Assembly: GCF_943914565.1 (NCBI RefSeq)
Contig: NZ_CALUCN010000003.1
Coordinates: 97,054 to 161,053, forward strand
Source: an uncultured Tessaracoccus sp.
GTDB taxonomy: Bacteria; Actinomycetota; Actinomycetes; Propionibacteriales; Propionibacteriaceae
DNA length: 64,000 nucleotides
Reading direction: 5' to 3'
Shown here: positions 1-64,000 of the stretch, piece after piece
How the letters are laid out: each line of letters opens with the position of its first letter
Position numbering within the stretch: position 1 is the stretch's first letter
Position numbers and translations under genes: made by a program
The notes under the pieces: model-generated
The model's input: the letters and a program-made list of their open reading frames with translations, nothing else
Database searches by the model: none
What the model was told of the DNA's origin: nothing

Positions 1-1
1 C

Positions 2-1096
2 GTGCGGCAGGGCGCCGTCGTCGCGTGGATCTCGCCCGACTCCCTCGCAGCCCCGACGGGGGCCCGGGTCGTCGGGACGCACACCGACTCCCCGGCGTTC
101 AAGGTGAAGCCGGGCGAGCTGCTGCAGAGCGCCGGCTGGACGCAGATCGGCGTCGAGATCTACGGCGGCCCGCTGCTCAACTCGTGGCTTGACCGCGACC
201 TGGGCGTCGCTGGCCGCCTCGTCACGCGCGACGGCGCGGTGCACCTCGTGCGCACCGGCGCGATCGCGCGCATCCCGCAGCTCGCGATCCACCTCGACCG
301 CGGAGCCAACGACCAACTGCACCTCGACAAGCAGCTCCATCTGCAGCCCATCCTCACCACGGCGCCGAAGGGCGGGCTCATGGACCACCTCGCGGAGCTC
401 GCCGGGGTGCGCCGCGACGACATCGCCTTCCACGACCTGCACACGTTCGACACCCAGGCCCCGCAGGTGATCGGCCTCAACGACGAGTTCCTCGCCTCCG
501 GCCGCCTCGACAACCTCGCCTGCACGCACGCGGCGCTCGTCGCGATGGAACGGGCCGAGCCCGCGGAGCACCTCCAGCTCTTCGCCGCGTTCGACCACGA
601 GGAGGTCGGCTCCGGCACCACGACGGGCGCCGCCGGGCCGCTGCTCGAGGATGTCCTGGCCCGCATCACCGCCCGCCACGGGCTCGACGTGGACGCCACC
701 CGCGCGTTCATCGCGCGCTCGTCGTGCGTCTCGGCCGACACCGGCCACCTTGTCCACCCGAACTACCCCAACCACCACGACCCTGTCGTGCGCCCGCAGG
801 TCAACCAGGGCCCGCTGCTGAAGCTCAACGCGCAGCAGCGCTACGCCTCCGACGCCGTCGGCACCACCATCTGGCTCGACGCGTGCCAGCGGGCCGGGGT
901 GCCCACGCAGCCGTTCGTCAGCAACAACGCGATGCCCTGCGGCACGACGATCGGCCCGCTCACCGCGACGAGGCTCGGCATGACCACGGTCGACGTCGGT
1001 GTGGGCCTGTTGTCCATGCACTCCGCCCGCGAGATGTGTGGCGTCGACGACCCGGGCCACCTCGCCGCGGCCTGCCAGGCGTACTGGGCGGGCTGA
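2..1096 (+). CDS. M18 family aminopeptidase (aspartyl aminopeptidase-like), 5' partial
   Basis: Long ORF running off the window start. Motifs typical of M18 aminopeptidases (VVGTHTDSPAFKVKP, EEVGSGTTTG, CGTTIGP). Convergent with the downstream ABC ATPase. Confidence 0.85.
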   Translation: MRQGAVVAWISPDSLAAPTGARVVGTHTDSPAFKVKPGELLQSAGWTQIGVEIYGGPLLNSWLDRDLGVAGRLVTRDGAVHLVRTGAIARIPQLAIHLDRGANDQLHLDKQLHLQPILTTAPKGGLMDHLAELAGVRRDDIAFHDLHTFDTQAPQVIGLNDEFLASGRLDNLACTHAALVAMERAEPAEHLQLFAAFDHEEVGSGTTTGAAGPLLEDVLARITARHGLDVDATRAFIARSSCVSADTGHLVHPNYPNHHDPVVRPQVNQGPLLKLNAQQRYASDAVGTTIWLDACQRAGVPTQPFVSNNAMPCGTTIGPLTATRLGMTTVDVGVGLLSMHSAREMCGVDDPGHLAAACQAYWAG

Positions 1097-1100
1097 GCCC

Positions 1101-1949
1101 TCAGCTCGCGCGCTGCTGGGACGCCGGGAACGCGCCGGCGTTGGCGCCCGCGGTGACGAGGGCGCGGGCCTTGTTCGCGCCGCCGGAGCGCGGCACGTAG
1201 AAGTATGCGATCGGGCAGCCGGCGCACTCGCCGATCTCCATCTCGACGTCGAACACCTCGTGGAGGAGATCCTCGCGCACGATCTCCCTCGGCGTGCCGA
1301 CGGCGACGACACGGCCGTGCTTCATCGCGACGATCTGGTCGGCCCAGCAGGAGGCGTAGTTGATGTCGTGCACGACGATGACGACGGTCTTGCCGAGCTC
1401 GTCGGCAGCGCGGCGAAGCGTCATGAGCATGCCCTGCGAGTGGGCGACGTCGAGGTTGTTCAGCGGTTCGTCGAGGAGGACGTAGCGGGTGTCCTGCGCG
1501 AGCACCATCGCGACGAAGGCGCGCTGGCGCTGCCCGCCCGACATCTCGTCGAGGAACCGGTCGCGCAGCTCCGTGAGGTCCATCCACTCGATCGCCTGGT
1601 CGACGATGCGCCGGTCCTCGGCGGTCATCCTGCCTTGTGAGTGAGGGAACCGGCCGAAGCTGACGAGGTCCAGCACCGTGAGCCGGGCGGGCATCTCGTT
1701 GGACTGCCGGAGGATCGCCAGCGTCTTGGCGAGTTCGCGGGAGTCGCTGCGGTCCACGTCGAGACCACCGACCGTGATGCGCCCGGCATCCTTCTCCAGC
1801 AACCGCGCGATCATCGACAGCAGCGTCGACTTGCCCGCACCGTTGGCGCCCACGATGGCGGTCACGCCGCCGTCGGGGAGCTCGAGCGAGACCCCGTCGA
1901 CGACGAGGGACTTGCCGTAGGACTTGCTGACGTCGCTGACCTTGATCAC
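1101..1949 (-). CDS. iron-siderophore ABC transporter ATP-binding protein (FecE/FhuC-like)
   Basis: Walker A GANGAGKST, signature LSGGQRQR, Walker B LLDEP. GTG start overlaps the upstream permease stop (GTGA). The 686 aa six-frame ORF is an artefact; only the C-terminal 282 aa are genic. Confidence 0.9.
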   Translation of the reverse strand: MIKVSDVSKSYGKSLVVDGVSLELPDGGVTAIVGANGAGKSTLLSMIARLLEKDAGRITVGGLDVDRSDSRELAKTLAILRQSNEMPARLTVLDLVSFGRFPHSQGRMTAEDRRIVDQAIEWMDLTELRDRFLDEMSGGQRQRAFVAMVLAQDTRYVLLDEPLNNLDVAHSQGMLMTLRRAADELGKTVVIVVHDINYASCWADQIVAMKHGRVVAVGTPREIVREDLLHEVFDVEMEIGECAGCPIAYFYVPRSGGANKARALVTAGANAGAFPASQQRAS

Positions 1950-2926
1950 TTGCCACTCCTCACCACGAGCCAGATGAACACGATGCCGCCCACGAATTCG
2001 ACGACGACGCTGAGCACGGTGGCCATGCCGAAGCCGTGCTCCAGGACGGTCTGCCCGCCCACGAGCAGCAGTGCGCCGAGCGCACCGGCCATGGGCAGCA
2101 GGATCCGGTGCTTGGCGGTGCCGCCGACGAGGTTCGCGATCGCGGCGACGATCAGCCCCAGGAACGTGATGGGTCCGACGAGCGCCGTCGAGACCGCCAC
2201 GAGCAGCACCGATGCAAGCATGACGCGTCGGACGACGCGTCGGTAGGGGACCCCGAGCGAGACCGCGGGGTCGTGGCCGAGCAGCACCACGTCGAGCGTG
2301 GCGGCCTGCCGCACGAGCCACACCGAGACCAGCGCGACGACGCCCGCAGAGACCCACAGCAACGTCGGGTCCACGAGTGTGAACGACGCGAAGAGCTGCT
2401 GCTGCAGCACGAGGTACGACGTGGGGTCGAGCACGCGCTGCAGCAGGGTCGAGGCCGAGCGCAGCACCGCGCCCAGGACGAGACCGGCGAGCACCAGGAC
2501 GTGCACCGAGCGGCGCTCGCGGCCGAAGAGCAACGTGACGAGGCCGAGCGTCGCGACGAGGATCAACGCGGTGGTGAGCGCGAACATCGGCACCGCGCCG
2601 ATCGTCGTGGTGAACGTGACGCCGAGCACCACCACGAGCATCGTCTGCAGGAAGACGTAGAGGGCGTCGAGCCCCATGATCGACGGCGTGAGCAGGCGGT
2701 TGTGCGTCACGGTCTGGAACGCGACGGTGGCGATACCGGTGGCCCAGCCGACGAGCACCATGCTCGCGAGTTTCGGCAGCCGGAGCTCCATCACGAATGC
2801 GAGGTTGCTGCGCACGCCGAGGGTCAGGAACCCCACCGACGCGAGCGCGACCAGCGCGGCGACGAGCGCGACGCGGGTGCCGGGCCCGAGGCGGCGGGTG
2901 GGGGAGGGTGCGACGGTGGTGGTCAT
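1946..2926 (-). CDS. FecCD-family iron-siderophore ABC permease
   Basis: Multi-TM hydrophobic protein with FecCD/BtuC-like composition. ATGA overlap with the upstream permease and GTGA overlap with the ATPase. Confidence 0.85.
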   Translation of the reverse strand: MTTTVAPSPTRRLGPGTRVALVAALVALASVGFLTLGVRSNLAFVMELRLPKLASMVLVGWATGIATVAFQTVTHNRLLTPSIMGLDALYVFLQTMLVVVLGVTFTTTIGAVPMFALTTALILVATLGLVTLLFGRERRSVHVLVLAGLVLGAVLRSASTLLQRVLDPTSYLVLQQQLFASFTLVDPTLLWVSAGVVALVSVWLVRQAATLDVVLLGHDPAVSLGVPYRRVVRRVMLASVLLVAVSTALVGPITFLGLIVAAIANLVGGTAKHRILLPMAGALGALLLVGGQTVLEHGFGMATVLSVVVEFVGGIVFIWLVVRSGK

Positions 2927-3927
2927 GCCCTGCCCATCCTTCCGCCGAGGAGCAGCACCAGGAACACGATGCCGCCCAGGATGCCGGAGATCGTGCCGAC
3001 GGGGATCTCGTAGGGGTGGTTGATGGTGCGGGCGAGGAGGTCGCACACGAGCACGAAGCCGGCGCCCAGCAGCGCGCACCAGCCGATGTTGCGACGCAGG
3101 TTGTCGCCCAGCCACATGCTGACGAGGTTCGGCACCACGAGGCCGATGAACGGGATGGCACCCACGACGACGAGCGTGATCGCGCTGGCGGTCGCGACGA
3201 GTGAGAGTCCGAGGTTCACCGTCGAGCGGTAGCTGAGGCCGAGCCCCGTCGCCATGTCCTCGCCCAGGGACGCGACCGTGAACCGGTCGGCGAACAACCA
3301 CACGAGCGCGCCGACGCCGGCGAGCAGCCAGAGGAGTTCGTAGCGGCCGCGGAGGACACCGGCGAAGTCGCCCGCCATCCACGTGCCGAGCGCCTGGAGA
3401 AGATCGTGGCGGTAGGCGACGAAGGTCGTGCCCGCGGCGATGACCCCGCCCAGCATGATGCCCACCAGCGGCACGGCCACGACCGGCGCAGCCGGCGGCA
3501 GTGCACGGACGAGAGCCGTGAACGCCCACGTGCCCAGCAACGCCGTCGCCATCGCGACGAGCATCTTCACCACGACGGGGGCGCCGGGGGCGAGCAGGGT
3601 GACCGCGAGGATCCCGACGGTGGCGGACTCCGGCGTGCCGACGGTGCCGGGCTCGACGTAACGGTTGCGCACGAGCAGCTGCATGAGCAGGCCGCTCAGC
3701 GCGAGCGCGGCGCCGGCGAGCAGGACCGCGACCGTGCGTGGGATGCGGGCGGCGAACAGCACGAGCCGCTGCTCGGCGTCGAGCCCTCGGAAGAGGTCGG
3801 TGATGCCGAACTCCTGCACGCCGATGAACAGGCTCACCGCAGCCAGGAGCAGGAGCGCGACGAGACCGCCGACCCAGCCGATGCGCTGGGCGGCGGTCCG
3901 CGTCGGGTGCTGCAGCGTGGTGGTCAT
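2923..3927 (-). CDS. FecCD-family iron-siderophore ABC permease
   Basis: Second paralogous permease (starts MTTTLQHP). 4-bp overlaps with flanking genes. Confidence 0.85.
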   Translation of the reverse strand: MTTTLQHPTRTAAQRIGWVGGLVALLLLAAVSLFIGVQEFGITDLFRGLDAEQRLVLFAARIPRTVAVLLAGAALALSGLLMQLLVRNRYVEPGTVGTPESATVGILAVTLLAPGAPVVVKMLVAMATALLGTWAFTALVRALPPAAPVVAVPLVGIMLGGVIAAGTTFVAYRHDLLQALGTWMAGDFAGVLRGRYELLWLLAGVGALVWLFADRFTVASLGEDMATGLGLSYRSTVNLGLSLVATASAITLVVVGAIPFIGLVVPNLVSMWLGDNLRRNIGWCALLGAGFVLVCDLLARTINHPYEIPVGTISGILGGIVFLVLLLGGRMGRA

Positions 3928-4883
3928 GCGGCCTTGAGCAGCTCCTCGAGCATGGCCTTGGCGTTGTCGACGCCGTGGAGCATGAGGTACCAGCGGCCGC
4001 CGTCGAGGTAGACGACCTTCTCGTCCTTCCATGCGGTGGTCGAGTGCACGAGCTCGTTGTCGAGCACCTGCTGCGCGGCCTGACCACCCTCGGCGCCGAT
4101 CGCCGCGTCGCGGTCCATCACGTAGAGGATGTCGGGGTTGGCCTTCTGGATCGCCTCGAACGAGATGGCGTCGCCGTGGGCCTGCTCGCCGTCGGCCTGC
4201 TGCTTGATCGCCGGGGTGAGGCCGAGGCCGTCGTAGGCGAGGTCGAACCGGCCGCCGGGGTGGACGGCGCTGAGCTTGCCGCCGGAGCTCATCAGCATGA
4301 GCACCGCCTTCTCCGCGGGGATCTTGCCCTTGGCGTCGGCGATCGTGGACTTGAGGTCCTTGAGCTTCGTGTCCATCTCGGACTCCTTGCCGACGGCCTT
4401 GGCGACGATCTTCGCCGAGTACGCGACGCCCTCGTAGTAGTCGTCCTTGGTGTCGTAGGTGACGTCGACGGTGGGGAACTTCCCCATGAGCTCCTTGGCG
4501 AGCTTGGAGGTGCGGAAGCCGGCGATGACGAGGTCCGGGTCGAGCTCGGCGATGGCTTCGAGGTCGGGCTCCTTCAGGGTGCCGACGTCGGCGTACTTGT
4601 CGTCGCTGAACTGCTCGAGGGCCTTCGGCAGCGGGGTGCCCTTGGGGAGGCCGACCACCTTGTCCTGCAGACCCAGGGTCTGGAGGTTGTCGAGGCTGCC
4701 GAGGTCGAGCACGACGATGCGCTCGGCCGGGCCGTCGAGCTCGGTGGTGCCGGCGGTGTGGGTGATCGAGATCTTCTCGTCACCGGAGGCGGGTTCGGAG
4801 CCGCCCGTCGCGGAGGAGCCGCAGGCCGTCGTGAGGGCAATGAGACCGGCAGCGAGGGTGGCTGCCAGGCGCTGTAGCTTCAT
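3924..4883 (-). CDS. siderophore/iron(III) ABC substrate-binding lipoprotein
   Basis: Signal peptide plus lipobox (LTTAC). Periplasmic binding protein cluster-8 like sequence. First gene of the operon. Confidence 0.85.
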   Translation of the reverse strand: MKLQRLAATLAAGLIALTTACGSSATGGSEPASGDEKISITHTAGTTELDGPAERIVVLDLGSLDNLQTLGLQDKVVGLPKGTPLPKALEQFSDDKYADVGTLKEPDLEAIAELDPDLVIAGFRTSKLAKELMGKFPTVDVTYDTKDDYYEGVAYSAKIVAKAVGKESEMDTKLKDLKSTIADAKGKIPAEKAVLMLMSSGGKLSAVHPGGRFDLAYDGLGLTPAIKQQADGEQAHGDAISFEAIQKANPDILYVMDRDAAIGAEGGQAAQQVLDNELVHSTTAWKDEKVVYLDGGRWYLMLHGVDNAKAMLEELLKAA

Positions 4884-4924
4884 CGGAACTCTTTCGTGTT
4901 CGTTGGTGTTCGGTTCGTCGCGAC

Positions 4925-4943
4925 TTAGGTGAGCCTAACCTAG
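4925..4943. promoter_or_regulatory. IdeR/DtxR iron box (TTAGGTGAGCCTAACCTAG)
   Basis: 16/19 match to the consensus TTAGGTTAGGCTAACCTAA. Lies about 40 bp upstream of the binding-protein gene start in the divergent promoter region shared with a GNAT gene. Confidence 0.6.
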
Positions 4944-4998
4944 GTCGGTGGACCGATCAACCATCCTCCGGTATTTGAGAAAGGGATATGTATCGAAA

Positions 4999-5535
4999 AT
5001 GGGTGACGTCGTGATCCGATCCGCTCGCGTCGACGAATCCGACGCCGTGGCCGCGCTCGCAGCGGCGACGTTTCCCGACGCCTGCCCCGCTTCGATGCCC
5101 GAGGTGGCCATCCGGGCGTACATCGACGCGCACCTCTCGCCAGCACGCATCGCGGAGCACCTGATGGGCGACCAAGCGGAGGTGATCGTCGGGGAGCGGG
5201 CGGGGGAGCTCGTGGGGTACGTGCTGCTGTTCCGCGGCGACGCGGGCCGGCCGCCGACGGGTTCCGGGGTCACGGTCTCCCCGACGGCGTTGCTGTCCAA
5301 GTGCTACGTCCGGGCCGGGGTGCGCGGGGGTGGGGTTGCGGCCCAGCTGCTCGACGCCGCGCTCGAGTGGGGTCGCACGGAGGGCCTCGGCGGGCTGTGG
5401 CTGAACGTCAACCACGCCAACCACCGTGCGCAGCGCTTCTACGCCAAGCATGGATGGGAGCGGGTGGGCGAGCTGGACTTCCTCGTCGGCGACGTCGTCA
5501 ACCACGACCCGGTGTACCAGTACCCGCTCGACTGA
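4999..5535 (+). CDS. GNAT family N-acetyltransferase
   Basis: Acetyl-CoA binding motif region (RGGGVAAQLLDAALEW, YAKHGW). Start ambiguous (ATG 4999 or upstream 4948). Confidence 0.7.
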   Translation: MGDVVIRSARVDESDAVAALAAATFPDACPASMPEVAIRAYIDAHLSPARIAEHLMGDQAEVIVGERAGELVGYVLLFRGDAGRPPTGSGVTVSPTALLSKCYVRAGVRGGGVAAQLLDAALEWGRTEGLGGLWLNVNHANHRAQRFYAKHGWERVGELDFLVGDVVNHDPVYQYPLD

Positions 5536-5685
5536 CGCTTGTCGGGCGGCGGATCGGGGTGGTGGCACCCTGTGCTGCGCTGTCCCGGCACAGGTTGCAG
5601 GTGGTCCGGGGCCCGCGACGCCGGGCCCCCGTCGGCGCTGTCGGGGATTCGGCCCCTACTCAGGCGGGGACTAGACTGGGCCAGC

Positions 5686-6759
5686 GTGGCACTCACGATT
5701 GGAATCGTCGGCCTTCCCAACGCCGGCAAGTCGACCCTGTTCAACGCGCTGACGCGCAACGACGTGCTCGCCGCGAACTATCCCTTCGCGACGATCGAGC
5801 CCAACGTGGGCGTGGTCGGGGTGCCGGACCCGCGGCTGGCGCGGCTGGCCGAGATCTTCGAGTCGGAGAAGATCATCCCTGCGACGGTGAGCTTCGTCGA
5901 CATCGCGGGCATCGTGAAGGGGGCGAGCCAGGGCGAGGGCATGGGCAACGCGTTCCTCGCCAACATCCGCGAGGCCGACGCGATCTGCCAGGTCACGCGC
6001 GTCTTCGAGGACGACGACATCCTCCACGTCAACGGTGAGGTGAACCCCGCCAACGACATCGACACCATCAACACCGAGCTCATCCTCGCCGACCTGCAGA
6101 CCGTCGACAAGGCGCTGCCGCGGGTGGAGAAGGAGGCGAAGATCAAGAAGGAGACCCGCCCGAAGTTCGAGGCCTTCGCCGCAGCGAAGGAGGCGCTCGA
6201 GGCGGGCGTGCCGGTGCGCAACGCCGACGTGGACCACGAGCTCCTGCGTGAGCTGCACCTGCTCACCGCGAAGCCCTACATCTACGTCTTCAACTGCTCG
6301 CAGGAGGAACTCGCCGACGAAGCCCTCAAGGCTCGCATGCGCGACGTCGTGGCTCCGGCGGAGGCGATCTTCCTCGACGCGAAGTTCGAGGCCGAGCTCG
6401 TCGAGATGGAGGAGGGCGAGGCGCGCGAGTTCCTGGCCGAGGCGGGGATCGACGAGCCGGGCCTGGACGTGCTGGCGCGCGTCGGCTACGAGACGCTGGG
6501 TCTGCAGAGCTTCCTCACCGCAGGCCCGAAGGAGGCCCGCGGCTGGACGATCAAGCGCGGCTGGACCGCCCCCGAGGCCGCAGGCGTGATCCACACCGAC
6601 TTCCAGAAGGGCTTCATCAAGGCCGAGGTGATGACCTTCGACGACCTCGACGAGCTCGGCTCCGAGGCCGCCGTCCAGGCAGCCGGCAAGCTCCGCCTCG
6701 AGGGCAAGGACTACGTCATGGCCGACGGCGACGTCGTGGAGTTCAGGTTTTCAAACTGA
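5686..6759 (+). CDS. ychF: redox-regulated ATPase YchF (Obg-like GTPase family)
   Basis: G1 [20 protein letters not shown]4 NxxD region and C-terminal TGS domain ([11 protein letters not shown]). GTG start in frame. The longer six-frame ORF upstream is GC-rich run-on. Confidence 0.9.
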
Positions 6760-6912
6760 TTCTTGGGGGTTGAAGGGGAGAACTGGAGTCGAGCAGGTGC
6801 AGCTCCATGAAGCTGCGCTGCGGTACTCTGGAGTGGAGCATCTGTTCTGCTCATCGCTCATCGCGGTGGCAGTACCTGGACTGAGGCCTTGGGTATCTGA
6901 GGAGGGGCTGAG

Positions 6913-7263
6913 ATGAGCTCTACCAAGTTCGTCATTCGCATGATCACGGTTGACTGTGAGGACCCAGCGCGGCTTGCGGCGTTCTGGTCTCAAGCCACGG
7001 GGTGCCCTGTAGCTGCTGACTACGGTGACTTCGTCATGGTTGGTTCTGTTCCGGCGCTCGGGTTCCAGCGTGTCCCGGAAACAAGGTCTGGAAAAAACCG
7101 CATTCACTTCGACGGTGGTGGAGAAGACCGTGAAGTCTTGGTTCGTCGGCTCCGTGACCTTGGGGCGACCGAACACGAGACTCGCAGCGTTCCCGGGCTG
7201 ACGTGGACTGTCATGACCGATCCAGAAGGCAACTACTTCTGTGTTGGTAACCCCGAGGGATGA
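6913..7263 (+). CDS. VOC (glyoxalase/bleomycin-resistance fold) family protein
   Basis: 116 aa with the typical VOC pattern. Good SD (GAGGAGG) before the ATG. Lies in a region of clearly lower GC than the surroundings. Confidence 0.75.
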   Translation: MSSTKFVIRMITVDCEDPARLAAFWSQATGCPVAADYGDFVMVGSVPALGFQRVPETRSGKNRIHFDGGGEDREVLVRRLRDLGATEHETRSVPGLTWTVMTDPEGNYFCVGNPEG

Positions 7264-7429
7264 GTACTGTGGGGATGCTCAGCCTGTAATCAGGCAGCGT
7301 GAGCTGTCCATGCAGCCTCACAAGCGGCGATCTTCGCACGTGATAGCTCTATCCATCAAAACTCAGTGGAGTTCCAGTTTACCGTATAGCGATGTTGACT
7401 CAATGCGTCATGTTTGGTCCGTTGGAGGG

Positions 7430-7765
7430 GTGATCAGATCCTTCGGCGACCGTGACACGGAGCTTGTGTAGTTGCGTGAACGGGCTCGGCGGATCGATCC
7501 GAGAATCCATGAGACGGCGAACCGGAAGCTGCATCAGTTGGACGCTGCCGTGTCGCTCAACTCGCTTCGGGTCCCTCCACGCCGGATCGACGAGATTGTG
7601 CATGGCAAGCGGGCGATCACGGCCGACACGGCACTGCATCTGGGGCGCTACTTCGGTGTGGAGCCGCAATTCTGGCTCAACCTGCAGTCGCGCTACGAGC
7701 TCGAGCCGGCGGCGGATCGAGTGGCCGATCAGATCGCTGCCATCGCGCCGCTGCAGACGGCATGA
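7430..7765 (+). pseudogene. higBA: higB-higA remnant: HigB toxin N-terminus fused in frame to HigA antitoxin C-terminus, with an amber codon at 7469-7471
   Basis: VIRSFGDRDTELV-stop-...ARRIDPRIHETANRKLHQLDAAVSLNSLRVPP matches the HigB (PF05015) N-terminal half. It continues directly into PRRIDEIVHGKRAITADTALHLGRYFGVEPQFWLNLQ, the HigA-family HTH C-terminus. The HigB catalytic C-half and the HigA N-half are absent. Confidence 0.55.
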
Positions 7766-7786
7766 TGGTGCCGAAACTTGGGGCTG

Positions 7787-8111
7787 CGCCACTCTGGGGT
7801 CGCGTCGCCGTGGTCACGGGTGTGAGCCGGCGGCAGGGGCATTGGATAGGCGAGTGCGGTGCGGTTGGCGGCGGCTGGCGCTGACCTCTTCATCACTCAT
7901 CATCGTGCTCATGACGAATCTCAGCCGCGCGGTCTTGATGACGTCGGGGGCAGGGACTCGGGCCTCTGTCTGGAGACGTTGCCTACGGGGCGTCCAATGT
8001 GGGGATGTCGGGAATCACACTGACCTTGGCCGACCAGCTCTCCGACGATGGCATCACGCTCAACACCGTGAATCCGCGCCCGGTCGATACTGGCTACATG
8101 ACGCCTTCGTG
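7787..8111 (+). pseudogene. short-chain dehydrogenase/reductase (SDR) remnant, frameshifted with a large internal deletion
   Basis: Three frames carry SDR pieces: GRVAVVTGVSRRQGIG (Rossmann N-terminus), VRLAAAGADLFITHH, and AYGASNVGMSGITLTLADQLSDDGITLNTVNPRPVDTGYM (YxxxK region to C-terminal PG motif). Only about 320 bp remain of an expected ~750 bp. Confidence 0.5.
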
Positions 8112-8221
8112 ATGTATCCAAGTGCCTGAAGGTGGTCGAGTTCAGGTTCAGTCGTTGGTTCCTGCTCTCCAACCGGCATGTGATCGTCGGGCGATGTCCC
8201 GCCCGGGGATCACATGCCACT

Positions 8222-8640
8222 TCAGTCGAGGGCGCGCAGGGGTTCGAACACTCGCGGATGGCGGTGGTCGAAGCCGGCAATGGGCTGCTGGCGGTCCAGT
8301 CCGGCGATCGTGGACATCTCGTCCTTGGCGAGTTCGAAGTCGAAGAGGTCGATGATGGCGGCGAGGCGATCCGGGTGCGTCGACTTGGCAACTGCTGCTA
8401 CCCCGCGCTGCACGTGCCAGTGCAGGATGACCTGCTGCATCGGTCTGCGTGACCAGGTCGAGGTAGTCGGTGTCGAGTGCGCAGGGAGTCCTCGAAGGCC
8501 TGCGGCACGGCCCGCTGCCGACCCAGCACGGTCAACGGCGCGTGAGCGTGGGTCACGGGAACGGGCCTCCTTCCAGCAAACGGATGCTTCTTGACGCCAC
8601 CGACCCTGCCGGCGAGGAACCCGTTCCCCTACCCCAACAC
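8222..8640 (-). pseudogene. aldo/keto reductase remnant (frameshifts and internal deletion)
   Basis: AFEDSLRTLDTDYLDLV (AKR LGTDYIDLY motif) in one frame. QQVILHWHVQRGVAAVAKSTHPDRLAAIIDLFDFELAKDEMSTIAGLD (AKR C-terminal ALAW...NLAALDLELS region) in another. About 420 bp instead of ~1 kb. Confidence 0.5.
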
Positions 8641-8669
8641 AGTGACTACAACGTCACAGGGAAGTACAT

Positions 8670-9008
8670 CTAGAGGTCCAGCAGTAGGCCAAGCACCTCG
8701 CGAATCTCAGCGAGCAGGGCTGGTCCCACTGCACCCCGGGTGGCGATGAGTCGTTCGACGGAGATTGATCGCACGTGTTGGCACTGGGCGGCTGATGGCG
8801 CCTTGAGCTGGTTCTCCTTGTCTGGCTCAACGTACACTTCCGCGCCGCTGGACCGAATGGTCCGGGTCAGCGGGACAACCTGCACCACGTTCGGCTTGCC
8901 TCGCAGTACGCCAGTGGCGGTTACGACCACGGCTGGTCGCCGGAGGCCCGCCTCGCTCCCGATCGGGGTGCCAAGATCGACCTCGACGATGTCACCCGAG
9001 GTCAGCAT
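8670..9008 (-). CDS. mazF: type II toxin MazF/PemK family endoribonuclease
   Basis: GDIVEVDLGTPIGSEAGLRRPAVVV and downstream conserved blocks typical of MazF/PemK. Start at internal Met, overlapping the antitoxin 3' end. Confidence 0.8.
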   Translation of the reverse strand: MLTSGDIVEVDLGTPIGSEAGLRRPAVVVTATGVLRGKPNVVQVVPLTRTIRSSGAEVYVEPDKENQLKAPSAAQCQHVRSISVERLIATRGAVGPALLAEIREVLGLLLDL

Positions 9009-9189
9009 CGAGCCAAGTCTCTTCCTCATCGGTGAGCTTGGCGCTCAACTCCTGCCCCATCGACAGCTGCCTCAACGCACGCAGGGCCCGATCGACCGTC
9101 TGGTCGATGGTCTCGTGGCGTTGCTGGGCCAACCTCGTGATGCGGCTGTGTGTCTGGCGGCTGACCCGGATGGTGGTGGTGTCGCGCAT
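8992..9189 (-). CDS. mazE: MazE-like antitoxin (small DNA-binding protein)
   Basis: 65 aa ORF immediately upstream of and overlapping mazF by 17 bp. Basic N-terminus (RVSRQTHSRITRLAQQ) and acidic C-terminus, as expected for an antitoxin. Confidence 0.6.
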   Translation of the reverse strand: MRDTTTIRVSRQTHSRITRLAQQRHETIDQTVDRALRALRQLSMGQELSAKLTDEEETWLDADLG

Positions 9190-9206
9190 GAGTCCAGCCT
9201 ACCGCG

Positions 9207-9226
9207 TGTAGACAACATGGTCTACA
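9207..9226. promoter_or_regulatory. candidate mazEF operator: inverted repeat TGTAGAC-N6-GTCTACA
   Basis: Perfect 7-bp inverted repeat centred about 25 bp upstream of the mazE start. Confidence 0.4.
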
Positions 9227-9476
9227 TGGGAGGTGGTGCGACGAACAGCTTGGCGGGTTCGGCTCCGGACGTTCTGCTTCGCCCGCCGGGTGGTTCAAGG
9301 CGGCCGCGCGCAGATGGTTCTTCACGTGGGGGTGCGGTGGAGTTCCGCTTCACCGTGTGCGTACGTGGGTCTGGGGGCACGCACGCCTCGGCGTAGGTCT
9401 GGTCGTGGCGTGCGCGTGGCGCGCGGCCCAGCCGTCCTGGGAGCGGGCTGCATGCTGTGGCCAAGGGCTCCGCCGC

Positions 9477-9755
9477 TCAGGCGACGCGGGAGCCGTAACG
9501 CTGGCGGGCTGCTTCACCGGAGGTGCCGACGAAGGTGCCGATGTTCGCCCAGGACATCCCCGAAGCGCGTGCGCTCCTGACCGCTTCGAGCAGATGTCGT
9601 TCAGCGGCTGATTGTTCGGCCACGGCGTCGCGGAGTCGACGGATGGCCGAAGGGTCGAGTTCGTGCTCAGCGTCGGGTTCGTAGTTCTCGAACCGTGCGG
9701 CGAGCTCGTCGGCATGAGCCAGGATCTGCTCGACTGTGCGCGGCATGGTCATCAC
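9477..9755 (-). CDS. small HTH-containing protein, putative antitoxin of the upstream toxin-like gene
   Basis: 92 aa. Acidic N-half, C-terminal HTH-like segment (SGMSWANIGTFVGTSGEAARQRY). 4-bp overlap with the upstream gene. Last gene of a three-gene overlapping operon. Confidence 0.5.
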   Translation of the reverse strand: MMTMPRTVEQILAHADELAARFENYEPDAEHELDPSAIRRLRDAVAEQSAAERHLLEAVRSARASGMSWANIGTFVGTSGEAARQRYGSRVA

Positions 9756-10102
9756 CTCAGAAACCTCTCACGGGCTCGCGTCGCATGGACGATGACGAAG
9801 GCGGTGGAGCCCTGGACGTAGCCGACCTCAAGGAAGAGGGCGGCCTGATTGGGGCCGACGATCATCGTGAACCCGTCCCCAAGATCCCAAGCGCGCAGGG
9901 GGTTCCTGTAGGCGTGAAGGATCTCGTCTTCCGTCAGCCCGGGCCCCAGTGCTGACTGGGCGATGATCGGCTCGTCCACGATTCCAAGGTACCTTGTCGT
10001 TGTGTCGGGCTCAACGGCGAGGGTGGTGCGTCGTCCGGGAGTCTCGGATGCGGGGTGCTTGGCCAGAGATGCCGACGCGTCCGCGATAACGACGTCGCTC
10101 AC
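9752..10102 (-). CDS. DUF497/BrnT-like (RelE-fold) putative toxin
   Basis: C-terminal 70 aa (AYRNPLRAW...FTMIVGPNQAALFLEVGYVQGSTAFVIVHATRARERF) resembles the BrnT family pattern (F-DP ... VV-T-R-...IRIISARKA..E), recalled from memory. GTG start overlapping the upstream stop (GTGA). The six-frame ORF is longer but its upstream part is GC run-on. Confidence 0.5.
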   Translation of the reverse strand: MSDVVIADASASLAKHPASETPGRRTTLAVEPDTTTRYLGIVDEPIIAQSALGPGLTEDEILHAYRNPLRAWDLGDGFTMIVGPNQAALFLEVGYVQGSTAFVIVHATRARERFLR

Positions 10103-10593
10103 CCGATCATGTAGGCGAGGCCCAGCCCACGCGTCGCTATGTCCCGTGCGAACGTGCGCGCCTGGCCGAAGTATTCGAGGAAGTAGTCGCGGTCGTCTTC
10201 GTCCAACGTCGCGCAGAAGGCGTCGAGCTCCTCGGGCGTGACGCTGTCCAGGTCGTCCGCGATGGCTGCGACGGTGGCCACGTCGAGCACGGCGAGGTGC
10301 GGGTCCCAGGCCCGGTCGGTCAGCACCAGCGTGACCTGCCCCTGGAACAGCTGATACGCAGGGCGCGCCTCGCCCCCGTCGGGCCAGCTGAAGCGTTGCA
10401 GGATGGACCAACACTTGTCGAGGTAGAGCATCTCCGGCTTCGGGCGGTCGGTGAAGGCCCAGTGGTGCTCGTCGATGGGCTCGAGGCCCCACGCATCGGC
10501 GAGCGGGTCATCGGACATGACGCACCACGGGTCGCGCCGAGCGGCCTCCACCATGGCGGGTTCGACTGGATAGGCGTAGTAACGGATTCCCAT
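10099..10593 (-). CDS. DUF1877 (YfbM-like) family protein
   Basis: Starts MGIRYYAYP (YfbM-like MGM-GYF start). LDKCWSILQRF and the C-terminal DYFLEYFGQ...G pattern resemble the YfbM family, recalled from memory. First gene of the three-gene operon. Confidence 0.55.
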   Translation of the reverse strand: MGIRYYAYPVEPAMVEAARRDPWCVMSDDPLADAWGLEPIDEHHWAFTDRPKPEMLYLDKCWSILQRFSWPDGGEARPAYQLFQGQVTLVLTDRAWDPHLAVLDVATVAAIADDLDSVTPEELDAFCATLDEDDRDYFLEYFGQARTFARDIATRGLGLAYMIG

Positions 10594-10736
10594 GTCTGCA
10601 AGATGGCAGTGGCGAAGGCCTGCTGCCCGCGCAGCGGCGAATCTGTGGAGAACTCCACGGCCGAGCACCCCGCAGGCCTCGCGCGCTGCTCTGGCGTGAC
10701 GAGCCCCGGGATTCGGGAACTGGGCCGCGGTTCTGC

Positions 10737-11276
10737 CTACTCGCCGACCTGGCCGTCGATGGCCTCTCGGAGGAGGTCCGCATGGCCGTTGTGCCGTGCG
10801 TACTCCTCGATCATGTGGGTGAGCACCCACCGAAGGCTGGGTGCGTGCCCGTCCGGCCAACGGCGACGCGTTGGTTGCGCCAACCCGTCACGGGCGCGGG
10901 CCGCTTCGGCATTGGAGCGGGCACGCGCGACGGCGTGCCGCCACAGGTCGTGGAGTGTTTCCGGGGTGTCGTCGGCAGCGGACTCCCATGCCCAGTCCGG
11001 CGTCGTGGCCCAATCGACTGAGGCCCAGGGTTCGCGGAGGGGCCGGTCGTACAGCCAGTGGTCGAACCAGTGGTCCTCGACGTGGGCGAGGTGCTTCATC
11101 AAGCCGCCGAGCGTCATGGTGCTGGGCGACAGCGGCTGCGCCAGCTGCTCCGCAGTGAGGCCGTCGCACTTCCAGGCGAACGTTGCTCGCAGGAAGTCGA
11201 GGAAGCCGGTCAGGGTGTCCCATTCATCGCCGTCGAGAGGAGGCTCTGGTCGGCCGTGTTGATCGATGTCTGGCAT
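10737..11276 (-). CDS. DinB_2/DUF664 family protein (mycothiol maleylpyruvate isomerase-like N-terminal fold)
   Basis: Four-helix-bundle signature with the C-terminal MIEEYARHNGHADLLRE motif typical of DUF664/DinB_2. Confidence 0.8.
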   Translation of the reverse strand: MPDIDQHGRPEPPLDGDEWDTLTGFLDFLRATFAWKCDGLTAEQLAQPLSPSTMTLGGLMKHLAHVEDHWFDHWLYDRPLREPWASVDWATTPDWAWESAADDTPETLHDLWRHAVARARSNAEAARARDGLAQPTRRRWPDGHAPSLRWVLTHMIEEYARHNGHADLLREAIDGQVGE

Positions 11277-11458
11277 GTTCGGATCCTACGACGAGGTGCT
11301 GGGAAGCGTCTTGGGCAGTCAGCGCACACGGCGGGCCAGGGGTCGCTCTCGCCTTCGTGCATCGCCCTGCCCCGAGGTTCGCCAGCACGCGGAGCCTCAC
11401 AGCGGACGCACAGCCAGGGCACAGGAGCCAGCGATGATGGCGGCCTGTACTGGTTGCC

Positions 11459-13552
11459 ATGACCGCTACGACTGTCGCCGATCCGGCTCCACCGATCCCA
11501 CCCACCACGTCCACGAGCTCGCCCACCGTCGCTGCCGTCCCCGGCCGCGCGCGATGGGCGACTCCCGCCGTCCTCGTGCTCATGCTCGCGGCCGGCGTCG
11601 TCTACGCCATGGGCATCAAGCTCGGGCTGATCCACAACTACTACGGACCCGCCGTCTACTCCATGTCCCAGAGCTGGAAGGCCTTCTTCTGGGGAGCCTT
11701 CGACGGCAGTTCCATCACGCTCGACAAGATCCCGGGCGCCTTCTGGATCCAAGCGCTGTCGGCGCGGATCTTCGGCTGGTCCACCTGGTCGGTGCTCATG
11801 CCCCAGGTCCTCCAAGCCGTCGCCGCGATCGGGGTCCTCTACGCCACCGTCCGCCGTTGGGCGGGCGACGTCGCCGGCTTCCTCGCCGCTGCGGCACTCG
11901 CGGTGACCCCCGTCCTCGCCGCACTGGCACACTCCCAGATCGTCGACACCCAGCTCCTCCTGCTCACCGTTTGCGCCGCTTGGGCCTGGACGCACGCCGT
12001 GCAGAAGGGGTCGGGGTGGTGGCTCGCCCTTGCCGGGGTGTTCGTCGGCATGGGCTTCAACGCCAAGATGGCGCAGGCATGGGGCATCCTGCCCGCCCTC
12101 GCGATCACATACCTCCTCTTCGCGCCGACGACGCAGGTGAAGCGCTGGCTCCACACCCTCGTCGCGGGGGTGGTCACCCTTGCCAGCTCGCTGTGGTGGG
12201 TCCTCATCGCGTCCTTGGTGCCGGCGAGCTCGCGCCCTTGGATCGACGGGGCCGCTGACAACTCGGTGTGGACCATGGTGTTCGAGTACAACCTCCTCGG
12301 CCGCTACGAGTCGGGCCAGGGTGGGCCGGGCGGTGCGTCGGGATGGACGTACCTGCTCTCGTCCGACGTCGCGACGCAGTTCGGCTGGCTCCTCCCGGCC
12401 GCTGTGGTCGGGTTCGCGATCGTGCTCTGGGACCGTCGTCGCGTGCCCAGGACCGACCTCGTCCGCGCCGCCACCGTCATGTGGGGTGTGTGGCTGGCGA
12501 CCTTCGTCGTCGCGTTCTCGACCGGCCGCGTCGCACACTCGTTCTACACCGTGGCGCTGGCCCCGGCCATCGTCGCCCTCGCCGCGACGGGGGCTGCGGT
12601 CGCGTGGCAGGCCGCGCGGCGTGGTCAGCGCTGGCCGGCGTTGGCGATGATCGTGCCCACCGTCGCGTGGACGGCGTACCTCACCTTGCAGTTCCCGACC
12701 TTCCAGACGTGGACCCTGCCCGTCGTGATCGCGCTCGCCGTGGTCGGCGCGGTCCTGCTCTTCGTGCGCAAGTCGCCGCTGGCGTTGCGGACGGGAGCCG
12801 CGGCCCTCGTGATCTCGGCGCTCCTCACCCCGGCGGTCTGGGCCGCGTCCACCGTGCAGTCCGGGTACTCGGGCGCGTCGATCGGCCCCGCCGCGGGTCC
12901 GGTCCAGACCATGGGCGGCGGCCCGGGTGGTCAAGGTGGCCCCGGCGGTCAGGGTGGACCTGATGGACAGGGCGCCCCCGGGGATGGCGACGGCCAGGGC
13001 GGCTCTCAGGGTCAGCAGGACGGGACACCGTCCCAGCAGGGCGGCCCCCAGGGCCAGCAGGACGGTACGCCTCCGTCCGACGGTGGCCAGCCCCCGGAAG
13101 GAGTGACTCCGCCGAGCGGTGGGCAGGCTCCGCAGGCCGGTCAGGGCCAGGCCGGCTCGCAGCCGGATGGTCAGCCCCAGGGCGGCCCAGGCATGGATGG
13201 TGGCTCGACGTCGCAGGCGAGCTCCGCGCTGGCGTACATCACCGAGCACGACCCCGGCACCGTGTACGACGTCGTCGTGTTCGGGTACGGCACCGCCGGC
13301 AGCTACATCCAGGCCGGAGGCCGGGTGATCAGCGTCGGAGGGTTCACCGGACAGATGGCCAACCTCACCCTGAGCGAACTCCAGGCCATGGTGGCCGCGC
13401 ACGAGGTCACCTACGTGGTCGTTGACGGTGGTGGCCAGGGTGGCGGCCCTGGCGGGGGCAGCGGTTCCAACTCCACCAGTGAGATCACCGAGTGGGTGAC
13501 CGCCAACGCCACGGAGGTCGACGGCTACAACGGGCTCTACCACTTCGAATAG
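11459..13552 (+). CDS. glycosyltransferase family 39 (ArnT/PMT-like) membrane protein with Gly/Pro/Gln-rich low-complexity region and C-terminal extra domain
   Basis: N-terminal multi-TM region with a GT39-like periplasmic loop (KIPGAFWIQALSARIFG). Residues about 480-590 are GGPGGQGG/QGQQDGTP repeats (nt about 12900-13230). Confidence 0.8.
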   Translation: MTATTVADPAPPIPPTTSTSSPTVAAVPGRARWATPAVLVLMLAAGVVYAMGIKLGLIHNYYGPAVYSMSQSWKAFFWGAFDGSSITLDKIPGAFWIQALSARIFGWSTWSVLMPQVLQAVAAIGVLYATVRRWAGDVAGFLAAAALAVTPVLAALAHSQIVDTQLLLLTVCAAWAWTHAVQKGSGWWLALAGVFVGMGFNAKMAQAWGILPALAITYLLFAPTTQVKRWLHTLVAGVVTLASSLWWVLIASLVPASSRPWIDGAADNSVWTMVFEYNLLGRYESGQGGPGGASGWTYLLSSDVATQFGWLLPAAVVGFAIVLWDRRRVPRTDLVRAATVMWGVWLATFVVAFSTGRVAHSFYTVALAPAIVALAATGAAVAWQAARRGQRWPALAMIVPTVAWTAYLTLQFPTFQTWTLPVVIALAVVGAVLLFVRKSPLALRTGAAALVISALLTPAVWAASTVQSGYSGASIGPAAGPVQTMGGGPGGQGGPGGQGGPDGQGAPGDGDGQGGSQGQQDGTPSQQGGPQGQQDGTPPSDGGQPPEGVTPPSGGQAPQAGQGQAGSQPDGQPQGGPGMDGGSTSQASSALAYITEHDPGTVYDVVVFGYGTAGSYIQAGGRVISVGGFTGQMANLTLSELQAMVAAHEVTYVVVDGGGQGGGPGGGSGSNSTSEITEWVTANATEVDGYNGLYHFE

Positions 13553-13558
13553 GTGCCG

Positions 13559-13611
13559 CACTGACCTGTGGGGCCCGACGCTCACCGAGCGTCGGGCCCC
13601 ACAGGTCAGTG
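13559..13611. terminator. bidirectional intrinsic terminator hairpin (perfect 24-bp stem, 5-nt loop)
   Basis: CACTGACCTGTGGGGCCCGACGCTC-ACCGA-GCGTCGGGCCCCACAGGTCAGTG, placed between the convergent GT39 gene (ends 13552) and the minus-strand gene ending at 13634. Confidence 0.6.
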
Positions 13612-13633
13612 CGCGCGTGGAGGCGGTGGGCGG

Positions 13634-14614
13634 TCAGACCCCCAGCCCGCCGTCAGCCGGAATCTCGGCGTCGGGGGTGCCCTCGGGGCGGGCCCAGCCG
13701 TCCTCGACCCGCTCGCGGGCGATCGCCTCGAGCCGGTCGAGGGCGTCGAAGGTCTCCACCCGTGACTTCTCCACGGTGACCGCACCGCCGACCGCACCCT
13801 CGATGATCGCGAGTCGCCGCGCCCGCAGCCGCGCCTCGAGGAAACGCCCGTCCTTCTCCAGGTACATGCGGCCCCACTCGGCCATGTTCTCGTCGAACAA
13901 CTCGTGGAACCAGCTGTTGTCCTCCTTCGACTCCTCGCCGAACTCCTCGTCGTCGAACTCGTTCTCGTCGGGGTCGGGGCTGACCGGGTCGATGTGGGGG
14001 TGCCATGTCATGGGGACGACGAGCACGCCCTCCGACGAGTCGTCCGGCCGGTGCGGGAGGTCGTGCTGGCGCAGGGCCTCGACCACGCGTCGCTCCAGCT
14101 CCTCGTCGTTGCCGCTCAGACTCCGGTACAGGATGATCACGTCGACGGGACCCAGGTGCAGGTCCTCGACCATCTGGAAGTGGGTGATGACCGCGCCGAG
14201 GTCGTCCTCGTCGTCGTCCATCTCGGCCCACTCGGTGAACTCCTCGACCACGATGCCCTGCGCACGCAACTCGTCGAAGGCCGCGCCCAGCCGGTCCACG
14301 TCGGTGGTCTCTCCGTCCCAGGCGCGGGTGCGGCGGGCGGTGTCGTTCCACACCGCCCGGACGAAGCGTTCGACGTAGGTCAAGCGCTCGTCGTCGTCCT
14401 CGATGGAGTCGAGCTGGTCGATCCATGTGTCGGGATCGGGATAGGTCTCGGGGTCCTCGAAGAGGGGATAGGCGATCTCCTCCGGTGGCTCGGAGCACGC
14501 GAGTACATCTGCGCGCACGGCCTCGACGAGGGTGGAAAGCTCGGGATCGGAAACAAGGTCAGCGGGATTCACGTTGGTCATGCGCCCAGTCTGTATGGCG
14601 CCCCGGGTCACCAT
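13634..14614 (-). CDS. hypothetical highly acidic protein
   Basis: 326 aa ORF (alternative start at Met-12, 14581). Very acidic with D/E runs. Co-oriented with the SMI1/KNR4 gene. No recognisable catalytic motif. Confidence 0.55.
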   Translation of the reverse strand: MVTRGAIQTGRMTNVNPADLVSDPELSTLVEAVRADVLACSEPPEEIAYPLFEDPETYPDPDTWIDQLDSIEDDDERLTYVERFVRAVWNDTARRTRAWDGETTDVDRLGAAFDELRAQGIVVEEFTEWAEMDDDEDDLGAVITHFQMVEDLHLGPVDVIILYRSLSGNDEELERRVVEALRQHDLPHRPDDSSEGVLVVPMTWHPHIDPVSPDPDENEFDDEEFGEESKEDNSWFHELFDENMAEWGRMYLEKDGRFLEARLRARRLAIIEGAVGGAVTVEKSRVETFDALDRLEAIARERVEDGWARPEGTPDAEIPADGGLGV

Positions 14615-14657
14615 CCACAGATCCCGGCACCCACGTTCGACAGATGACTGGCCGTGC

Positions 14658-15551
14658 CTACTCCTCGTGCTCGCCGCGCAGGTTCATCAGGAACTCGGGC
14701 AGACTGGTGCCCAGTTGCTGGAACGGCTCCGCAGTGTTGTCCACGAATGGTTGGAACCACACCTCGTCCTCGGCGTCGTACGTGAACGGGAAGACCGGGT
14801 CCCAACCACCCACGACGATCGCCCCGGGCCAGATCGCCCGGATCGCGGCATCCCAGGGATGGCGGTCGACGATCTCCTGCACCGAGAGCAACTCGACGCC
14901 GATCTCACGACCCCACGGGCGGATCCGCAGCGGGCCCTCGTATCCGTCCGTGCGCTCGAGGACGGCACGGAGATCGGCGGGCAACCGGACCCCGAGGGCA
15001 GCCTCGGCCCTCTCGATTGCCGCGGGGGAGGCGCCGTCACGGAAGGCCGACGGGTCGAGCGCGTCGAGCGGGTCGACGGGGATCTCGCCGGGGTAGGACA
15101 CCACCGTGCCGTGCCGGCCCGACGGCTCCTCGTCGGCCCGGGCGACGACCTGCGCGAGCAGGTCAGCGAACGAGCCTGCGCACTGGTCGAGCACGTCGCC
15201 TGATCCGAGGTCGACGTCGAGGTAGCGCGGTCCGTCCTCGCCCTGGTGCAGGATCCAGCGCCAGCTGTCCGCGCCTGCGACGGCGATCCCCAGCTCCTCG
15301 ACCGTGTCGTGGCCCATGTCCTCCTCGACGCCGTCGGCGTCGTTCACGGGGAAGTACTGCACCGACGTGCCGTCCGGCCGGAGCAGATCCCCGGCGTAGC
15401 CGCCGAAGCGACGCACGGCGTCGACGTAGTCCGGTGGCAGTGGGTGACCGAACAGGGTCGCGATGCGCGCCAGGTCCTGCTCGTCGCAGCCGGCCACCTC
15501 CTCGTCGGGCTCGAAGAAGCGGGTGAGGTCGTCCGGATCCGTCGCTGTCAT
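14658..15551 (-). CDS. SMI1/KNR4 family protein (tandem SMI1 domains), immunity-protein-like
   Basis: Two copies of the SMI1/KNR4 signature (LARIATLFGHPLPPDYVDAVRRFGG and AIERAEAALGVRLPADLRAVLERTDG). Acidic protein. Start at the internal ATG. Confidence 0.7.
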   Translation of the reverse strand: MTATDPDDLTRFFEPDEEVAGCDEQDLARIATLFGHPLPPDYVDAVRRFGGYAGDLLRPDGTSVQYFPVNDADGVEEDMGHDTVEELGIAVAGADSWRWILHQGEDGPRYLDVDLGSGDVLDQCAGSFADLLAQVVARADEEPSGRHGTVVSYPGEIPVDPLDALDPSAFRDGASPAAIERAEAALGVRLPADLRAVLERTDGYEGPLRIRPWGREIGVELLSVQEIVDRHPWDAAIRAIWPGAIVVGGWDPVFPFTYDAEDEVWFQPFVDNTAEPFQQLGTSLPEFLMNLRGEHEE

Positions 15552-15637
15552 GCGTGCAGCGTAGGCAGAGAGGTGGGTCACCCATGGGACGGTTCGAGTG
15601 ATCGGCCTGGCCACGGACGCCTCCTCGGACGCTGCGG

Positions 15638-15817
15638 TCAGGAAGCCTCGCCTTCGAGCGCGACGTCAGTCCGCACTCCGCCCCGGAGCGACGACGTCGA
15701 GCCCCAGGACGCAGTGGTGCGGTCGAGCCACGCCAAGAGGGTCTCGCGCTCCGGCTGGTCGACGAGCAGTGCCGCGAGCGCGGAGGTGTCCACGTAGATG
15801 GTCGCTACGACGCTCAT
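15638..15817 (-). pseudogene. vapC: VapC (PIN domain) toxin N-terminal fragment
   Basis: MSVVATIYVDTSALAALLVDQPERETLLAWLD is the PIN N-terminal strand-helix with the first catalytic Asp. The ORF stops after 59 aa. Upstream, only a 15-codon possible VapB C-terminal remnant is left. Confidence 0.45.
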
Positions 15818-15907
15818 GCATGCTCCTCGCGCAGCACGCGGCCCGACTCGTTGCGCTACTCGCGCTGGGACAGGGGTTCCGGTCGTGGCTCCGGCAGACT
15901 CATGCCT

Positions 15908-15937
15908 GTGGGGCGTAGCACCCGTGCTACGCCCCAC
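15908..15937. promoter_or_regulatory. perfect palindrome GTGGGGCGTAGCAC-CC-GTGCTACGCCCCAC (operator or bidirectional terminator)
   Basis: 14-bp perfect inverted repeat with a 2-bp centre in the divergent region between the vapC remnant and the phosphatase gene. Confidence 0.35.
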
Positions 15938-16005
15938 CGAGATTGTGCCCCGCAAGGTTGCGCCCAACGCGACAGTCCCGCGCACGGGTTCCCGGGTTTC
16001 GGAGA

Positions 16006-16027
16006 GTTCACCGATTCGTCACCTTCG
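16006..16027 (+). promoter_or_regulatory. PHO box (PhoP direct-repeat units GTTCACCGATT / CGTCACCTTCG)
   Basis: Two 11-nt direct repeat units with the GTTCACC core, about 90 bp upstream of the alkaline phosphatase ATG. Weaker GTTCCC/GTTTCG units lie just upstream. Confidence 0.5.
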
Positions 16028-16115
16028 CGTACTGAGACGTTTCCTCGACAGGGCTTGGATGGTCACCGCAGGCGCTGTGTGCCCACGTCGGGCACCCCCA
16101 TCGAGCAAGAAGGAA

Positions 16116-19100
16116 GCCATGTCCACTCGCCCATCCAAGCATCGTGCCGCCCCGCTGGCGGCGCTCGCGTTGACCGGGATGATCGGGTCGTTGATGCTGA
16201 CGACGCCCTCCGGGGTCGCCGCAGACGGTGACACGACCCGTGCCTACAACGGCCCCGAGTCCTGCGTGACGATCGACGGCGACGGCAACGTCGTCGCGCC
16301 CGGTCCGGGCGACTGTGCCCAGTTCGGCAAGGCCGGCCAAGGGCGCACCGACAAGACCGCCCGCAACGTCATCCTCATCATCGGCGACGGCATGGGCCAG
16401 CAGGAGATCACCGCGGCCCGCAACTACCTCAAGGGTGCCGCCGGTCGCTTCGAGGGCATCGACGAACTCACCAGCGAGGGCCACTACACCCACCACTCGA
16501 TCGACCAGGACGGCAGCGTCAACTACGTGACCGACTCGGCCGCCTCGGGCACCGCGTGGTCGACGGGTACCAAGACCTACAACGGTGCGCTCGGCGTCCA
16601 GATCGACGGCACTCCGGTGCCCAACACGATCGAGCTCGCGAAGCTCGCCGGTATGCGCACGGGCAACGTCTCCACCTCTGAGATCCAGGACGCCACCCCG
16701 GCCGCCCAGGGATCGCACGCGATCGGCCGGAAGTGTTACGGCCCGGAGAACACCAAGTCTGCGAACAAGGGCTGCTTCGGCGACGTCTACAACCAGCAGT
16801 ACCGCGAGAACGGCGGTCTCGGCTCGATCTCCGAGCAGCTCGTCGAGACCCGCGCCGACGTCACCCTGGGCGGCGGCTCGAAGGCGTTCGACCAGATCGT
16901 GCAGCAGGGTGGCGAGGGCCGCAACCCGTACCTCACCGCCGACAAGGGCATGAAGCAGACGACGTGGACCGAGGGCAAGTCGGTCCTCGACAACGCCAAG
17001 GACAACGGCTTCCAGGTGGTGAACACCGCCGAGGAGTTGAAGGCCGTCCGGGAAGCCAACCAGGACCAGCCGCTGCTCGGCCTGTTCCACCCCGGCAACA
17101 TGACCACGCGATTCGCACCGCACCAGGCCACCGTCGGTGGCGCGAAGAAGGCCCCGGTGGAGTGCAAGAAGCAGGACATCGGCACCGAGCCCGAGCTGCC
17201 GCTCATGGCCAACAAGGCGATCGAGCTGCTCGACGACCCCACCGCAGACAAGGGCTTCTTCCTCCAGATCGAGTCCGCGTCGATCGACAAGCGGGCCCAC
17301 GGCTCCGACATCTGCGGTCAGATCGGTGAGACCGAGCGCCTCGACGAGGTCACCAAGGCCGCGCTCGACTTCGCCAAGAAGGACGGCGAGACGCTCGTCG
17401 TCGTGACCGCCGACCACTCGCACACCACCCAGATCGTCTACGACGAGGCCGACAACGTCTCGGCGACGGCGCGCGTCCTCACCAAGGACGGCACCCCGAT
17501 GACCGTGTCCTACGGCACCATCCCGACCGAGGCGATCGCCGACGGCTCGACGCAGCACACCGGCGCGCAGCTGCGTGTCGCCGCGTTCGGACCCGGCGAG
17601 GAGAACGTCCTCGGCCAGACCGACCAGACCGACCTCTTCTACACGGTGCTGAGCGCGCTCGACCTGAACCCAGACAAGGCCAAGGGCGCGTCGGAGTCCG
17701 GTCTGGGCAAGCCCGTCGCGGCGTCGAACCCGAACGAGACCTGCTTCAAGGTCGACGCCAACGGCAAGGTCGTCGCACCGCTGCCCGGTGAGTGTGCGCA
17801 GTACGGCACCACCGGTGAGCAGCGTTCCGACGCGCAGGCGAAGAACGTGATCCTGTTCATCGGCGACGGCATGGGCGACTCCGAGATCACCTCGGGCCGC
17901 AACTACCTCTACGGCGCCAACGGCAAGCTGCCCGGCATCGACGCGCTGCGCTACACCGGGTCCTACACCCACTGGGCGCTCAGCAAGAAGACCGGCAAGC
18001 CCGACTACGTGACCGATTCCGCGGCCTCCGGCTCCGGCTGGGCCACCGGCACCAAGACCTACAACGGTGCGATCAGCGTCGGCCTCGACGGCACGCCGCG
18101 GGCCAACCTCCTCGAGATGGCCAAGGCCAAGGGCATGAAGACCGGCAACGTCTCCACCGCGGAGATCCAGGACGCCACCCCGGCCGTGATGGGCTCGCAC
18201 TCGCTCAACCGCAAGTGCTACGGCCCCGAGCAGGACAAGAACTCCGGCTCCTGCCAGACCGAAGCGACCGCGTCGCAGTTCCGTGAAAACGGCGGCCTCG
18301 GCTCGATCTCCGAGCAGCTCGTCGACACCCGCGCCGACGTCACCCTCGGCGGCGGCGCGAAGGCCTTCGACCAGACGGTCCAGGTGAGCGGCACCGCCGG
18401 CAGCACCCAGTGGACCAAGGGCAAGACCGTCCTGCAGAACGCGAAGGACAACGGCTTCAAGGTCGTCACCGACGCGGCGCAGCTGAAGGGCGTCACCTCG
18501 GCCGATCAGAACACGCCGGTGCTCGGCCTGTTCTCGCCGGGCAACATGCCGCGCAACTTCCTGCGCAGCATCCCCACCGCCGACGGCGCCCAGCGCGACG
18601 CGGAGGAGTGCAAGGTGAACCCGGATCGGACGGCCGCCGTTCCGACGCTGGCCGACATGACCGCCAAGGCACTCGAGCTCCTGCCCAACGAGAAGGGCTT
18701 CTTCCTGCAGGTGGAGGGCGCGTCGATCGACAAGGCCGACCACGCCTCCGACATCTGCGGCCAGATCGGTGAGCTCGACGACCTCGACCAGGCGGTGCAG
18801 GTGGCCCGCAAGTGGGTGGCCAAGAGCGGTGAGCCGACCCTCATCGTCGTGACCGCCGACCACGCGCACACGTCGCAGATCGTCGCCAACGGCCCGCTCA
18901 CGTCGGGTCTCGTGACGAAGCTGCGCACCGTCGACGGCGATGACATGAGCGTCAACTACGCGACGGCCGCGACGAACCAGGCCGCCGTCGAGTCCGAGGC
19001 GTCCACCCACACCGGTGCCCAGCTGCGCATCGCGGCGGAGGGCCCGTCGGCGGAGAACGTCATCGGCTTCACCGACCAGACGGACCTGCACTTCACGCTG

Positions 19101-19475
19101 GCCAACGCGCTGAGCCTCCCGACGTCGGTCCAGGCCGGCATCCCGTTCGTCCCCCAGGGCGACACGGACCCGACCCCCGACCCGGACCCGAGCGAGCCGA
19201 ACCCGTCGCCGGACCCGAGCGAACCTTCCTCGTCGCCCGCGCCCAGCGAGCCCGGTGCGGCGAGCCCGTCCCCGGCGCCGAGCGAGCCGACCGACCCGAC
19301 GGCGAGCCCCGCCCCGTCGGAGAGCCCGGCTCCGTCGGAGAGCCCGACGCCCGCTGACCCGTCGAAGCCTCGTCCCGGGCTGCCCGGGACCGGCGCCGAC
19401 GGCGGCTCCACCGGTGCGGCGTTCGTGCTGTTCCTGCTGGGCGGCGCCGCGCTGATCGGCCGACGCCGGAAGTGA
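16116..19475 (+). CDS. phoA: cell-wall-anchored tandem double alkaline phosphatase (two PhoA-family domains, Pro/Ser-rich stalk, LPXTG sortase signal)
   Basis: Signal peptide. Two roughly 500-aa PhoA-like domains, each with DGMG, DSAASG(T/S)(A/G)W(S/A)TG(T)KTYNGA, ADHSHT/ADHAHT and HTGAQ motifs. C-terminal PDPSEPSP-type repeats then LPGTG, a hydrophobic stretch and RRRK. Strong SD GAAGGAAG. Confidence 0.85.
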   Translation, partial: AMSTRPSKHRAAPLAALALTGMIGSLMLTTPSGVAADGDTTRAYNGPESCVTIDGDGNVVAPGPGDCAQFGKAGQGRTDKTARNVILIIGDGMGQQEITAARNYLKGAAGRFEGIDELTSEGHYTHHSIDQDGSVNYVTDSAASGTAWSTGTKTYNGALGVQIDGTPVPNTIELAKLAGMRTGNVSTSEIQDATPAAQGSHAIGRKCYGPENTKSANKGCFGDVYNQQYRENGGLGSISEQLVETRADVTLGGGSKAFDQIVQQGGEGRNPYLTADKGMKQTTWTEGKSVLDNAKDNGFQVVNTAEELKAVREANQDQPLLGLFHPGNMTTRFAPHQATVGGAKKAPVECKKQDIGTEPELPLMANKAIELLDDPTADKGFFLQIESASIDKRAHGSDICGQIGETERLDEVTKAALDFAKKDGETLVVVTADHSHTTQIVYDEADNVSATARVLTKDGTPMTVSYGTIPTEAIADGSTQHTGAQLRVAAFGPGEENVLGQTDQTDLFYTVLSALDLNPDKAKGASESGLGKPVAASNPNETCFKVDANGKVVAPLPGECAQYGTTGEQRSDAQAKNVILFIGDGMGDSEITSGRNYLYGANGKLPGIDALRYTGSYTHWALSKKTGKPDYVTDSAASGSGWATGTKTYNGAISVGLDGTPRANLLEMAKAKGMKTGNVSTAEIQDATPAVMGSHSLNRKCYGPEQDKNSGSCQTEATASQFRENGGLGSISEQLVDTRADVTLGGGAKAFDQTVQVSGTAGSTQWTKGKTVLQNAKDNGFKVVTDAAQLKGVTSADQNTPVLGLFSPGNMPRNFLRSIPTADGAQRDAEECKVNPDRTAAVPTLADMTAKALELLPNEKGFFLQVEGASIDKADHASDICGQIGELDDLDQAVQVARKWVAKSGEPTLIVVTADHAHTSQIVANGPLTSGLVTKLRTVDGDDMSVNYATAATNQAAVESEASTHTGAQLRIAAEGPSAENVIGFTDQTDLHFTLANALSLPTSVQAGIPFVPQGDTDPTPDPDPSEPNPSPDPSEPSSSPAPSEPGAASPSPAPSEPTDPTASPAPSESPAPSESPTPADPSKPRPGLPGTGADGGSTGAAFVLFLLGGAALIGRRRK

Positions 19476-19543
19476 CCCACCCGACGAGCCCGGGGGCAGC
19501 GCGAGGCGCCGCCCCCGGGCCGTCCCGTCCCACCAGGAACCCC

Positions 19544-20320
19544 ATGTCCACACCCCACTCCGTCCGCGCCCGCAGAACCGCCGTCGGGCAGTCACTCGCC
19601 AGCACCTGCCTGCTCGCGCTGGCCACCGTGTTGTTCGGCATGCTCACCTCCGGGCGGTTCACCAACTACCTCCAGGCCTGGTTCCGGCCCTACCTGCTCG
19701 CCGCCACCCTCGTGATGATCGCGCTCGCGCTGTGGTCCCTGTTGACGACGAGCGACGCCCTCGAGGACGCAGCCGAGCAGGACGGGACGGACGACGAGGG
19801 GCGGCCGGGCGGGCACCAGCACGCCACGCCGAAGGTGAGCGCCCTGCTCCTCGTGCCCGCGCTCGTGTTCGCCGTCGCAGCCCCCGCAGCGCTCGGCACC
19901 GACGCGGCCACCCGACAGGACGCCGCCCAGCCGCGCCGTGTCGTCGGCGCCGAACCGGTCGACTTCACGCCGCTGCCCGCGCAGGGCGTCTCCGAGCTCA
20001 CCGTGCAGGACTACGCGGACCGCTTCACCTGGGGCAAGCCCGAGGACCTCGTCGACAAGCACGTCCGCATGCTCGGGTTCGTCGCGAAACCGAAGGACGA
20101 CGCCGACGGCCACTGGAGCGTCAACCGGTTCCGCATCTACTGCTGCGCCGCCGACGCCAACCTCTACAGCGTCGCGGTCTCCGGCGCCGACATGCCCGAG
20201 GGCGAGAACGTCTGGGTGCAGGTGGAGGGATTCCTCGACGAGGACGCCAGCACCGAGATGCCGGTGCTCGCCGCCACCGACGTGCAGGTGGTCGGGGAGC
20301 CGGAGGAACCCTACCTGTGA
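19544..20320 (+). CDS. TIGR03943/DUF1980 family membrane protein (partner of DUF318 permease)
   Basis: Two N-terminal TM helices followed by a soluble domain with the Cys-pair region (RIYCCAADANLYSVAV), typical of YcgQ/DUF1980 proteins. Start at the internal ATG. Confidence 0.65.
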   Translation: MSTPHSVRARRTAVGQSLASTCLLALATVLFGMLTSGRFTNYLQAWFRPYLLAATLVMIALALWSLLTTSDALEDAAEQDGTDDEGRPGGHQHATPKVSALLLVPALVFAVAAPAALGTDAATRQDAAQPRRVVGAEPVDFTPLPAQGVSELTVQDYADRFTWGKPEDLVDKHVRMLGFVAKPKDDADGHWSVNRFRIYCCAADANLYSVAVSGADMPEGENVWVQVEGFLDEDASTEMPVLAATDVQVVGEPEEPYL

Positions 20321-21291
20321 GCACGTTCCTCCGAGTCTGGCTCGCGCCCTTCGTGGCCGTGGCCGCACTGCTCCTGCTCCTGCGCACGCTCGACACCGAC
20401 GGCCCGCTGCTCGTGCTCGAGGGCGCGGCCTCGACGTTCGGCACCCTGCTGCTGGCCATCGTCGTGCAGGCCGTCCCGTTCCTCGTCCTCGGCGTCGTCG
20501 TCTCCGGTGCCATCGCCGCCTGGATGCCGAAGGACGTGCTGTCGAGGGTGACGCCCCGATCGCCGATGCTCGCGGTCCCGACCGCCGGCGTCGCCGGCAT
20601 GGTGCTGCCCGGGTGCGAGTGCGCGTCGGTGCCCGTCTCGCAGTCCCTCATGCGACGTGGGCTGCCGCAGGCTGCCGCGCTCGCCTTCCTGCTGGCCGCG
20701 CCGGCGGTGAACCCGATCGTGCTCGTCGCCACCGCCGTCGCGTTCCAGGGCAACCAGACGATGGTCTGGGCGCGCTTCGTCGCCTCGCTGCTCGCCGTCG
20801 TCGTGATCGGTTGGGCGTGGGTGATCCTCGGCCGTGAGGAGTGGATGAAGTCGCAGGGCGGACACGAACCCGACGACGTCCCGCGCAGCGAGGTGTTCCG
20901 TGAGACCGCGGTGCACGACCTGCTCCAGGCGGGCGGATTCCTCGTCGTCGGTGCCGCCGCGGCCGCGTTCCTCAAGGCGTTCGTGCCGACGTCGGTGCTC
21001 ACCACGCTGGGCGACCACCCCTGGTTGGCGGTGCTCGCGATGGCGGGGCTCGCCGTCGCGCTGTCGCTGTGCTCCGAGGCCGATGCGTTCGTCGTCTCGT
21101 CGCTCACGAGCGTGTCCCCGACGGCGCAGCTGGCGTTCCTCGTGGTCGGGCCGATGGTGGACATCAAACTCTTCGCCATGCAGTCCGGCGCGTTCGGCAC
21201 GAAGTTCGCGACGCGGTTCATGCCGCTGACGCTCGTGGTGTGCATCGGCGCGTCCGTCCTCGTCGGGCGGCTCATCTTCGGGACGTTCTGA
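20317..21291 (+). CDS. DUF318 family predicted permease
   Basis: Polytopic membrane protein with the GCECASVP motif characteristic of the DUF318/YraQ permease family. GTG start overlaps the upstream stop (GTGA). Confidence 0.75.
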   Translation: MSTFLRVWLAPFVAVAALLLLLRTLDTDGPLLVLEGAASTFGTLLLAIVVQAVPFLVLGVVVSGAIAAWMPKDVLSRVTPRSPMLAVPTAGVAGMVLPGCECASVPVSQSLMRRGLPQAAALAFLLAAPAVNPIVLVATAVAFQGNQTMVWARFVASLLAVVVIGWAWVILGREEWMKSQGGHEPDDVPRSEVFRETAVHDLLQAGGFLVVGAAAAAFLKAFVPTSVLTTLGDHPWLAVLAMAGLAVALSLCSEADAFVVSSLTSVSPTAQLAFLVVGPMVDIKLFAMQSGAFGTKFATRFMPLTLVVCIGASVLVGRLIFGTF

Positions 21292-21329
21292 GTCGTTCGT
21301 GCTCCCGTGCGCACGGCACCGACCCGCCT

Positions 21330-21346
21330 GGTATCACGGTGATACC
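21330..21346. promoter_or_regulatory. candidate phd-doc operator: perfect inverted repeat GGTATCAC-G-GTGATACC
   Basis: 8-1-8 palindrome ending immediately 5' of the antitoxin ATG. Confidence 0.45.
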
Positions 21347-21559
21347 ATGCTGGGTATGGCCATGACGCTGCGACTCACTCCCGCCGACGAGGAGCTCCTC
21401 GCCCAGCTCGCCGAGCAGGACGGCATCAGCCGTCACGAAGCAACGCTTCGAGCCATTCGTGAGGCCGCGGCGAGGCAAGGGCACGAATCCGAGGTGGCGA
21501 ACGCGTCGGCACGCGCCCGCGACCGCTACGCAGCGCTGTTGGAGCGGCTCGGGCAGTGA
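21347..21559 (+). CDS. ribbon-helix-helix antitoxin (Phd-like partner of Doc)
   Basis: 70 aa. The N-terminal MAMTLRLTPADEELLAQLAEQDGISRHEATLRAIRE is an RHH/CopG-type DNA-binding motif. 4-bp overlap with doc. Confidence 0.65.
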   Translation: MLGMAMTLRLTPADEELLAQLAEQDGISRHEATLRAIREAAARQGHESEVANASARARDRYAALLERLGQ

Positions 21560-21918
21560 CGCGGTACCTGTCCACCGAGGACCTGCTCCAGCTGGTCGTG
21601 GACCTCGGCGTGGGGCCGATCTGTGACCTGGGTCTGTTGGAGTCCGCGGCGGCACGCCCGCGAGCGTCCCTGTTCGGCGACGACGCCTACCCATCGCTCC
21701 CGGAGAAAGCAGCGGCACTCCTGGAGTCGCTGGTGCGCAACCATGCGCTGGCGGACGGGAACAGGCGGCTGGGTTGGTTGGCCGCCGTCGTGTTCCTGGA
21801 CGTGAATGGGGTCTGGCTCGAGGCGCCCGATGACGAGGCGTACGACCTGGTCATCGGCGTGGCCAGTGGCCGGGTGGCGCTGCGGCAGGTCACCGTGGCA
21901 CTCAGGCGATGGATGTAG
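21556..21918 (+). CDS. doc: Doc (death-on-curing) Fic-family toxin
   Basis: Fic motif HALADGNRRLG (HxFx(D/N)GNKR) and overall similarity to P1 Doc. GTG start. Confidence 0.85.
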   Translation: MTRYLSTEDLLQLVVDLGVGPICDLGLLESAAARPRASLFGDDAYPSLPEKAAALLESLVRNHALADGNRRLGWLAAVVFLDVNGVWLEAPDDEAYDLVIGVASGRVALRQVTVALRRWM

Positions 21919-21939
21919 TGCGCGCTGCCGGCCCCTCGA

Positions 21940-23583
21940 TCAGCGCTCCACGCACCCCTCGAGGTGGAGCCGCCGGCCGGGCCAGCGCTTGATCAGCCAC
22001 CGGTCGTGGCTGGCGACGACGAGCGTGCCGTTCCAGCCCGCGAGCGCGGCCTCGAGCGCCTCGACGGCGTCGAGGTCGAGGTAGTTCGTGGGCTCGTCGA
22101 TGACGAGCAGCTCGGGCGCGCCCCGCGTCGCGAGGGCGAGCTGGGCTCGGCGCTGGTTGCCGGCGGAGAGCTCCGGGACCGGCGTCGCCCACAGCGACGG
22201 GTGCAGCAGCCCGGCGCCGAGGTTGCCGACCCCGCCGCGCCACGTCGCGGCGTTCATGCCTGGATCACCGGGGGAGGGCAGACGTTGCGGGACGACGCCG
22301 ACGCGCCCGTCGACCACGACCGTGCCCGATGACGTCGCGCCGACGGGGGCCCGGCCGAGCGCGATCCATGACAGGAGTGTCGACTTGCCGGCGCCGTTCG
22401 GGCCGGTGACGAGGAGGCGCTCGCCGTGCGCGAGGTCGAGCGTCGTCGGGGCGAGCCGCCGGTCGACGGTGGCCCGGCGCGCCATGACCGCGAGGCCGGG
22501 GCGCGCGGGGACGGGGTCCAGCGCGAGGTGCAGTTCGAGGTGACGGGGTTTGCGGACCTCGACCCGGGCCAGCGCCTCCAGGCGGCGGTCGTCGTCGCGG
22601 GTGCGGCGTACGGATGTGGCCTGGGCACGATCGGCGAAGAACTTCTTCGCCTTGCCTTGTGCCTCGGCGAGCCGGACGCCGCCGCGCGCGATCGCCGTGC
22701 TCGCGTGGCGGTGCGCGCGGACGGCACGCGTCGTCGCCTGTTGCGACTGGTGCAGCGCCTCGTGCGCGGCCCTGGCCTGCTGCTTCGCGACGAGGTAGTC
22801 GCTGTACGTGCCGGCGCACGCCTGCACGCCGGGCAACCCGCCCTCCCCGCGGGCAGTCGCGAGCGCCTGCCACGCCGCGGTGTCGAGGTCGAGCACGACG
22901 GTCGCGACGTCGTCGATGAAGGCTCGGTCGTGGCTCGCGAACAGCAACGGACCGGTGCGACCCTGCAGCAGCCGCACCAAGAACTGCACCGCGTCGCCGT
23001 CGAGGTGGTTCGTCGGCTCGTCGAGCAGCAGCACCTCGGGGCTCGCGAGCAAGGTGGCGACGAGTTCGAGGCGCCGGGCCTGCCCGGGGGAGAGCGTGGC
23101 GAGTGGGCGGGCGCGACCCTCGTCGGTGAGTTGCGGGAGCCCGAGCCCCGCGAGGAGCTCGTCGGTGCGCGCGGAGAGCGACCACACGCCCAGGGCCGTC
23201 ATGGCGGCGAGCAGGCGGTCGTACGTCGCGACGAGGTCCGGGGCCGCGCCACCGTCAGCGAGGGCGGCGGTGGCCGCCTCGAAGCGCGCGGCGACGTCGA
23301 GCAGGGGAGCGCAGCAGCGGTCGAGGTGGTCCTGCACGGTGCCGTCGGCGGTGAGCACGTCGGGCAGGTGCTCGGGCGTGGCGTGGTGCGTGCCGGTGAC
23401 GGCCGCGGTGCCGGCGTCGGGGGTGAGCGAGCCGGCGACGAGGCGCAGGAGGGTGGTCTTGCCGGAGCCGTTGGGGCCGACGAGGCAGGCGCGCTCGCCG
23501 TCGCCGACGCGGAGGCTGACGTGCTCGAGCAGGGGACGGTCGGTGAAGGAGAAGGACAGGTGGTCGAGTTCGATCGTGGGCAT
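21940..23583 (-). CDS. ABC-F family ATPase (two ABC domains, no TMD; Uup/YheS-like)
   Basis: Two Walker A (GPNGSGKTT, GPNGAGKST), two LSxGQ signatures and an inter-domain linker. No membrane domain. Confidence 0.9.
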   Translation of the reverse strand: MPTIELDHLSFSFTDRPLLEHVSLRVGDGERACLVGPNGSGKTTLLRLVAGSLTPDAGTAAVTGTHHATPEHLPDVLTADGTVQDHLDRCCAPLLDVAARFEAATAALADGGAAPDLVATYDRLLAAMTALGVWSLSARTDELLAGLGLPQLTDEGRARPLATLSPGQARRLELVATLLASPEVLLLDEPTNHLDGDAVQFLVRLLQGRTGPLLFASHDRAFIDDVATVVLDLDTAAWQALATARGEGGLPGVQACAGTYSDYLVAKQQARAAHEALHQSQQATTRAVRAHRHASTAIARGGVRLAEAQGKAKKFFADRAQATSVRRTRDDDRRLEALARVEVRKPRHLELHLALDPVPARPGLAVMARRATVDRRLAPTTLDLAHGERLLVTGPNGAGKSTLLSWIALGRAPVGATSSGTVVVDGRVGVVPQRLPSPGDPGMNAATWRGGVGNLGAGLLHPSLWATPVPELSAGNQRRAQLALATRGAPELLVIDEPTNYLDLDAVEALEAALAGWNGTLVVASHDRWLIKRWPGRRLHLEGCVER

Positions 23584-23751
23584 GGTGATCTCCGGGGACG
23601 TCGAGGACAGGGGACGTCTCGGCAGGGCCGAGTGGAGATCACCAAGTCATCGGACCGGACCACACTCCTTCACGACGGGGTGACTGCCAAGGTAGCACGC
23701 TCGCGCCCGTCAGGCGGACCCGTGACGCGAGGGGATGGTAGGAATGTGCGC

Positions 23752-24726
23752 ATGACAGTGTCGTTGCGGCCCGTGCGGGAGGCGGATGCCGATTTCCTGT
23801 GGACCTGGCTCCACGCGACTCCCGACGCGCAGTGGAAGCGGTGGGACGCGCCGTACTTCCCGAAGGGTGCCCCGCCCAGCAGGGAGGAGTTCGAGCGGGA
23901 CCACCGTCGGGGCCTGCCTGATCCGCACCGGCGCACGATCGACGTCGATGGGGAGCCCGTCGGGATCGTCACTCGCGTGGAGGAAGCGCCGGCTGGGGGC
24001 GGTTGGTGGGAACTCGGCATCCTCGTCCTCGATCCCGAGCGGTGGGGGAGCGGCATCGGCACCGAGGCGCTTCGGCAGTGGAGCCGGGTGACGTTCGAGG
24101 AGACCGACGCGCACGTGCTCACGCTGCAGACGTGGTCGGGCAACGAACGCATGCTCGGCGCCGCTCGTCGAGCCGGGTACGCCGAGTGCGGCCGTGTGCC
24201 CGGCGCGAGGCAGTGGGACGGGCGCCGCTGGGACAGCGTGCGGATGTGCCTCGTTCGGCCCCGACCGGGTGCATGGGACTGCCGTCGCGACGAGCCCCTG
24301 CCCGACGACGTGGCCCGGCTGTTGGCGACGGTGCCGGAGTGGTTCGGGTTGCCGGAGGCGAACCAGGGGTACATCGACGCCGCCCGCACGTTGGAGACGT
24401 GGTCGGTGCGCGACGAGACGGGGAAGGTGGTCGGGGTGACGCTCGTCGACCGGGACTTCCCCGTCGCGGCGGACATCCACCTCACCGTGGTCGACCGCGC
24501 CCACCACGGGCAGGGCGTCGGCACCGCCATGATCGAGACGATCGTCGCCGCACTGCGTGCCGACGGGGTGCGCCTCCTACAGGTGAAGACGCTCGGGGCC
24601 TCGCACCCCGACGCCGGCTACGCCCGCACCCGGCACTTCTACGAGCGGTGCGGGTTCCTGCCACTCGAGGAGACCGATCTCTGGGGCGACGACAACCCCT
24701 GCCTGTTCATGGTGCGACCGCTGTAG
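23752..24726 (+). CDS. tandem GNAT N-acetyltransferase
   Basis: Two acetyltransferase domains (WGSGIGTEAL... and GQGVGTAMIETIV...). Start ATG at 23752. The upstream 440 codons of the six-frame ORF are run-on. Confidence 0.75.
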   Translation: MTVSLRPVREADADFLWTWLHATPDAQWKRWDAPYFPKGAPPSREEFERDHRRGLPDPHRRTIDVDGEPVGIVTRVEEAPAGGGWWELGILVLDPERWGSGIGTEALRQWSRVTFEETDAHVLTLQTWSGNERMLGAARRAGYAECGRVPGARQWDGRRWDSVRMCLVRPRPGAWDCRRDEPLPDDVARLLATVPEWFGLPEANQGYIDAARTLETWSVRDETGKVVGVTLVDRDFPVAADIHLTVVDRAHHGQGVGTAMIETIVAALRADGVRLLQVKTLGASHPDAGYARTRHFYERCGFLPLEETDLWGDDNPCLFMVRPL

Positions 24727-24784
24727 TGGGAAGCGCTTCGAGACAGGGGCCGGTCGAATTCGCGAATTCCTGCGGAGCCGCGGA

Positions 24785-25188
24785 ATGATCATCGACGACC
24801 CCTCGGCTGCCGCGCACATCTTGGCGAGAGTGAACTACTACCGGTTGAGCGGGTACTGGTACCCCTTTCGCGTTCGTCGCGACCATGGCCCTGCGGAGCA
24901 GTTCCGGGTGGGAACCAGCTTCGACGATGTGCTTGCCTTGTACGAGTTCGATGCGCGCCTGCGCGCGGTCACGTTCGCATCGCTCACTCCCATCGAGCTG
25001 GCCATTCGCACCCTGCTCGGCCACGAACTCGGGCGCGTGGACCCGACAGCTCATCTGCGGGTGCCGGCGAGCTCACAGCGCCGCAACTGCGTAGCTGGCT
25101 GAAGGTATTGAACGTCGTCCGCAACACTTGCGCGCATCATGGCCGGCTCTTCAGCCGAGGTCATACGCTCCTACCCTGACGTCCCACT
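24785..25188 (+). pseudogene. Abi_2 (AbiD/AbiF-like) abortive-infection protein remnant, frameshifted and truncated
   Basis: ARVNYYRLSGYWYPF (Abi_2 N-terminal motif) in one frame. VVRNTCAHHGRLF (Abi_2 RNxxAHHxRLWN motif) in a second frame ending 25188. About 400 bp versus roughly 900 bp for intact family members. Confidence 0.55.
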
Positions 25189-25310
25189 CATGCCCATTGA
25201 ACATCTGGGAGCGCCTGACCAGTGGTGGCGACGAAGCCGGTTGTGGGACATCGACGGGCCAGGGGGACCGGGGCACCAGGTGAGTAGCGGCGAGTGCGGA
25301 GACGTTGCCG

Positions 25311-27311
25311 TCACGCGCCGCCCAAGTCAACGGTCCGGTGGTTGGCCGACTCGTCGTCGAGGCACTGCAGCAGGAACGCCGCGACGTCGGCGCGGCCGAC
25401 GCGGGGCCCGACGCGGGGCCCGACGCGGCCGGACTCGGCCTCGGCGAGCGCGGTCACCTCGCCGGTCCACGCGGCGTTGGTCAGCCCGGCGGGGCGGACG
25501 ATGGTCCAGTCGAGGCCGCTCGCGCGGACCGCGGCCTCCTGCTGCTCGTGGTCCGCGAGCGGGTCGCGCAGCAGCACCCCGACGACCGGGCGCAGCGGCG
25601 GTGGGAGCCGCCGTGCCGAGTCGCCGGTGCCGAGCGACGTCTGCACGACGAGCCGCCGCACGCCCTCCGCGCGCATCGCTTCGATCACTTGGAGCGTCAC
25701 CGTCGTCCGAGCCGTTCGCGAGCTGCGCGCGCCGCCCACGGTGACGATCACCGCGTCCGCGCCCCGCACCGCGCGGCGCGCGACCTCCAAGTCCGACGCG
25801 TCGCCCCGGACCACCGTCGCCCCCTCGGGAGCCGAGCCGCGGCGGGAGACGCACGTCACGTCGTGGCCGAGGTCGACCGCGCGACACGCCAGCTCCTCGC
25901 CCGTCCCCGAGGACGCCCCGACGATGACCACGCGCCGCCCCGATCCCTCGGCCCGGGCGACGTGTGCCCGCCCCGGGCGGTCCTCCCGGCCGCCGCGCGC
26001 CGGCAGCACCCGGCGCGCGGCCCGCACGAGCCTGCGAATCGGTGGCCTCCAGCGGTCCCGGAATCCGATCCACGGCCCGATCACCTCGCGGTACGGAGCC
26101 GTGCCCGCGTCGGGGCCGAACAGCCGGCGCTCGACCTCACCCTCGTCGCGCCCGAACCGCGCCAGCAGCGCGGAGACGATCCGCAGCCCGACGTTGGTCG
26201 CGCTGCGCACCGCGTCGCGTTCGGCGACGTCGTCGCGCAGCTGCATCGCGTAGACCCCGAGCGCGGCGAGGTCGGGCACCCGGCGCGCGTCGTAGTCACT
26301 GAGCGGGTTCGCGGAGCCCGAGGCGAGCACGTCGGCCAGCACCCGGGCGTCCTCGAGACCCGCGTTCACACCCTCGCCCGTCGGTGGGATCACCGAGTGC
26401 GCCGCGTCGCCCAGCAGGGCGAGCCACTCGCCCTCGTGCACGCGCGGGCAGCGCACGACGGCACCGCCGAACGGGGCGCGGGAGAAGAAGGCGCGCAGGT
26501 CGTCGCGTGTGAGCAACGGCACCGTGAGCGGCGCGTGTCGGGCGAGGTGGTCGCGCAGCGCGCTGACGTGGGTGTCGCTCGGGTCGGTGCTGAGCAGCAG
26601 GTCCTCGGCCTCGTCGCCGGCGATGGCCGTGACCGCGACGCACCAGACCCCGTCGGGCAGGGTCGCGGTGTAGATGCCCTTGCTGGTGAAGATGTGGTGC
26701 CACGCCGGGTCGAGGCCCGGCGCCGTCGCGCCCGGACGGGAGAACAGCACGCGGAACTGCACGCCCCAGTCGTCCACCCGCGGCCGGAAGTCCTCGCGCT
26801 GCGCCTCGAGCGAGCGTCGCACGCGCGACCACACGCCGTCGCAGCCCACGACGAGCGACTCCGAGGCGTCCACGACGAGCGGCCCGCTCGCGGTGCGGAA
26901 GTGCAGGGCTCGCGCGTCCACGTCGACGCACTCGAGCTTGTGCCCGAACTCGACGGTGATCGCTGGCTCGGCCGCGGCGCGCTCGGCGAGGATGTTCGTC
27001 AGGCGCGCCCTCGTCGTGCCGATGAGCGTGCCCGACTCGAGCGACGCGACCACCCGTCGCCCGGCGCGGATCCTGAACCCCTCGACGAGTTCTCCGCGCT
27101 CGTGCAGCGCGTCGACGAGCGCCGGGTCGATCCGCCGCAGCGTCTCCTGCCCTCGGGGATTGACGCCAATGGGGTAGCTGTTGTCGTCGTCGAACGTGAG
27201 CGAATCGCCCGTCTCGTGCACCGTCACGACGTGGCCCTGCTGCGCGAGCAGGATCGCGGTCGCGAGCCCGACGGGGCCGGCCCCGACGACGACGGTGTGC
27301 GGTGCGGTCAC
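25311..27311 (-). CDS. FAD-dependent monooxygenase fused to a C-terminal NAD(P)-binding (NmrA/SDR-a like) domain
   Basis: N-terminal GAGPVGLATA dinucleotide fold, DG motif and GDAAH motif of UbiH/kynurenine-monooxygenase-type enzymes. The C-terminal 200 aa start VVIVGASSGTGEE with the NAD(P)-binding Rossmann signature. Confidence 0.8.
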   Translation of the reverse strand: MTAPHTVVVGAGPVGLATAILLAQQGHVVTVHETGDSLTFDDDNSYPIGVNPRGQETLRRIDPALVDALHERGELVEGFRIRAGRRVVASLESGTLIGTTRARLTNILAERAAAEPAITVEFGHKLECVDVDARALHFRTASGPLVVDASESLVVGCDGVWSRVRRSLEAQREDFRPRVDDWGVQFRVLFSRPGATAPGLDPAWHHIFTSKGIYTATLPDGVWCVAVTAIAGDEAEDLLLSTDPSDTHVSALRDHLARHAPLTVPLLTRDDLRAFFSRAPFGGAVVRCPRVHEGEWLALLGDAAHSVIPPTGEGVNAGLEDARVLADVLASGSANPLSDYDARRVPDLAALGVYAMQLRDDVAERDAVRSATNVGLRIVSALLARFGRDEGEVERRLFGPDAGTAPYREVIGPWIGFRDRWRPPIRRLVRAARRVLPARGGREDRPGRAHVARAEGSGRRVVIVGASSGTGEELACRAVDLGHDVTCVSRRGSAPEGATVVRGDASDLEVARRAVRGADAVIVTVGGARSSRTARTTVTLQVIEAMRAEGVRRLVVQTSLGTGDSARRLPPPLRPVVGVLLRDPLADHEQQEAAVRASGLDWTIVRPAGLTNAAWTGEVTALAEAESGRVGPRVGPRVGRADVAAFLLQCLDDESANHRTVDLGGA

Positions 27312-27386
27312 GTGGCGCCTCCCTGGCTCGACTCGGCACCGCCAGCCTACGCGTGGGCAACGGACCCCGCGGCGATGACGACGGGC

Positions 27387-28637
27387 TCAGCCGCTCGTGA
27401 TCATCGTCCAGTCGCCGTACGTGAAGCGGCCCGTGCGCCGCAGGTCGGACCACTCCTCGTCCCCGGCGGACCGTTCGACCGCGCCGGCCAGGGCCCGCAC
27501 CGCTTCGCGGCACGCCTCCTCCGACGTCGGCGCGACGAACAGCGTGGTGTCGCCACGCGCCACGCGGATCTCGTGCGCGTCCATGCGCATCTGCGTGCCC
27601 ACGGGGGCGGACCAGTCGATCACCGCGGTCTGCCGCCACGCGGGCGGCAGCAGCGGCAACGCCGTCACCAGCGGTACCAGCGTCAGCTCCAGCACGTGGG
27701 CGAGCTCCGTCGGATCCTGCGCGAGGAACCCGCCGTGGCACTCGGCGCCGACGGGAGTCCGCGCCATCGGGGTCCAGAAGAACCACAGGTAGGTCTCCGT
27801 GCTGTCCGCGTCACCGCTCCTGCCCTCGAGATGGACCTGCTCGTCGAACCAGGCGAGATCGTCGGCGTCGAGGTGGTCCACGTGGACGTGGAGTCCGTCG
27901 CGCCAGGGCCGCGGGCCGAGCTCGACCGCTCCGTCGGCGAGCAGCCAGCGGAGCGTGAGCGGCGGGCCGTGGACGAAGTCCGGGTTCCCGAGCCGTGACG
28001 TCCAGGCCTGCAGGAACGTGGGCCACTGCTCCCGCGGCAAGGTCTGCGACTCCTGCGGCAGCCACGCCCGCACCTGGTCGCTGGTGGGCGCGAGCGAGAG
28101 ATCTCCCAGCGCGTGGTGCAGCGACGCGGCCAGCGGGCTGGGCAGCAGCTCCAGTGCCTTGAGGCGTGTCACGTCCCTCGCGCACACGAGCGTGTAGAGG
28201 TGGTCGGGCCCGAAGTGGGGCGACGCCGCCAACCGTCGGGCGGCCTGCTGGCGCAGGTCCTCGTCGAAGCCCTCGACGAGGGCGCCAGCCCACACCCACA
28301 GTTCGAGCGTGCGCGGGTCGTGGGGGCCGACGAGGCCCTCCCACCGTCGCAACGCCTCGAGCACCGTGCTTTGCTCGCCCGTGGCGATGTCGGCCGCCGT
28401 CTGCGCGAAGCCGAGCAGCGTGCCGTCGGGGTGGGGGATCCGCTCGGCGAGTTCGACGAGGTAGCGGGCGTTGTCCCGGATGCTCCGGTCCTGGGCTGCG
28501 GTGCCCGGGCTGGGGGCGAGCCTGGTGCAGAGCGCTCGCAGCACGGCGAGCGTCTGTTCGTACCGTGCGGGGAGGTCCTCCGCGGGGACGGCCTCGCGGG
28601 CGTGGTGCGCGTCCGCGGGCTCCATCGGTGTCCACAT
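27387..28637 (-). CDS. hypothetical protein
   Basis: 416 aa ORF with a start at MWTPMEPAD. Codon usage consistent with the host. No recognised motif. The six-frame ORF extends upstream as run-on. Confidence 0.5.
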   Translation of the reverse strand: MWTPMEPADAHHAREAVPAEDLPARYEQTLAVLRALCTRLAPSPGTAAQDRSIRDNARYLVELAERIPHPDGTLLGFAQTAADIATGEQSTVLEALRRWEGLVGPHDPRTLELWVWAGALVEGFDEDLRQQAARRLAASPHFGPDHLYTLVCARDVTRLKALELLPSPLAASLHHALGDLSLAPTSDQVRAWLPQESQTLPREQWPTFLQAWTSRLGNPDFVHGPPLTLRWLLADGAVELGPRPWRDGLHVHVDHLDADDLAWFDEQVHLEGRSGDADSTETYLWFFWTPMARTPVGAECHGGFLAQDPTELAHVLELTLVPLVTALPLLPPAWRQTAVIDWSAPVGTQMRMDAHEIRVARGDTTLFVAPTSEEACREAVRALAGAVERSAGDEEWSDLRRTGRFTYGDWTMITSG

Positions 28638-28847
28638 GTGGTGCTCCTGGTGGTCGGTCCAGACGGGTCGGTCACCCGACGAGATCGGGCCATGGAAACC
28701 GAGCGTAATCGAGCGAAGGCGCATCGCGGAGCCGTCGTCGGCGAAGCAAGAATTTCTGAAGAGTTGTCGGCAATGTGGACGAAATTGGTCGGAGTGACCG
28801 GGTCGGTCGCTATCGTGCAGTCTCATTCGCCCGAAGGAAGGAGAGCC

Positions 28848-30356
28848 GTGACCGATACCACGTATCAGATCATCGCCATGGTGATCTACATGATCGCCAT
28901 GCTGGCCATCGGCTGGTACTCGTACCGAAAGACGCAGAACCTCAACGACTACATGCTGGGTGGTCGAGACCTCCATCCCGCCGTCGCCGCGCTCTCCGCC
29001 GGCGCCGCTGACATGTCGGGGTGGCTGCTGATGGGCCTCCCCGGTGCCGTCTACGCCACCGGGCTGGTCGAGGGGTGGATCGCCGTCGGCCTCACGCTCG
29101 GCGCGTGGTGCAACTGGAAGATCGTCGCCCCGCGGCTGCGCGCCTACACGCAGGTCGCCAACGACTCGATCACCGTGCCGAGCTTCCTCGAGAACCGCCT
29201 GAAGGATCGCTCGCGCATGCTGCGCATCGTCTCCGGGCTCATCATCCTCGCCTTCTTCACGTTCTACGTGAGTTCCGGCATGGTCGCCGGCGGCGTGTTC
29301 ATGCACTCGAGCTTCGGCCTCGACTACCGCCTCGGGATGGTCATCGTCGCCGTGGTCACGATCCTCTACACCCTCTTCGGCGGGTTCCTCGCCGTCAGCT
29401 ACACCGACTTCGTCCAGGGCATGATGATGGCCGCTGCGCTCGTCGCCGTCCCGATCGTGGGCATCATCACCCTCGGCGGGTTCGGGGAGACCGGCCGCCT
29501 CATCGGTGAGGCCGACGCCGTCGCCGGACTCGATCACCTCGCGGTGCTGCCCAGGGAGCTGACCGCCGTCGCGATCGTGGGCATCATCTCCTCGCTCGCC
29601 TGGGGCCTCGGCTACTTCGGCCAGCCGCACATCATCGTGCGCTTCATGGCGCTGCGCTCGACGAAGGAGGCGATCGCCGGTCGCCGCATCGGCGTCGGCT
29701 GGATGCTGCTCGCCGTCGTCGGTGCGCTGTCGACGTCGCTCATCGGCGTGGCCTGGTTCCAGCGCGAGGGGCAGGTGCTCGAGGACCCCGAGACCGTCTA
29801 CATCCGCATGGGTCAGATCCTCTTCCACCCGCTCATCGCGGGCTTCATGCTCGCCGCCGTGCTGGCCGCGATCATGTCGACGGTGTCCAGTCAGCTGATC
29901 GTCACCTCGTCCGCGCTCGTCGAGGACGTCACCAAGGCGCTCTCCCGCAAGGAGCGCCCGGACCACCAGTACGTGTTCCTCGGCCGGGCCGCGGTGCTCG
30001 TCGTGGCGCTCGTCGCCGCGGCGATGGCCTGGACCCAGAACGACACGATCCTCGCCCTCGTCGCCTTCGCCTGGGCCGGCTTCGGCGCGTCGTTCGGCCC
30101 GTCGGTGCTGCTGTCGCTGTTCTGGCGGCGGTTCTCGACCGCCGGTGCGCTGGCCAGCATGGTGACCGGCGCGGTCATCGTCGGGGTCTGGGGCAACGTC
30201 GACGGCGGCATCTTTGATCTCTACGAGCTGCTGCCCGGCTTCCTCGGCGCGCTCTTCGTGGGCTGGGTCGTGAGCCTCGCCACCCACAAGCCCCACCCCG
30301 AGGTGGAGCGGGAGTTCGACGAGGCCCTGGAAGTGGTCCAGAAGATCAAGGAGTGA
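28848..30356 (+). CDS. putP: sodium/proline symporter (SSS family)
   Basis: 13-TM SSS family signature regions (GGRDLHPAVAALSAGAADMSGWLLMGLPG, C-terminal GNVDGGIF region). GTG start preceded by GAAGGAAGGAGAG. Confidence 0.85.
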   Translation: MTDTTYQIIAMVIYMIAMLAIGWYSYRKTQNLNDYMLGGRDLHPAVAALSAGAADMSGWLLMGLPGAVYATGLVEGWIAVGLTLGAWCNWKIVAPRLRAYTQVANDSITVPSFLENRLKDRSRMLRIVSGLIILAFFTFYVSSGMVAGGVFMHSSFGLDYRLGMVIVAVVTILYTLFGGFLAVSYTDFVQGMMMAAALVAVPIVGIITLGGFGETGRLIGEADAVAGLDHLAVLPRELTAVAIVGIISSLAWGLGYFGQPHIIVRFMALRSTKEAIAGRRIGVGWMLLAVVGALSTSLIGVAWFQREGQVLEDPETVYIRMGQILFHPLIAGFMLAAVLAAIMSTVSSQLIVTSSALVEDVTKALSRKERPDHQYVFLGRAAVLVVALVAAAMAWTQNDTILALVAFAWAGFGASFGPSVLLSLFWRRFSTAGALASMVTGAVIVGVWGNVDGGIFDLYELLPGFLGALFVGWVVSLATHKPHPEVEREFDEALEVVQKIKE

Positions 30357-30417
30357 CCGACGACGCCCTGGCCCCGGCGCGGTTTGCCGGGGCCGGGGCG
30401 GTGGTCGTCGGTGTGGG

Positions 30418-31548
30418 TCAGCCGCGGCTGAACGTCACCGGCACCTCGACGACGCCGAGGTCGTCGACCTTCGACCGGCTGGAGACGTCCATGATGAGGT
30501 GGAGCTTGAGCTTCGCCTCCTTGGTGTCCGCGGGGAAGGGGAACCACAGGCGGTGCTGGAAGCGTTCCCCGAAGCCGGACACGTGCGTCAGCGGAGGAAC
30601 TTCGGTCTCGTCGGGGAGCACGAGCCTGACCTCCGTCTTGTCGTGGTCGAGGGAGTCGTTGGGTGCGGTCTTGATGTCGATGCCGAGGTAGAGCTGCTCG
30701 CCGTCGAGCCAGTTGGACCCGTCCGTGGTGGGCACGACGACGGCGGTGGTCACCTTGCCCTCCAGCTTCGCGTTGTCGTCGATGGCGCCCTTGAAGGGCT
30801 TGTTCCACGAGTTCGGCTCGCCGATCGTGGCCGTCGTCGGTGACGTGTACAGGTACTCGAGGTCGGACGCCGTGCGTTCGCCGGTGCAGAGGTCGAGCTG
30901 CTGCGCGACGCCCTGCTGGCTCGCGACGAACACGAAGCGCCCGTTGCCGTCCTCGGCGCGGGGCGTCCCGACGAACGTGAACGTGTCGCCCACGGCCTGC
31001 TCCTCGGGGAACGAGAAGCCGGGCAGCACGTCGGTGCCGCCGGCCCTGATCTCGATCTCTGGCAGGCCGATCGGGTCCTTCTTCGGCTCGGGCGTGGGGT
31101 AGACGGACTGCTCGACGATCAGCTCGGCCGCGCAGAACTGGAAGCCGTCGCCGGCCGAGACCTCGTCGGCCCAGGCCTCGTCGGTGTCGACGAGCTTCGT
31201 GGCGACCGTGCTGCTCACGGCATCCGGAGCGCCCGCCTTGGTGACGCGGTAGCGGACACCCATGAAGTCGAGCACGGACTTCTCCTTGTCAGCGACGGCC
31301 TCGAGGTTGAGCTCGTCGAGCGCCCCGACGAAGGTCTCCGCGCTGGTCTCGCCGATCTCGGCGCGCGGGCCGGCCGTCTCCGTCGCCTCCTCCTCGACGA
31401 CGTCCTGCGCCTGGGCAGCACCCGCATCCGACGCGGTGTCCGGTTCGGGCGAGGGGTCGTCGCCTCCGCCACAACCGGCGACGCCGAGGAGGAGGGCCGA
31501 GAGGCCGAGTGCGGTGAGGGAACGACGGGGATGGGGGATGAGCGACAT
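30418..31548 (-). CDS. hypothetical secreted lipoprotein
   Basis: Signal peptide with lipobox LLGVAGC, then an acidic low-complexity linker and a domain of unknown function. Confidence 0.6.
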   Translation of the reverse strand: MSLIPHPRRSLTALGLSALLLGVAGCGGGDDPSPEPDTASDAGAAQAQDVVEEEATETAGPRAEIGETSAETFVGALDELNLEAVADKEKSVLDFMGVRYRVTKAGAPDAVSSTVATKLVDTDEAWADEVSAGDGFQFCAAELIVEQSVYPTPEPKKDPIGLPEIEIRAGGTDVLPGFSFPEEQAVGDTFTFVGTPRAEDGNGRFVFVASQQGVAQQLDLCTGERTASDLEYLYTSPTTATIGEPNSWNKPFKGAIDDNAKLEGKVTTAVVVPTTDGSNWLDGEQLYLGIDIKTAPNDSLDHDKTEVRLVLPDETEVPPLTHVSGFGERFQHRLWFPFPADTKEAKLKLHLIMDVSSRSKVDDLGVVEVPVTFSRG

Positions 31549-31735
31549 GGCGACGTCCTTGCGATCGTGTCGAATGTGATGGACGGGACTTCCATCGAGC
31601 CCCGTCTTGAGTTAGGATACCGCCCCCTTGGTTCACATTCCGTTCCTTTGCGCGGCTCGGGAGGGGCTCACAAGGCCGGTTGTCCGTCGTGACCCGGTTG
31701 TTAGCGTGGGAGGCAGCCCCACGAAGGAGGACCAC

Positions 31736-32260
31736 ATGTCCGCACTGACCGAGAAATCCATCGCCGTCATCGCCACCAACGGGTTCGAGGACTCCGAACT
31801 CACCGCACCTCTCGAGGCCGTGAAGGAGGCGGGCGCCGACGTCACCGTCCTCTCCACGAAGACCGGGGAGATCGTCGGCAAGCACGACACGACGGTCACC
31901 GTCGACGCCACGACGGCCGACCACGTCGACACCACGTTCGACGCCATCATTCTCCCCGGCGGCACCGGCAATGCCGACACGATCCGCATGGATGCCGACG
32001 CCGTCGCGATCGTGCGCTCGCACGTCGAGGCTGGGCGACCGCTGGGCGCCATCTGCCACGCCGGGTGGCTCCTCGTCGAGGCCGACGTGGTGCGCGGCCG
32101 CACCGTCACGTCGTACCCGTCGCTGCAGACCGACCTGCGCAACGCCGGCGCCACCTGGGTCGACCAGGAGGTCGTCGAGGACGGCGGGATCGTCACCTCC
32201 CGCACGCCCGACGACCTCCCGGCCTTCAACGCCAAGCTCCTCGAGGTGTTCGCGCAGTAG
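31736..32260 (+). CDS. DJ-1/PfpI family protein (class I glutamine amidotransferase-like)
   Basis: Nucleophile elbow AICHAGW, overall PfpI/YhbO-type sequence. SD GAAGGAGGA. Confidence 0.85.
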   Translation: MSALTEKSIAVIATNGFEDSELTAPLEAVKEAGADVTVLSTKTGEIVGKHDTTVTVDATTADHVDTTFDAIILPGGTGNADTIRMDADAVAIVRSHVEAGRPLGAICHAGWLLVEADVVRGRTVTSYPSLQTDLRNAGATWVDQEVVEDGGIVTSRTPDDLPAFNAKLLEVFAQ

Positions 32261-32455
32261 CGCCCGCACGACGACCGACAGGCAGGGCCCCTGGTGGTAC
32301 GCCACCGGGGCCCTTGCATGTTTGCGGACGGCGAACACCCCTGGCCACGTCGTCGCCGCGCACTATCGTTGAAGCCGCAACGACCGCCGCGCGCAGCGGA
32401 GGGACCGCTTGCCCGTCGGTGGTGCATCGACCAGTGACCCGTGAGGAGGGTTCTG

Positions 32456-33100
32456 ATGACCAGCAAGACCCAGCCCGAACCGATCAGGGATCCGCAGACC
32501 GACCACCTGCTGACGCCGGAGAACGCCGTCGTCGCGCTCATCGACTACCAGCCCGAGCAGTACGCCACCGTCGGCTCGGCCACCAAGGACGGGATCAACC
32601 TGGGTGTCGTGACGCTCGCCCGCTTCGCCGCCACGTTCGAGCTCCCGACCGTGGTGTCCACCGTCGCCGTCGACATGGGCGTGAACGAGCCCACGGCGCG
32701 CGCAATCATGGACGTGCTGCCCGACGACCAGCAGGAGATCGACCGCACGGGCGTCAATGCGTGGGAGGATGAGGACTTCCGCGCCGCAATCGAGGCCAGC
32801 GGACGCAAGAAGGTGATCATCGCCGGCCTGTGGACCGAGGTGTGCCTCGCGTACCCGACGCTCGACATGTTGCGGGAGGGCTACGAGGTCTACCCGGTCA
32901 TCGACGCGGTCGGCGGCGTCACGCCCGTCTCGCACCGCACCGCGATCGAACGCATGGTGCAGGCCGGCGCCCAGCAGGTGACGTCCCTCGCGGTCGGCGC
33001 GGAGCTCATGCGCAACTGGGCCCGCCCGAGTGGTGACCTGTTCCGGCCCGTGATGCAGGACTACTTCCGCGGCCGCGACGCGCTCGGCCTCGGCAACTGA
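32456..33100 (+). CDS. isochorismatase-family cysteine hydrolase
   Basis: Conserved D...K...C triad context (VALIDYQ, KKVIIAGLWTEVC). Antisense ORF 32363..33361 rejected. Confidence 0.8.
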   Translation: MTSKTQPEPIRDPQTDHLLTPENAVVALIDYQPEQYATVGSATKDGINLGVVTLARFAATFELPTVVSTVAVDMGVNEPTARAIMDVLPDDQQEIDRTGVNAWEDEDFRAAIEASGRKKVIIAGLWTEVCLAYPTLDMLREGYEVYPVIDAVGGVTPVSHRTAIERMVQAGAQQVTSLAVGAELMRNWARPSGDLFRPVMQDYFRGRDALGLGN

Positions 33101-33118
33101 ATCGGCGGAGGAGCCCGC

Positions 33119-33742
33119 GTGCCCACGTCGCGTCTCGAGGCGTTCAGCGACGGCGTGCTCGCCATCATCATCACGATCATGGTGCTGGCGCTGCCGGTGC
33201 CCGAGGGCGAGACCTTCGGTGACCTCTGGCGGACGACGGGCCCCGGGCTCCTCACCTACGTGCTCAGCTTCGTCTACGTCGGCATCTACTGGAACAACCA
33301 CCACCACCTGCTCCACGCCGTCGAGCAGGTGACGGGCTCGGCCCTCTGGGCGAACCTGCACTTGCTGTTCTGGCTGAGCCTCCTGCCGCTGGCGACGGCG
33401 TGGATGGACTCCACCGCGTTGGCCCGTGCCCCGGTGCTCGCGTACGGGGTCGTGCTGCTCGCCTGCGCCGGGGCGTTCTTCGTGCTCCAGTCGAGGCTGC
33501 TGCGCGCGGAGGGGCCGGACTCGGCGTTCGCCCGCACGCTCGAGGCCGACGCCGCCGGCACCACCCGCAAGGACCGGATCTCGCTCGCCGGCTACCTCGT
33601 CGGCATCGTCGCGGTGCTGCTGGACGCTCGCGCGGTCCCGAGCCCCGTCGGGGTGACGATCGCGCTCGTCGCCTACGTCGCCGTGGCGCTCGTGTGGCTC
33701 GTGCCGGACCGCCGCTTCGAGTCCGTCGTGCGGCGCCGCTGA
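33119..33742 (+). CDS. TMEM175/DUF1211 family putative potassium channel
   Basis: RxxxFSD motif (RLEAFSDGVLAIIITIMVL) at TM1 and six TM segments. Confidence 0.75.
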   Translation: MPTSRLEAFSDGVLAIIITIMVLALPVPEGETFGDLWRTTGPGLLTYVLSFVYVGIYWNNHHHLLHAVEQVTGSALWANLHLLFWLSLLPLATAWMDSTALARAPVLAYGVVLLACAGAFFVLQSRLLRAEGPDSAFARTLEADAAGTTRKDRISLAGYLVGIVAVLLDARAVPSPVGVTIALVAYVAVALVWLVPDRRFESVVRRR

Positions 33743-33754
33743 CGGCCTGCCCGG

Positions 33755-35104
33755 TCAGAGACCCAGCACGGCCTTGGCGATGAGGAAGTAGATCACGAGG
33801 CCGGTGGCGTCGACGAGGGTGGTGATGAACGGGTTCGCGAACACCGCCGGGTCGATGCCGAAGCGCCTGGCGAGCAGTGGCATGCCGCCGCCGACCGTCG
33901 CGGCGAGCGTGCAGATGCTCAGCAGCGTGAGCCCGATCACGGCCCCGATCGCGAACCCGTAGAAGATCGACGCGATCCCACACCCGAGCAGCCCGAGCAG
34001 CAGCCCCAGCGACGCACCCACCCGGACCTCGCGCAGCAGCACCTTGCCGACGTCGCCGGGGTGGACGTCGCCGAGCGCGAGGGCGCGGGTCACCGTCGTG
34101 GCGGCCTGGTTGCCGGTGTTGCCGCCGGTGCCGATGAGCAGCGGCACGAAGACGGAGAGCACCACCAGCTGCGCGATCGTGTCCTCGAACGACTCCAGGA
34201 CCTGCACCGTGAGCGTCGCGCCGATCGCGAGCACGAGCAGCCACACCACGCGAGAGCGCACCAGCTCCGCCACCGGCGTCGCGAGGTACGCGCGACGCAG
34301 CGGCTCCGAACCGGACATGCGGGCGTGGTCCTCCGACTCCGCCTCCTCGAGGATCGCGAGCGCGTCGTCGACGGTGAGCAGGCCCACGAGCCGCGCCTCC
34401 TTGTCGACGATGGGCAGCGCCAGGCGTTGCCGGTCGGCACAGCGGCGGGCGGCCACCTCCGCGAGCTCGGTCGCCTCTGCGGTGTCCGCATCCTGCAGGA
34501 GGTCCCCGACGAGGGTGTCGGTCTCGGCGCGCAGCAGCTGCCGGAGGCTCACGACCCCGACGAGCCGCCGTCGCTCGCCGATGACGGGCAGGGTGTAGAT
34601 GGACTCGGCGTCGTCGAGCCGCCGACGGACGGCGGCGAGCGCCTCGTCGACACGAAGCTCGGGGTGCAGCGCGACGAACTCGGGGCTCATGCGTCGGACG
34701 ATCGAGTCCTCGGGGTAGCCCAGCACGATGCCGGTGAGCTGCCGCTCGTCGGGGGCGAGCCCCTCGAGCAGGCGGGTGGCGACCGAGGCGGGCAGCTCGT
34801 CGAGCAGCCCGGCGCGGTCGTCGGGCTCCATCGCGGCGAAGACCGACGTGACGTCCTCGCCGCGCAGCCCGGAGATGAGGTCGGCCTGGAGCGCCGGGTC
34901 GAGGCGGTCGAAGACCTGGACCGCGGTGTCCTTCGGCAACGTGCGGTAGACGACAGCACGCTGCGCGAGGTTGAGGCGGTCCATGAGGGCCGTGACGTCG
35001 TCGGGGGACTGGCTGGCGAGCAACGAGGAGGCCGCCTGGACGTCGTCCACCTGCAACGCCCGTCGGACGTCGTTCTCGAGCTCCTGCGAGGCGCGAGTGG
35101 TCAT
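33755..35104 (-). CDS. mgtE: magnesium transporter MgtE
   Basis: N-domain, tandem CBS and C-terminal 5-TM domain with the conserved GNxGNQ pore motif (GTGGNTGNQAAT). Confidence 0.9.
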   Translation of the reverse strand: MTTRASQELENDVRRALQVDDVQAASSLLASQSPDDVTALMDRLNLAQRAVVYRTLPKDTAVQVFDRLDPALQADLISGLRGEDVTSVFAAMEPDDRAGLLDELPASVATRLLEGLAPDERQLTGIVLGYPEDSIVRRMSPEFVALHPELRVDEALAAVRRRLDDAESIYTLPVIGERRRLVGVVSLRQLLRAETDTLVGDLLQDADTAEATELAEVAARRCADRQRLALPIVDKEARLVGLLTVDDALAILEEAESEDHARMSGSEPLRRAYLATPVAELVRSRVVWLLVLAIGATLTVQVLESFEDTIAQLVVLSVFVPLLIGTGGNTGNQAATTVTRALALGDVHPGDVGKVLLREVRVGASLGLLLGLLGCGIASIFYGFAIGAVIGLTLLSICTLAATVGGGMPLLARRFGIDPAVFANPFITTLVDATGLVIYFLIAKAVLGL

Positions 35105-35208
35105 GGCTCACCTCCGCGGTCCGGTCGAACGGTTGGCGGCTGCCTCCGAGGGCGCCACCTGTGGAGTCTACGAGGCCCTTCGTCGCGGCGCGAACCGCTG
35201 GACGAGGC

Positions 35209-35871
35209 TCAGCTCCGGATCGGCCACTCGGTGTTGGCGCGGACCTCCCGGGCGGCGTCGGCGCGACCCTGGCGTTCGAGCCAGCCGGCGTAGGACTCCT
35301 TCTGTGCCTTGTGGGAGCGGGCCTGGGCGGCGTTGGCGCGCTCGGGGCTCGGGAGGTTCGGCGCGAGGTGGGCCGCCAGCTGCGCTGCCGCGATCGCGTC
35401 GGCGCGGGCCCCGTGGGCGGCGTCGGCCGAGAGGGGGACGCCGTAGTGCCGGGCCACGTCGAGGAGCTGCCGCTTGCCGCGGCGGAAGCGGTCGATCTCC
35501 TTGTCGACGACGTACGGGTCGACGATGACGCCGCGGACCTCGAAGCGGCCGAGCCCGTGGCGCTGGCACTCGCGGTCGAGCACCGTGCAGTCATAGCTGG
35601 CGTTGAACACGCACAACGCGCCTCGTTCCGCCCAGAGAGCCTGGATCGCGTCGCGGATCTCGGCGATGCCGGCCGCGTGCGGGACGCCGTGCCGGGTGGC
35701 GTGCTCCGTGGTGATGCCGTGCACCGACGTCGCGGCGGCGGGGATGGGCGCGGTGGGTTGCAGGAGCCACTCCCGCTCGCCGACGCAGGCCGAGACGATC
35801 TCGGCGGTGCGGGGGTCAGGGCCGCTGGTCTCGGTGTCGAAACCGACGAACCGGATCTCGTTCCACAGCAC
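35209..35871 (-). CDS. DEDDh 3'-5' exonuclease (DnaQ-like)
   Basis: Exo I FDTETSG, Exo II FNASYD, Exo III HGARAD motifs. Confidence 0.8.
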   Translation of the reverse strand: MLWNEIRFVGFDTETSGPDPRTAEIVSACVGEREWLLQPTAPIPAAATSVHGITTEHATRHGVPHAAGIAEIRDAIQALWAERGALCVFNASYDCTVLDRECQRHGLGRFEVRGVIVDPYVVDKEIDRFRRGKRQLLDVARHYGVPLSADAAHGARADAIAAAQLAAHLAPNLPSPERANAAQARSHKAQKESYAGWLERQGRADAAREVRANTEWPIRS

Positions 35872-35903
35872 GGCGCGCTCCTTCGTTGCGATCGGTATCG
35901 AGC

Positions 35904-37700
35904 CTACCCGGCCGGCGCGTCCGTCAGCGCCAACAGCCGCTCGAGCGCATCCACGCCCACCGGCTCGTGGGATCGGGTGGCCACGAGGGCCATCCTCGGT
36001 GCCAGCTCCCGCACATGATCAACTTGTTCGCGTTCCTGCGCTGCTCGCCGGGCGAGCAGTGGCGACGACGGCCGGGCCGCGAGGAGCGAGTTGTTCACCA
36101 CCCAGGCCCACGGGCGCATGTCGGCACGCGCAAGGTCCTCCACCAGCGCCTCCGCCTCGGCCACGGGGGTCGTCTCGGGAAGCGTCACCACGATGATGCT
36201 CGTGTGGTCCGGGTCCTGCAGGCGCATCAAGGGCGTCGTGGCGCGAGCCCGCTGGCGTTCGTCGAGGTGTCGCACCATCTCGCGGTGGTACGAACCGGTG
36301 GCATCCATGAGCAGGAGCGTGTGTCCCGTCGGTGCGGTGTCCATCACGACGAACCTGGAACGCGCCAGACCCACTGCGCGGCTGAACTGCTGGAAGACCG
36401 CGACTTCCTCCGTGCAGGGACTGAGGAGGTCCTCGCGCAGTGCGGCCCGGCCGGCGTCGTCGAGACTCGCGCCCTTGGTAGCCATCACCTTGTCCCGGTA
36501 CTCCTGCGTGGCGCGCTCGGGATCGATGGCGTCGACGGTGAGGTGCTCGACCTCCCCGGCCACCGTGGTGTCGAGGTGAGCGGCAGGATCCGTCGTCGTC
36601 AGGTGCACGTCATGGCCCCGCCGCGCCAGCGCCAGCGCGATCGCGGCGGCGACGGTCGTCTTGCCGACGCCGCCCTTGCCCACCGTCATCACGAGACCAC
36701 GGCCACGAGACTCCAGCTGGTCCACGAGCGCGAGCAGCGTCTCATTCGACGGCGGGGCGGCATCAGCGTCCCTCCAAGCCTGGGCGCCGGTGACCGGGTG
36801 GGCAGGGGCGTCCGCAGCGAGCAACTCCTCGAGGGCGTCGAGGCCCACCATGTTGTCCGGACGCAGCGGGAGGAGGTCGACGTCGAGGCCGCGGAGCTCG
36901 GCGGGCAACGCCTCCAGCGCCGCGCGTTCCCGAGCGTGCACCGCCGCGTGCAACGGGTCAGCGGAGTCAGCGTCGGTCGGCGCCGGGAGCACGGCGTTCA
37001 CGACGAGGTGGTGTGCCCGGATGCCGAGCTCGGCCAGCTCACCAGCAGTGCGCGCGACCTCGCGCAGCGTCGAGGTCTGGGCCCTGGCGACGAGGACGAG
37101 ACGCGTCGTCCCGGGGTCGGTGAGTGCCTCGACCGCGGTGCGGTAGGTCGAACGGTGGCGTTCGAGTCCGCTCATCGGGCCGAGGCAGGATGCGTCGCCC
37201 TTGCCCTCGTCGAGGAAGCTCGTCCAGCTCCCCGGCAGCTGCAGGAGGCGGATGGTGTGCCCGGTGGGCGCGGTGTCGAAGAGCACGTGGTCGAAGCCCT
37301 CCGTGCGTGCAGGGTCCGCGAGGAGGCCGGTGAACTCGTTGAACGAGGCGATCTCGGTGGTGCACGATCCCGAGAGTTGCTCCGTGATCGTGGCGAGCTC
37401 GCGCTCGGGCAGCAACGGGCGCACGGGTGCGAGGATTGACTCCCGGTAGGCGGCCGCGGCCGCGTCGGGGTCGATCTCGAGCGCGGACAGGCCGGGCACG
37501 TCGGCCACGGGGGTGATGTCGGCGCCGATCGTCGTGCCGAGTGCCTGGGCGATGTTGCTTGCCGGATCAGTGCTGACCAGGAGCACACGTCGTCCCGCTC
37601 GTGCGAGGCGGACGGCCGTGGCGCAGGCGATGCTCGTCTTGCCGACCCCGCCCTTGCCGGTGAAGAAGACGTGCCGGGGGAGTTCGTCGAGGAAATGCAC
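35904..37700 (-). CDS. arsA: arsenite-transporting ATPase ArsA (two-domain)
   Basis: Duplicated P-loop GKGGVGKT(S/T) and DTAPTGHT signal-transduction motifs in both halves. Confidence 0.9.
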   Translation of the reverse strand: MHFLDELPRHVFFTGKGGVGKTSIACATAVRLARAGRRVLLVSTDPASNIAQALGTTIGADITPVADVPGLSALEIDPDAAAAAYRESILAPVRPLLPERELATITEQLSGSCTTEIASFNEFTGLLADPARTEGFDHVLFDTAPTGHTIRLLQLPGSWTSFLDEGKGDASCLGPMSGLERHRSTYRTAVEALTDPGTTRLVLVARAQTSTLREVARTAGELAELGIRAHHLVVNAVLPAPTDADSADPLHAAVHARERAALEALPAELRGLDVDLLPLRPDNMVGLDALEELLAADAPAHPVTGAQAWRDADAAPPSNETLLALVDQLESRGRGLVMTVGKGGVGKTTVAAAIALALARRGHDVHLTTTDPAAHLDTTVAGEVEHLTVDAIDPERATQEYRDKVMATKGASLDDAGRAALREDLLSPCTEEVAVFQQFSRAVGLARSRFVVMDTAPTGHTLLLMDATGSYHREMVRHLDERQRARATTPLMRLQDPDHTSIIVVTLPETTPVAEAEALVEDLARADMRPWAWVVNNSLLAARPSSPLLARRAAQEREQVDHVRELAPRMALVATRSHEPVGVDALERLLALTDAPAG

Positions 37701-37722
37701 GGTGCGGTCCCTTCCCGTCGCG

Positions 37723-38097
37723 TCAGCAGCAGTCGGAGCCGCCGCAACAGCCCTCCGACGTCGCCGTCAGTGGGAGCGTGCTCCGTTCGGCGTCCGTGAG
37801 CCCCGCCCAACGCTCGAGCTCGTCGCGGGTGGGGTAACGCCCGGTCAGCACGGTCACGTCGTCGACCAGCGTGAGCGGCAGACCCTCGGAGCCTGCGGTG
37901 CGCACGAAGGCGACCGCTGTCTCGTTGCTCGTGAAGGCGGCGGGGTCGATGCCGAGGTTGGCGCGGGTGACGTCGGCGCCGCGCTCGCGGAGAGCGTGGA
38001 GGTCCGCGGTGAACGTGACGAGGGTCTGGTCGACGTCGGTGCCGCAGACACCAGTGTTGCAGCACAGGGCGGGTTCGAAGATACGGATGGCGGGCAC
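37723..38097 (-). CDS. arsD: arsenical resistance operon repressor/metallochaperone ArsD
   Basis: N-terminal FEPALCCNTGVCG (Cys12/13/18 motif). GTG start with a GGGAGG SD. The upstream part of the six-frame ORF is not genic. Confidence 0.8.
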   Translation of the reverse strand: MPAIRIFEPALCCNTGVCGTDVDQTLVTFTADLHALRERGADVTRANLGIDPAAFTSNETAVAFVRTAGSEGLPLTLVDDVTVLTGRYPTRDELERWAGLTDAERSTLPLTATSEGCCGGSDCC

Positions 38098-38113
38098 GGG
38101 GGCCTCCCTGTTG

Positions 38114-38163
38114 GATTGACGATTGTCGATACGTTGGATCGTAGCAATGCATCGATGAGTGTC
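38114..38163. promoter_or_regulatory. direct repeats TGTCGATACGTTGG / TGTCAATACGTCGG in the arsD-arsR divergent promoter (candidate ArsR operator)
   Basis: 12/14 identical 14-mers 36 bp apart, flanking a CATCGATG palindrome, between the two divergent start codons. Confidence 0.35.
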
Positions 38164-38186
38164 AATACGTCGGGTAGGGTGCTCAC

Positions 38187-38561
38187 ATGACCACTGCAAC
38201 CGACGTGCGCCCCCGGGACACCGGTGGCTGTGCCCCCGCCGAACCCGACGTCCTCGACGAGGGCGTCGCGCAGCGCGTCGCCGATCTGGCCAAGGCGCTG
38301 AGCGACCCCGTGCGGCTCCGGATCTTTCATCACATCGCCGCCAGCCGCTGCTCGAGCGTCTGCGCCTGTCACCTGCCCGGCGTCTTCGGGGTGAGTCAGC
38401 CCACGCTGTCCCACCACCTCAAGAAGCTTGTCGACGCGGGGCTCGTCGACAAGGAGATGCGCGGACGCTGGGCCCATTTCACACCGAAGGACGAGGGGCT
38501 GACCCTGCTGCGTTCCTTCCTCGATACCCTGCCTCCCGCCACCATCCGTTCGAAAGGCTGA
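38187..38561 (+). CDS. arsR: ArsR/SmtB family metalloregulator
   Basis: wHTH with a metal-binding Cys cluster (ASRCSSVCACHL) and the SHHLKKL recognition helix. Confidence 0.85.
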   Translation: MTTATDVRPRDTGGCAPAEPDVLDEGVAQRVADLAKALSDPVRLRIFHHIAASRCSSVCACHLPGVFGVSQPTLSHHLKKLVDAGLVDKEMRGRWAHFTPKDEGLTLLRSFLDTLPPATIRSKG

Positions 38562-38564
38562 CCC

Positions 38565-38978
38565 ATGAATCGACCTGCGGTGTTGTTCATCTGCGTGAGA
38601 AACGGTGGCAAGAGCCAGATGGCCGCCGCCCTCGCGAGGTTGCATGCCGGCGACGACGTCGAGATCCATTCGGCAGGGACCGTGCCCGGGGAGCACCTCA
38701 ACGAGGAGTCCCGCGCGAGCATCGAGGCCGTCGGCGCCACCTTCGACGGCGAGCACCCGAAGCCCGTCGATCCCGACCTGCTGCGCCGAGCGGACCGCGT
38801 GGTCGTGCTCGGCACCGCGGCACGGGTGGAGCCGGTCGAGGGGATGCGCGCGCCGATCGAGGTGTGGGACACCGACGAGCCGTCGCTGCGCGGCATCACC
38901 GGCAGGGCACGCATGGACCTCGTGCGCGACGACATCGACGCCCGCGTCCGGCAGCTCCTCGCCGAGCTCGGCGCCTGA
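38565..38978 (+). CDS. arsC: arsenate reductase, LMW-PTP fold (mycothiol/thioredoxin-coupled ArsC)
   Basis: P-loop VLFICVRNGGKSQMA, the LMW-PTP-type arsenate reductase signature. Confidence 0.8.
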   Translation: MNRPAVLFICVRNGGKSQMAAALARLHAGDDVEIHSAGTVPGEHLNEESRASIEAVGATFDGEHPKPVDPDLLRRADRVVVLGTAARVEPVEGMRAPIEVWDTDEPSLRGITGRARMDLVRDDIDARVRQLLAELGA

Positions 38979-39196
38979 CCTCACACCATCGGCTGCGAGC
39001 GCGGGTCCTTGCGCAGCCGCAGGGCGTCGTGCGGGAGCCGGCGTGGCCGCGGGTTCCCGCACGGGGCGCGCCACCGTCGGGCGACGGGGGATTGGGACAA
39101 CCCTCAACCACTGGACCCTGCGGTGGGTAACGTGGGGCCACAGCACAGGCTGCGGGCGGCCGTCGAGGTGCCCGCGACGGATGCGGAAGGACGACG

Positions 39197-40468
39197 ATGA
39201 CCAGGAAGCAACGCACCGGGGCTGCGGCCACCGCGCTCGCCGTGGTCGCCGCCGCTGCTCTCTCGGGGTGCTCCGACGAGGGTGGGACGCCGGAGCTGAT
39301 GTGGTACATCAACCCCGACAACGGCGGCCAGGCGGAGATCGCGGCGAAGTGCACCGAGGAGGCGGGTGGCAAGTACCGGATCACCACCTCGCTCCTGCCG
39401 CGCGACGCGGCCTCGCAGCGTGAGCAGCTCGCCCGTCGACTGGCTGCCGGGGACCGCTCGATGGACATCATGAGCCTCGACCCGCCGTTCATTCCCGAGC
39501 TCGCCGAGCCCGGATTCCTCGCGCCCGTGCCGCAGTCGGTGATCGACGAGCGCACCAAGGGCGTCGTCGAGGGTGCGATCGAGTCCGCGAAGTGGAAGGA
39601 CGAGTTCGTCACCGTCCCGTTCTGGGCCAACACGCAGCTGCTGTGGTACCGCAAGTCCGTCGCGAAGGAGGCGGGCCTGGACATGACCAAGCCGGTCACG
39701 TGGGACCAGCTCGTCGAGGCCGCCAAGAAGACCGACAAGAAGCTGGGCGTGCAGGTCACTCGCGGCGAGTCGATGACCGTGTGGGTGAACGCACTCGTCG
39801 AGTCGCAGGGCGAGAGCCTGATCCGCAACCCCGGCGCCAGCTCGGACGAGACCGAGTTCGGGCTCGACTCCGAGGCCGGCACCAAGGCCGCGGACATCGT
39901 CGGCACCATCGGCAAGGAGAAGCTGTTCGGCGGTGGCGTCAACGCTGACGAATCGGCGAACAAGGACTTCTTCGCCACCGACGGCGGCTCGTTCATGGTC
40001 AACTGGCCCTTCGTCTGGACGGCGCTGAAGGACGAGGCACCCGAGGTGGCCCAGGACATGGGCTGGGCGGTGTACCCGCGCGTCGACGCGGGCACCGAGG
40101 CGGCGCCGCCGCTGGGTGGCATCAACCTGGGTGTGGGCGCGTCGAGCGCGCACCCGGAGCTCGCCTACGAGGCGGTGACGTGCATCACGAAGCCCGAGCA
40201 CCAGGCGAAGTACTTCGCCACCAACGGCAACCCGCCGGCGGCGGAGGCGGCCTACGAGGATCCTGAGGTCAAGGAGGCGTACCCCATGGCCGACGTGATC
40301 CGTGACTCGCTGAACCAGGCGAAGCCCCGCCCGCAGACGCCCTTCTACAACGAGGTCTCGACGGCGGTCCAGCAGCGTTGGACCCCCATCGACCAGGTCG
40401 GGGCAAACACCCCGAAGTCGACGCAACAGTTCGTCGGTGAGGTGCTCAGAGGGGAGCGGTTGCTGTGA
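39197..40468 (+). CDS. carbohydrate ABC transporter substrate-binding lipoprotein (SBP family 1)
   Basis: Signal peptide plus lipobox (LSGCS). Family-1 solute-binding-protein composition. First gene of a four-gene operon. Confidence 0.85.
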   Translation: MTRKQRTGAAATALAVVAAAALSGCSDEGGTPELMWYINPDNGGQAEIAAKCTEEAGGKYRITTSLLPRDAASQREQLARRLAAGDRSMDIMSLDPPFIPELAEPGFLAPVPQSVIDERTKGVVEGAIESAKWKDEFVTVPFWANTQLLWYRKSVAKEAGLDMTKPVTWDQLVEAAKKTDKKLGVQVTRGESMTVWVNALVESQGESLIRNPGASSDETEFGLDSEAGTKAADIVGTIGKEKLFGGGVNADESANKDFFATDGGSFMVNWPFVWTALKDEAPEVAQDMGWAVYPRVDAGTEAAPPLGGINLGVGASSAHPELAYEAVTCITKPEHQAKYFATNGNPPAAEAAYEDPEVKEAYPMADVIRDSLNQAKPRPQTPFYNEVSTAVQQRWTPIDQVGANTPKSTQQFVGEVLRGERLL

Positions 40469-41388
40469 GTGCAGAGACCATGACGAAACCCCCGCTGTCG
40501 GAGCGGGCGCGCTCCGAGCGTCGCCTCGGCTGGATGCTCGCCGGGCCCGCGTTCGTGCTCATGCTCGCGGTGACGGTGTACCCGATCCTGCAGGCCGTGT
40601 TCGACTCGATGTTCTCCTACCGGCTCACCGCTCCGGGGGAGAAGAAGTTCGTCCTGTTCGAGAACTACGCGGTGATCTTCTCCGACCCGGTGTTCTGGAG
40701 CGCGCTCGGCGTGACGGCGCTCATCACCGTGGTCACCGTCGCGATCGAACTCGTGCTCGGCTTCGCGCTGGCACTGGTGATGAACAGCGCGATCCGGGGC
40801 CTGCGTGGCCCGCTGCGCACGGCGATCCTCGTGCCCTACGGCACGATCACCGTCGTCTCCGCGTTCGCGTGGTTCTACGCCTTCGACCTGAACTCCGGGT
40901 TCGTGAACCACTGGCTGTCGTGGCTACCGGGCATCTCGGAGAACACCGACTGGTTCGCGTCGGCGCCGACCGCGCTGTTCGTCATCATGGCCTCGGAGAT
41001 CTGGAAGACGACGCCGTTCATCTCCCTGCTGCTGCTCTCGGGCCTGGCGCAGGTGCCGGGTGAGCTCACCGAGGCGGCCGAGGTCGACGGCGCGACGTGG
41101 TGGGAGCGGATGCGCAAGGTGATCCTGCCGAACATGAAGGCGGCGATCATGGTCGCGGTGCTGTTCCGCGCGCTCGACGCGTTCCGCATCTTCGACAACA
41201 TCTTCATCATGACCAACGGCGCCTACGGCACCGAGGTGCTCTCGCTGCTGGCCTACCGCACGTCGATCGGGCGGCTCGAGATCGGCATGGGCTCCGCGAT
41301 CTCCGTCGTGCTGTTCCTGTGCGTCATCGCGATCAGCGTGATCGCGATCAAGGGGTTCAAGGTCGATCTCGCCGAAGGGGGTCGCTGA
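40465..41388 (+). CDS. carbohydrate ABC permease (MalF/UgpA-like)
   Basis: Six TM segments, EAA loop region (TEAAEVDGATWWERMRKVILP). 4-bp overlap with the upstream gene. Confidence 0.85.
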   Translation: MSAETMTKPPLSERARSERRLGWMLAGPAFVLMLAVTVYPILQAVFDSMFSYRLTAPGEKKFVLFENYAVIFSDPVFWSALGVTALITVVTVAIELVLGFALALVMNSAIRGLRGPLRTAILVPYGTITVVSAFAWFYAFDLNSGFVNHWLSWLPGISENTDWFASAPTALFVIMASEIWKTTPFISLLLLSGLAQVPGELTEAAEVDGATWWERMRKVILPNMKAAIMVAVLFRALDAFRIFDNIFIMTNGAYGTEVLSLLAYRTSIGRLEIGMGSAISVVLFLCVIAISVIAIKGFKVDLAEGGR

Positions 41389-41399
41389 CGGTGAAGAAG

Positions 41400-42218
41400 A
41401 AGCTCATCTGGACGCTCATCGCGATCGTCGTCGGCATCTACACGCTGTTCCCCGTGTTCTCGATCCTCGCGACGTCGTTCAAGCCCGTCGCCGAGCTGTC
41501 GTCGGGCAAACTCCTGCCGGCGAACCCGACGGGGGACAACTACGCGAACATCTTCGCCGGCTCCGCGTCGGACCTGTTCATCCCCGCGCTGCTGAACTCG
41601 CTGGGCATCACACTCATCTCGACGTTCATCGCCGTGGTGCTCGCGACGTTCTGTGCCTACGCGATCGCGCGGCTGGACTTCCCCGGCAAGCGGATCATCC
41701 TCGCCGCGGCACTCGGCGTCTCGATCTTCCCCGTGATCTCGATCGTGACGCCGCTGTTCAACCTGTGGCGGCAGATCGGCCTGTACGACACGTGGCCGGG
41801 CCTCATCATCCCGTACCTGTCGCTCACGCTGCCGATCTCGATCTACACGCTCTCGGCGTTCTTCCAGCAGATCCCGTGGGACCTCGAGAAGGCGGCGCAG
41901 GTCGACGGCGCGACGAACTGGGAGGCGTTTCGCAAGGTGATCGTGCCGCTGGCGAGCCCCGGGGTGTTCACGACGGCGATCATCGCGTTCTTCATCGCCT
42001 GGAACGACTTCGTCTACGGCATCTCGCTCACGTCGACGTCGGCCGCGCGGCCCGTGCCGGCGGCGCTCGCGTTCTTCACGGGCGCCTCGCAGTTCGAGGA
42101 ACCCACCGGCGCCATCTCGGCCGCCGCGATCATCGTCACCATCCCCGTCATCATCATCGTCATGCTGTTCCAGCGGCAGATCGTCTCCGGTCTGACGCAG
42201 GGCGCGGTCAAGGGCTGA
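41400..42218 (+). CDS. carbohydrate ABC permease (MalG/UgpE-like)
   Basis: EAA motif (EKAAQVDGATNWEAFRKVIVP). GTG start after the upstream stop. Confidence 0.85.
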   Translation, partial: KLIWTLIAIVVGIYTLFPVFSILATSFKPVAELSSGKLLPANPTGDNYANIFAGSASDLFIPALLNSLGITLISTFIAVVLATFCAYAIARLDFPGKRIILAAALGVSIFPVISIVTPLFNLWRQIGLYDTWPGLIIPYLSLTLPISIYTLSAFFQQIPWDLEKAAQVDGATNWEAFRKVIVPLASPGVFTTAIIAFFIAWNDFVYGISLTSTSAARPVPAALAFFTGASQFEEPTGAISAAAIIVTIPVIIIVMLFQRQIVSGLTQGAVKG

Positions 42219-42232
42219 ACAAGGAGTAGCCG

Positions 42233-43483
42233 ATGTCAACCATCACGCTCACGAACATCGTCAAGAAGTACGACGACGGGTTCCCGGCCGTCAACGACGT
42301 CAGCATCGACGTCGCCGACGGCGAGTTCCTGATCCTCGTCGGCCCCTCCGGATGCGGCAAGTCGACCCTGCTCAGGATGATCGTCGGCCTCGAGGACATC
42401 ACCTCCGGCGAGTTGCAGATCGACGGCAAGCGCATGAATGAGGCGGCGCCCAGGGACCGCAACCTCGCGATGGTGTTCCAGAACTACGCGCTTTACCCGC
42501 ACCTCACCGTCTTCGAGAACATCGCGTTCCCACTCAGGCTCGGGGCCAACAAGGTCGACGACGACGAGGTGCGCCGCAAGGTCGAGATGGCCGCGGAGAT
42601 GCTCGACCTCGGTGACCACCTCGAACGCAAACCGAAGAACCTCTCCGGCGGGCAGCGACAGCGCGTCGCGATGGGACGGGCGATCGTCCGAGACGCCGAT
42701 GCGTTCCTGTTCGACGAGCCGCTGTCGAACCTCGACGCGAAGCTGCGTGGGCAGATGCGCACCCAGATCGCGCAGCTCCAACGCCGGCTCGGCATCACGT
42801 CGATCTACGTCACGCACGACCAGACCGAGGCGATGACCCTGGGCGACCGCGTCGCCGTGCTGAAGAAGGGCGTCCTGCAGCAGATCGCGTCGCCGCGGGA
42901 GCTCTACGAGCAGCCGGCCAACCTGTTCGTCGCGGGCTTCATCGGCGCCCCGTCGATGAACTTCCTGCCCGCCCGCCTCGACGGCGGACGCATGCACACC
43001 CCGATCGGCGACCTCGACGTGCCGGAGACCGTCCGCGCCGCGGCCGAGGGACGGGACCTGGTCCTCCTGGGCGTCCGGCCGGAGCACTTCGAGGACGCGA
43101 GCCTCGTCGACGAGGCCCTGCGCGACAAGGGCACCGTGTTCTCCGCGGACGTGAGCCACACCGAGTGGCTCGGCAACGAGCAGTACGGCTACATCCACTA
43201 CGAGTCCGAGGACAAGGTGAAGACGCTCCTCGACGAGCTCGCGAAGGACCTCGACGGCGACGAGATGGAGCCGGTGGTCGTCGCGTCGTTCGACACCGCG
43301 AGCCGGATCCGTGGCGGCGACCGTGCGGACATCTGGGTCGACGGCCGGAAGATGCACGTCTTCGACCTCGAGACCGGCGAGAACCTCACCCGCGACGAGG
43401 AAGCCGGCGCCGAGCTCACCCGGCAGGCCCGCGAGGAGCGCGATCGCGAGATGCGTCGCGCCCGCGAACGCGACGACGACTGA
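42233..43483 (+). CDS. ABC transporter ATP-binding protein, MalK/UgpC family with C-terminal regulatory domain
   Basis: Walker A GPSGCGKST, LSGGQRQR, Walker B FLFDEPLSNLD, and a C-terminal TOBE-like domain. Confidence 0.9.
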   Translation: MSTITLTNIVKKYDDGFPAVNDVSIDVADGEFLILVGPSGCGKSTLLRMIVGLEDITSGELQIDGKRMNEAAPRDRNLAMVFQNYALYPHLTVFENIAFPLRLGANKVDDDEVRRKVEMAAEMLDLGDHLERKPKNLSGGQRQRVAMGRAIVRDADAFLFDEPLSNLDAKLRGQMRTQIAQLQRRLGITSIYVTHDQTEAMTLGDRVAVLKKGVLQQIASPRELYEQPANLFVAGFIGAPSMNFLPARLDGGRMHTPIGDLDVPETVRAAAEGRDLVLLGVRPEHFEDASLVDEALRDKGTVFSADVSHTEWLGNEQYGYIHYESEDKVKTLLDELAKDLDGDEMEPVVVASFDTASRIRGGDRADIWVDGRKMHVFDLETGENLTRDEEAGAELTRQAREERDREMRRARERDDD

Positions 43484-43550
43484 CCCCGACGGTGTCCACC
43501 CGGAGCGATTCGTCGTCGGCGAGGTGGCCGGTGCGCTTACCATCGAAGAC

Positions 43551-44531
43551 ATGATTCGCACCGCCATCATCGGATACGGCAACTTGGGACGCAGCGTCGA
43601 GCGAGTGATCGCCGCGCAGCCCGACATGGAGCTCGTCGGCGTGTTCTCGCGCCGCGACGCCCTCGACACCACCGCGCGCGTCCTGCCCGCGGCCGACGTC
43701 GAGCAGTACGCCGACGAGATCGACGTCCTGTTCGTCTGCCTCGGCTCCGCCACGGACGTGCCCGAGCAGGCCCCGGCGCTCGCACGGCACTTCACCACCG
43801 TCGACACCTACGACAACCACCACGAGATCCCCCACCACCGAGCCCGGATGGACGAGGCCGCCCGGGCCGGCGGCACCGTCGCGATGATCTCGACGGGCTG
43901 GGATCCGGGGCTGTTCTCCCTCAACCGTGTGCTCGGCCGCGCGGTCCTGCCGGGCTCGGACCAGATGACGTTCTGGGGCCCGGGGCTCTCGCAGGGCCAC
44001 TCCGACGCGGTCCGGCGCGTGCCGGGCGTGCGCAAGGGCGTCCAGTACACCGTGCCCAAGCCGGAGGCCGTCGACGCGGTCCGCCGGGGCGAGGGCGCGG
44101 ACCTCAAGGGCAACGAGTGCCACCTGCGCGAGGTGGTCGTCGTCGCCGACGAGACCGGTGACGCCGCCGCTGACGAGGAGCTGCGGGCCCGCATCCGCGA
44201 GACGATCGTGACGATGCCCGACTACTTCGAGCCCTACGAGACCACGGTGCGGTTCGTCTCCGACGAGGAGTTCGACCGCGAGCACCAGGGCATGCCGCAC
44301 GGCGGCCGCGTGATCACGCGGGGGCGCGCCGGGGAGTCGGGCCACGTCGTGGAGTTCCAGCTCGAACTCGAGCGCAACCCCGACTTCACCGCGGCCGTCC
44401 AGGTGGCCTACGGCCGGGCCGCCCACCGGCTGCGGCAGGCAGGCGAGGTCGGCGCCCGCACCGTGTTCGAGGTGCCCCCGTACCTGCTCGCGCAGGAGGG
44501 CCTCGACCAACTCGTCGAGTCGAACCTCTGA
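43551..44531 (+). CDS. ddh: meso-diaminopimelate D-dehydrogenase
   Basis: Near-collinear with Corynebacterium glutamicum Ddh (IGYGNLGRSVE, VDTYDNH, STGWDPG, FWGPGLSQGHSDA, MPDYF, GMPHGG, FTA). The upstream 80 codons of the six-frame ORF are not genic. Confidence 0.85.
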   Translation: MIRTAIIGYGNLGRSVERVIAAQPDMELVGVFSRRDALDTTARVLPAADVEQYADEIDVLFVCLGSATDVPEQAPALARHFTTVDTYDNHHEIPHHRARMDEAARAGGTVAMISTGWDPGLFSLNRVLGRAVLPGSDQMTFWGPGLSQGHSDAVRRVPGVRKGVQYTVPKPEAVDAVRRGEGADLKGNECHLREVVVVADETGDAAADEELRARIRETIVTMPDYFEPYETTVRFVSDEEFDREHQGMPHGGRVITRGRAGESGHVVEFQLELERNPDFTAAVQVAYGRAAHRLRQAGEVGARTVFEVPPYLLAQEGLDQLVESNL

Positions 44532-45055
44532 GCAGCGAGCCGGAGGCCGGCCGCCGAGGCCGCCCCACCGTCGCGCTGCTGTGCGGGCTGACGTGCTCCG
44601 GCAAGAGCACCTGGGCCAGCCGGTTGGCCGACGAGGGGTGGGCCTGGCTGTCCGTCGACCGCGACGCGTGGGACCTGGGCCACGTCGAGCAGCCGCTGCC
44701 CGGCCCGGTGCAGCGGGAGATCAAGGTGCGGCACAAGCGGAAGCTCCGGGAGCTCGTCGCCCAGGGCCGCGACGTCGTGCTCGACTACGCGCTGCCGTCC
44801 CGCGCGCGCCGCGACGAGTACCGGGCCCTCGCGCTCGCGACGGGGGCCCGGGTCGAGCTGCACCACCTCGACGTGGCCCCGGACGAGCTGCACCGTCGGC
44901 TCGCGCGACGCAACGCCGGCCCGCGGGGCCCGCACGCCGTCGCGGTGTCGCACGAGCAGCTCGATCGCTGGATCGAGCGGTTCGAGCCACCCGGGGAGGA
45001 CGAGCACCCGATGGTGCTCCTCCCCGACGGGGCCGGGGGTTTCCGACGGGGCTGA
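44528..45055 (+). CDS. P-loop NTPase / AAA_33-like putative kinase, start codon non-canonical or lost
   Basis: Walker A GLTCSGKST lies upstream of the first canonical in-frame start (TTG 44624). No ATG/GTG/TTG in frame between the ddh 3' end and the P-loop. The assigned CTG start at 44528 is an assumption. Confidence 0.4.
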   Translation: MSSEPEAGRRGRPTVALLCGLTCSGKSTWASRLADEGWAWLSVDRDAWDLGHVEQPLPGPVQREIKVRHKRKLRELVAQGRDVVLDYALPSRARRDEYRALALATGARVELHHLDVAPDELHRRLARRNAGPRGPHAVAVSHEQLDRWIERFEPPGEDEHPMVLLPDGAGGFRRG

Positions 45056-45073
45056 GCCACCGTCGGGGTGGGG

Positions 45074-46483
45074 TCAGTCCAGTGGCTCGGCCGGGACGGC
45101 GGGCGGGTCGCTCAGCAGCACCTTCTCGCCCATCGCGGCGACGACGGCCATGATCCCGAGTTCGTCCTCGATGCGGCGCTCGAGCGCCTCGGCCGCCTGC
45201 GGCTCGCCGTGGGTGAGGTAGACGGTCTCGGGTGCGGGGTCGAGGGCCGCGACCCAGGCGACGAGCTCGGAGGCGTCGGCGTGCCCGGAGAACTCGCGGT
45301 CCTGGACCACGTCGGCGCGGCGGGGCACGTGGCGGCCGAAGAGCTTCACGTGCCGGGCCCCGTCGACGAGCGCCCGACCGCGGGTGCCCTCGGCCTGGAA
45401 GCCGGTGAGGATGACGGCGTTGCGCGGGTCGGGCAGGAGCTGCTGCAGGTGGGCGAGCGCGCGGCCGCCCTCGAGCATGCCGGAGCTGGAGACGATGATG
45501 CGCGGGTCCTTGCGGCGACGCACCTTGCGCGACTCGCCGGCGGTGCGGGTCTCGATGAAGTGCGAGCTGGCGGTGAAGCCGCTCATGCGCACCTCGTCGC
45601 GGAACTCGTCGGGCATGTCGCGGTAGACGTCGAGGGCCTTCATGCTCATCGGCCCGTCGATGATGACCGGCACCTCGGGGATGCGCCCGTCGGCCTGCAT
45701 CTCGGCGAGCTCGTACATGATCGCCTGCGTGCGATCGATCGCGAACGCAGGGATCAACACCGAGCCGCCGCGGGCGATGGTGCGGTTGATCGTGGTGACG
45801 AATTCCTCGTGGGGCACCGCCGGCTCGGCGTGCTCACGGTCGCCGTAGGTCGACTCGCACACCACCCAGCGCGCGCCGGCGGGAGTGTCGCGGGGACGGA
45901 GCAGCTTGTGGTCCGGACGGCCGAGGTCGCCCGAGAACAGCACCGCGACGTCGTCGACCGTGAGGTGCACGCTCGCCGAACCCAGGATGTGGGCCGCGCG
46001 CGTCCACCGGGCCGTGACCCCGTCGAGGACCTCGACGTCCTCGTCGAAGTCGACGCGGCGCAGCTGCCGGACGGCGCGTTGCGCGTCGCCGGTGGTGTAG
46101 AGCGGGCGAGGCTCGGCGTGCTTGGAGTAGCCGCCGCGGATGGCCTGCTCAGTGGCGAGCTCCTGGAGGTGCGCGGCGTCGAGCATCACGATCTCCGCGA
46201 GGCGCGCGGTGGCGTCGGTGCACCACACGGGGCCGGTGAACCCCTGGTTCACGAGGGCGGGCAGGTAGGCGGTGTGGTCGGCGTGCGCATGGGTGAGGAC
46301 GACCGCGTCGATCGTCGCGGCGTCGACGGGGAAGTCGGCCCAGTTGCGCTCTCGGAGGGCCTTCTCGCCCTGGAACATGCCGGCGTCGAGCAGGATGCGA
46401 CGGTCACCGGCCTCGACGAGGTACTTCGAGCCGGTCACGGTGCCGGCGGCGCCCAGGAACTGCAGGGTCACGGAATCAGCCAT
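45074..46483 (-). CDS. MBL-fold metallo-hydrolase with beta-CASP/RNA-specificity domain (RNase J-like)
   Basis: HxHxDH motif (THAHADH), beta-CASP motifs downstream. Confidence 0.8.
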   Translation of the reverse strand: MADSVTLQFLGAAGTVTGSKYLVEAGDRRILLDAGMFQGEKALRERNWADFPVDAATIDAVVLTHAHADHTAYLPALVNQGFTGPVWCTDATARLAEIVMLDAAHLQELATEQAIRGGYSKHAEPRPLYTTGDAQRAVRQLRRVDFDEDVEVLDGVTARWTRAAHILGSASVHLTVDDVAVLFSGDLGRPDHKLLRPRDTPAGARWVVCESTYGDREHAEPAVPHEEFVTTINRTIARGGSVLIPAFAIDRTQAIMYELAEMQADGRIPEVPVIIDGPMSMKALDVYRDMPDEFRDEVRMSGFTASSHFIETRTAGESRKVRRRKDPRIIVSSSGMLEGGRALAHLQQLLPDPRNAVILTGFQAEGTRGRALVDGARHVKLFGRHVPRRADVVQDREFSGHADASELVAWVAALDPAPETVYLTHGEPQAAEALERRIEDELGIMAVVAAMGEKVLLSDPPAVPAEPLD

Positions 46484-46531
46484 GCCCCAACCATGCCCGA
46501 GCAGCGGGTCGGGTGGGTGTGAATCGCGACG

Positions 46532-47623
46532 TCAGGCCGCAGGCTTGTGCGGTGACGACGACGCCAGACGCTCCAAGGTGGCACGGACCTCGCTCGCGCC
46601 TCGACCGTTGCCGACGGCGAGCCCCATCAGATGTGCGGTGACGGCAGCCATGGGGCGGGCCCCAGCGTGCGCGACATGCTTGGTCATGCCGAGGACGGCA
46701 TCGACGTCGACGCGCGACGGGGCCACGTCGAGGAGAGCGCAGGCGTGTTCGATGAACAGATCCCACGCAGCGCGGTCCTCCGTCGGCGCGCTGGCGCGTT
46801 GCAGGCGACGGGTCCAGCGGTCGTGGTCGTCCCAGGTGTCGACGTCGTCGACGTCGGCGGGGTCCGCAGCAGCGACGAGCACCGGGTCCAGCCGGCCAAG
46901 CAACGATCCCACCGAGCGATTGCGCGGGTCCCCGTGTTCCTGCGCGGCGTCGCGCAGCGCGTCGCTGCGGTAGAGCGCCAGAAGCCATTCCGGGCCCCCG
47001 TCCCGGCGCGTGAGGCAGTACGCGTCGTGTTCTCGAGCTGCGGTGAGCAACCTCGGCGCCGCGCGGGGCGCGCCAGGCTGGTCGCAGGCGAGGACGAGCG
47101 TCCAGGGGGCCGGCGTCGCGATGGCGTCGAGGCCAGCGACGATGCCCGCTGCAGGCCCAGTCCCGGGCGGGTCCTCGCGGGTGACGAGCACACCGTCGGG
47201 GGCCTCCACGGGGCCCACCACGACTGTGGTCCGAGCCCCCGCACAGGCCGTGAGGACGCGGTCGAGCAGGCGCACCCCGTCGACCTTGAGGCGAGCCTTG
47301 TCGATCCCCCCGAGCCGACGGCCCGTGCCGCCGGCAAGCACGACCGCGTCGTAGGCGGCGACACCAGCGATCTCCCGCGCTGCGGTCACCACGGCTGCTC
47401 GCTGCGCCTCGGGATCGCAGTCCGGGTGGCTGGCCCGCGCGAGCCCCCAGATGCAAGCGGCGACGGGGGCCATGGGCCGCAGGAACTCCCTGGCGACCAC
47501 ACGGGTGAGGCCGTGGATCTCCTCGACGTCCACGAGCCGGCGGTCGAGGTCGAGCGCGGCGCACACCTCGTCGATCCAGGCACTCCAGTCCTCGGCAGCT
47601 TCGACAAGATTCGCCATCGTCAT
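46532..47623 (-). CDS. mobA: molybdenum cofactor guanylyltransferase MobA-like core flanked by two homologous DUF6457-like domains
   Basis: Central VVLAGGTGRRLGGIDKARL (MobA NTP-transferase motif). The N- and C-terminal about 90-aa segments are mutually similar (IDEVCAALDLDRRLVDVEEIHGLTRVVA... versus IEHACALLDVAPSRVDVDAVLGMTKHVA...). ATGA overlap with narI. Confidence 0.7.
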   Translation of the reverse strand: MTMANLVEAAEDWSAWIDEVCAALDLDRRLVDVEEIHGLTRVVAREFLRPMAPVAACIWGLARASHPDCDPEAQRAAVVTAAREIAGVAAYDAVVLAGGTGRRLGGIDKARLKVDGVRLLDRVLTACAGARTTVVVGPVEAPDGVLVTREDPPGTGPAAGIVAGLDAIATPAPWTLVLACDQPGAPRAAPRLLTAAREHDAYCLTRRDGGPEWLLALYRSDALRDAAQEHGDPRNRSVGSLLGRLDPVLVAAADPADVDDVDTWDDHDRWTRRLQRASAPTEDRAAWDLFIEHACALLDVAPSRVDVDAVLGMTKHVAHAGARPMAAVTAHLMGLAVGNGRGASEVRATLERLASSSPHKPAA

Positions 47624-48366
47624 CGCCTCACCGGGCTCGTCGAGGCGCGGTCCCACGTGCCGGCGGGGGCCTTGTGGCGGTTGTACCGGTCCGGTTTGTC
47701 GCCGGCGGAGCGGTAGACGACGTAGGGACGGGTGAGGTAGCCGAGCGGTGCGCTGAACACGTGCACGAGGCGGGTGAATGGCCAGATGAGGAACAGCGCG
47801 AATGCCACCAGCGCGTGCACCTGGAACGAGATCGGGGCGTCGGCGATCAGAGACGCATCGGGCTGGAGGGTGAAGATGCTGCGGAACCACGGCGAGACGC
47901 CGTCGCGGTAGTTGTACCCGGCGTTGAAGGTGGTGCTGAGCGTGTTCCACACACCGGTGGCGATCGCGAAGCCCATCACGAGGTACATCACCTTGTCGCT
48001 CACGGAGGTGGCCTTGAACACCGTTGGAACGGTGATACGTCGGAGGACGAGCAGCGCGAACCCGGCCACGACCATGATCCCGGCCACCCAACCGCCGACG
48101 ACGGCCACGAGGTGGTACGTGTGCTGGCTGATGCCCATCGTGTCGGTCCACGCCTTTGGGATGACGAGGCCCATGACGTGCCCCACGATCGCGAGGAGCA
48201 CGCCGAAGTGGAACAGTGGCGACGCGATGCGCAGCATCCGCGTCTCGTAGAACTGCGAACTGCGGGTCGTCCAGCCGAACTTGTCGTGGCGGTAGCGCCA
48301 GACGAGTCCGACGACGAACACGGCCAGGGCGATGTACGGGAAGATCACCCAGAGGAAGGTGGTCAT
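47620..48366 (-). CDS. narI: respiratory nitrate reductase gamma subunit
   Basis: Five TM helices with the conserved heme-ligand His positions. Overlaps narJ. Confidence 0.9.
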   Translation of the reverse strand: MTTFLWVIFPYIALAVFVVGLVWRYRHDKFGWTTRSSQFYETRMLRIASPLFHFGVLLAIVGHVMGLVIPKAWTDTMGISQHTYHLVAVVGGWVAGIMVVAGFALLVLRRITVPTVFKATSVSDKVMYLVMGFAIATGVWNTLSTTFNAGYNYRDGVSPWFRSIFTLQPDASLIADAPISFQVHALVAFALFLIWPFTRLVHVFSAPLGYLTRPYVVYRSAGDKPDRYNRHKAPAGTWDRASTSPVRR

Positions 48367-49106
48367 CGCAGGGCTCCTTGACGGTCGAGGGTGGGGGCAG
48401 CGTCGGGGTCACTGTCGGGATGTGGGTTGAGCAGCGGGTCGAGCGAGTAGGCGTCGAAGCCGACGTGTTCGTTCGGCGGGCCTTGTGCGAGGAGTGCTGC
48501 GACGGCTTCGCGCTGGTCACCGTCAAGCTCAGGCAGCGTGGCCCGCAGAGCCCGGACCGCGCCGGCCCACGGCGACTGCCACTCGTCGAGCCCGCGCTGG
48601 AGCAGCTCGACGCTCACGCGGTGATCGTTGAGCAGGCGCCAGCTGGTGCCGACGTCGGCTGTGGCGCCGAACTGCAGCACGACGCACAGGTGATCGGGTA
48701 GCTCGCGGTCGTTGACCTCGAGCCCACCGCGACGGAACGCCTGCTTGAACTGCACGAGCGCGATTCCGCGCTTGCGCGTGTCGCCGTGGACGTAGTACGT
48801 GAGGTGCAGCGCGCGCTTGCGCGTCGTGTCGAACGTGGCGACGTAGTCGCCCTGCAACGAGCGCAACGGTGTGCGCTCGAGGTGGTCACACAGGCCGGCA
48901 AGCGGTGTGCGCACCCACGTGGGGAACCCCGTGAGCGCTTCTCGCACCAGCGGCAGCTGCGCGACGAGTGTCTCCGTCGGGTAGTCGAGCAGCAGGGACA
49001 GCACCTGCCACGCGGCGCGCAGTTGCGCCTCGGGCAGTGTCGGCTGCGGATGCTGACGCCGACGTCGGTGGATGCGCCGTGTGGGCGAGGGGAGCCAGCG
49101 CCTCAT
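48363..49106 (-). CDS. narJ: nitrate reductase molybdenum cofactor assembly chaperone
   Basis: NarJ/TorD-family pattern, placed between narH and narI with 4-bp overlaps. Confidence 0.85.
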   Translation of the reverse strand: MRRWLPSPTRRIHRRRRQHPQPTLPEAQLRAAWQVLSLLLDYPTETLVAQLPLVREALTGFPTWVRTPLAGLCDHLERTPLRSLQGDYVATFDTTRKRALHLTYYVHGDTRKRGIALVQFKQAFRRGGLEVNDRELPDHLCVVLQFGATADVGTSWRLLNDHRVSVELLQRGLDEWQSPWAGAVRALRATLPELDGDQREAVAALLAQGPPNEHVGFDAYSLDPLLNPHPDSDPDAAPTLDRQGALR

Positions 49107-50749
49107 CGCGGCTCACCGCATTCTGGCTGGTCCGCGCCTCGCGCGGACTGCGTCGGCAGGCCCTTGCCGTCCCAGTTGAGATAGCTGACAGACCCGGGCA
49201 CCTCTGACATGTCGTCGGCCTGCATGCGCGCCTTGGCCTCCTCGAACGTCTCGATCGCGACGGGGACCGGCTGACCGGACCCGGTGCCGAACACTGACGG
49301 GCCGCCCTCGCCCACGGGACACTCGGTTGCGAGCTCCTCGAGCGCGTGCGCCTGCTCCTTGTGTGCGGGCGGGATGACGTAGCGCTCGTCGTACTTCGCG
49401 ATGGCGAGCAGGCGGAACATCTCGCGGAGCTCCCTGCCGTTCATGCCGACGGCGCTCGCGATCTCCTCCTGCGGCTCACGTCCCAAGTTGACGTCGCGCA
49501 TGTAGGAGCGCATCGCGGCGAGCTTGTCGAGCACCATCCGCACCGGTCGGACGTCGCCCGCGGTGAAGAGGTTGGCGAGGTACTCGACGGGGATCCGCAG
49601 TGCGTCGATCGCGCCGAAGAGGTTGCCGGCGTCCTCGCCGTCGTGGCCGGTGCCCGAGAGCGCCCCGACCACGGGCGAAAGCGGCGGGATGTACCAGACC
49701 ATCGGCATGGTGCGGTACTCCGGGTGCAGCGGCAGCGCCACCTTGTAGTCCTGGATGAGTCGCAGCACCGGCGACCGCTTGGCCGCCTCGATCCAGTCCG
49801 AGGGGATGCCCTGGCATTCCGCCTCGCCCGCGATCGACGGGTCACGCGGGTCCAGGAACACGTCGCGCTGCGCCTCGTATAGGCGTTGGTCGTCCTCGGT
49901 GGACGCCGCATCGAGGACCCGATCGGCGTCGTAGAGCATGAGGCCCAGGTAGCGCAGCCGGCCGACGCAGGTCTCGGAGCACACCGTTGGGATGCCCACC
50001 TCGACGCGCGGGTAGCAGAACGTGCACTTCTCGGCCTTGCCGGTGTTGTGGTTGAAGTAGATCTTCTTGTAGGGGCAGCCCGAGATGCACATGCGCCAAC
50101 CGCGGCAGCGGTTCTGGTCGACGAGGACGATGCCGTCCTCCTCGCGCTTGTAGATCGCGCCCGACGGGCACGAGGCTGAGCACGACGGGTTGAGGCAGTG
50201 CTCGCAGATCCTCGGCAGGTAGAACATGAACGTCTGCTCGAACTCGAACTTCACCTTGTCGGCGATGCCCTTCAGCATCGGGTCCTCGTGGCCGGTGACG
50301 TAGGTGCCGCCGAGGTCGTCGTCCCAGTTCGCGCCCCACTCGGGCTTCATGGGCTTGCCGGTGAACATCGAGTGGGGACGCGCGACAGGGAAGTGCTTCT
50401 GCGCCGGCGCGCTCAGCAGGTTCTCGTAGTCGTAGGTCCATGGCTCGTAGTAGTCGGTGACCTCGGGCATCTTCGGGTTGCCGAAAATCGTGAGCAGCTT
50501 GCGGAGGCGTCCACCTCCCTTGAGCTTCAGCCGGCCGTTGGGCTTCAGCTCCCAGCCACCCTTCCAGTGGTCCTGGTCCTCGTAGCGGCGCGGGTAGCCG
50601 AGACCGGGGCGCGTCTCGACGTTGTTGAACCACACGTACTCGAGGCCGGTCCGGTTCGTCCACGCCTGCTTGCAGGTGACGGAACAGGTGTGGCAACCGA
50701 TGCACTTGTCAAGGTTCATGACCATCGCCATCTGGGCCATGATGCGCAT
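49103..50749 (-). CDS. narH: respiratory nitrate reductase beta subunit
   Basis: Four Fe-S cluster Cys motifs (CIGCHTC..., CEHCLNPSC..., CRGWRMCISGC...), high similarity to NarH throughout. Confidence 0.95.
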   Translation of the reverse strand: MRIMAQMAMVMNLDKCIGCHTCSVTCKQAWTNRTGLEYVWFNNVETRPGLGYPRRYEDQDHWKGGWELKPNGRLKLKGGGRLRKLLTIFGNPKMPEVTDYYEPWTYDYENLLSAPAQKHFPVARPHSMFTGKPMKPEWGANWDDDLGGTYVTGHEDPMLKGIADKVKFEFEQTFMFYLPRICEHCLNPSCSASCPSGAIYKREEDGIVLVDQNRCRGWRMCISGCPYKKIYFNHNTGKAEKCTFCYPRVEVGIPTVCSETCVGRLRYLGLMLYDADRVLDAASTEDDQRLYEAQRDVFLDPRDPSIAGEAECQGIPSDWIEAAKRSPVLRLIQDYKVALPLHPEYRTMPMVWYIPPLSPVVGALSGTGHDGEDAGNLFGAIDALRIPVEYLANLFTAGDVRPVRMVLDKLAAMRSYMRDVNLGREPQEEIASAVGMNGRELREMFRLLAIAKYDERYVIPPAHKEQAHALEELATECPVGEGGPSVFGTGSGQPVPVAIETFEEAKARMQADDMSEVPGSVSYLNWDGKGLPTQSARGADQPECGEPR

Positions 50750-50772
50750 GTCGATCCTCCTTCGATGGGTGG

Positions 50773-53700
50773 TCAGTACTGAACGTCTTGGGAACGACGG
50801 CGGATCATCGTGACCTCGTCGCGGTTGTTACCGGTGGGGCCGATGTAGTTGAACGCATACGCGAGTTGCGCGTAGCCGCCGATGATGTGGCTGGGCTTGA
50901 TGAGGATCCGCGTCATGGAGTTGTGAATGCCGCCGCGGCGTCCGTTCGTCTCGGTGAGCGGCACGTCGATCAGCCGGTCCTGCGAGTGGTACATGTACAC
51001 GGTGCCCTTTGGCATCCGGTGCGACACGATCGCTCGGGCAGTGACGACGCCGTTGCGATTGACGAGCTCGATCCACTCGTTGTCCTTGATGCCGGCCTTC
51101 TCGGCGTCCTCGACGCTCATCCACACCTGCTGCCCGCCACGGGAGAGGTTCTGCATGAACCAGTTGTCCTGGTACTGGGAGTGGATGGCCCACTTGAAGT
51201 GGGGGGTGAGGTAGCGCACGGACACACCGAGCTCGTTCTCGTCGCCGAGGGGCGTCTCACCGAACAGCTGGTGCATGTTGAGTGGGCCGCGGTAGGTGGG
51301 CAGGGCCTCGCCGAGTGCGAGCATCCAGTCGTGGTCGAGGTAGAAGTGCTGGCGGCCGGTGAGCGTGTGCCAAGGCTTCTTGCGCTCGACGTTGATCGTG
51401 AACGGGCTGTACCGACGTCCGCCGCTCTCCGACCCGGACCACTCCGGCGAGGTGATGACCGTCGTGGGCTGGCCGACGATCTCGTCGAACGTGACGATCT
51501 TCCCCTCGTGCTCGGCAGCGAGGTCGTGCAGCGGGGTGCCCGTGCGTCGCTCGAGGGTCTTGAAGCCCTGCGTGGCGAGGTGACCGTTCGTGGTCCCGGC
51601 GAGCGCCATGATCGTCTCCGCCACCTGGATGCCGTTGTCGAGGCGAGGCCTACCCGCCGCGACGCCGGCATCCTCGCCGCGGACACCACTGCGGGCCTTG
51701 AGGTACTCCACCGCTTGGGTGACGTCGTAGTGGACGCCCTTGGTCGCCGTGCCGGCCTTGTCCAGCACGGGGCCGACTGCGCCGTACTTCTCGCCGATGC
51801 GCGTGTAGTCGCGCTCCACGACGACGAGCTTCGGCATGGTCACGCCCGGAATCGGCTCGACCTCGCCGTGTTTCCAGTCGAGAACCGCGCCGTGCGGCGT
51901 CGCCATCGCGTCGGCGGAGTCGTGTGCGAGTGGGACCGCGACAACGTCCTTGCGGGTACCGAGGTGTGTCTTCGCGAACTCCGAGAGGCGGTCGGAGAGC
52001 CGCTGGAAGATCTCCCAGTCGGTCTTGGCCTGCCACGGCGGGTTGATCGCGGGGGTGAACGGGTGCACGAAGGGGTGCATGTCCGTGGTGTTGATGTCGT
52101 GCTTCTCGTACCACGTGGCGGCGGGAAGGATCACGTCGGACATCAGCGTCGAGCTGGTCATGCGGAAGTCGAGCGTGCAGACCATGTCGAGCTTGCCCTC
52201 GGGAGCTTTGTCGTGCCAGACGATGTCGGTGGGGCGCAGGTGCTCGGGCGCCTCGTCGGCGGTGACCGCGTGGTCGGTGCCGAGCAGGTGCTTCAGGAAA
52301 TACTCGTCGCCCTTGGCGGAGTTGCCGAACAGGTTCGCCCGCCACAGCGTGAGGGCGCGGGGCCAGTTCTCCTCCGCGTCGGGGTCCTCGACCGCGAAGC
52401 GCATCTCACCGGACTTCAGCTGGTCGACGACGTGTGGCCCGACCGCCTTCCCGGCCGCGGCTGCCTCGTCGGCGATCGCGAGCGGGTTCTTGTTGAAGGT
52501 GGGGTAGGAGGGCATCCATCCCGAACGGGCCGACTGCGCGAACAGGTCGGCGGTGGTGCGGCCCGCGAAGGCGTTGTTGCCGACCTCGCCGGCGCACAGG
52601 TCGTCGGCGCCGAACGTGTCGTGACGCCACTGGTCGGTGTTGACGTACCAGTAGCCGGTCTGGATCATCTGCCGCGGGGGACGTGTCCAGTCCAGGCCGA
52701 ACGCCATCTGCGCCCAGCCGGTGAACGGACGCGCCTTCTCCTGCCCGACGTAGTGGGCCCAGCCGCCGCCGTTGCGTCCCTGGCAACCGGTTATGGTGGT
52801 GAGCATCAGCATCGTGCGGTAGATGACGTCGGAGTGGTACCAGTGGTTGGTCCCCGCTCCCATGATGATCATCGAGCGGCCCTCGGTGTCCTCCGCGTTC
52901 TGGGCGAACTCACGGGCGATGCGCGTCACCTGGTCGGCCGGGACGTTGGTGATGGTCTCCTGCCAAGCGGGGGTGTAGGCACCCTCGGGGTCGTCGTAGC
53001 CCGTCGGCCACTCGCCGGGGAGCCCGTCGCGGGCGACACCGTACTGCGCGAGCATGAGGTCGAACACCGTCGTGACGAGGCGGTCGCCGACGCGGCGGAC
53101 GGGCACGCCCCGTCGCAGCGCGCGGACCTTGCGGGTGGTGTCGTCGAACGCCGGCAGCGCGATCTCGACGGCGTCGGCGCCGTCGCCGAGCATGCTGAGC
53201 GCGGGGCGGAGGTCACCCAGCTCGAGGTTCCACTTGCCCTCGCCCTCGTCGCCGAAGCGGTGGCCGAGCGTGCCGTGGGGGATCGCGGGCGCGCCCGTGG
53301 ACTCGTCCCACATGGCGGGCTTGAACATGGCATTCTCCGCGTCGCGCTGCGGGTTGTCGAAGTCGCCTGCTACGAGGAACTTGCCCGGCTTCCACGTGCC
53401 GTCGTCGTCCTGGTCGAGCGCGACGAGGAACGGCAGGTCCGTGTACTGCTTGCAGTACTGGTCGAAGTGGTCGACGGTGCGGTCGACGAAGAACTCACGG
53501 AGGATGACGTGCCCCATGGCCATGCCGAGCGCTGCGTCGGTGCCCGGCGCGACGGGGAGCCACTCGTCGGCGAACTTCACGTTCTCCGCGTAGTCCGGGC
53601 TCATCACGACGACCTTCTGGCCGCGGTAGCGGGCTTCGGTCATCCAGTGCGCGTCGGGGGTCCTGGTGAGGGGGACGTTGGATCCCCACATCAGGAGGTA

Positions 53701-54486
53701 CCCGGCGTTCCACCAGTCGCCCGACTCCGGTACGTCGGTCTGGTCGCCGAAGACCTGGGGGCTGGCGACGGGCAGGTCGGCGTACCAGTCGTAGAAGCTC
53801 AGCATCGAGCCGCCGATGAGGCTCGTGTAGCGGGCGCCGGAGGCGTGGGAGACCATGCTCATCGCTGGGATGGGGGAGAACCCGGCGATGCGGTCGGGGC
53901 CCCAGCGTTTGATGATGTATGTGTGCGCGGCGGCGACCATCTCGATCGCCTCGTCCCACGTCGCGCGCACCAGCCCGCCCTTGCCGCGGGCGGACTTGTA
54001 GCGTCGGGACTTCGCTTCGTCCTGGACGATGGACGCCCAGGCTACGACGGGGTCCCCGTGCTCACGTTTGGCCTCGCGGTACATCTCCAGCAGCACCCCG
54101 CGGACGTAGGGGTAGCGCACGCGGGTGGGGGAGTAGGTGTACCAAGAGAACGACGCGCCGCGCGGGCAGCCCCGCGGCTCGTACTCGGGCATGTCCGGGC
54201 CTGCCGACGGGTAGTCGGTCTCCTGCGCCTCCCACGTGATCACGCCGTCCTTGACGTAGACCTTCCACGAGCAGGACCCGGTGCAGTTCACGCCGTGGGT
54301 GGACCGGACCACCTTGTCGTAGGCCCACCGGTCGCGGTAGAACCAGTCGCCTCGTCCACCCTCGTGGGTAATGGTGCGCTTGTCGGGGGAAACCTTCGCG
54401 CGGGTGAAGAACCTTCGGGCGCCCACCAGTGCGTCGGTCAGGGGGCCGTCGAGCCCGGCGGCACGCGATTCATGGGTGTCGGTCAT
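50773..54486 (-). CDS. narG: respiratory nitrate reductase alpha subunit
   Basis: 1237 aa. N-terminal His/Cys cluster motif (HGVNCTGSCSWKVYVKDG) and bis-MGD family blocks throughout. The N-terminal 140 codons of the six-frame ORF are upstream-gene overlap. Confidence 0.95.
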   Translation of the reverse strand: MTDTHESRAAGLDGPLTDALVGARRFFTRAKVSPDKRTITHEGGRGDWFYRDRWAYDKVVRSTHGVNCTGSCSWKVYVKDGVITWEAQETDYPSAGPDMPEYEPRGCPRGASFSWYTYSPTRVRYPYVRGVLLEMYREAKREHGDPVVAWASIVQDEAKSRRYKSARGKGGLVRATWDEAIEMVAAAHTYIIKRWGPDRIAGFSPIPAMSMVSHASGARYTSLIGGSMLSFYDWYADLPVASPQVFGDQTDVPESGDWWNAGYLLMWGSNVPLTRTPDAHWMTEARYRGQKVVVMSPDYAENVKFADEWLPVAPGTDAALGMAMGHVILREFFVDRTVDHFDQYCKQYTDLPFLVALDQDDDGTWKPGKFLVAGDFDNPQRDAENAMFKPAMWDESTGAPAIPHGTLGHRFGDEGEGKWNLELGDLRPALSMLGDGADAVEIALPAFDDTTRKVRALRRGVPVRRVGDRLVTTVFDLMLAQYGVARDGLPGEWPTGYDDPEGAYTPAWQETITNVPADQVTRIAREFAQNAEDTEGRSMIIMGAGTNHWYHSDVIYRTMLMLTTITGCQGRNGGGWAHYVGQEKARPFTGWAQMAFGLDWTRPPRQMIQTGYWYVNTDQWRHDTFGADDLCAGEVGNNAFAGRTTADLFAQSARSGWMPSYPTFNKNPLAIADEAAAAGKAVGPHVVDQLKSGEMRFAVEDPDAEENWPRALTLWRANLFGNSAKGDEYFLKHLLGTDHAVTADEAPEHLRPTDIVWHDKAPEGKLDMVCTLDFRMTSSTLMSDVILPAATWYEKHDINTTDMHPFVHPFTPAINPPWQAKTDWEIFQRLSDRLSEFAKTHLGTRKDVVAVPLAHDSADAMATPHGAVLDWKHGEVEPIPGVTMPKLVVVERDYTRIGEKYGAVGPVLDKAGTATKGVHYDVTQAVEYLKARSGVRGEDAGVAAGRPRLDNGIQVAETIMALAGTTNGHLATQGFKTLERRTGTPLHDLAAEHEGKIVTFDEIVGQPTTVITSPEWSGSESGGRRYSPFTINVERKKPWHTLTGRQHFYLDHDWMLALGEALPTYRGPLNMHQLFGETPLGDENELGVSVRYLTPHFKWAIHSQYQDNWFMQNLSRGGQQVWMSVEDAEKAGIKDNEWIELVNRNGVVTARAIVSHRMPKGTVYMYHSQDRLIDVPLTETNGRRGGIHNSMTRILIKPSHIIGGYAQLAYAFNYIGPTGNNRDEVTMIRRRSQDVQY

Positions 54487-55289
54487 GCGGGAGCGCCTTT
54501 CGTCGAGGGTGGTGTGGCCCGGTGAGGGCTCGGGATGAGATCGATGGGGGTGACGGTGGTGGCGACGCAGGCCACGCCGTCGAACACGGGGGTCACGTCC
54601 AGCGAGGCGTCGGACTCGCCGAGGGCGTCGAGCATGCCGCGCAGAACGCCCTTGTGCGCGCTGCACACGAGCTCCGGGTGGGCTCGGGCGCGGTCGAGCA
54701 TCGGGCACGAGTGCAGGCGGAGCTGCGCCTCGTGGCCGCTCTTCGACGTCGAGAGCTCGGGCGCATAGCCCCACTGGTCGAGCATGTCGAGCAACGCCCC
54801 GAGCTTGCCCAGCCACTCCAGGCGGTTGGTCGCCGGGGCCGGTGGCCAAGCGTCGAACGGGTGGGGCGAGACGACCTGGTCGGCATGTTGGTTGAGCCAC
54901 GTCCGGCCGAGCTCCTCGGCATCGACGCCCTCCGGGTGGTCCAGCGCCGCGTCGATGAGCTGGGTGAAATGCCGGTACGCATCGGAGTCGAGGATCTCCG
55001 TCGACGGTGTGGCAAGCGCGCGGTAGCAGCGGCGTGGCCGTCCCACCTGGCCACGTTCGTCGTGGGAGTCGAGCAGTCCTGCGGCGAGCAGCTGGTCGAG
55101 GTGGAACCGGGCGGTGGTGACGTGCACGCCGAGCTCGTCGGCGAGCTCGGCGGCTGAGAGGCCCCGGTCGCGCGTCGAGGGGGCGTCCTGCGCGGGGACA
55201 TGGGGCAGGCGCGAGAGGATGTCGACGATCGCCTTCCTGATCGGCGATTCCAGGAGACGCAGGGTCGTGTCACTCAAATCTTCCATTTG
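54483..55289 (-). CDS. wHTH (ArsR-like) transcriptional regulator with C-terminal domain, translationally coupled to narG
   Basis: LSAAELADELGVHVTTARFHLDQLLAAGLL is a winged-HTH. Stop overlaps the narG ATG (ATGA). SD GGAGAG before the ATG at 55289. Confidence 0.65.
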   Translation of the reverse strand, partial: QMEDLSDTTLRLLESPIRKAIVDILSRLPHVPAQDAPSTRDRGLSAAELADELGVHVTTARFHLDQLLAAGLLDSHDERGQVGRPRRCYRALATPSTEILDSDAYRHFTQLIDAALDHPEGVDAEELGRTWLNQHADQVVSPHPFDAWPPAPATNRLEWLGKLGALLDMLDQWGYAPELSTSKSGHEAQLRLHSCPMLDRARAHPELVCSAHKGVLRGMLDALGESDASLDVTPVFDGVACVATTVTPIDLIPSPHRATPPSTKGAPA

Positions 55290-55306
55290 CTCTCCGCTCA
55301 GTGCAA

Positions 55307-55502
55307 TTTGGAGGAGTCGCTGCCTCTCATCAAAGCACACGGCAATGCGCGGCGCAATCCTCTAAATCCTCCAAATTTGCGTGGGGGTTTGCTGAGGTGC
55401 CCGGAGTGCAGAATGCCTTGACCGGCTGGGATTCGTGGCATAGCCTGCAAGATGAATCCGCATTTGGCGGAGGGCAATCATCTCTGAATTTGGACATCCA
55501 TG
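55307..55502. promoter_or_regulatory. narK/nar-regulator divergent promoter region with four copies of an ATTTGG(A/C)(G/C)GAG-like motif
   Basis: CAATTTGGAGGA (55307) and its reverse complement TCCTCCAAATTTG (55370). CATTTGGCGGAGGG (55464) and GAATTTGGACATCC (55489). GC is locally lower. Confidence 0.35.
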
Positions 55503-56744
55503 ACCACCAATGATGCACGCCGGGAAGCCCCGGGGGCCGTAGGGGTACTCACCCTTTCAACCATCTCGTTCACTCTCATGTTCGCCGTGTGGCTCATGTT
55601 CGGCATTCTCGGTGTGCCGATCCAGGAGGAGTTCGGGCTCACCAACCCGCAGCTCTTCTGGATCTCCGCTCTCGCGGTGCTGAACGGCTCGATGTGGCGA
55701 CTCCCGGCCGGCATGATCGCCGACCGCGTCGGTGGCAAGGTGGTCATGGTCACCTTGCTGCTCGTCGGTGCCGCTGCCTCGATCGCGGTCGCGAACGCGC
55801 AGAACTACCCCATGCTGCTCGCGCTCGCGTTCGTCGTGGGCCTCGTCGGCAACAGCTTCAGCGTCGGCGTCGCATGGAACTCCGCGTGGTTCACCGATCG
55901 CCGCAAGGGCCTGGCGCTCGGCATCTTCGGAGCGGGCAACGTCGGCGCCTCGGTCACGAAGCTGATCGGCCCCGGCATCATCGCCGCCACCGCCGGCAGC
56001 ACCTATGTCCTCGGCATCCGGGGCGGTTGGCGCCTGATTCCGGTGATCTACGCCGTGCTGCTGGTGGTCATGGCCGTCCTCACGGTCCTGCTCGTGCCGC
56101 GGGAGGACCGCAAGCCAGCCTCCGCGATGTCGATCGGCGCGATGCTCGAGCCCTTGAAGGAGCTTCGCGTCTGGCGCTTCAGCTACTACTACGTGATCGT
56201 GTTCGGCGCCTACGTCGCCTTCTCGGCCTACCTGCCCTCGTACTACGTGCAGAACTTCGACGTCTCGCTGGGCGCTGCGGCTGCGTTCACCGCGACGTTC
56301 ATCTTCCCGGCCTCCCTCCTGCGCCCGCTGGGTGGCTGGGTGAGCGACCAGTGGGGTGCGCGCAAGGCGATGTACCTCACGTTCACCGTCATGCTCGCTG
56401 CCACCGGGGTGCTCTCGATCCCGACCCTCGACGTCTGGACCTTCGCCGTGCTCGTGTTCGTCGTCGGCTGCGCGATGGGCATCGGCAAGGCCGCCGTCTA
56501 CAAGCACATCCCCAACTACTTCCCGAACCACGTCGGCTCCGTCGGCGGGCTCGTCGGCATGCTCGGCGGCCTCGGCGGATTCTTCCTGCCGATCATGTTC
56601 TCCTACGCCCAAGACGGCACCGGCCGGTGGTCGACGGCGTGGTTCATCCTATTCATGTTCACCGCCATCGCCATGGTGTGGATGCACCTGACCATCCGCG
56701 GCATGCAGCGTCGCGGCGGTGCGCTCCACCCCGACCATGTCTGA
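55503..56744 (+). CDS. narK: NarK-type MFS nitrate/nitrite transporter
   Basis: 12-TM MFS with NNP-family signature regions. ATG at 55503 by my reading (the track lists 55500). Confidence 0.85.
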   Translation, partial: TTNDARREAPGAVGVLTLSTISFTLMFAVWLMFGILGVPIQEEFGLTNPQLFWISALAVLNGSMWRLPAGMIADRVGGKVVMVTLLLVGAAASIAVANAQNYPMLLALAFVVGLVGNSFSVGVAWNSAWFTDRRKGLALGIFGAGNVGASVTKLIGPGIIAATAGSTYVLGIRGGWRLIPVIYAVLLVVMAVLTVLLVPREDRKPASAMSIGAMLEPLKELRVWRFSYYYVIVFGAYVAFSAYLPSYYVQNFDVSLGAAAAFTATFIFPASLLRPLGGWVSDQWGARKAMYLTFTVMLAATGVLSIPTLDVWTFAVLVFVVGCAMGIGKAAVYKHIPNYFPNHVGSVGGLVGMLGGLGGFFLPIMFSYAQDGTGRWSTAWFILFMFTAIAMVWMHLTIRGMQRRGGALHPDHV

Positions 56745-56780
56745 CCAGAACCCCGTGACCCTGCAAGGAGGTCGTACCCC

Positions 56781-58166
56781 ATGACCGAGAGACGTGACAC
56801 CCGCTCCGGCGAGTGGCTGCAGCACTGGAACCCGGAGGACGAGCAGAGCTGGGACAAGACGCTCGCCTGGCGCACGCTGTGGATCTCGACGTTCTCGCTC
56901 ACCATGTGCTTCGTCGCGTGGTTCCTCCCCAGCGCGCTCATCCCGAAGCTGGGCGCCATCGGATTCACCTTCACGAAGACGCAGCTGTACTGGATGGCCG
57001 CCATGCCCGGTCTCTCGGGCGGGCTGCTCCGGCTCGTCTGGATGGTGCTCCCTCCCATCATGGGCACCCGCAAGATGGTCACAGTCACCACGGGGCTGCT
57101 CGTGCTCCCGCTCATCGGCTGGGCTGTCGCCATCCAGGACCCGAGTACGCCGTACTGGCTGCTGATGCTGCTCGCGTTCCTCGCCGGCATCGGCGGTGGT
57201 GCGTTCTCGGGCTTCATGCCGTCGACGTCCTACTTCTTCCCCAAACGCCTCTCCGGCACGGCGCTGGGGCTCCAGGCCGGCATCGGCAACTTCGGTGTCT
57301 CGCTCGTGCAGCTGCTCACGCCGCTGCTCATCGGCTTCGCGATGATCGGCGCCCCGCAGGTCGTCCACGTCTCGGGGCAGCCTGAGCAGCAGGTCTGGTA
57401 CCAGAACGCCGGCTTTTTCTGGGTGCCGTTCGTGATCGTCGGCATCGTGCTCGCGTGGATGTTTCTGAAGTCGGTGCCGATCAAGGCGAACATCAAGCAG
57501 CAGTTCGACATCTTCGGCAATGCCGACACCTGGTGGATGACCCTGCTCTACATCATGACCTTCGGCACGTTCTCGGGCCTGTCGGCCCAGTTCGGTCTGT
57601 TGACCACGAACCTCTACGGATCCGGCAACGCCGACATCGTCTCAGGCTCTGGCGCGGCGGCGCAGGTGCTCATCGACGGCTACACCGTGCCCGAGCCGGC
57701 ACAGTTCGTCTTCTGGGGTGCGCTCGTCGGCGCCGGCGCCCGCGTCGTGTTCTCGCCGCTCACCGACAAGATGGGCGGCGCCATCTGGACCCTCATCTCA
57801 GGGCTCGGTCTCATCGGATCAATCGCCTTCACGATGACGGCGCTCACCCCTGACACCACGTCGGCGGCCACCCTCGAGATGGGCTTCCAGAAGTTCTTCT
57901 GGGGCATGATGCTCATCTTCCTGTTTTCGGGCATCGGCAACGCATCCACGTTCAAGCAGATGCCGATGATCTTCGAGAAGCGGCAGGCCGGTGGCGTGAT
58001 CGGGTGGACCTCGGCCATTGCCGCGTTCGGACCGTTCTTCTTCGGCGTGGGGCTGAGCTCGATCGGACCGGTCGCGTTCTACGCCGTCGGCATCCTGTTC
58101 GCGATCGGCTGCGTCGTCATCACCTGGGTGCGCTACGCACGCCCGGGCGCACCGAAGCCGAGCTGA
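56781..58166 (+). CDS. narK: NarK-type MFS nitrate/nitrite transporter (second paralogue)
   Basis: 12-TM MFS, NNP-family. Follows the first narK by 36 bp with its own SD. Confidence 0.85.
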   Translation: MTERRDTRSGEWLQHWNPEDEQSWDKTLAWRTLWISTFSLTMCFVAWFLPSALIPKLGAIGFTFTKTQLYWMAAMPGLSGGLLRLVWMVLPPIMGTRKMVTVTTGLLVLPLIGWAVAIQDPSTPYWLLMLLAFLAGIGGGAFSGFMPSTSYFFPKRLSGTALGLQAGIGNFGVSLVQLLTPLLIGFAMIGAPQVVHVSGQPEQQVWYQNAGFFWVPFVIVGIVLAWMFLKSVPIKANIKQQFDIFGNADTWWMTLLYIMTFGTFSGLSAQFGLLTTNLYGSGNADIVSGSGAAAQVLIDGYTVPEPAQFVFWGALVGAGARVVFSPLTDKMGGAIWTLISGLGLIGSIAFTMTALTPDTTSAATLEMGFQKFFWGMMLIFLFSGIGNASTFKQMPMIFEKRQAGGVIGWTSAIAAFGPFFFGVGLSSIGPVAFYAVGILFAIGCVVITWVRYARPGAPKPS

Positions 58167-58208
58167 CCGCCGGCGGGGTCGCGGGGTTCGGGTCCGCTGG
58201 GGCCGGCC

Positions 58209-58826
58209 TCAATGCGCACGGAACACGACCGTGAGCGCCGTCTCGACGACGATGTCCTCCGGCCTGGCTTCCACCGGGTCGGGCGCCACCGGGGCTGCGC
58301 CGGCGAACCGCATCGCGGTCCCGGCGAAGGCTGGTGCGGACGAGCGTGCGTCGTCGGTCACGTGCACCACCTCGAGCCCCGTCGCGCCGAGATGGTTCGC
58401 GATCACCTCGGCCTTGGTACGGGCCTGGTCCAGCGCGTCGCCCACGAGCCCAGCCAAGGCGTCACGGCGGCTCGCGTCGCTGAGGCGCCACGACGTGTAC
58501 CGCACCTCGACGCCCGCCGCGGCCCACGCGCCCGTGCACTCGGCCATGCGGGTGAAATCGGCGAACGTGACCCGCACCTGACCGGTCGCCGTGTGCGTCG
58601 TCCGGCGGTCGTGGTCGTCCGCCCAGCTGCGGACCCCGTCGGTGTGGACGGCCGTGACGGTTCCGTCCGGCAGGTGGTCGATTTCCTCGAGGAGTCGGTT
58701 GGTGCGCGCGTGGACGTCGGCGGTGACCCGGGCCGCGTCGCGCCCGGATCCCTCGACGACGAGCGTGACGACGGCCTCGTCGGGTGCGACGGCGGTCTCG
58801 GCCTGGCCGGTGATGCTGATCTCCAT
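58209..58826 (-). CDS. SIMPL/DUF541 domain protein
   Basis: Typical SIMPL-domain sequence pattern over 205 aa. Confidence 0.8.
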   Translation of the reverse strand: MEISITGQAETAVAPDEAVVTLVVEGSGRDAARVTADVHARTNRLLEEIDHLPDGTVTAVHTDGVRSWADDHDRRTTHTATGQVRVTFADFTRMAECTGAWAAAGVEVRYTSWRLSDASRRDALAGLVGDALDQARTKAEVIANHLGATGLEVVHVTDDARSSAPAFAGTAMRFAGAAPVAPDPVEARPEDIVVETALTVVFRAH

Positions 58827-58901
58827 GCCCCCACGCTAGACGCTCCGCGGCTTCCCAGGGTGGGGCAACGAGTGCGGGTGCGGTGCAACTACCCTTGGCA
58901 C

Positions 58902-59405
58902 ATGGCCTATCACGCGGACGCAACGGACCTTGACCAGAAGGAAGTGCTCACCTGGCAGGGCCTGGGTGACGCCACCGACGAGCTCGCCCACTCGATCGTG
59001 GACTCGGGCTTCCACCCGGAGATCATCATCGCCGTCGCCCGCGGGGGCCTGCTGCTCGCAGGAGGACTCACGTACGCACTGGGCGTGAAGCTCACCGACG
59101 CGATCAACGTCGAGTTCTACACCGACGTCAACGCCACCCTGCCCGACCCGGTCCTGCTCGCCCCGATGCTCGACACCGAGGCCATCGCCGGCAAGCAGCT
59201 CCTCGTCGTCGACGACGTGGCCGACTCCGGCCGCACGCTCGGCCTCGTCATGAAGCTGCTCCGCGGTTTCGGCGCCGACGTGCGCTCGGCCGTGCTCTAC
59301 GCCAAGCCGCGCACCGTCGTCGAGCCCGACTACGTGTGGAAGTTCACCGACCAGTGGATCGTCTTCCCCTGGTCGGCCAAGCCGCCGCTCTTGCCGCAGG
59401 GCTGA
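58902..59405 (+). CDS. phosphoribosyltransferase family protein
   Basis: PRPP-binding motif LLVVDDVADSGRT. Probable leaderless start with a TACCCT -10 box at -12..-7. Confidence 0.75.
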   Translation: MAYHADATDLDQKEVLTWQGLGDATDELAHSIVDSGFHPEIIIAVARGGLLLAGGLTYALGVKLTDAINVEFYTDVNATLPDPVLLAPMLDTEAIAGKQLLVVDDVADSGRTLGLVMKLLRGFGADVRSAVLYAKPRTVVEPDYVWKFTDQWIVFPWSAKPPLLPQG

Positions 59406-59474
59406 CCCACCGTCGGGGCGCGGTTGCGTGCGGTTCGATTCCCGATCGAGCGCGCCGGGCAGCGCCTGACTGGC

Positions 59475-59835
59475 GTGGCGAATGCGAGGCGCGCCCGCCG
59501 TCGGTGGTGGGTTTGCCAACGTTTGGTCTGGTTCGCCAATTCTGGGGGCGGTTCGCCAATGCTTGGTCCGGTTTGCCAACGCTTGGTCTGATTCGCCAAC
59601 GGTGTGCGGGTTTGCCAACGGTTCGGTCCCGTGGGCGTGCCGCGAACGTCATGCAACGTTGGCAAACCGTCACAGCGTTGGCGAACGGACCCCTTCGTTG
59701 GCGAACGGGCCCGCGGTTGGCAAACGGAGCCCGCGGTTGGCAAACGCAGCCCTCCGTTGGCAAACGGACCCCTTCGTTGGCGAACGGGCCCCTCCGTTGG
59801 CAAAGCCGCCCCACGGTTGGCAAACCCCACCCAAC
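59475..59835. repeat. phased array of about 15 ten-bp boxes at 20-bp period in two inverted arms: 6x (G)GTT(T/C)GCCAA(C/T) then 9x GTTGGC(A/G)AAC
   Basis: Arm 1 boxes start 59511, 59531, 59551, 59571, 59591 and 59610. Arm 2 boxes start 59658, 59677, 59697, 59716, 59736, 59756, 59776, 59796 and 59816. One extra arm-2-type box sits at about 59475. Period is 19-20 bp throughout. Non-coding (the period is not a multiple of 3 and all six frames are broken or garbage). Confidence 0.7.
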
Positions 59836-59923
59836 CAGTACCCACACGATGGTCCACCAGATGCGCTTCGCTGCGGGTCTACGATGGCTGCGGAACACAT
59901 TTGCCCCCGGAAAGGAGTGACGG

Positions 59924-60121
59924 ATGCCCGAGACCCGTACGTTCGACCCCTCCGAGGGCGACGACCTGGCCAAGCTGGTCCGCGACGCGCTCGGTGAGCA
60001 CGTGCGCCCCACGGAGCCCGGCTCGGATGCCGCCGCCGACCGGCTCGAGCAGCCGGACCCCGAGCCCGACGAGGCCGGCGGCGCCGCGTCGATCCTCGAC
60101 CTGCCGGTGTTCGACTTCTGA
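59924..60121 (+). CDS. small acidic hypothetical protein (65 aa)
   Basis: Strong SD (AAAGGAG) 7 nt before the ATG. Acidic, Pro-rich. Lies between the repeat array and tkt. Confidence 0.35.
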   Translation: MPETRTFDPSEGDDLAKLVRDALGEHVRPTEPGSDAAADRLEQPDPEPDEAGGAASILDLPVFDF

Positions 60122-60216
60122 ACACACCCCCGGCGCGCCATCTCGCCCTCGCAACTATCCTTGGCTGGGACGACCACGAACACTCGCCAACGACTGAGAG
60201 AGCCGAGGACACACAA

Positions 60217-62268
60217 GTGACGTTCGAATGGACCGACATCGATGCACGAGCGGTCGACACCGCCCGGGTACTCGCCGCCGACGCCGTCGAGAAGACGGGC
60301 AACGGACACCCGGGCACGCCCATCTCCATGGCGCCCGTGGCGCACCTGCTGTACCAGAAGGTGCTGCGCACGGACCCCGCCGACGACAAGTGGATCGGCC
60401 GTGACCGGTTCGTCCTCTCGGCCGGGCACGCGTCGATGCTGCAGTACGCGCAGCTCTACCTGGGCGGACTCGGCCTCGAGCTCGAGGACATCCAGTCCCT
60501 GCGCCAGTGGGGGTCGAAGACGCCCGGGCACCCGGAGTACAACCACACGAAGTTCATCGAGTGCACCACCGGCCCGCTCGGCGCCGGCGTGAGCAACGCC
60601 GTCGGCATGGCGATGGCCGCCAGGCGTCAGCGCGGCCTGTTCGAGCCGGAGGCGAAGCCGGGGGAGTCGCTGTTCGACTACACCGTCTACGTCCTCGCCG
60701 GCGACGGCTGCCTGCAGGAGGGCGTCGCGTCCGAGGCCTCGTCGCTCGCGGGCACGCAGAACCTCGGCAACCTGATCCTCATCTACGACGACAACGCCAT
60801 CTCGATCGAGGGCGACACGAACATCTCGTTCACCGAGGACGTCGCCAAGCGCTACGAGGCCTACGGCTGGCACGTCCAGGACGTCGACTGGACCAACGGC
60901 CACACCGAGTACCGCGAGGACGTCGAAGCACTGTTCAACGCGATCGAGGAGGCCAAGCGGGTCACCGACAAGCCGTCGTTCATCCACCTCCACAGCATCA
61001 TCGGCTGGCCACTGCCCAACAAGCAGGGCGACGCCGGCGTCCACGGCGCCAAGATCGGCGGCGACGAGATCTCGGCCCTGAAGGAGGTCCTCGGCTTCCC
61101 CGACGAGCCGTTCGCGATCGACCAGGACCTCGTCCGCACGACGAGGGCCAGCCTCGCCGAACGCGGCCAGGCCCTGCGCGCCGAGTGGGACGCCCGCTTC
61201 AAGGAGTGGAGCGCCGAGCACCCCGACCGCGCCGCACTGCTTGAACGCGTCCGCGCCGGCAAACTGCCCGAGGACCTCTCGCTGCCGGTGTTCGAGGAGG
61301 GCGAGCTCGCCACACGCGCCGCGTCGGGCGAGGTGCTCAATGCACTCGCGTCGCAGCTGCCCGAGCTGTGGGGCGGATCGGCCGACCTCGCCGGGTCGAA
61401 CAACACCGCGATGAAGGGCGAGCCCAGCTTCCTTCCCGAGGAGCGCCAGAGCGCGCAGTGGCGCGGCTCCGAGTACGGCCGCAACCTGCACTTCGGCGTC
61501 CGCGAGCACGCGATGGGCGGCATCCTGAACGGCATCAACCTGGCGAGCCTCACCCGTGCCTACGCGGCGACGTTCCTCGTCTTCTCCGACTACATGCGGC
61601 CCCCCGTGCGTCTCGCCGCGCTGTCCGGGATCCCCAGCATCTTCGTCTGGACCCACGACTCCGTCGGCGTCGGCGAGGACGGCCCGACGCACCAGCCGAT
61701 CGAGCACCTCGCGTCGCTGCGCGCGATCCCCGGCCTCGCGGTCGTCCGGCCCTCGGACGCCAACGAGACCTCCGTCGCGTGGGGGGAGGTGCTGCGTCGC
61801 GCCGACGCGCCGGCGGCCCTGGTCCTGTCCAGGCAGAAGCTGCGCACCGTCCCGCGTGGAGAGCGCTACGCGTCCGCCGAGGGCGTCGCGCAGGGCGCCT
61901 ACGTGCTCAGCGAGGCGTCGAGCACGCCGAAGCTCGTGCTCATCGCCACCGGCTCCGAGGTCGAGCTCGCACTCGACGCGCAGGAGCGGCTCGAGGCCGA
62001 CGGCACGCCCACTCGCGTCGTGTCGATGCCCTGCCAGGAGTGGTTCGACGAGCAGCCGCAGGCGTACCGCGACGAGGTCCTGCCCGAGGGCACCGCACGG
62101 CTCAGCATCGAGGCCGGCGTCGCCATGGGCTGGTCGAGGTACGTCGGTCGCGACGGCGGCTCGGTCTCGATCGAGCACTTCGGCGCCTCGGCCGCCGGCA
62201 CGCGTTGCTTCGAGGAGTTCGGCTTCACCGTCGACAACGTCGTGGCCAAGGCCAAGGCGCTCCTCTGA
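60217..62268 (+). CDS. tkt: transketolase
   Basis: Thiamine-pyrophosphate binding GDGCLQEGV motif, TK C-terminal domain. 683 aa. Confidence 0.95.
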   Translation: MTFEWTDIDARAVDTARVLAADAVEKTGNGHPGTPISMAPVAHLLYQKVLRTDPADDKWIGRDRFVLSAGHASMLQYAQLYLGGLGLELEDIQSLRQWGSKTPGHPEYNHTKFIECTTGPLGAGVSNAVGMAMAARRQRGLFEPEAKPGESLFDYTVYVLAGDGCLQEGVASEASSLAGTQNLGNLILIYDDNAISIEGDTNISFTEDVAKRYEAYGWHVQDVDWTNGHTEYREDVEALFNAIEEAKRVTDKPSFIHLHSIIGWPLPNKQGDAGVHGAKIGGDEISALKEVLGFPDEPFAIDQDLVRTTRASLAERGQALRAEWDARFKEWSAEHPDRAALLERVRAGKLPEDLSLPVFEEGELATRAASGEVLNALASQLPELWGGSADLAGSNNTAMKGEPSFLPEERQSAQWRGSEYGRNLHFGVREHAMGGILNGINLASLTRAYAATFLVFSDYMRPPVRLAALSGIPSIFVWTHDSVGVGEDGPTHQPIEHLASLRAIPGLAVVRPSDANETSVAWGEVLRRADAPAALVLSRQKLRTVPRGERYASAEGVAQGAYVLSEASSTPKLVLIATGSEVELALDAQERLEADGTPTRVVSMPCQEWFDEQPQAYRDEVLPEGTARLSIEAGVAMGWSRYVGRDGGSVSIEHFGASAAGTRCFEEFGFTVDNVVAKAKALL

Positions 62269-62283
62269 CCTGACCCCGTCCGG

Positions 62284-62328
62284 ACGCCCGGGTGGGCCGC
62301 ACCGCGTGTGGGCCGACCCGGGCGTTTG
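62284..62328 (+). terminator. candidate intrinsic terminator after tkt (15-bp stem, 1 mismatch, followed by TTTG)
   Basis: ACGCCCGGGTGGGCC...GGCCGACCCGGGCGT-TTTG, 15 bp after the tkt stop. Confidence 0.45.
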
Positions 62329-62340
62329 TACGCTGGGGGC

Positions 62341-64000
62341 ATGGCACATCCCCTGAGCGCACTGCAGAAGCTGGTGGGCGCGAGCCCCGTCGTCCTCGAA
62401 CTCGACCTGGCGCACGGCGTCCTCGCGGCCCGGCCCGACAACCCCCTCCAGGCGTTGCAGCTCGTGAACGCCACCCGCGTCGAGACCCTCCGCGCCACGC
62501 TGCGCGACGCCGCCGGCGACGACCGCGTGCGCGGGCTCATCGTGCACGCCTCCGCCGAGCGCTTCCCGCTCGCGATCCTCGACGAGGTCGCGCTCGAGGT
62601 CGCACGCTTCGCCGAGCACAAGCCGACCGCCTGCTGGAGCGAGAGCTTCGGTGAGCTCACTCCGTCACTCGGGCTCTACGCGATGGCCACCGCCGCGCAC
62701 GAGATCTGGGTGCAGCCCACCGGCACGCTCTCGATCAGCGGCCCCGAGCTGCAGGTCGTCCTCCTGAAGGGCGGGCTCGCGAAGCTCGGCATCGAGCCGC
62801 AGTTCGGCCAGCGCCACGAGTACAAGACCGCCGCGGACCAGTTCGCCGCCGACGAGGTCACCCCCGCCAACCGCGAGATGATGACCTCGATCGTGGAGTC
62901 CCTCGTCGAGGAGGCCTGCGGGACGATCGGCGCCCGACGCGGGCTCGAGCCCGGCGCCGTCCGGGATGCCGTCGAGGCCGCACCGCTCACGCCGGAGGAC
63001 GCGCTCGAACGGGGACTCATCGACCACATCGGCTACCGCGACGAGCTCTACGAGCACGTCCTCGACGAGTGGGCGGCCACGCCGGAACACCTCGCCTACG
63101 TCAATCGCTACGCGCTGCGCCCCCGACTCTCGCGCGCGCTGGCGGGCCCCCGTCGCAAGCGCATCGGCGTCGTCGACGTCCACGGCGCGATCGTCACCGG
63201 CCGGGGCAACGCGGGCCCCGGGCGGCGCAGCGTGGGCGCGGACGTCGTCGCCGAGCAGCTGCGGCACGCCGCCGACGACGATCAGGTCGCGGCGATCCTC
63301 CTCGACGTGAACTCGCCCGGCGGCTCCGCCGTCGCCTCGGACACGATCCACCGCGCGGTGCTGCAGGCCAGCGCGGCCGGCACACCGGTCATCGCGACGA
63401 TGGGGGAGTACGCGGCCTCCGGCGGCTACTACGCGTCGATGGGGGCCGACGAGATCGTGGCGCTGCCCAGCACACTCACCGGCTCGATCGGCGTCGTCGC
63501 GGGCAAGCTCGTGACGACGGGCCTCTACGACAAGCTCGGGCTCGTGCGCGAGTCGATCACCGCCGACGAGGGTGCGGCCGCGCTGAGCGACGCCCGGCCG
63601 ATGACCGACGAGGAGTGGGCCAAGCTCGAGGCATGGCTCGACCGCGTCTACGACGACTTCGTCCGAAAGGCCGCCGACGGCCGCGCCATGAGCGTGGACG
63701 AGCTCGAGCCGCTCGCGCGCGGCCGGGTGTGGACCGGGGCCCAAGCGCTCGACCTGGGCCTCGTCGACCACGTGGGCGGACGTGGCCGTGCCATCGAGCG
63801 TGCCGCGTCGCTCGCGAACCTCGAGCCCGACGAGGTCGACGTCGTGCCCGTGGGGCCGCGCGGGATGCTGGCTCGGTTCCGGCCCGCGCAGTCCTCGGCG
63901 GCGCTCGCCGGCGTCCGGCGTCGTGCCGTGACGCCCGAGGCGCTGTTCGCCGGCGCGCTCGAGCACCTCGGCGTCGCCGCCCCCGGGGTGCTCTCGATGC
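62341..64000 (+). CDS. sppA: signal peptide peptidase SppA (S49 family), 3' partial
   Basis: Two S49 domains (GGYYASMGADEIVALPSTLTGSIGV, catalytic Ser region). The ORF runs off the window end, so it is absent from the supplied plus-strand track. Confidence 0.85.
   Translation, partial: MAHPLSALQKLVGASPVVLELDLAHGVLAARPDNPLQALQLVNATRVETLRATLRDAAGDDRVRGLIVHASAERFPLAILDEVALEVARFAEHKPTACWSESFGELTPSLGLYAMATAAHEIWVQPTGTLSISGPELQVVLLKGGLAKLGIEPQFGQRHEYKTAADQFAADEVTPANREMMTSIVESLVEEACGTIGARRGLEPGAVRDAVEAAPLTPEDALERGLIDHIGYRDELYEHVLDEWAATPEHLAYVNRYALRPRLSRALAGPRRKRIGVVDVHGAIVTGRGNAGPGRRSVGADVVAEQLRHAADDDQVAAILLDVNSPGGSAVASDTIHRAVLQASAAGTPVIATMGEYAASGGYYASMGADEIVALPSTLTGSIGVVAGKLVTTGLYDKLGLVRESITADEGAAALSDARPMTDEEWAKLEAWLDRVYDDFVRKAADGRAMSVDELEPLARGRVWTGAQALDLGLVDHVGGRGRAIERAASLANLEPDEVDVVPVGPRGMLARFRPAQSSAALAGVRRRAVTPEALFAGALEHLGVAAPGVLSM

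What the first reader, a model, noticed from the sequence alone, without database searches (positions are those of the whole stretch)
59475..59835. Phased 20-bp-periodic array of about 15 TTYGCCAAY / GTTGGCRAAC boxes forming a 360-bp two-armed inverted structure upstream of tkt
Six boxes of type (G)GTT(T/C)GCCAA(C/T) sit at exactly 20-bp spacing. After a roughly 25-bp centre, nine boxes of the reverse-complement type GTTGGC(A/G)AAC follow at the same spacing. The box core GCCAACGTTGGC is itself palindromic. A 20-bp period puts all boxes on one DNA face, as expected for cooperative binding or oligomerisation of a DNA-binding protein (iteron- or ParB/nucleoid-protein-like). The two arms could extrude as a cruciform, or fold as a long RNA hairpin if transcribed. 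It is not a CRISPR array because there are no spacers. It is not coding, and it does not match any repeat class I recognise (REP, MIRU, PHO box, DnaA box). It sits in an 810-bp gap between a PRTase gene and tkt, next to a small acidic ORF.
Basis: seen in the sequence. Interest (0 to 1): 0.85.

Follow-up and report, generated by a model that had tools for sequence, protein, structure and literature searches.

The report
Dispersed two-armed 20-bp box-array repeat
The 15-box structure upstream of tkt is real and non-coding, but it is one copy of an undescribed repeat family found at five or more intergenic sites in this skin Tessaracoccus genome, and its 10-bp boxes are conserved like protein-binding sites.

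Summary
There are 6 GTTYGCCAAC boxes and 9 inverted GTTGGCRAAC boxes, spaced 19-20 bp apart, at 59511-59825. They are non-coding and far exceed chance.

The tkt-specific reading does not hold. The window comes from an uncultured human-skin Tessaracoccus. The same architecture occurs at four or more other intergenic loci of that species: yibE/F, serB/M20, antitoxin/tRNA and gltA/PTS. Each copy has a box arm, a conserved core of about 110-150 bp where orientation flips, an inverted arm and a C-rich tail.

A core profile built without the window copy hits it at E = 1.5e-15. The sister species lacks the array at tkt and at the tRNA locus, but keeps it at two other loci.

Arms gain and lose whole 20-bp units in one arm only. 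Boxes diverge less than the rest of the array between species (3.9% vs 13.4%, p = 3e-4). This points to sequence-specific protein recognition rather than hairpin selection.

No Rfam, plasmid, phage or literature match was found. No consistent target-site duplications, no autonomous partner and no neighbouring Rep/Par/transposase gene were found.

Best reading: phased docking sites for an unidentified oligomerising DNA-binding protein, carried on a dispersed palindromic repeat. A selfish MITE/foldback-like element is the main rival.

The parts
59497..59828 (.). Whole segment present in the window but absent from the orthologous tkt-upstream region of the sister species (332 bp). It lies between GCGAGGCGCGCCC and ACCC(A/C)ACCAG.
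   Evidence: Reading of window against L120. The junction is ambiguous by about 3-4 bp. At most a 3-bp CCC direct repeat is present.
59497..59510 (.). G-rich lead-in GCCGTCGGTGGTGG. It is roughly the reverse complement of the C-rich tail on the other side.
   Evidence: Sequence reading. The CCGCCGTCGG motif was found at 59495.
59511..59619 (+). Left arm: 6 units of GTTYGCCAAY plus a 9-10 nt G/T-rich spacer. Box starts are 59511, 59531, 59551, 59571, 59591 and 59610.
   Evidence: TRF period 20.
59620..59657 (.). Centre where box orientation flips (38 bp). It is a diverged version of the family core. It keeps GCGAACGT...AACGTTGGCAAACCGTCACAGCGTTGGC but lacks the canonical CTATCCATGTTCGCCAACGCTCTATCGCAGGCGAAC stem-loop.
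   Evidence: Alignment A3.
59536..59712 (.). Stretch matched by the family-core profile, which was built from the other loci only.
   Evidence: nhmmer E = 1.5e-15 on the - strand and 6.8e-15 on the + strand (59568-59701). The core is quasi-palindromic, so its orientation is undefined.
59658..59825 (-). Right arm: 9 units of GTTGGCRAAC plus a 9-10 nt C-rich spacer, which are the same boxes on the opposite strand. Eight of the nine boxes are perfect. The arm contains a 79-80 bp (4-unit) internal duplication.
59826..59866 (.). C-rich tail CCCACCCAACCAGTACCCACA followed by CGATGGTCCACCAGATGC (59847-59864). The motif CGAYGRTGGYYCACCAGCTGC follows the right arm at the yibE/F and serB copies too, and partly at gltA. 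The sister species keeps a diverged version at tkt despite lacking the array.
   Evidence: Alignment A2.
59880..59885 (+). Context only: candidate -10 hexamer TACGAT for the small-ORF/tkt transcript. It is identical in the array-less sister species, so the array sits just upstream of a putative promoter.
   Evidence: Inference from reading the sequence. The consensus promoter scan found nothing.
58902..59405 (+). Context: phosphoribosyltransferase gene, the upstream neighbour.
   Evidence: Pfam PF00156. Called as a 167-aa gene in same-species contigs.
59924..60121 (+). Context: small acidic 65-aa ORF. It is conserved upstream of tkt in Tessaracoccus whether or not the array is present.
60217..62268 (+). 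Context: transketolase gene.
   Evidence: Pfam PF00456, PF02779 and PF22613.

Best explanation
The structure is one copy of a lineage-specific, dispersed intergenic repeat family of an uncultured human-skin Tessaracoccus.

Each copy has the same parts in order: an arm of GTTYGCCAAC boxes every 20 +/- 1 bp; a conserved quasi-palindromic core of about 110-150 bp where box orientation flips; an arm of the same boxes on the other strand; and a C-rich tail ending in CGAYGRTGGYYCACCAGCTGC.

Shown:
- The family exists at five or more loci in one genome.
- Arms expand and contract by whole 20-bp units.
- The 10-bp boxes are held nearly invariant while spacers drift at or above the neutral rate.

Inferred:
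- The boxes are recognition sites for a sequence-specific protein. It is probably a dimeric dsDNA binder, because the box is a GTTnGCnAAC quasi-palindrome.
- The protein loads side by side at two-helical-turn intervals, building two oppositely oriented protein-DNA filaments that meet at the core.
- The arrays therefore act as multi-site docking platforms. Possible roles are organising or insulating DNA, or acting as barriers.

The array is not a tkt-specific operator. The tkt copy has all 15 core octamers intact but a diverged centre. Any effect on tkt comes from its position just upstream of the putative promoter. The family presumably spread by duplication or transposition in the past.
For: Observation.

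Species identity of all copies (uncultured Tessaracoccus sp.).

Other copies:
- yibE/F: L136/L254 at 3543-3887, 4f+10r boxes.
- serB/M20: L258 at 7311-7680, 10f+6r.
- RHH antitoxin/tRNA: L262 at 7692-7896, 4f+5r.
- gltA/bglG-PTS: L216 at 742-1126, 10f+7r.
.

Homology beyond the boxes:
- Core alignment A3.
- Tail alignment A2.
- A core HMM built without the window copy hits the window at E = 1.5e-15.

Constraint on boxes:
- Across 93 units, TT-Y-GCCAA is essentially invariant.
- In the window, pairwise identity is 0.90 for boxes against 0.46 for spacers.
- Between the two species at two orthologous arrays, 7 of 180 box columns differ against 52 of 387 non-box columns (Fisher p = 3e-4). Third codon positions of flanking genes differ by 5-10%.

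Phasing: 72 of 81 neighbour distances are 19-21 bp, and the other 9 are 39-41 bp.

The array is absent from tkt upstream in the sister and in distant species, so tkt does not require it.
Against: - No binding protein has been identified.
- No DNA-binding, Rep, Par or transposase gene neighbours any copy consistently.
- The box-versus-spacer contrast rests on two orthologous pairs and on within-array comparisons. Gene conversion among units could contribute.
- Presence/absence differences between sister species at two loci, and shared core and tail sequences, also fit a purely selfish mobile element.
Confidence: 0.55

Rival explanations
1. Selfish non-autonomous transposon (MITE-like or foldback-like). 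The phased boxes are subterminal transposase-binding sites, and the only 'function' is mobility. The tkt copy is a passenger insertion.
For: - There are five or more dispersed intergenic copies sharing core and tail, which indicates common descent.
- The array is present in the window species but absent in the sister at tkt and at the tRNA-proximal locus. At the tRNA locus the sister carries integrase and rve genes instead.
- Copies sit among other repeats (hairpin elements) and break metagenome assemblies.
- An 11-bp direct repeat, CCCGACGGTGG, flanks the yibE/F array in the sister.
Against: - No consistent TSD or sharp terminal inverted repeat was found in five copies.
- No autonomous partner and no transposase gene lies near any copy.
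- 6-10 sites per arm, with variable number, far exceeds the multi-site transposon ends I know of. From memory, Tn7, Mu and Tn402 have 2-4 sites per end.
- Boxes are conserved relative to spacers at orthologous, immobile copies in two species. Neutral decay of a dead MITE would not produce this.
- The sister species keeps a diverged tail at tkt, which suggests the array was lost there rather than newly inserted in the window lineage.
Confidence: 0.2
2. Neutral by-product: a slippage-amplified palindromic minisatellite with no sequence-specific function.
For: - Whole-unit indels, multi-unit block duplications (60- and 79-bp periods) and degenerate outer units show rapid slippage dynamics.
- The regions also hold other tandem and hairpin repeats.
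Against: - Slippage copies box and spacer alike, yet boxes are about 90-100% conserved and spacers about 46%.
- Between-species divergence is 3.4-fold lower in boxes.
- The boxes are AT-richer than the 70% GC background, so they would be expected to decay, not persist.
Confidence: 0.1
3. RNA-level element. When transcribed, the arms fold into a long hairpin that acts as a terminator, stabiliser or RNase III target, or the core encodes a small RNA.
For: - The region folds far better than shuffles: z = -6.45 on the + strand and -5.92 on the - strand as RNA, and -7.6 as DNA.
- In canonical copies the core can form a 15-bp stem with a 14-nt loop.
- Three copies lie after co-directional genes.
Against: - There is no strand preference in folding.
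- No Rfam match was found, and no terminator-like T-run.
- Arms are unequal in every copy (6/9, 4/10, 10/6, 4/5, 10/7), and orthologues change one arm without compensation in the other.
- Spacers, which would have to pair, are not conserved or complementary outside the inner three units.
Confidence: 0.08
4. One reading: a dedicated operator or iteron array that regulates tkt (or the small ORF-tkt operon) through a cooperative repressor or activator.
For: The array ends about 55 bp upstream of a candidate -10 (TACGAT, 59880-59885) and 99 bp upstream of the small ORF. The boxes look like protein sites.
Against: - The same element sits next to unrelated genes: yibE/F, M20 peptidase, tRNA/antitoxin and bglG-PTS.
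- It is absent upstream of tkt in the sister species, which has an otherwise near-identical promoter region, and in three more distant Tessaracoccus lineages.
Confidence: 0.05

Closest known systems
BOX elements of Streptococcus pneumoniae, and MITE-like modular intergenic repeats generally (from my own knowledge, not tested with a tool)
   Same: Short, non-coding, dispersed in intergenic regions. Modular, with a variable number of tandem internal units, complementary outer parts that give a large stem-loop, and presence/absence differences between close relatives.
   Different: Here the tandem units are 20 bp, each with a 10-bp invariant box. They form two opposed arms around a conserved core. 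The variable part is the arms themselves. No sequence similarity, and a different phylum.
REP/BIME clusters of enterobacteria and REPINs (own knowledge)
   Same: Extragenic palindromic units occurring in clusters, bound by host proteins (gyrase, IHF) and by RAYT transposases, often just downstream of genes.
   Different: In BIMEs the units alternate in orientation. Here the units are direct within an arm and flip only once. No RAYT was looked for or found. Known copy number is five or more, not hundreds.
Iteron arrays and plasmid centromeres: pSK41 parC (20-bp tandem repeats bound by RHH ParR), R1 parC (5+5 iterons), P1 incC/incA (5+9 iterons) (own knowledge)
   Same: Phased direct repeats of 17-22 bp, with a conserved recognition core and variable filler. 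The number of sites (5-10 per block) and the two-helical-turn spacing imply side-by-side cooperative loading.
   Different: The arrays are chromosomal and occur at several loci. No adjacent rep or par gene was found. The blocks are inverted and abut a conserved core instead of flanking a promoter or gene. No blastn similarity to any plasmid or phage record.
Foldback (FB) transposons of Drosophila and other eukaryotes (own knowledge; the literature search returned only eukaryotic cases)
   Same: Long inverted arms that are themselves built of short tandem subrepeats. Arm lengths are unequal and variable between copies. Many copies are non-coding.
   Different: FB elements are eukaryotic, have TSDs and, in some copies, a transposase. 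None of these was found here.
Opposed polar protein-DNA barriers such as Tus-Ter or RTP-Ter fork traps, and KOPS converging on dif (own knowledge; functional analogy only)
   Same: Oriented sites arranged in two blocks of opposite polarity around a central point.
   Different: The scale is about 350 bp rather than a chromosome. No evidence here for any barrier activity or translocase.

Membership tests
MITE (miniature inverted-repeat transposable element) | Short (<~600 bp) and non-coding | tested here: met
   315-385 bp arrays. GC3 of crossing ORFs is 0.61-0.71 against 0.93-0.95 in genes.
MITE (miniature inverted-repeat transposable element) | Multiple dispersed copies in one genome | tested here: met
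   Five or more loci of the same species. The total is unknown because the scans were truncated.
MITE (miniature inverted-repeat transposable element) | Defined terminal inverted repeats | tested here: inconclusive
   The arms are inverted, but the outer units degenerate gradually. The tail occurs on one side only.
MITE (miniature inverted-repeat transposable element) | Target-site duplications flanking copies | tested here: not met
   No shared direct repeat of 8 bp or more abuts the arrays in 6 of 7 copies. The only case is an 11-bp repeat at yibE/F in the sister species. At the tkt junction there is at most a CCC repeat.
MITE (miniature inverted-repeat transposable element) | Related autonomous element encoding a transposase with the same ends | not tested
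   None was seen in about 200 kb of Tessaracoccus DNA examined. Testing this properly needs the whole genome.
REP/BIME | Clusters of palindromic units in alternating orientation | tested here: not met
   Units are direct within each arm, and orientation flips once.
REP/BIME | Associated RAYT (IS200/IS605-like) gene in the genome | not tested
   The whole genome is not available to the tools.
Iteron-type replication origin or plasmid partition centromere | Phased tandem direct repeats of about 17-22 bp with a conserved core | tested here: met
   Spacing of 19-21 bp in 72 of 81 intervals; box invariant.
Iteron-type replication origin or plasmid partition centromere | Adjacent cognate rep or par gene, or location on a plasmid or phage | tested here: not met
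   The neighbours are housekeeping genes. No blastn match in the plasmid or phage collections.
CRISPR array | Repeats of 23 bp or more separated by unique spacers of similar length, in one orientation, with cas genes | tested here: not met
   10-bp boxes, 9-10 bp related spacers, and two orientations.
Known structured RNA (Rfam) | Match to a covariance model at gathering score | tested here: not met
   Best hits were 13-24 bits against gathering scores of 42-96.
Gene-specific operator of tkt | Conserved upstream of tkt in relatives and unique to that locus | tested here: not met
   Absent in the sister species and in three more distant Tessaracoccus lineages. Present at four other loci.

The most novel reading that the evidence does not exclude
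The arrays could be a previously unrecognised class of chromosomal protein-docking element. In this reading, several loci per genome carry two opposed, phased iteron filaments around a conserved core, maintained by host-level selection. They would nucleate a higher-order nucleoprotein complex that is centromere-like, acts as an insulator or replication/transcription barrier, or directs a translocase towards the core. Alternatively, they could be the first prokaryotic counterpart of Foldback transposons, with arms built of transposase-binding subrepeats.
Probability: 0.2. Interest if true: 0.8.

Novelty: new variant of a known kind. Interest (0 to 1): 0.55.

Why it matters
If the boxes are docking sites for an oligomerising protein, this family gives a compact natural substrate of 15-17 phased sites, in several chromosomal copies. 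That substrate could be used to fish out an unknown actinobacterial DNA-binding factor. It could also be used to ask what opposed protein filaments do next to promoters.

The family also shows a mode of repeat evolution: whole-unit turnover with box-specific constraint. Such turnover could rewire promoter-proximal DNA between sister species of a human-skin commensal.

There are two practical points. The arrays break metagenome assemblies. They should also not be annotated as tkt regulatory sites, or as genes, as happened at one locus.

Tried and rejected
1. Genome-collection scan with two 10-mer boxes. The pattern was too loose.

It did deliver the Tessaracoccus copies. Many low-GC arrays with TTGGCAAA-type boxes (L217, L187, L149, L194; viral L130-L132) were judged to be a selection effect of the pattern. 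None has the family core.

3. blastn of the window copy and of the fuller serB copy against plasmids and phages: no match.

4. Rfam on the window copy and on the serB copy: only sub-threshold hairpin noise.

5. Literature searches by box sequence, by genus, and by concept (iteron-like, foldback/MITE): nothing relevant.

6. Searching the protein database with the translated array, hoping to find spurious ORFs called over other arrays: no hit.

7. TSD search: no consistent duplication.

8. I first thought all copies had the same orientation relative to the downstream gene. I withdrew this because the core is quasi-palindromic and the window copy scores equally on both strands.

9. Promoter reading of the boxes (TTGGCA resembles a -35 hexamer): rejected, because no -10 lies at the right distance and the consensus scan found none.

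10. Resemblances to PHO boxes (GTTCACC, 11-bp period), PurR/LacI half-sites (GCAAACG), AdpA and GlnR boxes, all recalled from memory: rejected on spacing and arrangement.

11. RHH antitoxin gene about 420 bp from the L262 array: considered as a possible binder, but it is a typical toxin-antitoxin component and is absent from the other loci.

Full report
**1. The observation**

Reading 58900-60400 and a regex scan show six TTYGCCAA boxes starting at 59512, 59532, 59552, 59572, 59592 and 59611. Nine TTGGCRAA boxes start at 59659, 59678, 59698, 59717, 59737, 59757, 59777, 59797 and 59817. The spacings are 19-20 bp.

Only one further TTYGCCAA exists in the 64-kb window, at 17370. GTTGGCRAAC with up to 1 mismatch occurs 24 times against 5.7 +/- 2.3 in shuffles, and 15 of those hits are in the array. 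Tandem Repeats Finder reports period 20 in both arms, plus 60- and 79-bp super-periods. The repeat finder reports inverted arms at 71-79% complementarity.

ORFs that cross the array have GC3 of 0.61-0.71, whereas PRTase, the small ORF and tkt have 0.93-0.95. Gene callers left the gap empty in same-species contigs.

- The centre is 38 bp.
- Spacing is 19-20 bp.
- The 12-mer GCCAACGTTGGC is not present.
- Each 10-bp box is a quasi-palindrome, GTTnGCnAAC.

**2. Where the window comes from, and the orthologous locus**

The 65-aa ORF next to the array is found unchanged on 21 contigs, mostly from human-skin metagenomes. Public sources name it as from 'uncultured Tessaracoccus sp.'. Eight same-species contigs carry an identical 518-bp PRTase-to-ORF spacer.

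The sister species (small ORF 85% identical; locus L120) has the same genes but a 280-bp spacer with no box at all. Comparison places a 332-bp extra segment in the window at 59497-59828, between GCGAGGCGCGCCC and ACCC(A/C)ACCAG. At most a CCC repeat marks the junctions.

More distant Tessaracoccus lineages have a real gene of about 190 aa in that slot, with a signal peptide and a C-terminal anchor, and again no boxes. The array is therefore not a conserved feature of tkt upstream regions.

**3. It is a dispersed family**

It nevertheless returned high-GC contigs with the same two-armed design. Exact-protein look-ups assign all of them to the same uncultured Tessaracoccus sp.. With context fetched, the loci are:

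| Locus | Copy | Position | Boxes (forward + reverse) |
|---|---|---|---|
| tkt | window | 59511-59825 | 6f + 9r |
| rhomboid / yibE-F | L254 | 3543-3887 | 4f + 10r |
| rhomboid / yibE-F, sister species | L253 | not recorded | 7f + 8r |
| serB / M20 peptidase | L258 | 7311-7680 | 10f + 6r |
| serB / M20 peptidase, sister species | L260 | not recorded | 4f + 5r |
| RHH antitoxin / tRNA | L262 | 7692-7896 | 4f + 5r |
| citrate synthase / bglG-PTS | L216 | 742-1126 | 10f + 7r |

At the antitoxin/tRNA locus the array is absent in the sister (L263), which has integrase and rve genes there. At the citrate synthase locus the array is also seen in L264.

Several short-read contigs end inside arrays (L138, L145, L232, L264).

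The copies share more than boxes:
- A conserved core of about 110-150 bp, GTTCGCCAACGCTATCCATGTTCGCCAACGCTCTATnGCAGGCGAACrTGGATAG...AACGTTGGCAAACCGTCATAGCGTTGGC (alignment A3).
- A C-rich tail ending in CGAYGRTGGYYCACCAGCTGC (alignment A2).

A profile of the core built without the window copy hits the window at 59536-59712 with E = 1.5e-15. It hits nothing outside Tessaracoccus among the 265 loci held. The core is quasi-palindromic, and the window copy scores alike on both strands, so I make no claim about orientation.

The window copy keeps the right half of the core but has a diverged centre. The sister species retains a diverged tail at tkt. This hints that the array was lost there rather than gained in the window lineage. 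Both directions remain possible.

**4. How the arrays evolve**

Across seven copies, neighbour distances are distributed as follows:

| Distance (bp) | Count |
|---|---|
| 19 | 19 |
| 20 | 48 |
| 21 | 5 |
| 39-41 (a decayed box in between) | 9 |

In 93 units, TT-Y-GCCAA is essentially invariant. Position +10 is mostly G and position +12 mostly T. The rest of the spacer is only compositionally biased.

In the window, mean pairwise identity is 0.90 for boxes (0.94 without the Y position) and 0.46 for spacers. The random expectation for spacers is 0.35.

Between the two species, orthologous arrays differ by whole 20-bp units in one arm without compensation in the other. Box columns differ at 7 of 180 positions and non-box columns at 52 of 387 (Fisher p = 3e-4). 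Third codon positions of flanking genes differ by 5-10%.

Slippage or a dead mobile element would treat box and spacer alike. Selection for a hairpin would also constrain spacers and keep the arms equal. Neither fits. Sequence-specific recognition of the boxes is the simplest reading.

**5. What it is not**

- Not a known RNA: no Rfam family at either the window or the serB copy.
- No promoter-like or terminator-like consensus.
- No blastn similarity to any plasmid or phage record.
- No paper in the library mentions the boxes or such arrays in this genus.
- Folding is much better than shuffles on both strands, as expected for any inverted repeat, with no strand preference.
- The window is ordinary chromosome: peptidases, ABC and MFS transporters, the nar operon, alkaline phosphatase, ArsA and tkt. 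No Rep, Par or transposase gene is present. Neighbours of the other copies are likewise unrelated housekeeping genes.
- No consistent target-site duplication was found.

**6. Mechanism**

Shown:
- A dispersed family of two-armed, phased box arrays.
- Unit turnover.
- Box-specific constraint.

Inferred:
- The boxes are docking sites for a sequence-specific protein. It is probably dimeric, given the GTTnGCnAAC symmetry.
- The protein binds at two-turn intervals. At 20 bp rather than 21 bp per unit, successive sites drift by about 17 degrees. This would wrap a filament into a gentle superhelix, as in plasmid ParR-parC complexes (from my own knowledge).
- The two arms would carry filaments of opposite polarity meeting at the core.

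What the complex does cannot be decided here. It could insulate or modulate adjacent promoters, organise DNA, block polymerases, or serve transposition.

For tkt the array sits from about -55 upstream of a candidate -10 (TACGAT, 59880-59885). That hexamer is identical in the array-less sister, so tkt expression does not depend on the array.

**7. Rivals**

- The main rival is a selfish MITE- or foldback-like element whose boxes bind a transposase (0.2). It is supported by dispersal, shared core and tail, and presence/absence differences. It is weakened by the lack of TSDs, the lack of an autonomous partner, and the conservation of boxes at orthologous copies.
- Neutral minisatellite: 0.1.
- RNA hairpin or small RNA: 0.08.
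- tkt-specific operator: 0.05.

**8. Comparison and novelty**

The element works most like an iteron or centromere array (phased sites with cooperative loading). It is distributed like a REP, BOX or MITE-type intergenic repeat. Its arm-of-subrepeats anatomy resembles eukaryotic Foldback elements.

It fails defining tests for each of these:
- No adjacent rep or par gene, and not on a plasmid.
- Units do not alternate in orientation.
- No TSD.

I therefore file it as a new variant of a known kind, a dispersed palindromic intergenic repeat. It is apparently undescribed and so far seen only in two sister skin Tessaracoccus species.

Limits:
- Both large scans were truncated.
- Copy number and wider distribution are unknown.
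- No binder has been identified.

Noticed in passing
L258 7037-7108 and 7214-7285; L254 3415-3486; L262 7562-7633; L216 ~1265-1340; L260 6970-7041 and 7173-7244; L264 252-323: A second repeat family, a hairpin element of about 70-80 bp (GCACGAAACGCCGTG ... CACGGCGTTTCGTGC), lies within 20-150 bp of the box arrays at four of the five other loci. It is absent from the 64-kb window (0 hits for CACGAAACGCCG with up to 1 mismatch). It looks like a REP-like or MITE-like family of its own.
   Followed up: partly
L253 1-60 and L265 1-60 (sister MAG GCA_029984135.1): Two different contigs of the sister MAG begin with the same 55 nt (ACAACACCCTCCAAGTCCAAATGATGTTGCGACCACCCC...), placed inside the loop of the hairpin element. 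This suggests an insertion sequence that targets these hairpins, as IS110/IS1111 elements target palindromic repeats (from my own knowledge).
   Followed up: no
L120 2741-2805: At the tkt locus the sister species, which lacks the box array, has its own palindromic insert of about 65 bp (GGGTGACACATACCGGG...CCCCGTATGTGTCACGC) that the window lacks. The same spacer has collected different palindromic elements in the two species.
   Followed up: no
window 59407-59419, 45057-45069, 39071; L258 6863; L260 6863: The motif (TGA)(G/C)CCACCGTCGGGG recurs immediately after stop codons of several genes. Its reverse complement CCCGACGGTGG recurs to the right of the arrays. It may be a shared terminator stem or another short repeat.
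   Followed up: partly
window 59924-60121: A small acidic 65-aa ORF with a strong RBS (GGAAAGGAG) and GC3 of 0.94 sits directly upstream of tkt. Homologues of 58-69 aa are found only in Tessaracoccus/Propionibacteriaceae, always before tkt. No Pfam family.
   Followed up: partly
L121 2374-2940; L124 2326-2946; L127 2413-2988: More distant Tessaracoccus lineages carry a gene of about 190 aa, with a signal peptide and a C-terminal membrane anchor and no Pfam match, between PRTase and the small ORF. It has been lost in the window species and its sister, and repeats now occupy the site.
   Followed up: no
window ~46500-58170: In relatives the beta-CASP/RMMBL gene lies within two genes of SIMPL-PRTase (L121, L124). 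In the window, about 11.7 kb carrying the respiratory nitrate reductase genes (narG/H/I-like) and two MFS transporters lies between them. This is a lineage-specific insertion or rearrangement.
   Followed up: no
L217 120-500; L187 2310-2440; L131 8110-8230 and L132 2080-2150; L054 150-330; L091 5060-5260; L066 1030-1290: Unrelated, mostly low-GC metagenome, viral and Bacteroidota contigs hold non-coding arrays of 19-20 bp period with TTGGCAAA/TTTGCCAA-type boxes. Some have an orientation switch (L217, L187). Two viral contigs share nearly the same unit (TTTGGCAAAACGT[A/C]AGTGCC). This is probably a selection effect of the search pattern, but it was not examined further.
   Followed up: partly
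L258 6900-7010: A further tandem repeat, GGCGGGGCGTCCCCGGGTGGTTT (about 23 bp, three copies), lies in the same serB-M20 spacer. These spacers accumulate several repeat types.
   Followed up: no
L262 7495-8274: A 259-aa 'gene' with no Pfam hit was called by the public annotation straight across the hairpin element and the box array. It is almost certainly spurious.
   Followed up: no
window 62665-63966 (- strand ORF, 433 aa): This long ORF has no Pfam hit and is probably spurious. In same-species contigs a 560-aa Peptidase_S49 gene on the + strand starts about 70 bp after tkt, and it would run off the end of the window.
   Followed up: partly
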